44,983 nucleotides of DNA, taken from positions 1 to 44,983 of the forward strand of contig JBFICQ010000001.1 of the NCBI GenBank assembly GCA_041581895.1, in the 5' to 3' direction. This document shows positions 1 to 44,983 of the stretch, one piece after another. The position numbers were made by a program, and so were the translations under genes. Origin of the DNA: Polyangiales bacterium. Its GTDB lineage: Bacteria; Myxococcota_A; Polyangia; Polyangiales; Houyiibacteriaceae. Each line of letters opens with the position of its first letter. The first letter of the stretch is position 1. A model generated the notes under the pieces. It made no database searches and was not told the DNA's origin. It was given only the letters and a program-made list of their open reading frames with translations.

Positions 1-654
1 CATCGCGCGGCGTGAAGCTGCCTCCGGGGGCGCTTGTCGCTTCGTCGTCGGAGCATCGGGGCTGTTGCCCAACGCCCCTCGCGCTGCCCCGCCACGCTTG
101 GCACCGATGCCCTGGCTGAGTCGACGGGCTCGCTCTGCACCAGCCTGCGCCTCGCTGGTCGCCATCTCTCCAGCACCACCTTCCTCGAGCGCAGACGCGA
201 GGAACTCGCTCACGTGTCGCACCCTGGTGCGGGCGTCTGGAGCTGGAGTCGAAGGCCCATCGGGCACAGGTGTCTCGATCAACTGTGCTTGCTCGCCCTG
301 CTCGAATACGCCAGGGCTCTCGCGGCCTTCTGCGATTCGTTGCACGAGCGCACGTGACTCGGGATCCATCTTGATGAACTTGATGCCCATACCGGATGGG
401 TTTTGCGGGTCTGCGTCGGATGGGTCGCGACGCCAGACTACACGGCCGACACCATGAATGAGTGTCGACTGATCCTTGAGTAAGAACTCGAACTTGAGCA
501 GCGTACCCACCGCCAACGGCTTCTTCGCTTTGATGAACACGCCGCCGCGAGAGATGTCGTTGCTGTAGCGTTCGATGAAATCCTCGAGCGTAGAGCTCTT
601 GTATCGGATCTTCAGCGAAAGCAGCGTTCGCTTGTCGTTGCGTGCGTCTGCCAT
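1..654 (-). CDS. PilZ-domain protein (myxobacterial TIGR02266-type); C-terminal part runs off the window
   Basis: Absent from the ORF track because it has no stop in the window. The reverse-complement frame from ATG at 654..652 stays open to base 1 (218 codons). The N-terminus MADARNDKRTLLSLKIRYKSSTLEDFIERYSNDISRGGVFIKAKKPLAVGTLLKFEFLL..HGVGRVVWRR has the PilZ DxSxxG core and beta-barrel pattern. The + strand ORFs 34..357 and 65..457 are Arg/Ala/Pro-rich shadow frames. Confidence 0.75.
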   Translation of the reverse strand, partial: MADARNDKRTLLSLKIRYKSSTLEDFIERYSNDISRGGVFIKAKKPLAVGTLLKFEFLLKDQSTLIHGVGRVVWRRDPSDADPQNPSGMGIKFIKMDPESRALVQRIAEGRESPGVFEQGEQAQLIETPVPDGPSTPAPDARTRVRHVSEFLASALEEGGAGEMATSEAQAGAERARRLSQGIGAKRGGAARGALGNSPDAPTTKRQAPPEAASRRAM

Positions 655-732
655 TCGTGTCGTCTGTCGCCCCCAATCTCCAGATTACTCACCGTTTCGT
701 GAAGCAACAAACCTTTCGGCGGAAAAACTCGG

Positions 733-1566
733 TCACCGGCAGGCCAGGTCGAACGACAGGGATGCGCGGAATTTCCGGTTGGCGCCTGACGTAGTCACGA
801 GTCGTACATCGTGGGCGAGCGGAATCCCTCGGTTTACGCCATGAAAATGCGTAACCCAGCGCGTCGTCGAACAGTGACTGATCGATACATGCTCGACGCC
901 GAAACCTAGACGAAAAACGTCGCGGAGCGCGTCGGCAAATGCGCCCGCACTGGAATCGATGACACGGTGAACCGTCGAACGAGGGCGTCCGAGACGCATT
1001 GGGATCTCGACCGCAAGAGCGCAGGCCTCGGCCAGCTCATCGGCTTCAACCTCGACTTCCAGGCCACGGGCGCCCTGTCGAGACGAGACTTGCGCGCCGC
1101 GATTCCACGGCGTGAGCTCGCCGCCGCCATCGCCAAGTATCGACTCGTAGGTACCGCGTAACTCGGGAGCTACCGCGAGCATTGGTGCCAGCGCGAAGTT
1201 TCGCTTCTCGAGCTCGGGATGTGGGAGGCGAAGCTCGCGGCTTTCATGAGCGCCCCGCTCATCCCACAAGAGATCGAGATCGACGCTCCGAGCGCTCCAG
1301 CGTTCGCTATTTTCGCGATCGCGACCGAGGCGCTGTTCCGTCCGAAGAAGGACGCGGAGCAACTCGATGGGCGCTAGCGAAGTATCGAGCCGAAATGCAG
1401 CGTTCAAATAACGGGGCTGCGGCGGGCCGAGGGGCTCGGTCTCATAGAGCGGGGAAACAGCCTCGACTTCGATCCCCCCGCGTGCGTCCAGCAAGACGCG
1501 CGCGGCTCGAATCGACGCCTCGCGCGAACCGAGGTTTGACCCAACACCGACGACGGCAATGCTCAA
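733..1566 (-). CDS. folK: 2-amino-4-hydroxy-6-hydroxymethyldihydropteridine diphosphokinase (HPPK) with a C-terminal extension of about 110 aa
   Basis: TTG start. The N-terminus SIAVVGVGSNLGSREASI..PLYETEPLGPPQPRYLNAA..RWSARSVDLDLL..LRLPHPELEKRNFALAPM is the HPPK signature. The frame continues about 110 codons past the usual end of the domain before the stop at 733. Confidence 0.85.
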   Translation of the reverse strand: MSIAVVGVGSNLGSREASIRAARVLLDARGGIEVEAVSPLYETEPLGPPQPRYLNAAFRLDTSLAPIELLRVLLRTEQRLGRDRENSERWSARSVDLDLLWDERGAHESRELRLPHPELEKRNFALAPMLAVAPELRGTYESILGDGGGELTPWNRGAQVSSRQGARGLEVEVEADELAEACALAVEIPMRLGRPRSTVHRVIDSSAGAFADALRDVFRLGFGVEHVSISHCSTTRWVTHFHGVNRGIPLAHDVRLVTTSGANRKFRASLSFDLACR

Positions 1567-1667
1567 ATCTCATTCCTCGAAAAAGAAGACTGTCCCCTTT
1601 TTTGGCGATTGCGCAATCGGGGCGCTGCATGGTTGTGGGGGTGCAGGAACACGGCTAGGTTGCGCTC

Positions 1668-3107
1668 ATGTCGGAGATGCCGCTTTTCGAACGGCTCGAG
1701 GAGCGGGAACCAGGTGACGGCGAGCGCGTTTTTCGGGTTAGCGAGATCAACCGAGCGGTGCGGCTCACGCTCGAAAACAGTTGGCCGAGCGTGTTGATCG
1801 AAGGCGAGCTTTCCGACGTGCGGCGGGCCAAAGGTCACGTTTACTTCACGCTCAACGACGAGGAGGAGCCGGCCCAACTACGCGGAGTGATGTTTCAATC
1901 GGACGTTCGGCGCACCAAAACCCCGCTCGAAGACGGGGCTCGCGTTCGGTTTCGAGGCAAGCTTTCGTTGTATTTGGCGCGAGGCCAGTTCCAGCTAATC
2001 GCGCGTTCGGCCAGGCCGGCAGGCGAAGGCGATCTCGCAGCTCAGTTTCGGCGGCTTCGAGAAAAGCTAGAAGCCGAAGGGCTACTCGATCCCGAGCGCA
2101 AGCGCCCTTTGCCGCAGCTGCCGCGGGTGGTCGGCGTGGTCACCAGTCGCACCGGGGCGGCGCTTCGGGATATCGTTCGGGTCGCCTCGGAGCGCTGTCC
2201 CGTTCGCCTGGTGGTCGCAGATTGCCGCGTTCAAGGTGAAGATGCCCCACGAACGATCGTCGCCGCTCTCGAAATGGTGCAACGGCTCGAGGAGCTCGAT
2301 GTCGTGATCGTATCGCGGGGCGGTGGCTCGGCAGAGGACCTTTGGGCGTTCAATGACGAGAGCGTGGCCAGGGCAATTGCTGCATGCCGCGTTCCGGTGG
2401 TGAGCGGAGTCGGTCACGAAGTCGATGTAACGATTGCCGATCTCGTGGCAGACGTGCGGGCAGCAACTCCGTCCAACGCCGCCGAGATCGTCGTCCCGGA
2501 ACGCGGAGCCCTGGTTCGCGACCTGCGCTCCCTCGAGCGCCGGCTGAGCCAGGCGCTCGACAATCTGATTGGAGGACTTCGTCTTGGTCTCGAGCGGCTG
2601 CTGCGACCGCTTTACGGCGCGCGTCGCACCGTATCGCCGATCCGAAAGCGGCTTCTGGTGCTTCAAGAGCAAGTCGCACACGCGACACGCGTCGATCTCC
2701 GCAGGCGCCAGGATGAGCTCGCCGAGCTTCGCCTCCGACTCGGACGCCATGACCCTCGTTCGACCCTCCGGCGAGACCGACAAGCACTCGCCCTCGTCGG
2801 AGCGCGGCTTCGCGATGCGGGCCGGTTGCCGATTCAGCGACGACGTCAGCGACTCGTGGCCCTGACCGTTGCCTTGCAGGGACGCGGAAGACCATTGGTG
2901 CGGGAGGCGCGAGCGTCCCATGCACAAGCCCGCGCGAGGCTCGACGCCCTCTCCCCGTTGCGGGTTCTCGAGCGAGGGTACGCGATCGCCCTTCATGAAA
3001 AGACTGGCAGGGCGATCCGGAGCACTGATGAAGTAAAGCACGGAGATCACGTTCGCGTGCGGGTATCGGACGGCGAGCTCACTGCCGAAGTCAAAGGCAA
3101 GACATGA
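1668..3107 (+). CDS. xseA: exodeoxyribonuclease VII large subunit
   Basis: OB-fold N-terminus (VLIEGELSDVRRAKGHVYFTLND). Catalytic core motifs VGVVTSRTGAALRDI, RGGGSAEDLWAFNDE and SGVGHEVDVTIADLVADVRAATPSNAAE. Confidence 0.95.
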   Translation: MSEMPLFERLEEREPGDGERVFRVSEINRAVRLTLENSWPSVLIEGELSDVRRAKGHVYFTLNDEEEPAQLRGVMFQSDVRRTKTPLEDGARVRFRGKLSLYLARGQFQLIARSARPAGEGDLAAQFRRLREKLEAEGLLDPERKRPLPQLPRVVGVVTSRTGAALRDIVRVASERCPVRLVVADCRVQGEDAPRTIVAALEMVQRLEELDVVIVSRGGGSAEDLWAFNDESVARAIAACRVPVVSGVGHEVDVTIADLVADVRAATPSNAAEIVVPERGALVRDLRSLERRLSQALDNLIGGLRLGLERLLRPLYGARRTVSPIRKRLLVLQEQVAHATRVDLRRRQDELAELRLRLGRHDPRSTLRRDRQALALVGARLRDAGRLPIQRRRQRLVALTVALQGRGRPLVREARASHAQARARLDALSPLRVLERGYAIALHEKTGRAIRSTDEVKHGDHVRVRVSDGELTAEVKGKT

Positions 3108-3946
3108 CCGATCCGATCCGACTCGGAATATTCGGTTTCCCCGTCGCACATTCGAAGTCGCCGGAGATGCATCGAGCGGCCGCTCACGCTCTCGGCATTC
3201 ACCTCGAATACGAACGCTTCGAGGTCGCTCCTGCTGACCTTCCCACGGAAGTCGGGGCCAAACACGATCAACGAATCGACGGCTACAACCTGACGCTGCC
3301 CCACAAAGAGGCCATCATCGCCCTGCTCGACGACCTCGCAACCGGCGCCGAAGCGATCGGCGCCGTGAACACCGTGGTCCGAACGGGCGAACGCTACGTC
3401 GGTCACAACACGGATGCGCTCGGCCTCGTGCGCTCACTCGAAGAGGCCGGGGTTCGCGTCGACGACTCGCGGGTCATCGTTCTCGGAGGTGGGGGAGCCG
3501 CCCGCGCTGCCGTCTTCGGACTCGCGGAGGCCGGAGCGGCCGAAATCACGGTGTTGGCGCGGAGGCCGGAGCAGAGCCAGGCGCTGGTCGAATCGTTGGC
3601 GCCCTTCGTCGAAAGCACCCTCGAAGCGGCCTCCCTGAGCGAAGCGAGCTGGCACTTCGATTCAGCCACGCTGGTGATCCAAGCGACGAGCGCGACCTTG
3701 GAGTCCAACCCGCGTGCCGACGAGTTTGCGGCGATGTTGCCGTTCGATGCTTTGCCACCCGACGCAGCAGTGCTTGACCTCGTCTACAAGCCGCTCGAGA
3801 CGGCGGTGCTGGCGCGCGCGGCGAAATGCGGCCTGAAGGTCGTCGATGGCCTGGGCATGCTCGTTCACCAGGGCGCGATTGCCTTCGAGATGTGGACGGG
3901 GGTTCCGGCGCCGATCGACGTGATGCGTGAAGCGCTCCGCGACTGA
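3104..3946 (+). CDS. aroE: shikimate dehydrogenase
   Basis: GIFGFPVAHSKSPEMH, YNLTLPHKEA, GAVNTVV, GHNTDALGL and the Rossmann motif VLGGGGAARA. ATGA overlap with the xseA stop (3104-3107). Confidence 0.9.
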   Translation: MTDPIRLGIFGFPVAHSKSPEMHRAAAHALGIHLEYERFEVAPADLPTEVGAKHDQRIDGYNLTLPHKEAIIALLDDLATGAEAIGAVNTVVRTGERYVGHNTDALGLVRSLEEAGVRVDDSRVIVLGGGGAARAAVFGLAEAGAAEITVLARRPEQSQALVESLAPFVESTLEAASLSEASWHFDSATLVIQATSATLESNPRADEFAAMLPFDALPPDAAVLDLVYKPLETAVLARAAKCGLKVVDGLGMLVHQGAIAFEMWTGVPAPIDVMREALRD

Positions 3947-3991
3947 TGCGCGCGCCCTGGGTGGCGGCGGGACCCGGCGCCCCGCAAAGGA

Positions 3992-4507
3992 TCATTCGGG
4001 CCCGAGCTCCGCGACCCCAAACACCTCGGCAGCATGAACGAACACCAGCTCCTCGGCTTCCATGATGGGCTCGGGAGACGCATCGATCCCGAGCGTACAG
4101 TCCTCAATCGCGAAAAACTCTTCGGACTGCATGAGCTCGTCGGAGACCCGGACTCCTTTGGGAAGCGGAAGAGTGCCCATCACCAGGCCCCCATCGAAGA
4201 GACAAGTGACCTCGTGCCGCACGTGGGCATTGGGCTCGTGAATCCCGAGCTTCACATCTTCACCTGGTACCACGACGAAAACGGCTTTGCGCTGAAGCGC
4301 GAGGAATGGAATCGTTCGCGGCTGCTCGGGCAGGCTCACGTTGGTCATCCGAAAGAACGCGTCGTCTCCGTTCAGGAACGGTAAGAGCCCCATTCCTTCG
4401 GGGACGTGCAACGTCCCAATCACCCAACCGGTGGGCGTGAAAAGTCTGACCGTGCTCTTCAAGGTGTTCACTTTCCGCGCTCTAGATACCCGATACCACA
4501 CAACCAC
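3992..4507 (-). CDS. hypothetical protein with an internal tandem duplication
   Basis: 171-aa ORF lying 39 nt downstream of, and co-oriented with, the sigma-54 activator. It has two similar halves, each carrying G(T)L(H/P)(V/L)P(E/K)G...(D/E)xFF(R/A)(M/I). I recognise no family. Confidence 0.6.
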   Translation of the reverse strand: MVVWYRVSRARKVNTLKSTVRLFTPTGWVIGTLHVPEGMGLLPFLNGDDAFFRMTNVSLPEQPRTIPFLALQRKAVFVVVPGEDVKLGIHEPNAHVRHEVTCLFDGGLVMGTLPLPKGVRVSDELMQSEEFFAIEDCTLGIDASPEPIMEAEELVFVHAAEVFGVAELGPE

Positions 4508-4546
4508 TGCGAGGAGGATCGCAGGAGGCGCACCTACGGGCGGTTT

Positions 4547-6103
4547 TCAGGCGTTTCTGGGTGTGGAGGGCGTTCCCTCGACGTGCTTGGCGATCGTCCG
4601 TCGGTCGACGCCGAGGGCGCGGCCGGCGCCCGCATACGTTCCTGTCTTGGCATAGGCCCATGCGCTGTACGCCGCGGTGACTTCGTCGAGTGCCGCGTCG
4701 GTGTTTCGCATCCGCTCGAAGAGCCCCTCGAGGCCCTCGGACGCGACTAGCAACGCAGGCGGATCGTAACAGCCATGAATGAGCACGTTGCGCACGCACT
4801 GCTCGAGCTCCCGCATGTTCCCGGGCCAGGGGTAATCGAGGCCGACACTCTGCTCGATGCTCGTCATGACTTCTGCGATGCTATCCGGATCCGATCCTCC
4901 GAGGTTTCGCTGTACCAGTATCGTCACGAGCCGCTCGAGCTCGTCGCGGACGTTGCTCGAAAGTTGCTCGCAGAGGGAGGGCGTTCGAATGATGTCTGCG
5001 CAGAGCCGATAGTAGAGGTCCTGACGAAATCGTCCTGCCTTCATCTCTTCGGAGAGGTCGCGGTTGGTCGCGGCGACGATCTTTCCGCCAAACGACCGCG
5101 GCGCGCTATCTCCGAGGCGATGGAAGGTGCGCGCCTGAAGCACGCGAAGGAGCTTCACCTGCACCTCGCCGTCGAGCTCCCCAATCTCATCGAGGAACAC
5201 CGTATCCGATTCTGATTTGTCCTCGAAGTGACCTTTTCGATCGGCATTGGCGCCGGTAAACGCACCCTTCTTGTGACCAAAAATCTCGGATTCGATCAGA
5301 TTCTTCGACATCGCGGCGAGATTCAATGGATGAAACGTCCACCGAAAGTCTCGCGTGAAGCACCGTCTCGACGGGTCGAACGCGATGTAGCTCGACAGGC
5401 CGAGCGCACTGGCGACGAGCTCCTTGCCGGTGCCGGATGGACCGAGAATCAACGTGCTGACCTCGTGCATGCGGCCGTGGAGGTGACCGAGATAGCGCCA
5501 CACGTCATGCGTGAACAACGACTCCCAAACACTGGCCCGAAGCCTTGCTGCTGCGGCCGAAGCTCCGAGGATTTGATGAAAGACGAAATGAAAAGCTCGC
5601 CGCGATTGAAAGAAGAGAGAAAAAAGGTCGGCGGGGGAGCGAGCCCAGGACGGAGGCGCAATACGCGCGAAGAGCGTGTGGAAGTCTTTTTGGAAATCGT
5701 CGAAGAACGCGACATCGGTCGGTGTCGGCTCCGTCATGATCCAATCGAAGAGCTGTCCTTCGTAACGGTAGTAAAGAACGTAAAGCGCAACTCCACGAAT
5801 GAGCTCGAGCTCGCGGTCCGTCGGTCGTGCTCCGGTCTCGAGCTGCGATAGGGCGCGGGCCAGCTCCCGTTCGGCTTCCTCTCGAATGGCCGGGAGCACC
5901 GGGTCTTCGAGGGGCCAGTCGATCGGCCGGTTCCAAAGCACCGATCGCGCTGCCTCTTCCCCGACGATGATCGCCTCGAGCGCGGGACGCTCGGGACCAA
6001 AGGGATTGCTGAATCCAAGCCTACCGATGGCGTCGAGGCGCGCAGCAGTTTGAGAGTCAAACACGTACATAAATTGTATGGCATGTGTACATTTCATGTC
6101 CAT
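4547..6103 (-). CDS. sigma-54-dependent transcriptional activator (bacterial enhancer-binding protein) with an unassigned N-terminal domain
   Basis: AAA+ core with Walker A GPSGTGKE, the sigma-54 contact loop GAFTGA, Walker B VFLDEIGEL, LLRVLQ..FHRLG and RFRQDLYYRL. C-terminal HTH AGRALGVDRRTIAKHV. The longest ORF starts at 6103. The ATG at 6070 (MYVFDSQ...) is an alternative start that would leave the AT-rich 6071-6103 stretch intergenic. Confidence 0.9.
   Translation of the reverse strand: MDMKCTHAIQFMYVFDSQTAARLDAIGRLGFSNPFGPERPALEAIIVGEEAARSVLWNRPIDWPLEDPVLPAIREEAERELARALSQLETGARPTDRELELIRGVALYVLYYRYEGQLFDWIMTEPTPTDVAFFDDFQKDFHTLFARIAPPSWARSPADLFSLFFQSRRAFHFVFHQILGASAAAARLRASVWESLFTHDVWRYLGHLHGRMHEVSTLILGPSGTGKELVASALGLSSYIAFDPSRRCFTRDFRWTFHPLNLAAMSKNLIESEIFGHKKGAFTGANADRKGHFEDKSESDTVFLDEIGELDGEVQVKLLRVLQARTFHRLGDSAPRSFGGKIVAATNRDLSEEMKAGRFRQDLYYRLCADIIRTPSLCEQLSSNVRDELERLVTILVQRNLGGSDPDSIAEVMTSIEQSVGLDYPWPGNMRELEQCVRNVLIHGCYDPPALLVASEGLEGLFERMRNTDAALDEVTAAYSAWAYAKTGTYAGAGRALGVDRRTIAKHVEGTPSTPRNA
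6065..6094. promoter_or_regulatory. candidate enhancer (UAS) for the sigma-54 activator
   Basis: Unusually AT-rich stretch ACGTACATAAATTGTATGGCATGTGTACATTT. GTACAT occurs at 6065-6070 and 6087-6092, 22 bp apart. An imperfect inverted repeat AAATTGTA..TACATTT is centred about 95-100 nt upstream of the predicted start of the sigma-54 promoter. Confidence 0.3.
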
Positions 6104-6153
6104 GACCGCGAAGCTCAGAGCTTTTTTCGCTGTAATTTCAGTGGCTTTCGGCT

Positions 6154-6169
6154 TGGCATAGCTCCTGCT
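6154..6169 (+). promoter_or_regulatory. sigma-54 (-24/-12) promoter of the pspA-like operon
   Basis: TGGCATAGCTCCTGCT has GG at 6155-6156 and GC at 6167-6168, the canonical spacing of TGGCACG-N4-TTGCW. It lies 24 nt upstream of the pspA ATG, with AGGAGG at 6182-6187. The activator gene is divergent. Confidence 0.65.
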
Positions 6170-6192
6170 GTAGCTGTCTGCAGGAGGTTGCC

Positions 6193-6828
6193 ATGAATCG
6201 AGTGAAGCGTTGGACGATGAGCGTGACCAGTTGGGTGGACGGCGTGCTGGCGCAGGTCGAAAACCACGAGGCCACGGTCAACTCCGCGATCGCAAGGGTC
6301 CGAAGGTCGACCGCCCAGGCGCGTGTCCAGATTCGGCGGGTAGAGCGCGATACGCAAGCGCTTCGCGACTCGCTCGCCAGCGAGGAGGAAGCCGTCGTCG
6401 CCTGGAGGCGCAGGGCCAAGGCTGCCCTCGATGACGAAAGAGCGCTCGAATGCCTGCGTCGACGCAAAGCGGCGGAGCGCCGGGTGGTCGCCCTGCGACG
6501 GCGCCTCGCCGAGCAAGAACGCACGCACAAGGAGCTCGCTCAGGGCATCAAGATCTTGCACGGAAGGCTTTCCGAGCTCACCGAGCGCAAGAACGTCATG
6601 CGAGCGCGGGAGTCTCATGCGGAAGCCGCCCACGGCATGACGAGCGCCGCGGGTCCGATCGGAGACCTCGAGGATGTGTTTGACCGTTGGGAATCTCGGC
6701 TGGGCGAGATCGAGATCGCAACCGACTACGTCGAGCCGGTCGACGCTTTCGAGGCGGAGATCGACGAAGAGGAAGAAAACCGCGCTTTGCAAATCGAGCT
6801 CGAGGAGCTCCGCGCGGAGCAGGACTAG
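6193..6828 (+). CDS. pspA: PspA/IM30 family protein
   Basis: Long coiled-coil protein. The N-terminus LAQVENHEATVNSAIARVRRSTAQARVQIRRVERDTQAL...KAALDDERALECLRRRKAAE...RKNVMRARE is typical of PspA/IM30, and the tail is acidic. Confidence 0.8.
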   Translation: MNRVKRWTMSVTSWVDGVLAQVENHEATVNSAIARVRRSTAQARVQIRRVERDTQALRDSLASEEEAVVAWRRRAKAALDDERALECLRRRKAAERRVVALRRRLAEQERTHKELAQGIKILHGRLSELTERKNVMRARESHAEAAHGMTSAAGPIGDLEDVFDRWESRLGEIEIATDYVEPVDAFEAEIDEEEENRALQIELEELRAEQD

Positions 6829-6836
6829 GAGGCTTG

Positions 6837-8045
6837 GTGGAAACCCGACTTCAACGACTATTTCAGGGCCTCCGCTTGTGTGGCGCCGCGATGATCGTCA
6901 CCGCAGCGGGCACCTTTTTGGTGCAAAGCTGGGATCGGGTGGGCGATGTCCGTCGGTATCTCTGCTTGCTCGCGATGACCGGAGCCCTTCCCGTATTGGC
7001 ATACCTATGCGGAATTCGGCTTCGCGAGAGTCGGAGCGCACGGGCGTTCCTGATCACGCTCCTCGCCTTATTGCCCATTCATGCAGGGGTGCTCGGGGGA
7101 TTCGTGCTCTCGCAGTTTGGAGAAGTGCACAGGGCGACCGCGGGCGTTGCGCAATGGGTGGCGCCAAGTCCCGTCGCCGCCACATTGCTGGTGCTCGGCG
7201 CAGGTTTGGTGCTGGCTCCTCTCGTATGGAGCGCGTTTCGGGTGCTTTGTCGCGAGCATGCAGGAGCTCTCACTGTAACTAGCCTTTTCGCGCACGGACT
7301 GGTGTTGATCCCGGATCGAAGCGCGCTGGGGGCAACTTTCGTGGTCGTGCCCATCCTCGGCGCGGCGACCTGGCGCGGATTGCACGTGAAGCCAAAAACG
7401 ACCGAAGCCAAAATCGCGGTCGCATCGTTGATCACGCCCGCGCTTCTGGTGGTCGCACGTCAGGTGTTGTTCTACGACGTTTCCTGGGTGTTTTGGGGAA
7501 CGGTGCTCGGCGCTTGTGCAGTGGCGCTTGTTGCGCTCGGCGAGCACACCGGCGACAAGACCCTGACTCGCTTCAGCGTAGTCCCCACTCTTCTGTCGGT
7601 CGGTGCGCTTTGGGCGGAGCTCAGGTTCTCACTTTCGGCCGCGGAATGGTTCCTCACCTATGGGCTCCTGACCGCTATCCCGATGTTGGCGTTCGCCTGG
7701 AAGACCCCTTCCTCGCGAAGCTTCTTCGTCGCGACGGCAGCGACGGTGAACTCGATCTTGGTTGGTTTGGTGGTCCTTTTCGACCCAAGCCCATGGGCCT
7801 CGTTCGAAGCGATCGCGCTCGGCCTCGGGTTGGCGAGCTACGGCTTCCTCCGGGGGCGACGGTTCCCGCTCTACTCGGGCATCGCGCTCGTCGGACCTGG
7901 GTTCATCACCGAGGTCGCCCATGCGATCGAGGTCTTTCGGCCGAGCGGGTGGCTCGCTCTGGTGACCTTTGGGCTCATGCTCGTCGCGTTGACCGCGTGG
8001 CTCGAGCATCGCGCCCGCCAACTAACCCCGCCGAATAGTGGCTGA
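6837..8045 (+). CDS. polytopic integral membrane protein (about 10-12 hydrophobic helices), unknown family
   Basis: The ORF track frame 6687..8045 has an Arg-rich start that overlaps pspA. GTG at 6837 (or TTG at 6834) sits just after the pspA stop and a GGAGG. The rest is repeated hydrophobic segments. Confidence 0.7.
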   Translation: METRLQRLFQGLRLCGAAMIVTAAGTFLVQSWDRVGDVRRYLCLLAMTGALPVLAYLCGIRLRESRSARAFLITLLALLPIHAGVLGGFVLSQFGEVHRATAGVAQWVAPSPVAATLLVLGAGLVLAPLVWSAFRVLCREHAGALTVTSLFAHGLVLIPDRSALGATFVVVPILGAATWRGLHVKPKTTEAKIAVASLITPALLVVARQVLFYDVSWVFWGTVLGACAVALVALGEHTGDKTLTRFSVVPTLLSVGALWAELRFSLSAAEWFLTYGLLTAIPMLAFAWKTPSSRSFFVATAATVNSILVGLVVLFDPSPWASFEAIALGLGLASYGFLRGRRFPLYSGIALVGPGFITEVAHAIEVFRPSGWLALVTFGLMLVALTAWLEHRARQLTPPNSG

Positions 8046-8192
8046 GCCCGGTGCCAAACTGTCCGCGGCCGGCCCGGACGCGATGTCACAATGGCACGCA
8101 TCGGTGGGAAGCCGCACCAATCGGCTCCTGTAATCATTGACCAATTGCCGCCAGAGGATCTGGCACGTCTTTCGCACTGCAAACGGGTATTC

Positions 8193-8633
8193 ATGCGCCG
8201 AATGGGTATTCACGTTCTTCTCGTCTTCTCGCTCGTGGTCGTGACCGCGGTGGTTACCGACGCCATCGTGGTCACCGACCGCGAGCGAATGGAAGAGTTC
8301 GTCGAATCGGTCACCGGTCGCGTTTCGGACACACGGATCGACAACGCCCTGAGCTATGCCGACCCATCGAAAGTCAGCATGGAGCTCGTTCACAATGGCC
8401 GCCGCCATCGCTACGACGACGAGAACGCAGGAACACTCAAGCCAGACGCACGAAAAGCTCTAGCAACGCTCTCGGGCTCGAGGCTCCGATTGATCCAAGA
8501 GAGCATCTCGCTCGACGGCGAGCGCGCACGGGTCGCGCTTCGACTGCGAACCAACGCCGGTCTCGCCAATACGGTATTCGATCTCTGGCGCGAAGACGAT
8601 CGATGGCTCCTGCGCCGTGTGACAGTCAATTGA
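8193..8633 (+). CDS. membrane-anchored hypothetical protein
   Basis: MRRMGIHVLLVFSLVVVTAVVTDAIVV is an N-terminal anchor, followed by a soluble domain of about 110 aa. The longest ORF starts at 8091. The start is chosen at the Met preceding the anchor. Confidence 0.5.
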   Translation: MRRMGIHVLLVFSLVVVTAVVTDAIVVTDRERMEEFVESVTGRVSDTRIDNALSYADPSKVSMELVHNGRRHRYDDENAGTLKPDARKALATLSGSRLRLIQESISLDGERARVALRLRTNAGLANTVFDLWREDDRWLLRRVTVN

Positions 8634-8771
8634 AATTGAACGCAAGCCGTAGGCCCTCGCAGTCGATGCCTTGAACGCGCAGGAGCTTGGTTCGGGCGCG
8701 GTGTCCCCGCGTCACCGAATTCTCGTTATCTTCAATGCGTAGTCCGCTCATCGTTGCCAAAACCAATCCAC

Positions 8772-8800
8772 TTGACGCCTTCGACGAAGCCGGCGAGATT
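8772..8800 (+). promoter_or_regulatory. sigma-70-like promoter of lgt (geometry predicts a leaderless mRNA)
   Basis: TTGACG (8772-8777), a 17-nt spacer, GAGATT (8795-8800), then 7 nt to the ATG at 8808. There is no Shine-Dalgarno sequence in between. Confidence 0.35.
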
Positions 8801-8807
8801 CCGCCCG

Positions 8808-9812
8808 ATGCACCCGATTCTCTTCACCATTCCGACGCCATGGGGGGCGATCCCGATCTACTCCTACGGCGTCATGTTGGGAAGCAGCCTTCTCTTCGCC
8901 TGGTACTTCCTGATGTACGTCGGCAAGCGTGTCGAGAACTTCGACCGTGAACTTCTCGCAAGCTGCTTCACCTGGACGGCGGTTGGTGCGATCGTCGGCG
9001 CTCGCCTGCTCTACGTCTTCACCAATCTCGACTCGTTCGACAGCTTTGCGTCGTGGTTCGACCTGCGGTCGGGCGGCCTGGTCGCCTACGGAGGCTTTCT
9101 GGGCGGCTTTCTTACGGCCTGGGGTTTTTGGCGAATGAGAAAGATGTCTCTTCTCCCGTTTGCCGACCTCGCCGTTCCCACGCTCGGGTCGGGTCTGATG
9201 TTGACCCGCATCGGCTGCTATCTCTACGGATGCGACTATGGCCGACCTCTAGGCGCGGACGCACCGGGCTGGCTCGCTCGCGCCGGCACGTTTCCAAAAT
9301 GGGATAGTGAAGCGTTTCCGGCGTTCGCCTGCGACGGCACCATCTCGGGCGCTCCGGCGTACCGGCACCATCTCGAGCTCTACCCCGACGAGATGATTGA
9401 CCGCGTCGCCTCTCTTCCGGTCCACCCGACCCAGATCTACGAATCGACTGCGGGGCTCTTACTGTTCGTCTTTTCGGTCTGGTTGCTTTTCAATCGAAAG
9501 TTTCGCGGACAGGTTTTCCTGTCGGTCGCCGGGCTCTACGCGCTTTGGCGATTTCTGATCGAATACCTTCGGGACGACCCAGAGCGAGGGTTTGCGTTTG
9601 GGTTTTCGACGTCACAGCTGATTTCGCTCGCGGTGATTCCGCTGTGCATCATCGCCTACGTGCACCTCAAGAAGCGCGCGGCCGAGGTCGGTGACGTTCA
9701 GCTACCCGAGTGGGCCCTAGACACTTCTTCGAAAGCCGTGACCACACCCGAGCCCGATACCGACGACAGGCCGGCCAAATACCGACCAAAGAAGGTCAAA
9801 AAGAAGAAGTAG
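8808..9812 (+). CDS. lgt: prolipoprotein diacylglyceryl transferase
   Basis: MHPILFTIPTPWGAIPIYSYGVMLG, GGLVAYGGFLGG, RIGCYLYGCDYGRP and HPTQIYES are Lgt hallmarks. The tail is Lys-rich. The longest ORF (TTG at 8754) adds 18 unlikely residues. Confidence 0.9.
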   Translation: MHPILFTIPTPWGAIPIYSYGVMLGSSLLFAWYFLMYVGKRVENFDRELLASCFTWTAVGAIVGARLLYVFTNLDSFDSFASWFDLRSGGLVAYGGFLGGFLTAWGFWRMRKMSLLPFADLAVPTLGSGLMLTRIGCYLYGCDYGRPLGADAPGWLARAGTFPKWDSEAFPAFACDGTISGAPAYRHHLELYPDEMIDRVASLPVHPTQIYESTAGLLLFVFSVWLLFNRKFRGQVFLSVAGLYALWRFLIEYLRDDPERGFAFGFSTSQLISLAVIPLCIIAYVHLKKRAAEVGDVQLPEWALDTSSKAVTTPEPDTDDRPAKYRPKKVKKKK

Positions 9813-9813
9813 G

Positions 9814-10731
9814 CTAGCGCGTTGCGCTTTGCTTCGCGCGATTGAAGACGTCGAGCACGCGTGGGGAGGTCCGCACGCTGTCTAGCTCCAGGTTTGGTTG
9901 AAGCGAGAGCGCGGTTCGGAAGGAGGCTTCGGCTAGGTCGACCCGCTCGAGCGCGACATAAGCCACTGCGAGCTCTTTTTGAATAGTCACCGTTTGCGAT
10001 GAGGTCAGGCGCTGCATCCCGAGCATTCGATTTGCAAGGGAGACGGCTTCTTCGAACTGTCCCGTCTGCACTTGCGCGATCAGATCGGGGAGCAAGCTCT
10101 CGACCTCTTGTTGAATGGCGCCCGACTCGCCGCCCCCCGAAGCCTGGGAAAACGCCTCATTAGCCTGGCTTCGGCCGTCGCCCGCAAGCCGCAGATCGAA
10201 GAGCGGAACCAAGACGATCCGACCGCGCTCGATTCGCGCGCCAGGGTTGAATCGACGCAGCCGCTTCAAGGCCTGGCTCTCCTCTCCCATGTAGAGCTTT
10301 GCGATCTTCGCAAGGGTCTCGCCGGGCGCTACGACGTGGCGCAGCGGATACGGGACCAAAAGCTCGGCCCCCTCGTCGGGCTCGGCGCGACGGGTCGCAC
10401 TGTTGGCGTCGATCAACGTGCTCGCGCGCTCTTCGCTGCCATAGAGCTTGGCGGCGATCGATCGCCAGGTGTCGTCCTCGCGCACTCGATAGAATGCCAC
10501 CGTCGGAATGAAGACCCAGCTCCCCGGAACCAGTACCGCTGAGTCGTTGCCTCGCAGGCGATTCGCTTCTCGGAGCACGCTCTCACGCGTGGGATCGCCG
10601 TAGTAGCGCTCTGCGATCGATGCGAGGGTATCGCCATCTTGAACCGGGTGCGTGTAGACGGCCTGCGCCCCCGCGACCGATGCCATCCCGAGCCCGCCGA
10701 GGACGATCAATGGAAGAAACGCACCTCTCAT
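9814..10731 (-). CDS. secreted protein with three LysM repeats and a TPR-like C-terminal region
   Basis: Signal peptide MRGAFLPLIVLGGLGMASVAGAQA. LysM units are YTHPVQDGDTLASIAERYYGD.., YRVREDDTWRSIAAKLYGS.. and HVVAPGETLAKIAKLYMGE... The ATG (10731-10729) overlaps the kinase stop as ATGA. The 502-aa ORF in the track is an upstream read-through of this frame. Confidence 0.85.
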   Translation of the reverse strand: MRGAFLPLIVLGGLGMASVAGAQAVYTHPVQDGDTLASIAERYYGDPTRESVLREANRLRGNDSAVLVPGSWVFIPTVAFYRVREDDTWRSIAAKLYGSEERASTLIDANSATRRAEPDEGAELLVPYPLRHVVAPGETLAKIAKLYMGEESQALKRLRRFNPGARIERGRIVLVPLFDLRLAGDGRSQANEAFSQASGGGESGAIQQEVESLLPDLIAQVQTGQFEEAVSLANRMLGMQRLTSSQTVTIQKELAVAYVALERVDLAEASFRTALSLQPNLELDSVRTSPRVLDVFNRAKQSATR

Positions 10732-12053
10732 GGCGAACCGCTTTCTTCGGCGGTCGTGATCTGCTCCGTCAACGTCGCTCGATCGTGCAAGGTGTCTCCA
10801 GCTTCGATGAGCACCTCGTGCTCGACCGGCACGAAGTATGGATTGACGTATTTCACGTAGTGCCGGCCGGGTTTGAGTGGGATGGCCCGCGCTGCAGGTG
10901 TCGTCAGCACACGCTCGCCGTCGACGTGGACGTGGGCCCAAGGATCGGCGCTCACCTTGAGGTACCCCGCGTTGGCGGGGGTGACGAAACCCGGGCCTCC
11001 GCCCACCGTGGGCCCCGACCAGCGACCGCTCGCCGCTTGGACGGTGAGGCCGGAGGCCAGAAGCGCCAGCAACACCCATGCCTGTTTCTTGGCGATTGCC
11101 CAAAGGAAATTGCCGTTGCGCCGGCTCGCGCGAAGAACGCGAGGGGCTACCGTCGAAAGGACTTCGTCGGTCTGCTCGCTGGTCATGATGCCGACTTCGT
11201 GAAGGAACATGACGAGCCTGGCGCTGTGGTTCATCGGGACCCGGGGCGCGAGAAATTCCGTGAGATCGTCGATCAGGGCCTGGGTGGTCGGATAGCGATT
11301 GGCCGGCATTTTTTGAAGGCAACGAGCCATGATCCGGTCGAGTTTGCGCGGCACGTCCACTCCGAGCTTCTTGAAGGGCTCGTAGCGATCGAGACGGATC
11401 TTCTGCATGACCGTACGCGACTCGTCCTCGACGAAAGGCTTGCGGCCGGTGAGCATTTGATAGAGCACGATCCCAACGGAGAAAATGTCACTCCGAAAAT
11501 CGATCTTGTCGCCGAGAATCTGCTCTGGGCTCATGTAGCTGGGCGTGCCAAGCCCGGTACCCGTCTCCGTGAGATCGCCGAAACGCTCGTGCCGGGCGAT
11601 CCCAAAGTCCATGAGCTTCACGTCGCCCTGCATCGATATCATGATGTTGGCCGGCTTGATGTCACGGTGAATGATGCCGCGAAAGTGTGCGTAGTCGAGG
11701 CCACGCGCGAGTTGGAGCGTGATGATCGCAGCGATGTCGGCCGGGAGGCGTGGCGAACGGTCGAGGAGATCGTAGAGGTCGATCCCGTCGACGTACTCCA
11801 TGATGATGAACATCGAGCGGCCGTCTTTGAGAAAGTCGATGACGTGCAGGATGTTCTCGTGTTGAAGCGAGGCCATGAAGTGGGCCTCGCGCTCGAACCG
11901 TTCGGCGAACTGGCTATCGATCGCGATCGAAGGTTTGAGCGCTTTGATCGCAACGCGGCGATTTAGCGGCTCTTGGATCGCCTCGTAGACGACCGCCATG
12001 CCTCCGCTTCCAATTTCGCCAAGAACGCGACAGGTTCCGATGCGTTCGACCAT
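10728..12053 (-). CDS. Hanks-type serine/threonine protein kinase with one TM helix and an extracytoplasmic PEGA-like domain
   Basis: GSGGMAVVYEA..VAIKALK, HRDIKPANIM, DFGIA and GTPSYMSPEQ. TM segment WVLLALLASGLTV. C-terminus GYLKVSADPWAHVHVDGERV..LKPGRHYVKYVNP. Confidence 0.95.
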   Translation of the reverse strand: MVERIGTCRVLGEIGSGGMAVVYEAIQEPLNRRVAIKALKPSIAIDSQFAERFEREAHFMASLQHENILHVIDFLKDGRSMFIIMEYVDGIDLYDLLDRSPRLPADIAAIITLQLARGLDYAHFRGIIHRDIKPANIMISMQGDVKLMDFGIARHERFGDLTETGTGLGTPSYMSPEQILGDKIDFRSDIFSVGIVLYQMLTGRKPFVEDESRTVMQKIRLDRYEPFKKLGVDVPRKLDRIMARCLQKMPANRYPTTQALIDDLTEFLAPRVPMNHSARLVMFLHEVGIMTSEQTDEVLSTVAPRVLRASRRNGNFLWAIAKKQAWVLLALLASGLTVQAASGRWSGPTVGGGPGFVTPANAGYLKVSADPWAHVHVDGERVLTTPAARAIPLKPGRHYVKYVNPYFVPVEHEVLIEAGDTLHDRATLTEQITTAEESGSP

Positions 12054-12136
12054 CGCGATCCATCAGCCTAGGCAGGGGGTCCAGCGGTGTCAACGAGCCC
12101 TAAAACTTAGGCGAAAACCGACACTTAGGGCGGAAA

Positions 12137-13147
12137 TCACGGAGCGAGACAAAGCCCTCGCTCGACGTGGTCAATACCGCCCCTGCCGTCGCGGATCACG
12201 AAGTTGAAACGCACAACACTTCCGCTTGCGGGTGGAAAGCTCGGGGGCGCCCACTGGATCGTTGCGGAGCGCGCGGGGTCGGCGATGAAGGAGAAGCTAT
12301 CCTCGAAGGCTCCGCCGTCGCCGAGCCAGCTCACTTGCATCTCTTCGGTGATGAACACGTCGTCGACGACATACTGCTGGAAGCTCTGATTGGTAGCCTC
12401 GAGCTCGATGATCGAGATCGAGCCGTCGGCCCGGGGTAAGACCGAGGGATCGGCGACGAGGTCGACGCAATTGGCGTCGGGCTGGTCGCGCGGCACCCCC
12501 TGGTCGAAGGGAGGTGGCCAGGGGGCGCCGTTGAGGGTCACGTCTTCGATGACGGGATTGAGATTCGGGTCTTCCGGCTGCGTTTCGATTGGAACCTCCA
12601 CCGTGATGAACCGGCCTTGGTCTTCGGGGTCTTGGCACGGCTCGAGCGTTTGGATTTCGCCCGCCGCGACGCGCAGGATCGCGTCGAGATCCGCCGGCTC
12701 CCCGTCCGCACAAACGGCGCCCTGCAGCACGACGCTACTGGCCTCCGCTGCGTCGAGCGCCTCGGCACTCGGGACTTGAAAACGCACGACTGGAAATGCC
12801 AAAGGATCGGCGGGCGGTGTCTCAATGCAGCCCTCGCACGAGATCTGGGTCCGGCAGATCGGCTCTTCCCGCATCGAAGCCACGGGAATGCAGGCGACGA
12901 GCCTCCATTGAAGTGGCGGGGGGCTCAGCGGTGGAGGCGCGGGGGGCTCGGTCGGCGGGAAGCCGCGGTCGATCACGATGTTCGACACTTGGATGATGTC
13001 ACCGGGGACTGGGTTGGCGCGCCCTGGGTTGCCTTCTACGTCGACGCGGGCGCCGATGACGCGAAGATCGACGACCGCCGAAGGTGGAAGGAAGCTTTCC
13101 GCGCACGCAGCCACGAACAGCACAGCAACGATCAGGCGAAGCTTCAT
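12137..13147 (-). CDS. lipoprotein, unknown function
   Basis: MKLRLIVAVLFVAAC is a lipobox signal. The body is Cys- and Pro-rich. Its ATG overlaps the upstream barrel gene's stop as ATGA (13144-13147). Confidence 0.7.
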   Translation of the reverse strand: MKLRLIVAVLFVAACAESFLPPSAVVDLRVIGARVDVEGNPGRANPVPGDIIQVSNIVIDRGFPPTEPPAPPPLSPPPLQWRLVACIPVASMREEPICRTQISCEGCIETPPADPLAFPVVRFQVPSAEALDAAEASSVVLQGAVCADGEPADLDAILRVAAGEIQTLEPCQDPEDQGRFITVEVPIETQPEDPNLNPVIEDVTLNGAPWPPPFDQGVPRDQPDANCVDLVADPSVLPRADGSISIIELEATNQSFQQYVVDDVFITEEMQVSWLGDGGAFEDSFSFIADPARSATIQWAPPSFPPASGSVVRFNFVIRDGRGGIDHVERGLCLAP

Positions 13148-15732
13148 AGAGTGCCCCTCACTCCCAGGGAGGGGATGATTGGAAGTCCGAGAAGAGGCGT
13201 GCTCTGGCTGAAGTCGTAGTTGTAGATAAGGCCCTCTTGATTCTGTCGATTATAGGCGTTTCGAATGTCGAGAAAGAGCGCAAGCTTCCACTTGCTGAAG
13301 ATCCATTCTTTTTGCACCCGAAGATCGAGCTGATTGAAGAGCGGGTTTCGGATGCTGTTGATCCGCCCGTCGATTGGGATGTAGATGTCGCTCAACGCGT
13401 CGTAGACCGACCCGACGACGGGAGTATTTGGATTGCCACTCACGAGCCGGAACAGAGCTCCAATCTCCCAATTGCGTCGAAACTTGTAGACGAACGAAGC
13501 GCTCAAAACGTGCGTCTGATCGAAATCGAAAAGACGCCAAGGCTGGTTCGGGCCATCCTTGCGCTCGCTTCGGGAGATCGTGTACGAGAGGAAACCGAAA
13601 TACTGCCGTCCCTTGGGAGGGCGGATGCTGATCAGGAACTCGCCGCCGTAGATCCGGCCGATGCCTCCGGTGACGAAGAACGGTGCTTCGCCCGTTGGTG
13701 TCGGCACCGGTCTATCCCAAAGGTACTTGTAGAACCCTTCGACATCGAAGGTCACGCCGGGAAACGCATCGTACTCCCAGCCGGCGCCGACATGCACCGC
13801 ATGGATCGGGTCGAGATTCGGGTTGCCGATACTCGGATCGGACTCCTGAAACTCCGGCGGCTGGCTGTAGATGCCGAGGCCGAGCTTTACCCGCATGTCG
13901 GGGCGCACGGTGAAGATCGTGGTCGCTCGCGGGTCGAACGAGAATTCTTCGATTTCGCTGAAGTAATCGAGGCGCAGTCCGAGTACGAGACGGGTGAACT
14001 TGCCGAGGTTCAGACCAGACTCGAGATAGAGCCCAGGTCGAAACACCACCGTGTCCACCAGTGCGGTGACCTGATCTTCGACTGCAAGAGAGCCCTGTTG
14101 GCTACCCGCGCCCTCCGAGGGACCAGGCGGTGGCCCCTGGAAGAAAAGATCGACTGGAGTGAGCGACAGGTCAGCGCCGGCGATGAGCTGTACGCGCTCG
14201 TTGAGCTGATGACGCCATTCCGCTCGCGAATAGGTTTGAAGGAACTGACCCTGAAGCTGGAAGGCATCGCCGATCCCGAAGTCGATGTTGATCGGGCCGA
14301 TCTCGAACGCGATCGATTGCTCGGTCTTGTCGCTGATGCGTCGGGCCCAGTCGATCTGGTTGTTGTAGAAGCGCGTCGCGAAGTTCCCCTCGCCGCGGAT
14401 CGTGGGGTCGTCGCCCGCGGCCTCCTCGAAGAGGAGAGCGAGTCGGTCGTTGGAGCCATAGGCCGAGAAGCGCACGCGGTCGCGTTTGGTGGGGCGATAG
14501 ACCAGCTTTAGTTGGTAGTCGTAGTAGACAGGTGCCTGCCGCACGCCGATGTCGGCATCGTCCGGGATGAAGAGAGGAAAGACCAGGTCGATCAGGCTCC
14601 GTCGAAAGCCACCCGAGATGCTCACCTTGTCGCTGATCGGGCCTTCGGCCGTGATGAAGGTGTCGATGAACGAAAACTCCGCAATGCCGTGAAGCTTGTC
14701 GATCTGGGGATCACGGGTGGTCACCTCGAGAATGCCGCCGGTGCGTCGTCCATACCGCGCCGAGAAGTTCCCGGGGTAGAAGTCGATCTGTTCGAGTAGA
14801 TAGGAGTTGTAGACGCTGATGATGCCGCCGAAGTGGTAGATCAACGGCACGGGGATCCCGTCGATGAACGTTTCGCTGTCCGTGGGTGCCGAGCCACGAA
14901 TGATCAGCAGGCCGAGCCCAAAGGGGGCGCGCGCCACGCCAGGGAGAAGCTCTACGGCACGAAGGGCGTCGCCCCGAGTGCCTGGGATTCGTGTCAGCTC
15001 CTCTTTGTCGATGGTACGTCTCACGACCTCGCGTGGGGGAGCATCGACCACAGCAGTTGCACCAAACCCGGTGTAGGCTTTCTTTTTGGCGCCACCGAGT
15101 CGATAGATGACCTCGGTCACCTCCCCGGCAACGATCACTTCTTCGGCGGTCAAATCGCCGAACTCGGCCCCCAGAATGTTGATCGTGTAGGTGCCCGGCA
15201 AGAGGTCGGTGATGACGAACGTGCCATCGGGGCCTGCGACCAAATCGCGAACGAGCTTGCCCTGCTCGTCGAGCACCTCGACCCCTACCTGCCCGGCGGG
15301 TTTGTCGTTTTCGGCGAGCCGCACCGCGCCCGAGAGCCAGCCCTGGTTGACTGGGACGGGTGGGATCTTCATCTCGAACACGTAGCGATATCGAATGCGC
15401 GAGGCTATCGGCTCCCAGTCTTGGCGCGCAGGCTCGAAAAGGAACTGCCTCGCCGCCGAAAGCGCAGCAGTGTCGAAGGCCTCGCCCCCCGACTTCGCGA
15501 TCAACGCCTCCGTCACCGAGCCAGCCTTGTCGATGGTGAGCAGGAGCTCGACGACGACCTCTTCTCGAGGCTCGTCGCCGGTGGCCGGATAGGCGGCCTC
15601 GACGAAGCGAATCAGCCTGGGCGGGGTCACGAGCGGCTTGTCGGCCTCGGAGTCGGCCTCCGGGGCACGCTGCGCCCACGCGCCGTTTGCGAGCGCACTC
15701 ACCAGGATCAGCACACCCGCGAAACGAAGCAC
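13144..15732 (-). CDS. TonB-dependent-receptor-like outer membrane protein with N-terminal TonB_C-like and carboxypeptidase-regulatory-like domains
   Basis: Signal peptide MLRFAGVLILVSALANGAWA. TonB C-terminal-like block FVEAAYPATGDEPREEVVVELLLTIDKAGSVTEALIAKSGGEAFDTAALSAARQFLFEPA. CarboxypepD_reg-like block GAVRL..GVEVLDEQGKL..PDGTFVITDLLPGTYTINI. Plug-like block LTRIPGTRGDALRAVELLPGV, followed by about 550 aa of alternating beta-strand pattern. Confidence 0.85.
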   Translation of the reverse strand: MLRFAGVLILVSALANGAWAQRAPEADSEADKPLVTPPRLIRFVEAAYPATGDEPREEVVVELLLTIDKAGSVTEALIAKSGGEAFDTAALSAARQFLFEPARQDWEPIASRIRYRYVFEMKIPPVPVNQGWLSGAVRLAENDKPAGQVGVEVLDEQGKLVRDLVAGPDGTFVITDLLPGTYTINILGAEFGDLTAEEVIVAGEVTEVIYRLGGAKKKAYTGFGATAVVDAPPREVVRRTIDKEELTRIPGTRGDALRAVELLPGVARAPFGLGLLIIRGSAPTDSETFIDGIPVPLIYHFGGIISVYNSYLLEQIDFYPGNFSARYGRRTGGILEVTTRDPQIDKLHGIAEFSFIDTFITAEGPISDKVSISGGFRRSLIDLVFPLFIPDDADIGVRQAPVYYDYQLKLVYRPTKRDRVRFSAYGSNDRLALLFEEAAGDDPTIRGEGNFATRFYNNQIDWARRISDKTEQSIAFEIGPINIDFGIGDAFQLQGQFLQTYSRAEWRHQLNERVQLIAGADLSLTPVDLFFQGPPPGPSEGAGSQQGSLAVEDQVTALVDTVVFRPGLYLESGLNLGKFTRLVLGLRLDYFSEIEEFSFDPRATTIFTVRPDMRVKLGLGIYSQPPEFQESDPSIGNPNLDPIHAVHVGAGWEYDAFPGVTFDVEGFYKYLWDRPVPTPTGEAPFFVTGGIGRIYGGEFLISIRPPKGRQYFGFLSYTISRSERKDGPNQPWRLFDFDQTHVLSASFVYKFRRNWEIGALFRLVSGNPNTPVVGSVYDALSDIYIPIDGRINSIRNPLFNQLDLRVQKEWIFSKWKLALFLDIRNAYNRQNQEGLIYNYDFSQSTPLLGLPIIPSLGVRGTL

Positions 15733-15842
15733 CCTTGCAGCATACGGAAGGCAAAGAACCCGGACAAATCGATCGCAAGTCGTGATAGCGTGGCGCCGCC
15801 ATCCATTCTTCTACGCTTCGAACCACTTCTCTTCTCATCTCG

Positions 15843-16049
15843 TTGGTCGTCGGACTTTTGGGCTGCGGAGACGACGCAGCACCGGCCCAAGCTTGCGCGG
15901 AGGCCGTCCCAGCGGCAGCGACGTTGTGCACGACCGAGGTCAGCGCTGCCATTCGCACCTGCTACATGGAGACCAACGCTCCGTGCGCGGCGGACGACGC
16001 GGACGTCGCGAGCGCCCTCAGCGCCCTCGAGCAGAGCGAACGGCTTTGA
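15843..16049 (+). CDS. possible small Cys-rich lipoprotein (weak call)
   Basis: TTG start, LVVGLLGC lipobox-like N-terminus, five further Cys residues and high third-position GC. However, the signal has no basic n-region, and the ORF overlaps the 3' end of the convergent gene by about 30 nt. Confidence 0.3.
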   Translation: MVVGLLGCGDDAAPAQACAEAVPAAATLCTTEVSAAIRTCYMETNAPCAADDADVASALSALEQSERL

Positions 16050-16374
16050 GCCACCCGCCGGTCAGCACATACATCGGAAACCGATAGAACTGCTCGGAAA
16101 GGATCCGCTTTGCAAAGTCCCCCGGCCCATCGAATGGAAGCGAGGGATTCGGCTCGCGATTGTGACCGATGCGTTGAAGCACCAGCGAAACTCCGATCGC
16201 CCCGAGCCCAAACAGCGCCCCGACCCAACGCCCCGCGAGAACCCCGCTCAGAACGAGCCAGGCGCCATAGATGAACGCGGGGACCGCGACGATGTGGATC
16301 AGCATATTGCCCCGGTCCTGGTGAAAATGGGCGTAGTCCTGATCCATGCCCCGAGCATACACCGAGCGGCCCAT
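16018..16374 (-). CDS. Mpo1-like (DUF962) small membrane protein
   Basis: HQDRGNMLIHIVAVPAF and QRIGHNREPNPSLP resemble the H..N...H..G.P and GH..E..P motifs of DUF962, with two or three hydrophobic helices. The Met at 16347 is an alternative start. Confidence 0.6.
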   Translation of the reverse strand: MGRSVYARGMDQDYAHFHQDRGNMLIHIVAVPAFIYGAWLVLSGVLAGRWVGALFGLGAIGVSLVLQRIGHNREPNPSLPFDGPGDFAKRILSEQFYRFPMYVLTGGWLKAVRSARGR

Positions 16375-16491
16375 ATTAGAAGGCCCCGGCTGCAGTGATT
16401 GCAGCGCAAATGTCTCGAGATCGTGATTCGTCTGCGGCGGCTGCGGGTCGGTTGGGAAGGCCTGCGGATGTGACGCCGGGTCGTCGCGGGT

Positions 16492-16509
16492 CTGTCACAC
16501 GACTGTCAC
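16492..16509 (+). promoter_or_regulatory. Pho box upstream of pstS
   Basis: CTGTCAC-ACGA-CTGTCAC is two perfect 7-bp direct repeats with 11-bp periodicity, close to the E. coli consensus CTGTCAT-A(A/T)A(T/A)-CTGTCA(C/T). It lies 38 nt upstream of the pstS TTG start. GGAG is at 16536-16539. Confidence 0.75.
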
Positions 16510-16546
16510 ATCGAGGCCGCAGAGTCGGGTCGATTGGAGTAAAGCA

Positions 16547-17461
16547 TTGAAAAAAGCGAGTCAAAAACACTGGGGCCTTATCGTCGCGATCGCGCTCGTG
16601 GCGACTGCATGCACTTCGCGCCGAAGCGAGCCAGGCGATGAAAGCTCGACTGGCGCCGCGCCGTCGAAGGCGAGCTCGACCCTGACGATCAAGGGCTCGG
16701 ACACGATGGTGATTCTCGCTCAGAACTGGGCACAAGCCTTCATGAAGGCGAACCCGGGGAGGGTCGTTCAAGTGTCGGGCGGTGGCTCGGGCACCGGCGT
16801 TGCCGCGTTGATCAACGGCACGGCGGATCTCGCGAACGCGAGCCGGCCCATGAAAGACAAAGAAAAGAAGAAGCTCCGAGACCGTCGCGGTGCCGAGGCG
16901 AAGGAGTTCCGAGTCGCCCTCGATGCGCTCGCGGTATACGTGTCGGCCGATAACCCGATCGACTCGCTGACCATCTCCCAGTTGAAGAAGATTTTCCGAG
17001 GCCAAACCACGAACTGGAAAGACGTCGGAGGTGCGGACCGGGCTATCGTCCTCTACAGCCGCGAAAACAACTCGGGAACTTACGCTTACTTCAAGGAGCA
17101 CGTTCTCGACAACGAAGACTTTGCGGCGACGGCACAGACCCTCCCAGGCACCGCAGCGGTGATCAATGCCGTGAGCAAGGACAAGGCTGGCATTGGATAC
17201 GGCGGAATTGGCTATTCGGAGGGGGTCCGCACCGTCAACGTTGCAACGGCAGATGGCGATCCGGTCGAGCCAAACATGGCGAACGCGACGAGCGGAAAGT
17301 ACCCGCTATCGCGTTTTCTGAACGTCTACAGCGTGGGCGAGCCTTCCGGAGTCGCTAAGGAATACTTGGATTTCATCCTGTCGAGTGATGGCCAGAAGGT
17401 TGTCGAGGGGGTCGGCTATTATCCGCTTCCGACGGAAGCAACCGCGGCATCGAGTGACTGA
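16547..17461 (+). CDS. pstS: phosphate ABC transporter substrate-binding lipoprotein
   Basis: Lipobox LVATAC. GSDTMVILAQNWAQAF..VSGGGSGTGVAALINGTADLANASRPMK is the PstS-family core. Confidence 0.95.
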   Translation: MKKASQKHWGLIVAIALVATACTSRRSEPGDESSTGAAPSKASSTLTIKGSDTMVILAQNWAQAFMKANPGRVVQVSGGGSGTGVAALINGTADLANASRPMKDKEKKKLRDRRGAEAKEFRVALDALAVYVSADNPIDSLTISQLKKIFRGQTTNWKDVGGADRAIVLYSRENNSGTYAYFKEHVLDNEDFAATAQTLPGTAAVINAVSKDKAGIGYGGIGYSEGVRTVNVATADGDPVEPNMANATSGKYPLSRFLNVYSVGEPSGVAKEYLDFILSSDGQKVVEGVGYYPLPTEATAASSD

Positions 17462-17465
17462 TCAC

Positions 17466-18497
17466 GTGCTCGAGGGACCTGAAGGCGCCAAAGCCGTCGA
17501 GGCTGGAAGACGGGTTACGTTTGGTCCGCGTCGGTCGCGGTCCAAGCTCTTGAGCTCGTTTCGCACTCCCTTGTGGCATCGCGTTGCCGAGAAAACGATC
17601 GCGGTCCTCGCCCTCACGGCGATCGCGGCGATCGCCCTGATCTTCGTCTTCATTGCGCGCGAAGCGGTCCCCATGTTCTGGGAATCGGATTTCGCAGAGG
17701 AAGTCGAGCTTCCGGATCTGTTCTTTGCGAAGCAGTGGCAAGGCTACGACGAACCGGTGTACGTCTGGCAGCCCGTTGGCGAGCCGGCCAAGTACAACGT
17801 GATCCCCCTTTTCGTCGGATCGCTCAAAGTGACTCTGCTCGCTATGCTGCTGAGCGTTCCGCTCGGCATCGGCTGTGCGATCTTCACCGCCATGTACGCG
17901 CCTAGGAGATTCCGCGAGATCGTGAAGCCGATCATCGAGCTTCTTGCGGGCATTCCTTCGGTCGTGCTCGGGTTTTTCGCGCTCATGGTCATTGCGTCGT
18001 GGGCCCAAGCGACGTTTGGCTTTCATTTTCGATTGAACGCGGTGGTGGCCGCGATCGGGCTTGCGCTCACCATCGTGCCAGTGATCTTCACGATCTCAGA
18101 AGACGCGCTGCAAGCGGTCCCACGCACGCTCACCGAGGCGGCGCTGGCCTTGGGCGCACGCAAATACCAAGTGGCTCTTCGGGTCGTCCTTCCCGCGGCA
18201 ATCCCTGGAATCGCCGCGGGTGTCGTCCTCGGTTTTGGTCGCGCGATCGGTGAGACGATGATCGTGCTGATGGCTTCCGGAAACGCCGCTATCATGGAGA
18301 TTTTCGACTTCACGACGAGCGTCCGCACGATCACCGCCACCATCGCAGCCGAGCTCGGTGAAGTGGCCCAGGGGGATCCCCATTGGCGCATTTTGTTCTT
18401 GCTTGGAGTGATGCTGTTCGTGGTGACATTCGTGCTGAACCTCGTCGGTGACGTGATCATTCAGCGCCTTCACCAGAGGCTGACGGCATCATCATGA
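17466..18497 (+). CDS. pstC: phosphate ABC transporter permease PstC
   Basis: Six hydrophobic helices and the EAA-like loop ISEDALQAVPRTLTEAALALGA. GTG at 17466 is the first in-frame start after the pstS stop. The track ORF starts at 17385, inside pstS. Confidence 0.9.
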   Translation: MLEGPEGAKAVEAGRRVTFGPRRSRSKLLSSFRTPLWHRVAEKTIAVLALTAIAAIALIFVFIAREAVPMFWESDFAEEVELPDLFFAKQWQGYDEPVYVWQPVGEPAKYNVIPLFVGSLKVTLLAMLLSVPLGIGCAIFTAMYAPRRFREIVKPIIELLAGIPSVVLGFFALMVIASWAQATFGFHFRLNAVVAAIGLALTIVPVIFTISEDALQAVPRTLTEAALALGARKYQVALRVVLPAAIPGIAAGVVLGFGRAIGETMIVLMASGNAAIMEIFDFTTSVRTITATIAAELGEVAQGDPHWRILFLLGVMLFVVTFVLNLVGDVIIQRLHQRLTASS

Positions 18498-19393
18498 AGT
18501 ACACGAAGAAAGACTGGCTGCTCGGAGGGCTAACGGGGCTTGCGCTGGTGGTGATCCTGCTGCTGCTGGGTGTGCTCTTGGGTCAGATCATCTGGCATGG
18601 CGCTCCGGTGGTCAGCGTGGAGTTCCTAACCGAACGCCCAGGCGCGGACATGATCAGCGGTGGAATTTGGCCCGCGATCTACGGGACGGTGTTCATGACC
18701 CTGCTCATGACTCTCGCTGGGGTGCCCATCGGTATCGCGACCGCCGTTTTCCTGAGCGAATACGCATCGCCGCGTTCGAGGCTTGCCAAACTGGTGCGTA
18801 TCGCCGTCAACAACCTCGCAGGCGTCCCCTCGATCGTTTTCGGCCTCTTTGGCCTCGGTTTTTTCATCATCTTCGTCGGCGGAGGGATCGACTCGCTCCT
18901 TTACGATGACACGACTCCGGTCTGGGGTAGGCCCTCGATCCTCTGGGCGTCTTTGACGCTCGCGGTCCTGACTTTGCCGGTCGTGATCGTCACCACCGAG
19001 GAGGCCCTTCGTACCGTGCCCCGCGAGATCCGCGACGCCTCCTTGGCGCTCGGCGCAACGCGCTTTCAAACAGTCTACAAAATCGTGCTTCCGAACGCGA
19101 AAGGCGGAATCCTCACCGGAGTGATCTTGGCGGTGAGTCGCGGGGCCGGCGAGGTCGCGCCGATCATCTTTTGTGGGGCAGCGAACTTCCTGCCCTACTT
19201 GCCAACGGACCTGCGCGACATGTTCATGCACCTCGGCTACCACGTCTATGCACTGGCTACGCAGTCACCGAATGTCGACGCAGCACGTCCGACGCTCTTT
19301 GGCACCGTGCTCGTCTTGCTCGTGTTGACGTTCTCGCTCAATCTGCTGGCAGTGATCATTCGCGCTCGGTCGCGAGCCGCCCTCCGCATATGA
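18494..19393 (+). CDS. pstA: phosphate ABC transporter permease PstA
   Basis: [27 protein letters not shown] permease loop. ATGA overlap with pstC. Confidence 0.95.
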
Positions 19394-20181
19394 GTGACCC
19401 CAAAAAAGCCAATGTCGATCACGCCTCAGGTGTCAAGATGGAGACACGTGAGGTCAATGTCTTTTACGCGGACAACCATGCGATCAAGAACGTCGACCTC
19501 GACATCCTCGACCGTAGCGTGACTGCGTTGATCGGCCCCTCGGGTTGCGGCAAGAGCACGTACTTGAGGGCACTCAACCGAATGAATGACACGATCTACA
19601 GCGCCCGAGTCGAAGGGCGGATCCTCCTCGACGGCGAAGACATCTACGGCAGCGGGGTGGACCCGGTCGAGGTTAGGCGTAGGGTTGGCATGGTCTTCCA
19701 GAAGTCGAACCCTTTTCCGAAATCGGTCTTCGACAACGTCGCGTTCGGACTGCAGATCGGCGGCGAGAAAGACAAGGACCTGATCGCCGAGCGCGTGGAA
19801 GAGTCCCTCAAGGGAGCCGCGTTATGGGACGAGGTCAAGGACCGCCTGCAAGCATCGGCATTGGGGCTCTCCGGCGGCCAGCAGCAGCGATTGTGCATCG
19901 CCCGGTGCCTGGCGGTGTGGCCCGAGGTGATCTTGATGGACGAGCCCGCCTCTGCGCTCGACCCGATCGCGACCGCGAAAATCGAAGAGCTCATCCGCGA
20001 GCTTCGCGAGCAGTACACGATCGTCATCGTGACCCATTCCATGCAGCAGGCAGCGCGCGTCAGCGACTATACGGCGTTTTTCTACATGGGAGAGCTCATC
20101 GAATACGGTGCGACCGACCGGATGTTCACCCGGCCTGCAAGAAAGCGCACCGAAGAGTATATTTCCGGTAGGTTTGGATGA
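19390..20181 (+). CDS. pstB: phosphate ABC transporter ATP-binding protein
   Basis: Walker [10 protein letters not shown], signature LSGGQQQRL, Walker [12 protein letters not shown] and the H-loop VTHSMQQA. The ATG at 19390 overlaps the pstA stop. The track ORF starts further upstream in the same frame. Confidence 0.95.
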
Positions 20182-20873
20182 TGTCTCGCCCTAGTCGACC
20201 GATGCGAACGCACACCCATCAGGAGTTCGAGGCGGAGCTCCGGAATCTAAAGGATCGGCTCTTGGCGATGGGCGGCCGATGCGAGCAGATGATCGGCACT
20301 GCGGTTCGTGCGTTCGAGGATCGCGACGAGGCCCTTGCCAACGAAGTCATGGAGGCTGACCGCGAAATGAATGAGGACGAGCGCGCCGTCGACGACCTCG
20401 CGGTTCGCATCCTCGCCTTACGCCAGCCGGTGGGTCGAGATCTTCGGTTCGCCGTAGCTGCGGTGAAGGCATCGACCGACTTGGAGCGAATTGGCGACGA
20501 GGCCGTCAACATCGCAGAACGCGCCATCGAGATGACGCCCGCGGATCGACTGAGCCCCCCTGGCGCGAAGCTGCCCGAGATGGCGAAGCGAGCAGGCGCA
20601 ATGCTACAGGAAGCCTTGAACGCTCTGGTCGAAGAAGACCCCGAGAAGGCTCGTGGCGTTTTTGACCAAGACGATGCGGTTGACGACATCTACAGCGAGG
20701 TTTTGACCATGTGCCTCGATTACATGAAAGACGATCCGGCACGCATCGCCGATGGTATGCGCATCTGCAATTGCGCCAAGTATCTCGAGCGCATTGCCGA
20801 TCACGCGACGAATATCGCCGAGATGGTCGTCTTCCTCGTCGAAGGCGTCGACGTCCGACACGGTCACGCTTGA
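20178..20873 (+). CDS. phoU: phosphate signalling complex protein PhoU
   Basis: Two PhoU repeats with the E/DxxxD motifs [13 protein letters not shown] and [13 protein letters not shown]. Overlaps the pstB stop. Confidence 0.95.
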
Positions 20874-20889
20874 GGCCGCGGTTCGCAGT

Positions 20890-21210
20890 CTAAGGGTACC
20901 CGACAGGCGGGAACACCTCGTTCGGCGGCGGGCAGCGATAGAGCGTCGCGGTCACGATCATCGTCATCCCATCTTCGAGGTCGGGCTGTGGAGGCTCCAG
21001 CATGATGTGTGTCGCACCGCGCTCGGCCGCTTGATCGAAAGCGTCGGCTCGCGCGGCCCTGTCGTTGCCGCCGGCACCCTCGACGACGCCGATCTTCTCA
21101 CAGCGAGGCTCTTTCTGGACGACCTTGATGCTCGAGGTGCTTTCCGTGCTCTTAGGGCTGCAAGCCGTTGAGAGCCAGCAGCAGCCGATGAGAAGGCCCA
21201 CAATCCGCAA
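20890..21210 (-). CDS. small lipoprotein (DUF4156-like)
   Basis: TTG at 21210 gives MRIVGLLIGCCWLSTAC, a lipobox signal. The body, CEKIGVVEGAGGNDRAARADAFDQAAERGATHIML, resembles the DUF4156 lipoprotein pattern. It starts 1 nt after the porin stop. Confidence 0.55.
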   Translation of the reverse strand: MRIVGLLIGCCWLSTACSPKSTESTSSIKVVQKEPRCEKIGVVEGAGGNDRAARADAFDQAAERGATHIMLEPPQPDLEDGMTMIVTATLYRCPPPNEVFPPVGYP

Positions 21211-21211
21211 G

Positions 21212-22663
21212 CTAGAGCGATGCTTGAAGCTGTAGCCGGAATACGGTTTCACCTTGGCCGAACCGCTCTTGCTCGTTCCAGATCTGCGACACATCGGCTT
21301 GGATCTTGAAAGGGTGCCGGGCGAAATAATAGCTCAACGAAAACGTGCCCCCATAGCTGTCGTCTAGGCTGGTCGGCGCTCTCTTCGAGCTCCCCAAGAT
21401 GAACGAGCCTCGTGCTGCGAACTCGAACCGCGTGCGAGGAAGGAGGTAGCCAGCTTGAAGCATCCAACCAAGGCCGTTTCGGGCCGCGGTCGGCTCGATT
21501 GGATTTCCCTCTTCGTCCTCGGTGATGTCGCCAAACTGGCGCTTTCCGGTTCGATAGGCGAATTCGCTGATCGCCGAGAAGCCGCGAACCTTGAAGATCG
21601 CGTCGACGAACAAGAAGTGATAATCGGCGGTGCCGCCGTCGGCGAAGGGCGCGCCGATCATTCCTCGCGCACGATCGGCGTTCTGGAAAAACGAGTACGT
21701 GGTGCCGATGGAAAGCCGGGGCTTGGTTCGAGCGAAATCCACCTCGCTGTAGTCACGGAAAATGCCGAGCGGTAGGTACTCGAAGCGAACCAAGTACACC
21801 ATCGCGAAGTCTTTGAACTGCGGGTTGTTGAGGCCGGTCCCCGACGTGATGCCCAGGACGTAGCGCATCTTGTCCTTGCCGAGAAAATCCCGGGACCGAA
21901 CATCGATGCCGATGTCGCGATCGAGAGTGAACTCCGCGTTGACTCGAGACCGGTCGACCATCTGCAGGTTCCCAGAGGAAATGACCCGCTGCCGATTTGA
22001 CGAGATCTTGTACTGTCCGATTCGAACCTGGACGTCTCTTTTCTTGGTGAAATCGAGATAGTAGTCGAGCACCACGTTGTCTGCGCGAAGGGGGTCGACC
22101 TCGAGCTTGTATTGATTGTGCTTCCCAAAGGCGTGCCCCTGAAAGATGAAGCGAGCGCGGCGGATTCGGAAATTGTTGGTGACCTCGTCTGGCTCGTCTG
22201 CAGCTCTGGGCCCGACCTCGCCACTCAAAATAGTCCAAAGAAGCTGGATCCGAACGCGGATACGAAGCTGAAACTCGTCGTCGGCGCTGTTGATCTCGAC
22301 GCCCTTGCCGGGCCTGAACTTGATGTCACCGCGATCGACCGGGTGGTCCGCCATCATCTCGTCGTCGCCGTCAGGGCGAAGCTGTTCGCCTGGGACTCTC
22401 GACTCGACCTTTGCCTCTTGATCCGTCTCTTGCGACGGGTCGGATCCAGGCGCGGTAGGCCCGGGCGGTGGGACCTCGATGACTTCGGTTCCTCCTGACG
22501 GCTCGCCCTCGGGGGCCTCTTCAACCGCCTTCTCCTGCTCTTCGGGGATATCCGGGGGCTTGTCGGTGGGAGCGGGCGCTTGTTCCTGAGCGAAGACCGG
22601 AGACGCCAATATCAGCGAGAGGACCGCGCACAGAGCGTGGCGATTGAGACGGGCCTGTTTCAT
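21212..22663 (-). CDS. phosphate-selective porin O/P-like outer membrane protein
   Basis: Signal peptide MKQARLNRHALCAVLSLILASPVFAQE, then an acidic Pro-rich linker and a long beta-barrel pattern ending in L. It sits between phoR and the pst operon and has a Pho box directly upstream. The family call is by context and general pattern. Confidence 0.7.
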   Translation of the reverse strand: MKQARLNRHALCAVLSLILASPVFAQEQAPAPTDKPPDIPEEQEKAVEEAPEGEPSGGTEVIEVPPPGPTAPGSDPSQETDQEAKVESRVPGEQLRPDGDDEMMADHPVDRGDIKFRPGKGVEINSADDEFQLRIRVRIQLLWTILSGEVGPRAADEPDEVTNNFRIRRARFIFQGHAFGKHNQYKLEVDPLRADNVVLDYYLDFTKKRDVQVRIGQYKISSNRQRVISSGNLQMVDRSRVNAEFTLDRDIGIDVRSRDFLGKDKMRYVLGITSGTGLNNPQFKDFAMVYLVRFEYLPLGIFRDYSEVDFARTKPRLSIGTTYSFFQNADRARGMIGAPFADGGTADYHFLFVDAIFKVRGFSAISEFAYRTGKRQFGDITEDEEGNPIEPTAARNGLGWMLQAGYLLPRTRFEFAARGSFILGSSKRAPTSLDDSYGGTFSLSYYFARHPFKIQADVSQIWNEQERFGQGETVFRLQLQASL

Positions 22664-22686
22664 TGCCCGCGTGGTACGCGTCAAAT

Positions 22687-22704
22687 GTGTCAGCTCTGTG
22701 ACAC
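22687..22704 (-). promoter_or_regulatory. Pho box upstream of the porin gene
   Basis: The minus strand reads GTGTCAC-AGAG-CTGACAC (7-4-7). It is followed by ATTTGACGCG, TACCAC, GCGGGCA and then the ATG at 22663. Confidence 0.55.
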
Positions 22705-22723
22705 CAGGGTGTCGCTCTTGGGG

Positions 22724-24097
22724 CTATCCGGACCGGCGCAAGCGAAGGGAAAATCGGGTCCAGCCTTCTCGGCTGTCAACCGTGATCGCGCCCCCCAGCT
22801 TCGCGACCAAATGTTTCACGATCGAGAGCCCAAGCCCCGTCCCCCCAAGCTCGCGAGAGCGGCCGGCATCCACCCGGTAGAACCGCTCGAAGATCCGGTG
22901 AAGATGCTTCGCGGGGATCCCGAAACCCGTATTGGCGACTTCGATGAGGGCACCATCTGCTTCGTCGGCGATCGAGATGCGGATCTCCCCACCTCGTGGG
23001 GTGTACTTGATCGCGTTGTCGACGAGATTGACGAGAACCTGCTCGAGAGCCCGCTTCTCGGCAAGGACGTGGGGAGCTTCTTCGAGGCCGGAGCAAACCA
23101 TCCGCAGATCCTTGGCTCGAGCTTGGGCTTCGAGTCCGCGAACCACTTCATCGAGAAGCGCTCCGGGTGCTACCGGGCCGAGCTCGAGTTTCAGTTCCTC
23201 CCCCTCGAGCCGGCTCAAGTCGGCCAAGTCGTCGACGAGAGCCTGTAGGCGTTCGGTGTGTCGCAAGATGATATCGAGGAATTCGCGGGCAGCCTTAGGG
23301 TCTTCGAGCGCGCTCTGCCGAAGCGTTTCGGCAAACCCTCGGATCGCGGTCAGGGGTGTTCGTAGTTCGTGACCGGCATTTGCCACAAAGTCACGGCGTA
23401 CACGGTCCGCCTCTCGCTCTGCCGTCACGTCGCTGAGCACACAGACCACCCCGCGCCGGTTCTTCAAAGGCGCAACGGAAACGCGAAGAGAGCGTCTCGC
23501 CTCGCCGCCGATGCCTTCGAGATCGATTTCGAGCACTGTCGAGACCCCGCGTTGCGCAGCCTCGATCGCTAGGTGGAAGTCGGGGTGCCTGATCGCCTCT
23601 ACGGCGGTTTTCCCCTCGACGCGTCGGCCCACCCAGCTCTCCAAGACCTCGTTGCTCAGGGTGATCTGCCCCGCCGAATCCGTCACGAGAACCGCCTCGG
23701 ACATCGCGTCCAAGATCGTACCGAGGCGGTCTTTTCTCGAGTGTTTCTTCTTCTCGCTCAGCGAAAGCCGCTCCGCCAAACCATCAAGCGAACGGCCGAG
23801 ATGGCCAAACGGCCCCGGGCGCCGCATGCGAGCGCGGACACTAAAATCACCTTTGAGCATCGCGTCCACAACGGCTTGTAATCGCTGAACGTCGCGCATA
23901 TCACGGCGCGATACGAGCCAACCTGCCACTGCTCCGATCACGACGCCTATGGCGATGATCGCCCAGGAGCGGGCGCCCGGGGCCGTCGCCTGCCAATAGG
24001 CATATAGCCCCGCCACGATGAGCGCGACCACGCCGCCGAACACAGTGTAACGTCGAATCACGCCTGGAGGATACGCGCGACGGCGCCGCGCTACCAA
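22724..24097 (-). CDS. phoR: phosphate regulon sensor histidine kinase
   Basis: Two N-terminal TM helices with a minimal loop, HAMP- and PAS-like regions, the H-box HELRTPLTAIRGFAETL and the G2 box GTGLGLSIVKHLV. It lies immediately downstream of phoB. Confidence 0.9.
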   Translation of the reverse strand: MVARRRRAYPPGVIRRYTVFGGVVALIVAGLYAYWQATAPGARSWAIIAIGVVIGAVAGWLVSRRDMRDVQRLQAVVDAMLKGDFSVRARMRRPGPFGHLGRSLDGLAERLSLSEKKKHSRKDRLGTILDAMSEAVLVTDSAGQITLSNEVLESWVGRRVEGKTAVEAIRHPDFHLAIEAAQRGVSTVLEIDLEGIGGEARRSLRVSVAPLKNRRGVVCVLSDVTAEREADRVRRDFVANAGHELRTPLTAIRGFAETLRQSALEDPKAAREFLDIILRHTERLQALVDDLADLSRLEGEELKLELGPVAPGALLDEVVRGLEAQARAKDLRMVCSGLEEAPHVLAEKRALEQVLVNLVDNAIKYTPRGGEIRISIADEADGALIEVANTGFGIPAKHLHRIFERFYRVDAGRSRELGGTGLGLSIVKHLVAKLGGAITVDSREGWTRFSLRLRRSG

Positions 24098-24787
24098 CTA
24101 GGACTTGAGCGCGCGGTAGCCGACACCGCGGACCGTCTCGATCTGCTTGGCGCCGGCCCCGAGCTTTTCCCGCAGTCTTTTCACGTGCGTGTCGACCGTT
24201 CGCGTCTCCACGTTCGGCGCGTACCCCCAAACGCGCTCAAGCAACGCGTCTCTCGACTGGACTCTCCCAGCGCGGGTGGCGAGGTCGAGGAGGAGGCGAA
24301 ACTCAAGCGCTGTGAGCAGGACCTCTTCGCCGAGGACCTCCACTCGATGCGCCGGGACGTCGATTAGCACGGCCCCTAGTGTGATCACTTGTGGGCCCTC
24401 TACGTCGGCATTTGGAATGGTCCGTCGTAGGATCGCCTCCACTCTCAGAACCAGCTCCCTCGGGCTGAAGGGCTTCGTTACGTAGTCGTCTGCGCCCACC
24501 TCGAACCCGACGACGCGATCGACCTCGTCGGTTTTCGCGGTGAGCATGATCACCGGCAGACGAACCGTCTCACGCTGTCGGCGCAGTCGTCGGCAGACCT
24601 CGATGCCCGAAATATCGGGCAGCATGACATCGAGCACTACGAGGTCCGGTCGGCCACGCTGGATCTCGGCAAGCGCGGTGTTGCCATCGAGCGCGACGGT
24701 CACCTCGTGCCCTTCGCCTCGAAGGTTGAAGGCAACGAGATCAGCCAGGTCGGCTTCGTCCTCGACGACTAGGATTCGCGAGCCCAT
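24098..24787 (-). CDS. phoB: OmpR-family phosphate regulon response regulator
   Basis: MGSRILVVEDEADLADLV..DLVVLDVMLPDISG..MLTAK receiver domain. Winged-helix C-terminus LTALEFRLLLDL..TVDTHVKRLREKL..IETVRGVGYR. The track ORF begins 33 codons further upstream. Confidence 0.9.
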   Translation of the reverse strand: MGSRILVVEDEADLADLVAFNLRGEGHEVTVALDGNTALAEIQRGRPDLVVLDVMLPDISGIEVCRRLRRQRETVRLPVIMLTAKTDEVDRVVGFEVGADDYVTKPFSPRELVLRVEAILRRTIPNADVEGPQVITLGAVLIDVPAHRVEVLGEEVLLTALEFRLLLDLATRAGRVQSRDALLERVWGYAPNVETRTVDTHVKRLREKLGAGAKQIETVRGVGYRALKS

Positions 24788-24817
24788 GTTGTTGTCCGAC
24801 GAATCTGGTCGGCTTCT

Positions 24818-24835
24818 GTGACGCCCTTGTGACAG
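24818..24835 (-). promoter_or_regulatory. Pho box upstream of phoB
   Basis: The minus strand reads CTGTCAC-AAGG-GCGTCAC, 30 nt upstream of the phoB ATG. It overlaps the palindrome GACAGACGCTGTC in the region shared with the divergent DUF47-PiT operon. Confidence 0.6.
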
Positions 24836-24972
24836 ACGCTGTCCAACCGGCCAAACCGAGTCTACACGGCGTAAGAGCAACCTCAACGTGGATTATCAAT
24901 GAAATTCAAAGGATTGGGGCCTTCTTACTTAGTGTTTGAGCCTGTCCCAGGGGAGTGAAAGGCTGGGTTGCC

Positions 24973-25647
24973 ATGAGAATACCCCTTGCCAACCTGCTCG
25001 CGCGCAATCCCCTTCCCAAAGTCGGCGAGCTCATGACCGAGGTCATCAAGACGAGCGAACTAATTCCAGAGCTCATAGCCCTCCTCGAAGCGGGCGACCA
25101 GAAGGGAGTCGAGCGGGTCGCCAAAGAGATAAGCACCCTCGAGGGAAAGGCCGATGACGCAAAGAACGCGGCACGATCGAAGATGCCCGTCCGTCTCCTC
25201 ATGCCCGTCGATCGGCGCGACGTATTGAAGCTCATCAGCGAGATCGACGCGATAGCAGACTGTGCGGAGGACGTGGGCGTGCTGCTCACCATCCGTCCTC
25301 TGACCGTGCCCAGCGAAATGAAGACCGTGCTCGACCTCTTCGTCGAACGGGTCCTCGGAACCGTGAAAGAGGCCGCAAAGCTCATCGACTTGATCGACGA
25401 TTTGGTCGAATCAGGGTTTTCGGGGCCTCCTGCAGAGCGGGTGCTCCAGCAGGCCGCGATTCTCGGACGGGCGGAGCACGAAGCGGACAAGATTCAAGAC
25501 CAGTGCGCCAAGGTCCTCTTCAAAGAAGAAGCGGAGCTGCCGCCGGTCGCCGTATTCATGTGGAGCAAGGTGCTGAACAAGATCGGCGACATGGCGAATC
25601 ATGCCGAGAACGTGGGGGATCAGTTCCGGCTTTTCGTTGCCGGATAG
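24973..25647 (+). CDS. DUF47 / TIGR00153 PhoU-like phosphate transport accessory protein
   Basis: MRIPLANLLARNPLPKVGELMTEV.. followed by ...EGKADD..., DRRDVLKLISEIDAIADCAED and KVLNKIGDMANHAENVGD. This is the usual partner immediately upstream of PiT. Confidence 0.85.
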   Translation: MRIPLANLLARNPLPKVGELMTEVIKTSELIPELIALLEAGDQKGVERVAKEISTLEGKADDAKNAARSKMPVRLLMPVDRRDVLKLISEIDAIADCAEDVGVLLTIRPLTVPSEMKTVLDLFVERVLGTVKEAAKLIDLIDDLVESGFSGPPAERVLQQAAILGRAEHEADKIQDQCAKVLFKEEAELPPVAVFMWSKVLNKIGDMANHAENVGDQFRLFVAG

Positions 25648-25660
25648 GGCCGCTTTTCGC

Positions 25661-26911
25661 ATGGAACCCATGACGATCGTTGTTGCCCTCGCGGCAATCG
25701 CCGGCCTCTACATGGCTTGGAATATCGGCGCGAACGATGTGGCCAACGCCATGGGGACGTCGGTGGGTTCCGGTGCGCTCACCCTGAGGGGGGCCATCAT
25801 CGTGGCCGCGGTGTTCGAGTTCAGCGGTGCCATGCTGGTGGGCGGGACGGTCACGAAAACCATTCGCAAGGGCATCGTCGACGTCGCTGCGTTTGGGGGC
25901 GACCCGATGGTGATCGCGGTCGGCATGACCTGCTGTCTTCTCGCGGCCGCTCTTTGGCTGAACATCGCCACCTATTCGGGATGGCCGGTTTCGACGACGC
26001 ATAGCATCGTCGGCGCAGTCGTGGGCTTTGGGCTGATCGCAGGTGGGTTGGACGCCGTGAACTGGACCGTGATGGCGAAGATCGTAGCAAGCTGGGTGGT
26101 TTCCCCGTTGATGGGGGGCTTTCTTGGTTATCTCGGCTTCGTCTTCATCAAGCGCCGAATTCTGAACGTCGACCGACCGCTGCTCGCGCTTCGTGGTTGG
26201 GGCCCGATCATGGTCTTCCCGATCTTTGCGATCTTGGCGTTGAGCGTGCTTTTCAAGGGACTCAAACCGCTGAAGCTCGATCTGAGTCTCGGCCCCGCGC
26301 TGGGCATCGCGGTCGTTGTAGGATTGACGGCGAGCATCATTGCCGCTCCTGTCCTCCGTCGATTCGCCCGGGCGGCTGCCACGAAAAGCAAGGATGAGCG
26401 TACCTATCGCGCCGAGCGGGTATTTCTCGTTCTGCAAGTGCTCACCGCCTGCTTCGTCGCATTTGCACACGGCAGCAACGATGTCGCCAACGCAGTGGGC
26501 CCGATGGCAGCAGTATTCGGTGCGGCCTCGGGGGAAGTCGGCGCAAAGGTCGCTGTCCCCCATCGAGTTCTTCTGATCGGTGCGGTCGGCATCGTGATCG
26601 GGCTAGCGACCTATGGCTACAAGATCATGGCTACCGTGGGACGTCGGATTACTGAGCTCACTCCTTCTCGTGGCTTTGCAGCCGAGTTTGGGGCAGCAAC
26701 GACGATTGTGCTGGCCAGCAAGCTGGGGCTGCCGGTGAGCACCACCCATACGCTCGTTGGAGCCGTGATCGGAGTCGGTTTCGCGCGGGGTATTGGCGCC
26801 ATCAATACGAAAGTCGTTACGGGCATCATCGCGAGCTGGTTCATCACGGTCCCCTTTACGGCGATTCTCGCCGCCGGCCTGTTCCTCGTCGCTCGCTTCA
26901 CCATTCAATGA
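25661..26911 (+). CDS. pit: inorganic phosphate transporter, PiT family
   Basis: The GANDVANAMGTSVGSG and GSNDVANAVGP repeats are the duplicated PiT signature. About 10 TM helices. Confidence 0.9.
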   Translation: MEPMTIVVALAAIAGLYMAWNIGANDVANAMGTSVGSGALTLRGAIIVAAVFEFSGAMLVGGTVTKTIRKGIVDVAAFGGDPMVIAVGMTCCLLAAALWLNIATYSGWPVSTTHSIVGAVVGFGLIAGGLDAVNWTVMAKIVASWVVSPLMGGFLGYLGFVFIKRRILNVDRPLLALRGWGPIMVFPIFAILALSVLFKGLKPLKLDLSLGPALGIAVVVGLTASIIAAPVLRRFARAAATKSKDERTYRAERVFLVLQVLTACFVAFAHGSNDVANAVGPMAAVFGAASGEVGAKVAVPHRVLLIGAVGIVIGLATYGYKIMATVGRRITELTPSRGFAAEFGAATTIVLASKLGLPVSTTHTLVGAVIGVGFARGIGAINTKVVTGIIASWFITVPFTAILAAGLFLVARFTIQ

Positions 26912-26947
26912 GTGGCCGTGGAAGCATGCACGCGCTAAGCACGGCCC

Positions 26948-28051
26948 ATGGCTTTGTCGGTCGGCATCGTCGGCCTTCCCAATGTCGGGAAATCCACCCT
27001 TTTCAACGCGCTTTCGGAGAAAGAAGCCGAGGCGGCGAACTACGCGTTTTGCACGATCGACCCCAATGTCGGGGTGGTCCCGGTCCCAGACCCGCGCTTC
27101 GACCGGTTGGTCGAGCTCTACGCGCCGAAAAAGGTGGTCCCGGCTACGGTCGAGTTCGTGGACATCGCCGGCTTGGTGCGAGGCGCCTCGAAGGGCGAAG
27201 GCAAAGGTAATGCCTTCTTGAGCAACATCCGCGAGGCCGATGCGATCGCCCACGTCGTTCGGTGCTTCGAGGACGAAAACATCGTGCACGTCGACAATCG
27301 CGTCGATCCGGTCGCGGATATCCAAACGATCGAAACCGAGCTGATTTTGAAAGACCTAGAAACGGTGGCGCGGAGGCTCGACAGGGCCGAGCGCGCGGCC
27401 AAAGGCCAGGACCCGTTCGAAAAAAAGGCGGTCGTCTTTTGCAAGAGGGTCGAAGCGCTACTCAACGAAGGAAAGCCCGCGACGGCGGTCGAGCCCTCGG
27501 ACGAAGACGAGACCCAGATCCTCCGCGACATGTTTCTGCTCACCAACAAGCCTTCGTTCTTCGTTGCAAACGTCAAAGATGACCAACTCGCAAATGCCGA
27601 CGACGATCCGCTGGTCGCACAGGTCCGCAAGCTCGGCGAGGAGCGCGGCGCTCCCGTCGTGGTGATCAGCGCCGCGATCGAGGCCGAGATCATGCAACTT
27701 CCCCAAGAGGAGCGCGCCGAATTCGTCGACTCGTTGGGGCTCGACGAGCCAGGTCTTCACAAGGTCATTCGCACCGGATACCGCACGCTCGATCTCATCA
27801 CGTACTTCACGGTTGATGAGCCCGAGGTTCATGCTTGGACCATCGACCGAGGGACCAGGGCGCCCCAAGCAGCTGGCAAGATCCACACCGACTTCGAGCG
27901 CGGATTCATTCGCGCCGAGGTGATGAAGTGCCAGGACCTCTTCGAGCTCGGCTCGGAGCAGGCGGTCAAGGCTGCCGGCAGGCTCGCAATCGAGGGTAAA
28001 GACTACGTCGTGCAAGACGGCGACATCATGCACTTTCGCTTCAACGTTTGA
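26948..28051 (+). CDS. ychF: redox-regulated ATPase YchF
   Basis: GIVGLPNVGKSTLFNAL, FCTIDPNVG, VDIAGLVRGAS and the C-terminal TGS-like block GKDYVVQDGDIMHFRFNV. Confidence 0.95.
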   Translation: MALSVGIVGLPNVGKSTLFNALSEKEAEAANYAFCTIDPNVGVVPVPDPRFDRLVELYAPKKVVPATVEFVDIAGLVRGASKGEGKGNAFLSNIREADAIAHVVRCFEDENIVHVDNRVDPVADIQTIETELILKDLETVARRLDRAERAAKGQDPFEKKAVVFCKRVEALLNEGKPATAVEPSDEDETQILRDMFLLTNKPSFFVANVKDDQLANADDDPLVAQVRKLGEERGAPVVVISAAIEAEIMQLPQEERAEFVDSLGLDEPGLHKVIRTGYRTLDLITYFTVDEPEVHAWTIDRGTRAPQAAGKIHTDFERGFIRAEVMKCQDLFELGSEQAVKAAGRLAIEGKDYVVQDGDIMHFRFNV

Positions 28052-28059
28052 CCATTCGC

Positions 28060-28644
28060 CTATAAGACGTTGACTTCGATTAGCAGGTACTCGTTGTTGC
28101 CGTGGTTGTTTACGTGAAAGAGCATGGGGGTTCCCGCCTCGAAATCATCGGTTGCGGTCCAGGTTCCATTGGTCGGACCGCTAGGCTGTGGAATCAGCAA
28201 GCGCTCGTCGAAGATCATCTGATCGCCGAGGGTGAGACTGATCCGCGCTTCACTATCAAACGGCGCGGTCAGCTGGAAATGAAACGTGCGGATTTCGACC
28301 TCGTCGCCGGCACGAATCGCCCTCAGAGACGGTTGCTCGAGGGTGATCCAGTCGCAAACTTCGGTATACACCGCCAACACCGTGAACGCGTCAAAGCACT
28401 CAGCGACGAACGGCACTCGGCAGGTCGGGGGCAGGTCTACGCACTCGCCGGTCTCCAAGTCCGGACAGTCACCTTGCGGCGGAGCACATGCGGCGCCTTC
28501 CGGAGGAGGACCGAAAATTTCCTCGCCCTTGGTCGTCTGCTGCCAACGTGTGTTGTCGACGAGCGGACCGGGATCGCCCCCAGCGCCAGTTCCACACCCG
28601 ACGACGAGCCAAACGCCCGTAGCGATCATCATCCGCCCAAACAT
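28060..28644 (-). CDS. lipoprotein, unknown function
   Basis: MFGRMMIATGVWLVVGC is a lipobox signal. The N-terminal half is Cys-rich and the C-terminal half looks like a beta-sandwich. Confidence 0.65.
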   Translation of the reverse strand: MFGRMMIATGVWLVVGCGTGAGGDPGPLVDNTRWQQTTKGEEIFGPPPEGAACAPPQGDCPDLETGECVDLPPTCRVPFVAECFDAFTVLAVYTEVCDWITLEQPSLRAIRAGDEVEIRTFHFQLTAPFDSEARISLTLGDQMIFDERLLIPQPSGPTNGTWTATDDFEAGTPMLFHVNNHGNNEYLLIEVNVL

Positions 28645-28681
28645 GTTACTCCCTTCGGGATACTCCTCGACGAGGCAACGG

Positions 28682-29209
28682 TTAGCCCTCGCGAGGAACG
28701 CTGACCCGAACCCGAACGTCGGGCTTGATCTTCAGCGCGCCAAAAGCCGCCGTGTACGGCTTGATGCCGAAGTCGAGTTGATGGATCGTCACCTCGGTCA
28801 CCCATCGCTGCCCCTCGGGTCGAACGTCTGCCTGAATCGTCCGAGACAACCCATGCAGGTGGAGCTGGCCTTCGACCGAATAGCCCTCGCCTTGCTGAAC
28901 GACCTCCACCGACTCGAAGCGAATCTCTGGATGTTTGCGTGTCCGTAAGACGTCCTTCGTGATGTTGTCGTAGATCTTCTTCTTGTCGCCTTCGCTCAGA
29001 GCGGACGGATCGTCCAGTCCGTCGATCTGCGCGCAAACGACCTGAATGCTGCTCGGATCGAACGTCGCTTGGATGCTTTGAGACCCCTCGTCGAGCTCGA
29101 TTGAAAACCGCTCGACCTGCATCTTCAGGTCGTGGGCGAGCCGCGCCAAAAGCCCATCCTTGAACGAGAAGATCAGGCACTCGGAGTTGTAGGCGTCGTA
29201 GCGAGGCAT
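28682..29209 (-). CDS. YceI-like (polyisoprenoid-binding fold) protein without an obvious signal peptide
   Basis: HPEIRFESVEV..YSVEGQLHLHGLSRTIQADV..FGIKPYTAAFGALKIKPDVRVRV matches the YceI family pattern. The N-terminus MPRYDAYNSECLIFSF is not a signal sequence. Confidence 0.75.
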   Translation of the reverse strand: MPRYDAYNSECLIFSFKDGLLARLAHDLKMQVERFSIELDEGSQSIQATFDPSSIQVVCAQIDGLDDPSALSEGDKKKIYDNITKDVLRTRKHPEIRFESVEVVQQGEGYSVEGQLHLHGLSRTIQADVRPEGQRWVTEVTIHQLDFGIKPYTAAFGALKIKPDVRVRVSVPREG

Positions 29210-29271
29210 CGCGGGCCATGTAACTCACTCCGCGGTCCTAGGCCAGTTCGTGTTTACCGTAGCGCAGAGCC

Positions 29272-31077
29272 TCAGGGTTCCTGAATGAAGTAGGATCCGA
29301 GGAGGATGAACATCTCTTCCTCGGTGGTGACGCCTCCGCCGGTCGGGCAGGCATCGCAGATGCCGACGCCGCCGCAAAGCGAGTCGTCGCCGTTGCACGT
29401 CATCCCCTGGTCGGGCCCGCCATAGCAGGAACGCTCCTCGGGCGCGCAACCGCAGCCAAAGACCTCAAATCCACCCTGCGAGGCAAGGCCGCGTATCGTG
29501 GCGACGAAGTCACAGGTCTCGGCATCGGGCTTGGTCGACTCGCGACGGACCTCCTCGGGATTGGTTTCCCCGTTGTCCCAGAGCGAACAATACTTGAAGG
29601 TACGGTCGCGCGGGTCGGCGCTGTCGTAGACCGGTAGGTCTGGCTCGAAGAAGCGCTGGTAGAGCGGATCGGCGTAGTCGCGGCTGATGTAGTCCGGCTC
29701 GCGATCCTCAGGAAGGCAGTCAGGCCCAGGCTCGCACGCTTCGTTGGGCGGATACCACACGCGGAACCGCTTGCCGAAGCGGTGCGTATGAGAGCTCAAG
29801 GTCATCAGCCGGGCGTGCTGCGGGATGGTGTAGCTCGTGCATACTTCCTTCGAGGTAAACGCCTCGACCGTTCCCATGCCAAAGATGTCAGAGGCATCGA
29901 AGATCTGCCGACGCTCGTACAACTGCTCCTCCGGAGTCGCGAACTCGACGTTCATCCACTGCTCGACCGTGGTGTCCGTCTCGGTGAGGTTGAACGCGTG
30001 GCTGTCCCAGACGATGAAGCCCTCGACCGGCATCAAAGCGTAGACGTTGGTGGGATAAACCTCGCGGAACGTGGCTTCCTGGGCTGTCGCGACGTTCTGA
30101 CGAACGTCGGCGTCCCCGAAGAGCCCCGCCACCGTGCCGAGGTCGTTCGGGCCATTCCTGTAGCCGATGCAGGCGACCGAGGTGGTCGGCGCCGTCACAC
30201 ACTGACTGCGATCCCCGCACTCGTCGGACCCTGGCGTGCACGACACTCCATCGTTCTCGCCGCCGAGGCAGATCCATTTCTTCCAGGCGTCGCTCATCGG
30301 ATTCCACACCGCTTCGATCGTCGGCACGTAGAACTCGACGATGCTGTGGTGCGATTGCGGATCCTGCGCTAGGAGGATGTCGTTATAGGCAAAGCAGTCG
30401 CGGTCGGGGCCGCCCTGTGCCTCCCCGCACGGCACCTTGAGCTCGTTCGGAACCTGGTCGGAGTAGTTGTAGTAGCTCACGAAGCAGACCTCGCCCTCGC
30501 CTTCGGCTGGGAGCGTCCAGCCACCAGAGTAGAACTGCACGCCCTTGTCCGCAGCCGGCGGAGGGAGCGGTTGGATCTTGTTGGGAACGACCTCGCCCTC
30601 GAGGGCGCAGGTGGCAAACGCCTCGGAGCCGTCGACGATCCCGATCTCGGGAGCACCGCCGCGGATCCACGCGCGCAGCAATCCGAGGTCATCCTCGCTC
30701 AACGCATCGCCACCGAGCGGCATCGCGCTGCCCCCGATGCCCTGCGCGCCAAGATTGGTGCCTTCGGTTTTCGCTTGGACCTTCAGGTAGAGGAGGCTCA
30801 GGTCCTGCTCGGCCGGAAAGACGAGCTTGAAGTCGCCCGCGACGCCATCGACGTTGATCAGGTTGTCGTAGGCAACGCCGGCACGGAGATCCAAGCCGGA
30901 CTGAGGCGAGTCGCCGTGGCAATTCGACGCGGTGCAACCACGTGCCTCGAAGATCTGCTCTTGGATCTGAGCAAACGTGCTGTCGGCGTCGCATTTGGGG
31001 GCTTGGCTGGCGTCGTTGCCGCAGCCCACTACGGCCAAGGCGCTGATCGCGAGGAACAAGACACGAACGGGTTTCAT
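29272..31077 (-). CDS. lipoprotein, paralog A: CX4CH cytochrome-c-like module plus PHM/DBH-like copper monooxygenase ligand pattern
   Basis: Lipobox LAVVGC (Cys19), GC48TASNC53H54G, MPLGG..LSEDDLGLLRAWIRGGAP, SH243H244SIVEF, WDSH360AFN, SSH430TH432RFGK and TTEEEM589FILLGSYF. Roughly half the positions match paralog B by eye. Confidence 0.8.
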   Translation of the reverse strand: MKPVRVLFLAISALAVVGCGNDASQAPKCDADSTFAQIQEQIFEARGCTASNCHGDSPQSGLDLRAGVAYDNLINVDGVAGDFKLVFPAEQDLSLLYLKVQAKTEGTNLGAQGIGGSAMPLGGDALSEDDLGLLRAWIRGGAPEIGIVDGSEAFATCALEGEVVPNKIQPLPPPAADKGVQFYSGGWTLPAEGEGEVCFVSYYNYSDQVPNELKVPCGEAQGGPDRDCFAYNDILLAQDPQSHHSIVEFYVPTIEAVWNPMSDAWKKWICLGGENDGVSCTPGSDECGDRSQCVTAPTTSVACIGYRNGPNDLGTVAGLFGDADVRQNVATAQEATFREVYPTNVYALMPVEGFIVWDSHAFNLTETDTTVEQWMNVEFATPEEQLYERRQIFDASDIFGMGTVEAFTSKEVCTSYTIPQHARLMTLSSHTHRFGKRFRVWYPPNEACEPGPDCLPEDREPDYISRDYADPLYQRFFEPDLPVYDSADPRDRTFKYCSLWDNGETNPEEVRRESTKPDAETCDFVATIRGLASQGGFEVFGCGCAPEERSCYGGPDQGMTCNGDDSLCGGVGICDACPTGGGVTTEEEMFILLGSYFIQEP

Positions 31078-31213
31078 AGGGGCTCCTAAGCGTTGAACGG
31101 TGAGATCGAGGGCCGGATTGTTTGTGATTGGTTTATCGGTGCACGCAAAGTTGCGGAGTGCTCATAAAGTGGATTGGTTTTCCGGGCGAAAGCCAGCTGC
31201 GTAGCAACGTCCG

Positions 31214-32974
31214 CTACGGCGAAGGGGGCTGAACGAAGTACGACCCGAGCGGGATGAACATCTCGTCGTCGGTGGTGATCCCTCCCCACACGGGGCAGGC
31301 GTCGCAGATGCCTTCGCCTCCACAGACCGAGTCGTCGCCACCGCACAACATGCCCTGGTCGGGCCCCCCAAAGCAGGCCCGGTCCTTCTCGGCACAGCCG
31401 CAGTACGCGACTGGCGCAGCGCAGGTGGGCGTATTGGGCTTGGTGGACTCGCGCTTCACCTCGGAAGGATCGTCGGCGCCATTGTCGTAGCGGGCGCAGG
31501 CCTTGAACGTGCGGTCCGCAATGTCCGCTCCATCGTACTCGAGCGGCGGGTCATAATAGAGGTAGAGCGGGTCGTCGTAGAGCCGGCTTTCGTAGTCGGC
31601 GGGGCCTGGCGGCGGGACGCACCCCTGGGAGCCTGCGCATGGCTGATGGGGTGGAAGCCAAATTCGGAAGAGCTCGCCCTTTTGATGCATGTGCGAGCTG
31701 AGAGACATCAACCGGCTATACTGAGGGAGGTCAAAGGTCATGCAGACCTCGCGCTTCTCAAACGGCGGGATGGTCGACATGGCGAAGATCTCTTGCGCTT
31801 CGAAAAGTTGCTGGCGGAGCCATTGGCGGCCCTGTTCTGGAACGAAGCTCAAGTTGACCCATTGCTCGATGCTCGTGTTTTTCGTGGTGAGATTAAAGCC
31901 ATGACTGTTCCACGCGACGAACCCTTGGAGCGGGAGCCGCGAATAGACCCCCTCTTGCGGCTGGTCGATGAAGGTCGACTCCTGCGCGCCCGAAAGCCCA
32001 ACCCGCGTCCCGGACACACCGCCGATCGCGCCAGCGCCGAAATCCGAAAAGTCGCTTGGTGCGTGAGGATAACCTACGCAGGCGACCGACGTCCGAACGG
32101 GCGTACTGCACGCCGATCGCACGCCGCACGCCCCCAGGTCGGTCGGGTCGCACGGCTGCCCATCGGCAGCGCCACCAAGGCAACTCCAAGGACCCCAGTC
32201 ACCCCCGTTGGGGTCGGACTCGGGGGTGTAGACGGTAATGATGCTGTGATGCGACTGCCCGTCCTGGGCGAGCTCGTTTCGGCCGAAGGCGAAACATTTC
32301 CGACCCTCGCCAAACTCGTCGCAGTCAACCTGATATTCGGGCGGAACCGCATCTCGAAAATCGTAGTAGGTCGCGTAGCAAACCTCGTCCTCGGCCTCTG
32401 CGCCGAGCGCCCAACCCCCGGCGTAGACCTGGACACCTTCACCGGGCGCGGGAGGCGGCAAAGGATTGATCTTGTTCGGGTCGGCGGCGAAGCTTCCTTC
32501 ACACCCGAGAAGGTTGAGCGTGCCTGCAACGATTCCGTCCTCCGGAGCACCCGCGCGCATCCACAACAAGACGGCTTCGATCTTGTCGTCGGAGAGGCGC
32601 GGGAGACCCGACGGCATCGCCTGGCCAAGACCTGCACTGGCGAGCTCTTGGGTGGTCTCGTGAAGCTTGCGGTAGAGAAGGCTGCGCTCTTGGTCGCCCG
32701 GGAAGACACGCTCGATGTCGGAGTTGACGCGGCTGCTCACTCGCACCAGCGATTCGTAGGAAGCGCCCGGACGAAGATCGAGCCCACCGGCCGATTCGAA
32801 GCTCGCGCCGTGACACGCGTTGCTCGTACAGCCTTCGCCTTCAAAGATCGTTGTCTGAATCGCAGCGAAGGTGCTGTCGAAGTTGCAGTCAGCCGCCTCG
32901 TTCGAGCTTTCGCCGCAAGCACTTGCCACCAGTGCTACCGAGCTGGTGAGCACGAACCAGTCTAGTCTACGCAT
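31214..32974 (-). CDS. lipoprotein, paralog B of the same family
   Basis: The Met at 32974 gives MRRLDWFVLTSSVALVASAC, a lipobox signal. GCTSNACHG, MPSGLPRLSDDKIEAVLLWMRAGAP, SHHSIITVY, WNSHGFN, SSHMHQKGE and TTDDEMFIPLGSYF are all colinear with paralog A. The track ORF starts 32 codons further upstream. Confidence 0.8.
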   Translation of the reverse strand: MRRLDWFVLTSSVALVASACGESSNEAADCNFDSTFAAIQTTIFEGEGCTSNACHGASFESAGGLDLRPGASYESLVRVSSRVNSDIERVFPGDQERSLLYRKLHETTQELASAGLGQAMPSGLPRLSDDKIEAVLLWMRAGAPEDGIVAGTLNLLGCEGSFAADPNKINPLPPPAPGEGVQVYAGGWALGAEAEDEVCYATYYDFRDAVPPEYQVDCDEFGEGRKCFAFGRNELAQDGQSHHSIITVYTPESDPNGGDWGPWSCLGGAADGQPCDPTDLGACGVRSACSTPVRTSVACVGYPHAPSDFSDFGAGAIGGVSGTRVGLSGAQESTFIDQPQEGVYSRLPLQGFVAWNSHGFNLTTKNTSIEQWVNLSFVPEQGRQWLRQQLFEAQEIFAMSTIPPFEKREVCMTFDLPQYSRLMSLSSHMHQKGELFRIWLPPHQPCAGSQGCVPPPGPADYESRLYDDPLYLYYDPPLEYDGADIADRTFKACARYDNGADDPSEVKRESTKPNTPTCAAPVAYCGCAEKDRACFGGPDQGMLCGGDDSVCGGEGICDACPVWGGITTDDEMFIPLGSYFVQPPSP

Positions 32975-33027
32975 ACCTGAGCCTCTCGCCGATGGGGGTA
33001 TAGGGCCGAGACGCGGGCTCGTCTCGC

Positions 33028-33048
33028 TAATTGACCCACATTCAATTA
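33028..33048. promoter_or_regulatory. candidate operator: perfect 7-bp inverted repeat in the most AT-rich spot of the window
   Basis: TAATTGA-cccacat-TCAATTA sits inside CTAATTGACCCACATTCAATTAACAATTTATCAG, between divergent paralog B (start 32974) and the DUF4281 gene (start 33126). Confidence 0.35.
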
Positions 33049-33125
33049 ACAATTTATCAGAAGGGCGCAAGTCGCGCGCAAAACCCCCGCCTCAAATCCA
33101 AGGCGATGGGCTAAAAGACCTGCTC

Positions 33126-33584
33126 ATGCCTCTCGAGATCCTCTTCAAGGGCGCGAATTTCGCAGTTCTTCCGTTTTGGCTGCTCCTCCTGGTCGCGCCT
33201 CGATGGCGCGGGACGCAACTATTGGTGCATGGGCCTGCGGTGGTCTTGCTCCTAACACCTATCTACGCCTACATGCTCTTCGGCTACGGACCGTCGCCGC
33301 AAGACATCGACATGACGACGCTTTACGGAGTGATGAGCGCATTTACGGCGCCCCACGTCGTCGTCGCCGGTTGGATTCACTATTTGATCTTCGACCTCTT
33401 CATCGGCGCCTGGGAGGCGCGTGACGCACTGCGTCTCCATATCCCACAACTATTCGTTATCCCGTGTCTGTTGGCGACTCTTGTCGTCGGTCCCGTAGGG
33501 CTGTTGCTCTACGTAATCGTGCGGTTCATCACCCGCGGCGTGATCCAATACGACGAAACCGTTTCCGCAGAGTCACGGTCTTAA
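33126..33584 (+). CDS. DUF4281 (ABA4-like) membrane protein
   Basis: MPLEILFKGANFAVLPFWLLLLVAPRW..., WIHYLIFDLFIGAW and four hydrophobic helices match the ABA4-like family pattern. The track ORF starts upstream in a non-coding-looking stretch. Confidence 0.7.
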   Translation: MPLEILFKGANFAVLPFWLLLLVAPRWRGTQLLVHGPAVVLLLTPIYAYMLFGYGPSPQDIDMTTLYGVMSAFTAPHVVVAGWIHYLIFDLFIGAWEARDALRLHIPQLFVIPCLLATLVVGPVGLLLYVIVRFITRGVIQYDETVSAESRS

Positions 33585-33591
33585 TAAGAAA

Positions 33592-33623
33592 GGGCCAGCG
33601 CTGTCAGGCGCCGGCCCTCTTTT
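33592..33623. terminator. bidirectional rho-independent terminator
   Basis: GGGCCAGCGC-tgtcag-GCGCCGGCCC forms 9 bp plus one A·C mismatch. It is followed by TCTTTTC on the + strand and by TTTCTTATT on the - strand. Confidence 0.7.
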
Positions 33624-33940
33624 CAAATGAACTCCCACCGGTGTGGGGGAGTTAGTTCGGTGGGCTAACTCGTCCGCACCTCCGGTGAGAGTTCGGTTCT
33701 ACTACTTATGTCCATATGCACATTCCTCCCCCGGCGATGCCGGCGCTCTCGGGTCTCTGGGCACCACGCCCAGACCGCGCAGAGCCTTCTTTGGTGGTTA
33801 GACCCACGGATATCGAGGGCCGGTTCACGATGGCGAGTCTCCTGTTGGAGTTCGCACCATTGCGGGGGCTCCGCCCAACCGCCACCGATGGCAAGTCGCA
33901 TTGCGAAAAGGGAGTCCCTTTTTCGGGCAACGCCACTCAC
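33624..33940 (-). ncRNA. candidate unclassified structured RNA, or a long structured 3' UTR
   Basis: No credible ORF in any frame. A minus-strand promoter-like TTGGCG (33975-33970), 17-nt spacer and TATCTT (33952-33947) lie right after the phosphodiesterase stop. Several hairpins are present: GAAAAGGG/CCCTTTTC, GGTCTGGGC/GCCCAGAGACC, GAGTTAG-9 nt-CTAACTC and AACTCCCCCAC/GTGGGAGTT. The tract ends at the bidirectional terminator. Confidence 0.3.
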
Positions 33941-33988
33941 CCTTGCAAGATAGCCGCAACACGCGATCGCGCCAAGTCTCGAGCGTGC

Positions 33989-34759
33989 TCAGAGCAGGAA
34001 TTCGTCGCCGAGCTGAAGAATCTGCAGGTTCCGACCACGGATCTGAGCAAGCTCGCGCAACACCTCGGCCTCGAACACCGGCTTGATGTGATATAGTAGA
34101 ATCGGTAGCTCGTCTCGGTGCGTCAGCTTGCGGAGCTCGGCCTCGAGCGTTTCCGGTGTGTGATGTCGAGACCGGTGCGCCAGCTCTGCTTCCCCGTTCG
34201 GGAACGACACTTCCATCATGAGAGCTTGCAGATCGTCGAGCGCATTCACGTGGGTCCAAAGCTCTTCGGTGGGCCCGGTGTCTCCGCTGTAGACGATACT
34301 GGTAGCGTTTTGATGGATGATGAACGCGGACGTGTCGACCGTGTGATTGACCATGACGGGCGTCACATCGAAGCCCCTTACTTGGGTTGGTCGACCAGGC
34401 TCGATCTCGACGAAACGCACCGCCGGCCCGTACTCGGACTCAATGCGTGTGAAGTCGGGCCAAATGATGTCGTTGAAGAAATGCTGTTTGAGAGCGCGAA
34501 CGGTCGCCGGAACGCCAACGATCTCGAGCGTGGCGCTACCCTTTTGACAACGATTGTCAGCTAGTGTCGCGAGATCGCGAATGTGGTCCATGTGGGGATG
34601 ACTGATCAAAATCGATTCGATGCGCTCTTGCTCGTCGAGCGACAATGACGCGGTCACAGCACCGGCGTCGACCGCAAGCGTGTCGCCAACCAGGAAGCTC
34701 GAAGTACGGTGTTTGGGCGTCTCTCCACCATGACAACCGAGACTGCGCAGTTGCATCAT
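33989..34759 (-). CDS. class-II 3',5'-cyclic-nucleotide phosphodiesterase (metallo-beta-lactamase fold)
   Basis: ILISHPHMDHIRDLATLA matches the class-II PDE HxHxDH signature. YSGDTGPT and VNHTVD provide further metal-site elements. Confidence 0.8.
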   Translation of the reverse strand: MMQLRSLGCHGGETPKHRTSSFLVGDTLAVDAGAVTASLSLDEQERIESILISHPHMDHIRDLATLADNRCQKGSATLEIVGVPATVRALKQHFFNDIIWPDFTRIESEYGPAVRFVEIEPGRPTQVRGFDVTPVMVNHTVDTSAFIIHQNATSIVYSGDTGPTEELWTHVNALDDLQALMMEVSFPNGEAELAHRSRHHTPETLEAELRKLTHRDELPILLYHIKPVFEAEVLRELAQIRGRNLQILQLGDEFLL

Positions 34760-35382
34760 CCGCCCCCGGAGTTGCGAAGGAACTCTAGAAATTCAGCGAG
34801 GCGTTCGTGGTCCCTGACGAGCACGAACCCGCCCGAAACTTCGATCACTCCGACGCGGGTGAGTCGGCGCAGAGCGCGCCGGACTTCATCTCGCTTGATC
34901 CCTAGCTTGAGGGCGAGCTCCGAGTCGGTGATGTCGGGAGCCGACGAGCCATTGGCGGGTTGAAGCATGTCTTGGACCTCGAGAATGACACGCGCGGTGA
35001 CGTCGTCCTCGAGGAGGATGTCGATGAAACGGTTTGCCTTCTCGAGTCGCTCGGCAAGATGTCGAATCAGTCGAATCGCCACTTCACCGGCATCGAGGAT
35101 CATCTCCTGGAGCTTCTCGGTCGGTACTTTGAGGAGCTCTGCCTCTTCGAGCACCTCGACGGTAGCCGACCGCGCACCCCCGGTCACGACCGCCATCTCT
35201 CCGAAGAAATCGCCCGGGCCGAGGGTCGTGACCACGCGTTGGCGCCCGTTTGATTCCTTGACGACGCGGACTTTACCCGCGCGAATGACGTACATCGACT
35301 GGCCGGGGTCCCCCTGGCGAAAAACCGTCGTACCCTCCGAAAGACGAACGCCAAATCTCTCAGCCAAAGACTGATCCACCAT
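34756..35382 (-). CDS. Crp/Fnr-family regulator with a cyclic-nucleotide-binding domain
   Basis: FRQGDPGQSMYVIRAGKVRVV..LGPGDFFGEMAVVTGGARSATV is the cNMP-binding motif. C-terminal winged HTH LALKLGIKRDEVRRALRRLTRVGVIEV. Its stop overlaps the PDE ATG as ATGA. Confidence 0.85.
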   Translation of the reverse strand: MVDQSLAERFGVRLSEGTTVFRQGDPGQSMYVIRAGKVRVVKESNGRQRVVTTLGPGDFFGEMAVVTGGARSATVEVLEEAELLKVPTEKLQEMILDAGEVAIRLIRHLAERLEKANRFIDILLEDDVTARVILEVQDMLQPANGSSAPDITDSELALKLGIKRDEVRRALRRLTRVGVIEVSGGFVLVRDHERLAEFLEFLRNSGGG

Positions 35383-35457
35383 CCCCGCCTAATCACTCTA
35401 ACGCGCTGCGAAGTCGACCGCCAGATCGTTAGGACGTAATCTCACGACCGAGCGCTG

Positions 35458-36918
35458 ATGACGGTCGACTGGGAGCAAGTCCTGGCTTTCGCGCCCGCCG
35501 CGGGCATCGCGTTGAGCATCCTGCTCGCGTTTCTCGCCTCCGGGCACGTCATCCTCAACAAAGTCGACACCCGTGCCGCGACCGGGTGGGTCGGCTTGAT
35601 TTGGCTGGCGCCAGTCCTCGGAGCGACCCTGTACCTCTTTCTCGGGATCAATCGAATCCAGCGGCGCGCTAGGGGGCTCAAATCGAGCGCGATCCATTAC
35701 GGTGTGCCTTTGGACGAGGCCCCAAGCTCACCCGCAGACCTGGATCGAGAGCTGGGCGTCGAACGGGCACGCTTCGTGGAGCTCGCGCGCGTCGTGAGCG
35801 ACGTCTCCTCGCGGCCGTTGGTCGTGGGCAACTCGATCGACCGGCTAGTCGATGGCGACGAAGCGTATCCGGAGATGCTGTCCGCGATTCAAGGTGCAAG
35901 TCGCTCGATCGCACTCGTGAGCTACATCTTCGAAGCGACCGGAGTGGGCGCCGAGCTCGTCAGTGCGTTGGCACACGCGAGCGAGCGGGGAGTCGAGGTT
36001 CGTGTGTTGATCGACGACGTCGGAACGCGATACGCACGTCCGCGGATTCATCGTGTGCTTCGAAAGCGTGGCGTTCCGGTGGCCAGGTTCTTACCCGCGC
36101 TTCTCCCGCGCAGCATGACGCACTTCAACTTGCGCAACCATCGAAAGATCATGGTCGTCGATGGTCAGATCGGTTTCACGGGGGGGATGAACATAAGACA
36201 GGGTTGCGTTCTCGCATCGCACCCGAAGTACGCCACCAGGGATCTTCACTTCCGGGTCGAAGGCCCGGTCGTGGGTCAGCTCCAGGAGGCCTTCGCGGAG
36301 GATTGGGCGTTTGTCACCGATGAGAAGCTCGAAGGCCCTCTTTGGTTTCCCGATCTCGAGCCCCACGGGCAAACAGTTGCGCGCGGGATCAGCGATGGCC
36401 CCGACGCGAACATCGACGCGTTGCACTGGGTCTTTTTGGCGGCGGTCGGAGCGGCACGCCGATCGATTCGCATAATGACGCCGTATTTTCTTCCGGAGCA
36501 GGTCTTGTTGAAAGCCTTGCATCTCGCTGCGAAGCGAGGAGTGGAGGTCGACGTGATCGTTCCGGAGATCGGAAACCTGCCCGTGGTTCGCTGGGCGATG
36601 TGGGGGCACTACGCCGAAGCGCTCAAGGAAGGGGTTCGCCTCTGGCTCACACAGCCTCCATTCGATCATTCGAAACTTTTCGTCGTCGACGGATACTGGT
36701 CCTCGATCGGCTCGGCCAACTGGGATCCCCGAAGTCTTCGACTCAATTTCGAGTTCAACCTCGAATGCTACGACGAGATGTTTGCCACGAGCCTCGAAGC
36801 CCACGTTCGCGAACGGCTCGAGGGCGCACGACTGCTCACCTCCGAAGAGCTCGAGGCGAGGAGCACGTTGCTGAAGCTTCGGGACGGTGCGGCGCGGCTG
36901 TTTACACCTTATCTGTGA
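35458..36918 (+). CDS. cls: cardiolipin synthase (two HKD motifs)
   Basis: Two N-terminal TM helices. HRKIMVVDGQIGFTGGMN and HSKLFVVDGYWSSIGSANWDPRS are the two PLD HKD motifs. Confidence 0.9.
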   Translation: MTVDWEQVLAFAPAAGIALSILLAFLASGHVILNKVDTRAATGWVGLIWLAPVLGATLYLFLGINRIQRRARGLKSSAIHYGVPLDEAPSSPADLDRELGVERARFVELARVVSDVSSRPLVVGNSIDRLVDGDEAYPEMLSAIQGASRSIALVSYIFEATGVGAELVSALAHASERGVEVRVLIDDVGTRYARPRIHRVLRKRGVPVARFLPALLPRSMTHFNLRNHRKIMVVDGQIGFTGGMNIRQGCVLASHPKYATRDLHFRVEGPVVGQLQEAFAEDWAFVTDEKLEGPLWFPDLEPHGQTVARGISDGPDANIDALHWVFLAAVGAARRSIRIMTPYFLPEQVLLKALHLAAKRGVEVDVIVPEIGNLPVVRWAMWGHYAEALKEGVRLWLTQPPFDHSKLFVVDGYWSSIGSANWDPRSLRLNFEFNLECYDEMFATSLEAHVRERLEGARLLTSEELEARSTLLKLRDGAARLFTPYL

Positions 36919-36920
36919 GC

Positions 36921-37580
36921 TCAGCCGAGCTCCAAGAGGCGCTTCGAAGTGGCGGGGGCGGCGGAGGGTGCGACGGCTAGGTGTGCGCGCAGGAGTCGCA
37001 GGTCAGCCGGCCCGTCGATGTCGTACCAAGGCGAGGTAACGGCCACCCGGATATCGGCGTTTGCTTGTTTGGTATCTTTGAAAGCAAAGGGAGTCGACCA
37101 GCGAACGCCCTCGAACGTCGGTCGAACCCGATGAGATGCCCCGATGGCGTAGTATCCGCCATCGCTCGCGGGCCCGAGCATCATCGAGTGGTTGTTTAGC
37201 GACTCAAAAGCATCGACGATTAAACCAACAGGCAACGTGGGCGCGTCGCTTCCGACGATCACGACCCGTTCGTAGCGAGCCAACCCTTCTTCGAACGCGG
37301 CGCCGAGTCGAACGCCGAGGTCGCCCTTCGGTTGGATGCGCACAGTCGCTCCCATGGTCGCTGCCCAGGTCACGACTCGGTCTACAGGTGCTCCTGCGCA
37401 CCAGATCGCGAGGTCGACGCGGCCTAGAGATCGGATCCGCGCGCATAGGCGCAGGGTATCCTCGACGAAGGCCTCGTAGAGGTCGGCCGCGCCCTGTTCA
37501 CCGAGCGACTCGGCCAAGCGCGTCTTGGTGATGCCCGCGACCGGAGGCCGCAGAAACAAAGCCAGCTGCGCTAGGTCCAT
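36921..37580 (-). CDS. DUF2064 / TIGR04282-type nucleotidyltransferase-fold protein
   Basis: LFLRPPVAGITKTRL, IVGSDAPTLP and GPASDGGYYAIG match the DUF2064 pattern. The start at 37580 overlaps the upstream GT2 gene by 10 nt. The track ORF extends 91 codons further upstream. Confidence 0.75.
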   Translation of the reverse strand: MDLAQLALFLRPPVAGITKTRLAESLGEQGAADLYEAFVEDTLRLCARIRSLGRVDLAIWCAGAPVDRVVTWAATMGATVRIQPKGDLGVRLGAAFEEGLARYERVVIVGSDAPTLPVGLIVDAFESLNNHSMMLGPASDGGYYAIGASHRVRPTFEGVRWSTPFAFKDTKQANADIRVAVTSPWYDIDGPADLRLLRAHLAVAPSAAPATSKRLLELG

Positions 37581-38257
37581 GCGTGGCGGCCCAGCAGCCA
37601 GAGGATCTTTGCGCCCGCGCTGACGGAGCCCTTCACGGTACCGCTTACTTTGGATGCGCCGATGCGCGCGCGATACGAGACAGGGACCTCGCGATACGGG
37701 ATCCCTAGCTTGGCCGCTTTGATCTGCATCTCGACGGTCCAGCCGAAGTTTCGGTCTCGCATCCCAATGAGCTCGAGCGTGCGCCAGCGAACGGCGCGGA
37801 AGGGCCCCAAATCGGTGTAGTTCACGCCATAGAGCAGCCGAAGCGCGCGACATGCGATGAGGTTGCCAACCTGTTGCTGGATGCTGAGCGATCCAATCTC
37901 TCGGCGCCCCGTCGCGCGCGACCCAATGACGAGCTCGGCTTCGCCCCGGAGAATCGGCTCTACCAACGATGGAAGCTCGGACGCGTGGTCGCTGTAGTCG
38001 CCGTCCAAGAAGGCAACGACCTCTGGAGGGTTCGTAGCCAGGTGATCGAGCGCCCGAAGGCAGGCTGCCCCGTAACCGCGCTCAGCCTCGTGCACCACCT
38101 CGGCGCCGGCTGCACGAGCCACCTCGGCAGTGTCGTCAGTCGATCCGTTATCCGCCACCACGATACGGCGGACGAGCGGGCGCGGGATCTCTCCGAGCAC
38201 TTTGGGGAGGGCTCGCTCCTCGTTCAATGCGGGAATGACGACGTCGACGATAGCCAT
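37571..38257 (-). CDS. family-2 glycosyltransferase (DPM1-like, usual partner of DUF2064)
   Basis: VVIPALNEERALP, VADNGSTDDT and LDGDYSD (a DxD motif) are GT2 hallmarks. Confidence 0.85.
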   Translation of the reverse strand: MAIVDVVIPALNEERALPKVLGEIPRPLVRRIVVADNGSTDDTAEVARAAGAEVVHEAERGYGAACLRALDHLATNPPEVVAFLDGDYSDHASELPSLVEPILRGEAELVIGSRATGRREIGSLSIQQQVGNLIACRALRLLYGVNYTDLGPFRAVRWRTLELIGMRDRNFGWTVEMQIKAAKLGIPYREVPVSYRARIGASKVSGTVKGSVSAGAKILWLLGRHAWT

Positions 38258-38286
38258 GGCAGGGGGATAGCCCCTTTGTCGAGCCT

Positions 38287-38907
38287 TTAGAGACGCTTCG
38301 AGTAGTACTCGATGACGAGGTCGATCTCGAGAGGGAAGGGCACCGAGTCGGGCTTTGGAAGCGCCTTGGCGGTAGCGGTCTTCTTGCCCTCGTCAAACTC
38401 GATCCAGTCGGGCCGCGCGATGCGGACGTCCTCGAGGGCTGCATCGACCGAAGCCAGGTCTCGGCTCCGCTCGCGAAGACTGACGACATCGCCCTCGCGC
38501 ACGCGATAGGAAGGAATGTCGAGTCGCTTGCCGTTCACGAGGAAGTGGCCGTGGCAAACGAGCTGGCGAGCTGCCGGGATGGTTGGCGCGAAGCCCGCTC
38601 GGAACACGAAGTTGTCGAGGCGTCGCTCGAGGAGCTCGAGGAGCTTGTCACCGGACGGGTCTTTGCTGTGCACCGCCTCGCGGTAGAGCCGCATGAACTG
38701 GCCCTCGTTGAGGCCGTAGTTGAAGCGCAGCTTTTGTTTCTCGAGAAGCTGCTTTTTGAAGTCGCTCATCTTGCGGCGGCGCGCTGACTTCGGCCCATGA
38801 ACACCGGGCGGATACGGGCGGTTCCACATGCTCTTGCGCGAGAGCCCCGGCAGGTCGATGCCGAGGGCGCGCATGCGCTTTACCCGAGGTCCTGTGTATC
38901 GAGACAT
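38287..38907 (-). CDS. rpsD: 30S ribosomal protein S4
   Basis: MSRYTGPRVKRMRALG..., YGLNEGQF and the S4 domain RLDNFVFRAGFAPTIPAARQLVCHGHFLVNGKRLDIPSYRV. Confidence 0.97.
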   Translation of the reverse strand: MSRYTGPRVKRMRALGIDLPGLSRKSMWNRPYPPGVHGPKSARRRKMSDFKKQLLEKQKLRFNYGLNEGQFMRLYREAVHSKDPSGDKLLELLERRLDNFVFRAGFAPTIPAARQLVCHGHFLVNGKRLDIPSYRVREGDVVSLRERSRDLASVDAALEDVRIARPDWIEFDEGKKTATAKALPKPDSVPFPLEIDLVIEYYSKRL

Positions 38908-39067
38908 TTACTAGGCTCCCAGCACGAAATCCGACGGCTTTTCGGCGGCTCGCGCGAAGGCGGCCCTTGTAGCGGCATTCTGCCGCCGAGGCAAATCGAG
39001 GGGGAATCGTAAGTCCGTGGGGTGGGCGTTGGGTAGCGTAAGGTCGAATTTCTGGGTAACCAGGGGC

Positions 39068-40470
<1,403 letters not shown>

Positions 40471-40474
<4 letters not shown>

Positions 40475-41199
40475 GGTGGACTGAGCTCGCCCTCGTGCTC
40501 GTGTTGCTGGCGGCTGTGAGCGGCTGCGCAACGGCGGTGCCGGCGATGGTCGGCGGCTCGACCACACCGAAGCACCGAACCGACATCGGCCTTGGGGGAG
40601 CGGCGCGCGTCCCCCTCGGGGATTTGAAGGACCCAGTCGTGACGGATCCGGGCGACTTGGGTTATCGGGAAGCTGCCGATGCCGGGGGCGTCGTGCCAAT
40701 GGCCTATGCGCGCTACGGCTTGACCAAGACTTGGGACCTTGGACTGATGGTCGCAGGCACGATGGTACGGGCTGATGCACGCCACGAAACCCTGTTACGC
40801 GATGGCTCAACGCGATCGAGCCTCGTCGTCGGGATCGCGCCCTACGGCGGTTGGATCACCGATCGGGATGGCTCGGGAAGCGGTGGCCGCGTCGGCCTCG
40901 AGGTGCCGTTCACGTTCGGTGTCGACATCGGTGGCATTTACGAGTTCTGGATAGGCGCCCGGGGCAGTGGCGAGTACGTCCTTGGAGACTTCCGGGTTTC
41001 GGGCAGCAAAGCGCGCGCAAGCGGCGCCGGTCTGCGAATCGGACCGGTGATCGGGATGGCTCTCGGGATCCGCCGGTTCCATGCGTTGATCGAGCTCACC
41101 GCCGCCTACGAGCATTGGTTCATCGATCACGCCGGGGTTTCGCTCGATCGGGGCGGCTTTGCGCTGATTCCTGGCTTTGGCCTAAGGCTAAGGTTGTAG
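40471..41199 (+). CDS. lipoprotein, Gly-rich beta-strand protein of unknown function
   Basis: The GTG start overlaps the rimO stop as GTGA. MRWTELALVLVLLAAVSGC is a lipobox signal. Confidence 0.65.
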
Positions 41200-41219
41200 A
41201 GATCTGAGCCGTTCGCGAC

Positions 41220-41783
41220 TCATGCAGCCTTGGCGCGGGGCGAGCGTTTCTTGCCCTTGCGTTTCGGCTTTGCGACCTCGTCGCCCCTCAGGAGGTTGCC
41301 GACGAACGCACCCATCAAGGCCATCATCGTCGCCATCAGCGCCCCCAAAATGTAAGCGCCGAGCGAGAGTTGATAGACGTCGGCAATGCTCGACAGATAC
41401 GCCATCGTGGGAATGGCCGCGAGAAGGCCGCCGACTGGAGGCTCGAGGAAGTTCTTGCCGGCCGAGATGTAGTTAATCGCTGCTGCCCCGACGAACCAAA
41501 GCGCGATTGCGATGACGATGCCCGGAAAGCCCTGGGGGTCATACCGCGTGATCAAAAGCGGCAGCAGACCGAGGGCCAACGCGGCCATCACCAAGAAGAG
41601 GCCGAACGAGATCGCGACCCACCGAAGCTCGAACCTGTCGGGCTGGTGCCTGCGAGCATGAGCCTCCTCTTCGGTGAGCTCGGCCAGCAGCTCCGAAAGA
41701 CGGGCCCCACACGAGCGGCATCGCTCGGTCCCCCCTGGGTTGAGTGCACCGCACACGTGGCATTCGATCTGGTCGGCAGCCAT
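41220..41783 (-). CDS. zinc-ribbon membrane protein
   Basis: N-terminal CHVC..x12..CRSC zinc ribbon, four hydrophobic helices and a Lys/Arg-rich tail. Confidence 0.65.
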   Translation of the reverse strand: MAADQIECHVCGALNPGGTERCRSCGARLSELLAELTEEEAHARRHQPDRFELRWVAISFGLFLVMAALALGLLPLLITRYDPQGFPGIVIAIALWFVGAAAINYISAGKNFLEPPVGGLLAAIPTMAYLSSIADVYQLSLGAYILGALMATMMALMGAFVGNLLRGDEVAKPKRKGKKRSPRAKAA

Positions 41784-41881
41784 ATCTCCTCACTCCGCTG
41801 TTTGCGTATCCCCGCGGGGCATTGTCTACGGCGACGAGCCCGAGTGCAACTGCCTGTACATTCGACGAAAACCTCCCTGCC

Positions 41882-41909
41882 TTGACGTGACGACCGGGGC
41901 CGCTACCTT
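41882..41909 (+). promoter_or_regulatory. sigma-70-like promoter of aspS
   Basis: TTGACG (41882-41887), 16-nt spacer and TACCTT (41904-41909). AAGGAGG at 41935-41941 precedes the GTG start at 41948. Confidence 0.4.
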
Positions 41910-41947
41910 CCCGCACCGCCGAAATTGCGGCGACAAGGAGGCCTGGA

Positions 41948-43819
41948 GTGGCCCGGTTTATCGACGAGCTGAAGCGAACACATTCCTGCGGCGAGCTACG
42001 TGAGGGCCACATCGGACAGGAGTCCGTCTTGTTCGGATGGGTTCAGAATCGACGCGACCACGGCGGTTGCATCTTCATCGACCTGCGAGACCGGGAGGGA
42101 CTGACCCAAGTCGTGTTCGACCCCGAGACGAGCGCCAAGGAAGCGTTCGAGACGGCGGACCGCGCGCGGTCCGAATGGGTCCTCGGGGTCCGCGGGACGG
42201 TGCGTGACCGGGGCGCCAAAGACGACGGGACGAGTCTTCGAAACCCTCGCCTCGCGACGGGAGCCATTGAAATCATCGCAGCGGAGGCGACGGTCTTCAA
42301 CAAGGCCGATACAACGCCTTTCGAGATCGAGGACGAAATATCCACGCACGAAGACAAGCGGTTGGAGTTTCGTTACCTCGATTTGCGGCGCGCACCTCTC
42401 CAAAAGAACCTGCTGATGCGGAGCCGTCTCAACCACGAGACGCGCAACTACTTCCAAGAGGAAGGGTTTCTCGAGGTCGAAACCCCCTTCATGGTCCGGT
42501 ACACCCCGGGCGGCGCGCGGAACTTCTTGGTGCCTTCACGACTCTATGGGGGTCACTTCTACGCACTCGCTGAAAGCCCCCAACTTTACAAACAGCTTTT
42601 GATGGTAGCGGGTTACGACAAGTACTACCAGCTCGTGCGCTGTTTCCGAGACGAGGACCTTCGCGTCGATCGCCAACCGGAGTTTACCCAGATCGACGTC
42701 GAGATGTCGTTCATCAACCAGGACGACCTCTTCCGAGTGATCGAGGGGCTCATATTCCGCCTGTGGAGGGAGGTGCTGGGTGTCGACCTCGAGCAACTCT
42801 ACCCCGATCGAACCTTCCCCCGCCTGCCATACGACCAATCGATGGAGCGGTTCGGCAACGACAAGCCCGACATGCGGTTTGCCATGGAGCATGTCGACCT
42901 CACGGCACTCACGATCGAGCATGGTGGCGGAGGGATCGGCATGCTCGAGCCCATCGCAAAGAAGTTCAAAGACGGAGTGTATCGGCGAGACCTCCCGACC
43001 GAAATCGTCAAGGCGATGGTCGTTCCCGCCGGGCATGGGTTTTCTCGCAAGGACCTCGACGCCTTCGAGAAGTTCGTCGGGCAGATGGGTGCCAAAGGCT
43101 TGGCACGGGCCAAGATCGACGCCGAAGGCAACTGGCTGCAAAGCCCGCTCGCCAAGATGGTCACGCCGGAGTTCCGCAAGGCGATCAACGAAACGGTTGG
43201 CGCAAAGGATGGCGACTTGATCCTCTTTCAATTCGGGCCAGCACACAAGGTGAACACGGTGATGGCCAACCTGCGGCTCCACGTAGCGCGCAAGCTCGGG
43301 CTGATCCCCGAGACGGGGAGTGGTGGCGAATGGAACTTCCTTTGGGTGGTCGACCCACCGCTTTTCGAGCGCAACGAAGAAAAGAAACGCTGGGAGGCGG
43401 CTCACCACGTGTTCACCCGCCCACACGACGAATGCATCGAGCTGCTCGATAGCGACCCAGGTAAAGTGCTCTCCTATCGGTATGACCTCGTGCTCAACGG
43501 CTTCGAGATCGCTGGCGGCTCGATCCGTCTGCACGACCCAGAGGTCCAAAAGAAGGTCTTCGAGGTGATCGGCCTCGGCCACGAAGAAGCGCGCGAGCAG
43601 TTTGGTTTTCTGCTCGATGCGTTGAACTACGGGGCTCCACCCCATGGTGGCATCGCCTTCGGAATGGATCGGATAGCCATGCTCGCAGCCGAGACGGAGT
43701 CGATTCGGGACGTGATCGCCTTCCCGAAGACGCAGCGTGCCAACGACTTGATGACCCGCGCCCCGTCGCGAGTGGACCCCGAGCAGCTCCTCGAGCTCAA
43801 GATCAAAACCCTCGAATAA
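41948..43819 (+). CDS. aspS: aspartate--tRNA ligase
   Basis: OB anticodon-binding N-terminus (GWVQNRRDHGGCIFIDLRDREG). Class II motifs FRDEDLRVDRQPEFTQID, GGSIRLHD and GIAFGMDR. Confidence 0.95.
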   Translation: MARFIDELKRTHSCGELREGHIGQESVLFGWVQNRRDHGGCIFIDLRDREGLTQVVFDPETSAKEAFETADRARSEWVLGVRGTVRDRGAKDDGTSLRNPRLATGAIEIIAAEATVFNKADTTPFEIEDEISTHEDKRLEFRYLDLRRAPLQKNLLMRSRLNHETRNYFQEEGFLEVETPFMVRYTPGGARNFLVPSRLYGGHFYALAESPQLYKQLLMVAGYDKYYQLVRCFRDEDLRVDRQPEFTQIDVEMSFINQDDLFRVIEGLIFRLWREVLGVDLEQLYPDRTFPRLPYDQSMERFGNDKPDMRFAMEHVDLTALTIEHGGGGIGMLEPIAKKFKDGVYRRDLPTEIVKAMVVPAGHGFSRKDLDAFEKFVGQMGAKGLARAKIDAEGNWLQSPLAKMVTPEFRKAINETVGAKDGDLILFQFGPAHKVNTVMANLRLHVARKLGLIPETGSGGEWNFLWVVDPPLFERNEEKKRWEAAHHVFTRPHDECIELLDSDPGKVLSYRYDLVLNGFEIAGGSIRLHDPEVQKKVFEVIGLGHEEAREQFGFLLDALNYGAPPHGGIAFGMDRIAMLAAETESIRDVIAFPKTQRANDLMTRAPSRVDPEQLLELKIKTLE

Positions 43820-43890
43820 ATGCGGCGAGCGAGGGTGATGAATAGCGAGAACTTGCCGAGCGTCTTCATCTACGGACAATGTGGGTCATC

Positions 43891-44223
43891 ATGAAAGCTC
43901 CCATCCGATCGTTGTTGTTTGCTCTGTTTGTGCTCTTCGTGGCTCTGCCTGGGGCTCCCTCGAGCGCCAAGGACGACCCCAACTCCATGAAGAACTGCTA
44001 CCACGTGCGTGGGGAAGCGCGGTACGGCGCGCTCGGTTACAACCACGTCGTGATCGTGACCAACAAGTGCGATTTGACGCTCAAGTGCGAGGTGTGGACC
44101 GACGTCGATCCCTCACCGCGAATTCCTCTGACCGTCGGCCCGAACGCCACCGAAGAGGCTACCTGTCGAATCAACTCGCCGGCGCGCGGCTTCAAGGCCT
44201 TTGGCGAGTGCAAGAAAGAGTAG
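43891..44223 (+). CDS. small secreted Cys-containing protein, unknown function
   Basis: MKAPIRSLLFALFVLFVALPGAPSSA is a signal peptide, followed by a mature domain of about 85 aa with five Cys. Confidence 0.55.
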   Translation: MKAPIRSLLFALFVLFVALPGAPSSAKDDPNSMKNCYHVRGEARYGALGYNHVVIVTNKCDLTLKCEVWTDVDPSPRIPLTVGPNATEEATCRINSPARGFKAFGECKKE

Positions 44224-44270
44224 TCCTTCGTTCCGTCGTGGATCTCGGTCGGCCAATGGTTCGTCGATTC

Positions 44271-44345
44271 CCACCGCCCCCACGCTATCGCCCGGGCGCC
44301 TTCGGCGACCAATTTGTCCCACCCCACCACCCCCGCGCTATCGCC
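44271..44345. repeat. 22-nt direct repeat (2 mismatches), 53-nt period, between convergent genes
   Basis: CCACCGCCCCCACGCTATCGCC (44271-44292) and CCACCACCCCCGCGCTATCGCC (44324-44345). The second copy spans the dapE stop codon. Confidence 0.4.
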
Positions 44346-44983
44346 TAGGAAGCGTGGTCAGGAAGCGCTCGAATATCGCATAGCCTTCGTGCAGCTTGTC
44401 GAGCTCGGTGTACTCGTTCGGCTGGTGCGCTTGAGCCGCCGTGCCGGGCCCGAGGTTCACGCCGGGCACACCGATACTGTCGAAGCGAGCGACGTCGGTC
44501 CACGCTTGCTTGCTTCGTACCTTGGTCACGCCGCAAGTCATGAGGTGCTGAATCAACGGGTCGGTGGCATGAGGATGTCCCGCAGGCGAGAGGTCCGTTG
44601 CCCGTACTTCACACCGTTCGTCGACCAGCGCGCGCACGTCGGTGAGGGCCTCTTCGGGAGTTCTTCCCGGGGCGAAACGGTAATTGACGTTGATGTCGAC
44701 CTCGCTTGGGACCACATTGCGCGCGCTTCCGCCTGAAATCACGGTCGGTGTCATCACCTCGCGGAAGATGTAACCGTCGATCTCGACGTCGTGCGGCTGG
44801 CGTTCCTCGAGGCGGCTCAAGAAAGCGGCGGCCTTGTAGAGCGCATTGTCGCCTTGCCAGGGGCGCGCGCTGTGGGCGGTACGCCCACGAAAAGTGATCG
44901 TGGCATGGACCGACCCCATCGCCCCGAGCTGCAGCTCGTTGTCGCTCGGCTCGAGACAGATCGCCAAGCTCAACTCGCGCAAC
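44338..44983 (-). CDS. dapE: succinyl-diaminopimelate desuccinylase (M20 peptidase, actinobacterial-type DapE); N-terminal part outside the window
   Basis: GRTAHSARPWQGDNALYKAA, ISGGSARNVVPSEVDINVNYRFAP and WTDVARFDSIGVPGVNLGPG..AHQPNE match the DapE/ArgE M20 pattern. The frame is open to the window edge. Confidence 0.8.
   Translation of the reverse strand, partial: LRELSLAICLEPSDNELQLGAMGSVHATITFRGRTAHSARPWQGDNALYKAAAFLSRLEERQPHDVEIDGYIFREVMTPTVISGGSARNVVPSEVDINVNYRFAPGRTPEEALTDVRALVDERCEVRATDLSPAGHPHATDPLIQHLMTCGVTKVRSKQAWTDVARFDSIGVPGVNLGPGTAAQAHQPNEYTELDKLHEGYAIFERFLTTLPRR

Follow-up and report, generated by a model that had tools for sequence, protein, structure and literature searches.

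The window analysed here, a 44,983-nucleotide stretch from a Polyangiales bacterium, carries two adjacent genes, paralog A (positions 29,272–31,077, 601 amino acids) and paralog B (31,214–32,974, 586 amino acids), with a common architecture: a signal peptide with a lipobox, a heme c-like domain and a proposed two-domain copper core resembling that of the monooxygenases PHM and DBH (assigned from the reading frame, an AlphaFold model and Foldseek for A, and from the reading frame and identity to A for B; all features described in this text lie on the minus strand). A preliminary description of this DNA had presented them as tandem lipoprotein paralogs alike at roughly half of their positions, which agrees with the open reading frames and with a full-length BLASTP identity of 46%, and the motifs it quoted for both proteins are all present where it placed them. 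A longer, TTG-started frame for B, reaching position 33,070, is disfavoured because homologs of 586–593 residues fit the ATG start; the gene called on the source contig encodes exactly 586 residues, and orthologs of the same length occur in more than 100 clusters. As read from the sequence, the signal peptide of A (residues 1–19; 31,021–31,077) ends in the lipobox VVGC19, whose cysteine is invariant in 124 homologs. Both proteins carry a lipobox Cys after the signal peptide (...AVVGC19 in A, ...VASAC20 in B) and, by these export signals, are envelope-anchored lipoproteins.

A and B are members of a large bacterial family, found in Myxococcota, Binatia and Halieaceae, that is unannotated in databases and unstudied; its named members are all labelled "hypothetical protein". 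Downstream of A by 62 bp, and sharing its strand, is a YceI-like gene (28,682–29,209; 175 amino acids, no signal peptide, Pfam YceI E = 2.7e-14), followed after another 37 bp, on that strand too, by the gene for a 194-residue lipoprotein (28,060–28,644) that has no Pfam, NCBIfam or PDB match. Both genes occupy the same position in relatives and may belong to the same operon as A, the functional link of the YceI-like gene being uncertain. The neighbourhoods revealed no partner, copper-chaperone or cytochrome gene that is conserved and would hint at the substrate or the electron donor.

A proposed copper core with a PHM/DBH-like fold

The AlphaFold model of A is confident (pLDDT 90.5, pTM 0.86) and consists, beyond the N-terminal module, of two β-sandwich domains: a first, CuH-type domain (residues 165–395; 29,893–30,585), defined by β strands in the model and by Foldseek, with a Cys-rich insertion at about 251–330, and a second, CuM-type domain (residues 396–601; 29,275–29,892) with a Cys-rich insertion at about 445–580. 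In a Foldseek search of the PDB the first 27 ranks were taken exclusively by DBH and PHM, all with probability 1.00, the best matches being human DBH (4zel, E = 1.8e-8) and 25 PHM chains; the alignments cover both PHM domains, with a TM-score of about 0.5 normalised to PHM and an identity to PHM/DBH of about 10%. The PHM/DBH fold proposed in the preliminary description is thereby borne out at the level of predicted structure.

At the level of sequence the relationship is faint. The proposed check of A and B against PF01082, PF03712 and PF07635 came back negative at E ≤ 1, neither protein matches any Pfam or NCBIfam family, and PHM and DBH were not recovered by sequence and profile searches of the PDB. 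Profile–profile alignment with hhalign yielded only two local matches to PHM, which are collinear: HTHRFGK in A against HTHHLGK (HTHxxGK, on H242-T-H244; E = 0.019) and GVTTEEEMF against GGTSSDEMC (GxTTxDEM, on GGTSSDEM314; E = 0.04), both at the CuM ligands. The Pfam profile Cu2_monoox_C matches 3 of 67 family members, with a best score of 19.5 bits against a cutoff of 23; in homolog P0341, the sole one inspected, the match lies over the HxH motif, in the region equivalent to the second domain. Each of these links falls short of its threshold, and they leave the CuH domain uncovered. A likewise lacks the full PROSITE signatures, reading HHSIVEFY against H-H-M-x2-F-x-C and having no H-x-F upstream of HTH.

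The PHM ligands have proposed counterparts in the same order (PHM numbering was checked against 1sdw). The proposed CuH ligands of A are H243-H244 (30,346–30,351), located at the start of strand 242–250 in the model and equated with PHM H107/H108 from fold, order and spacing, and H360 (29,998–30,000), corresponding to PHM H172; the proposed CuM ligands, both supported by hhalign, are H430-T-H432 (29,782–29,790; PHM H242/H244) and M589 (29,311–29,313; PHM M314). Alignment to A and a motif check place the equivalent residues of B at H242-H243 (32,246–32,251), H358 (31,901–31,903), H428-M-H430 (31,685–31,693) and M572 (31,259–31,261). Not one of these six positions varies across 67 aligned homologs 33–48% identical to A, and their conservation is 96–99% in 149 cluster representatives sharing at most 50% identity (the H243-H244 pair in 113 of 116, H360 in 113 of 115 and M589 in 92 of 93). 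Only 14 columns of the 67-sequence alignment are invariant, and besides the six proposed ligands, which are their sole His and Met, they comprise six Cys, one Pro and E588. Of the only seven histidines in A, all but H421 are proposed to bind heme or copper, and H421 itself is not conserved among the 149 representatives. Given this selective conservation, the six-residue pattern is not a product of chance, and the PHM/DBH ligand set first noticed by its motifs has survived the survey of homologs; together, the fold and ligand set are well supported.

The spacing of the ligands is partly that of PHM. From H360 to H430 there are 70 residues, precisely as from H172 to H242, while H244 to H360 spans 116 residues (64 in PHM) and H432 to M589 spans 157 (70 in PHM), so the earlier remark that the spacings exceed those of PHM and are filled by Cys-rich insertions holds for the two outer gaps. 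Both lengthened gaps contain conserved cysteines, those of the first-domain insertion being residues 270, 280, 287, 293 and 303. The 22 remaining cysteines of each protein lie mostly in these two family-specific insertions and probably form disulfides that stabilise the exported enzyme.

A putative heme c module at the N terminus

Residues 27–150 of A (30,628–30,999) form a helical module in both models, a candidate mono-heme, PSCyt1-type cytochrome c. Its CX4CH motif, C48-T-A-S-N-C53-H54 (30,916–30,936), would provide covalent heme attachment and the proximal His, and M119-P120 (30,718–30,723), part of a conserved G-x-P/A-M-P block, the putative distal Met ligand; alignment and motif check identify C49-x4-C54-H55 (32,810–32,830) and M120-P121 (32,612–32,617) as their equivalents in B. 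These positions are at least 98% conserved among the representatives: C, C and H are each kept in 106–107 of the 107 that cover the motif (106 for the His adjoining the second Cys), while 114 of 116 retain Met-Pro. About 9 of 100 representatives have CXXCH instead of CX4CH, aligned to this very position with a two-residue gap. Both are heme c attachment motifs, CX4CH being the uncommon one.

Similarity to known cytochromes is borderline. PSCyt1 matches 3 of the 67 family members (22.1 bits in P0242, against a cutoff of 22), and Cytochrom_C and CTI weakly match two and eight, respectively. Searches with the profile (E = 0.5, CX4CH aligning with CXXCH) and with the fold of the isolated domain model (E = 1.1, not significant) both rank the heme domain of hydrazine synthase alpha first. 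Several lines of evidence, each sub-threshold, thus join the CXXCH swaps and the conserved Met-Pro in supporting the cytochrome-like module of the preliminary description, and heme binding by this module is likely.

Discussion

We consider it rather probable that A and B join a mono-heme c-type cytochrome domain to a non-coupled binuclear copper monooxygenase core that is of PHM/DBH type and has two domains, and we infer copper binding, an electron path, oxygenase chemistry and catalysis from this reading. In A, CX4CH would hold the heme covalently and His54 and Met119 would be its axial ligands; CuH would be bound by H243, H244 and H360, and CuM by H430, H432 and M589. A periplasmic electron carrier would reduce the heme, which would pass single electrons to CuH in place of the ascorbate used by the animal enzymes; CuH would in turn reduce CuM, where O2 would be activated to hydroxylate a C–H bond of a substrate sitting in the interdomain cleft. 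Such a protein would be a self-contained, ascorbate-independent monooxygenase.

PHM, DBH and tyramine beta-monooxygenase are the copper type II ascorbate-dependent monooxygenases (Pfam PF01082 and PF03712), DBH and PHM being the animal enzymes for noradrenaline and amidated peptide hormones. A and B share with this group the HH...H then HxH...M ligand order and a (predicted) extracytoplasmic, disulfide-rich character; A further shares the two β-sandwich domains and, with PHM, the 70-residue spacing from H to HxH and the local motifs HTHxxGK and (T/S)xDEM. They differ in their identity of only about 10%, below Pfam thresholds, in their two large Cys-rich insertions and in being bacterial and lipid-anchored; they carry an N-terminal c-type heme domain where DBH has a DOMON domain and PHM no extra domain, and ascorbate is unlikely to be their reductant. 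The helical module of about 120 residues follows the pattern of PSCyt1 (PF07635), CTI (PF06934) and the C-terminal domain of hydrazine synthase alpha (5c2v_A), namely F..I...IF....C..CH(G)....GGL.L ... PMP ... L..WI..GA, but has CX4CH rather than CXXCH in most family members, including A and B, and is joined to a proposed copper enzyme in place of PSD1/PSCyt2, CTI or hydrazine synthase modules.

Cytochromes that feed copper enzymes are known from fungal cellobiose dehydrogenase, whose cytochrome domain delivers electrons to LPMO, and from cytochrome c-fused copper nitrite reductases. Bacterial LPMOs are reduced by a c-type cytochrome domain, X183 (PMC8981238). The heme domain of A and B would likewise supply single electrons to mononuclear copper in an exported oxidoreductase, removing the need for a small-molecule reductant; the copper domain, however, is unrelated to the histidine brace of LPMO and to the cupredoxin T1/T2 sites of nitrite reductase, and the acceptor would be a PHM-type CuH. 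The one literature collection searched contained neither a cytochrome domain feeding the CuH of a PHM-type enzyme nor a paper on a bacterial enzyme of heme–PHM architecture; the preliminary statement that no such enzyme has been characterised agrees with this absence of evidence.

A and B might instead bind heme c and two coppers without being C–H hydroxylases, acting as an oxidase or electron-transfer enzyme with inorganic or small redox substrates (metal ions, for instance, or species of nitrogen or sulfur), or as a peroxygenase or oxidase that does no more than reduce O2. The closest relative of the heme domain does sit in hydrazine synthase, the family shows no consistent link to an organic-substrate pathway, and the substrate-binding residues of PHM did not align with it. 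We nevertheless regard this as unlikely: to our knowledge, the characterised enzymes with the PHM fold and H3/H2M ligands (PHM, DBH and tyramine beta-monooxygenase) are all C–H hydroxylases, the Met ligand and the Glu preceding M589 are strictly kept, and organic catabolism genes (ECH, ACAD, SDR, luciferase-like and amidohydrolase) often adjoin distant members, although this association comes without a background rate.

Quite improbable, in our assessment, is a PHM-fold copper protein without heme, in which CX4CH would make a disulfide or serve as some other metal site, the module would have a docking or structural function and the reductant would be an external small molecule or protein, as in PHM. 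The alternation of two heme c motifs at one position, the near-invariance of the His after the second Cys and of Met-Pro, and the fact that the module resembles only PSCyt1, Cytochrom_C, CTI and the hydrazine synthase heme domain all argue for heme, even though A and B themselves lack a significant cytochrome match, the isolated domain gives no significant Foldseek match and CX4CH is rare as a heme motif; the low model confidence around CX4CH (pLDDT 56–77 in both models) also fits a heme-free module but is what one would expect when a heme pocket is modelled empty. It is very hard to credit that A and B are non-catalytic double jelly-roll proteins of the PHM/PNGase F superfamily (to which PNGase F belongs along with PHM and DBH), with a binding or structural role in the envelope and structural His and Met residues, since the PNGase F-like and viral double jelly-roll capsid proteins among the Foldseek matches appear only at rank 28 and below (probability ≤0.66 and TM ≤0.2, against 1.00 and about 0.5 for PHM/DBH), and no His or Met other than the proposed copper ligands is invariant in the 67-sequence alignment.

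The fusion of a heme c-type domain to a PHM/DBH-type copper core, our preferred reading, would be present here in duplicate. A-type and B-type orthologs occur on the same contig in at least 25 cases and are adjacent in loci L001–L003; the pair is an old duplication whose two copies have stayed neighbours in many Polyangiales genomes. Given this retention, A and B do not appear to be redundant, and they may act on two substrates, carry out two catalytic steps or form a hetero-oligomer.

Tandem genes for lipoproteins of a family without a Pfam or NCBIfam model

Genes A and B are adjacent open reading frames on the minus strand, at window positions 29272-31077 (A, 601 aa) and 31214-32974 (B, 586 aa from its ATG; a TTG-started frame reaches 33070), and the gene calls of the source contig give sequences identical to both proteins. 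The two frames and all the motifs quoted for them in the preliminary description were recovered, with the residue numbers as stated there. The proteins are 46% identical over their full length (BLASTP). Each carries an export signal, a signal peptide ending in a lipobox of the form [LVI][ASTVI][GAS]C that can be read by eye from the sequence (MKPVRVLFLAISALAVVG-C19 in A, MRRLDWFVLTSSVALVASA-C20 in B), and the lipobox cysteine is invariant in 124 homologs. By sequence, A and B are bacterial lipoproteins.

Apart from trivial signal-peptide-type noise, neither protein has a family match in Pfam or NCBIfam at E ≤ 1, and the family is at present without a model in either database. Every named homolog is labelled 'hypothetical protein', the named nearest relatives coming from Myxococcales and Polyangiales MAGs, and searches of PDB sequences using phmmer with A alone and family profiles did not find peptidylglycine alpha-hydroxylating monooxygenase (PHM) or dopamine beta-hydroxylase (DBH). 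Searched with a profile, 1.84 billion cluster representatives gave 5173 matches at E ≤ 1e-3, of which 966 reached E ≤ 1e-10 and 179 reached E ≤ 1e-30, while a GTDB scan with one genome per species yielded 358 family loci, most of which lie in Myxococcota/Polyangiales, Candidatus Binatia and Halieaceae; among the carriers in the last group are Halioglobus and the cultured 'Candidatus Seongchinamella marina' IMCC8485 (locus L043). Many members are longer than A and B, with DUF4215 Cys-rich repeats at the N-terminus, PEP-CTERM-like tails at the C-terminus, or extra PQQ-type beta-propeller or TIG modules. These additions, found in distant members such as the family proteins P0242, P0244, P0255, P0298, P0280, P0263 and others, suggest cell-surface display in other lineages.

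The predicted fold of A is that of the PHM/DBH catalytic core

An AlphaFold2 model of A, computed from a 124-sequence alignment (mean pLDDT 90.5, pTM 0.86), has a helical module at its N-terminus (residues ~27-150) and, after it, two beta-rich domains. When this model was compared with the PDB using Foldseek, ranks 1-27 were taken by human DBH (4zel, E = 1.8e-8) and then 25 rat PHM chains, with a probability of 1.00, E-values from 1.8e-8 to 1.2e-4 and TM-scores of ~0.5 normalised to the length of PHM. The similarity to the PHM/DBH fold on which the preliminary description had staked its proposal beforehand is thus present in the model, in which the two domains form consecutive beta-sandwiches (jelly-rolls) with the topology of the PHM catalytic core.

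Below these matches come PNGase F-type proteins (probability ≤ 0.66), which belong to the same superfamily as PHM and DBH, and then viral double jelly-rolls. We rejected a PNGase F-like reading of A because both its Foldseek probability and its TM-score lie far below those of PHM and DBH, and a viral capsid jelly-roll reading fails on the same two measures.

A complete set of proposed copper ligands is conserved across the family

PHM and DBH hold two copper sites, CuH and CuM. A set of the CuH type, a His-His pair and a single His in the first domain (H243, H244 and H360 in A), is present in the sequences of A and B, as is a set of the CuM type, an HxH motif and a Met in the second domain (H430, H432 and M589). 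In a 67-sequence alignment whose members are only 33-48% identical to A, just 14 columns are invariant, namely H243, H244, H360, H430, H432, E588, M589, six Cys and one Pro. We also aligned 149 representatives, at most 50% identical to one another, to the family HMM and counted the sequences covering each site: H243 and H244 are each conserved in 113/116, H360 in 113/115, H430 in 109/111, H432 in 107/111 and M589 in 92/93. The six proposed ligands that had been expected to persist among homologs are therefore invariant in the 67 members and conserved at 96-99% in the representatives. Of the only seven histidines in A, six are proposed to bind heme or copper. The remaining one, H421, was used as an internal control; most homologs have Gly at this position.

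The PHM sequence and its numbering were verified against PDB 1sdw. The interval between H360 and H430 of A spans 70 residues, exactly as between H172 and H242 of PHM. The preliminary description had the spacings longer than in PHM and filled by conserved Cys-rich insertions, and the remaining two intervals (116 vs 64 and 157 vs 70 residues) are longer owing to insertions with conserved Cys.

Sequence-level links between the family and PHM are weak. The only local matches obtained with hhalign place HTHRFGK of A on H242-T-H244-HLGK of PHM (E = 0.019) and GVTTEEEMF of A on GGTSSDEM314C of PHM (E = 0.04); they are collinear and fall exactly on the CuM ligands. For the CuH domain, hhalign gave no residue-level alignment with PHM (in global mode, on the whole core and per domain, it produced only end-gap alignments that carry no meaning), and it is from fold, order, spacing and invariance instead that we infer the equivalence of H243/H244/H360 with H107/H108/H172 of PHM. 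An animal-only PHM HMM, too narrow a profile, reached E ~0.5-0.9 at best against 391 family sequences. The Pfam search proposed at the outset came back empty for A and B at E ≤ 1: Cu2_monooxygen N (PF01082) matched neither protein nor any of the 67 members, and Cu2_monoox_C (PF03712) matched three of the 67 below its cutoff, the best being the family protein P0341 (19.5 bits vs a cutoff of 23, over its HxH motif). Neither A nor B matches the full PROSITE signatures H-H-M-x(2)-F-x-C and H-x-F-x(4)-H-T-H-x(2)-G. At these sites A reads, by eye, HHSIVEFY and RLMTLSSHTHRFG, and B reads HMHQKG at the second; A does fit the H-T-H-x(2)-G end of the second signature, as had been noted, and only that end.

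The N-terminal module resembles a c-type heme domain

The family-wide conserved block of the N-terminal module reads T-[FWY]-x-A-I-Q-x-x-I-F...G-C-x4-C-H-G...G-G-L-D-L ... G-x-P-M-P ... L-x-x-W-I-x-x-G-A. The usual heme attachment motif is CXXCH, with CX3CH and CX4CH as known variants. Both A and B, which have export signals, carry CX4CH, and its two Cys and His are kept in 106-107 of 107 representatives. In ~9 of the first 100 representatives CXXCH stands in its place, as it does in the family proteins P0245, P0312, P0314, P0328 and others, and MAFFT aligns these variants at the CX4CH position with a two-residue gap; such a swap at a single position would be the behaviour expected of a heme c attachment site. 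Met119-Pro120 is kept in 114/116 representatives, making Met119 the putative distal heme ligand.

Profile matches in family members are borderline: three of the 67 match PSCyt1 (PF07635; P0242 scores 22.1 bits vs a cutoff of 22), two match Cytochrom_C (PF00034) and eight match fatty-acid cis/trans isomerase (CTI) in its heme-bearing N-terminal part, while A and B themselves match neither PF07635 nor PF00034 in Pfam. Among PDB sequences, the family profile reaches hydrazine synthase alpha only, matching its C-terminal heme domain (E = 0.5) and placing CX4CH on the CXXCH of that domain. A separate model of the N-terminal domain (pLDDT 87.7) has the same hydrazine synthase alpha chain as its top Foldseek match, at a non-significant E of 1.1. 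Since these individually weak lines of evidence come together, a c-type heme domain is the most likely reading of the module, one that we regard as quite probable; heme binding is likely, and the heme is predicted to be covalently attached.

Genomic context of A and B

B, A, a YceI-like gene and a gene for a 194-aa lipoprotein form a head-to-tail series, separated by 136, 62 and 37 bp. The YceI-like gene (28682-29209, minus strand; Pfam E = 2.7e-14) encodes 175 aa without a signal peptide, although it sits between genes for exported lipoproteins. YceI proteins bind lipids or polyisoprenoids, and this neighbour may, by analogy, hint at the class of substrate. The 194-aa lipoprotein (28060-28644, minus strand, lipobox VVGC) follows 37 bp downstream and occupies the same position in the relatives' loci L001-L003; it has no relative in Pfam, NCBIfam or the PDB, does not resemble the A/B family and ends in LFHVNNHGNNEYLLIEV. 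Upstream, a gene for an ABA4-like/DUF4281 membrane protein (~33126-33584, plus strand; Pfam E = 1.2e-33) diverges from B across ~150 bp, a position kept in relatives. Scanning 27900-33800 for promoters, terminators and Rfam families yielded nothing of use.

In relatives with A orthologs of ~64% identity the block is kept in synteny, together with genes for cardiolipin synthase, a Crp-like regulator, an MBL phosphodiesterase, YchF and PHO4, and this synteny shows common descent, not functional coupling. A survey of homolog neighbourhoods, proposed earlier, thus finds the block kept within the window's own clade, but clustering across 82 loci revealed no partner conserved beyond it. Frames antisense to B (31646-32965, plus strand, 439 aa) and to A (29782-30372, plus strand, 196 aa) are high-GC artefacts; that similar frames cluster across loci merely reflects conservation of the sense strand, and many seemingly conserved neighbour clusters were antisense frames of the family gene itself. 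In distant taxa, genes for enoyl-CoA hydratase (ECH), acyl-CoA dehydrogenase (ACAD), SDR, luciferase-like oxidoreductase and amidohydrolase_2 proteins are often adjacent, none of them constantly; they are suggestive of hydrophobic-substrate catabolism, but these gene families are very abundant in those phyla anyway.

A-type and B-type orthologs occur together on a contig at least 25 times, which makes the duplication an old one that has been retained. A third paralog, ~50% identical to A, lies at a distant locus in related Polyangiales (loci L004/L010 on contig CAWBXS010000002.1, and L005/L006 in the same MAG), and several Binatia and Myxococcales MAGs hold two or more family copies, or tandem copies.

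Further features of the surrounding sequence were recorded. At 33989-35382 (minus strand) a cNMP-binding Crp-like regulator gene lies directly upstream of one for a class II cyclic-nucleotide phosphodiesterase of the metallo-beta-lactamase fold, which in relatives also has a weak Anti-Pycsar_Apyc1 Pfam match. A phosphate-acquisition block at 17385-26911 (Pst permease and ATPase, PhoU, a porin O/P-like protein, a PhoR/PhoB-type two-component pair and a PHO4 transporter) adjoins ychF and the lipoprotein cluster. Between the small lipoprotein gene and ychF, two relatives have an extra gene of 375-382 aa without a Pfam match (L001, 11131-12258; L003, 11140-12288) that is absent from the window.

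Proposed mechanism and implications

In the proposed mechanism, a periplasmic carrier would reduce the heme (His54/Met119), which would in turn reduce CuH (H243/H244/H360), replacing ascorbate; CuH would then reduce CuM (H430/H432/M589), where activated O2 would hydroxylate a C-H bond of the substrate, as in PHM and DBH. O2 activation at CuM and C-H hydroxylation are the established chemistry of the PHM/DBH family. For A and B themselves we infer copper binding, the electron path, oxygenase activity and the substrate, and the fused heme domain would argue for an electron source other than ascorbate. Cytochrome-fused copper nitrite reductases are one precedent. Another is provided by bacterial LPMOs reduced by a c-type cytochrome domain, in which a heme domain feeds an exported copper enzyme (PMC8981238).

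A broader reading would make the family a widespread but hitherto overlooked class of enzymes of the bacterial envelope, namely PHM-type binuclear copper monooxygenases fed by cytochrome c. They would draw on the respiratory chain for electrons and act outside the cytoplasm on hydrophobic substrates (lipid, isoprenoid or hydrocarbon), which they would hydroxylate, with the conserved A/B pair working as two enzymes or as a hetero-oligomer; we consider this unlikely. Hints of a lipid substrate come from the YceI-like and ABA4-like neighbours in the window's clade and from the ECH, ACAD, SDR and luciferase-like neighbours in Binatia, Myxococcota and Halieaceae.

What A and B have in common with PHM and DBH is the superfamily fold and the ligand pattern of the predicted metal sites, both already known. 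They differ in being bacterial lipoproteins with a fused heme-like module and Cys-bearing insertions, whereas PHM and DBH are animal enzymes that depend on ascorbate; the novelty thus lies in the sub-threshold sequence, the insertions, the domain fusion and the cellular setting. Our literature search turned up neither a described bacterial member nor a described cytochrome c/PHM fusion, which is no proof of absence.

PHM and DBH are textbook enzymes whose mechanism is debated, the point at issue being how an electron gets across the solvent cleft of ~11 Å from CuH to CuM, and as ascorbate-dependent animal glycoproteins they are hard to produce. A bacterial relative with a built-in heme, if this reading is true, would offer a recombinant model in which electron delivery could be followed optically. 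It would also mean that PHM-type copper chemistry is widespread in bacteria, and would give the abundant uncultured Polyangiales, Binatia and Halieaceae a new type of extracytoplasmic oxygenase.
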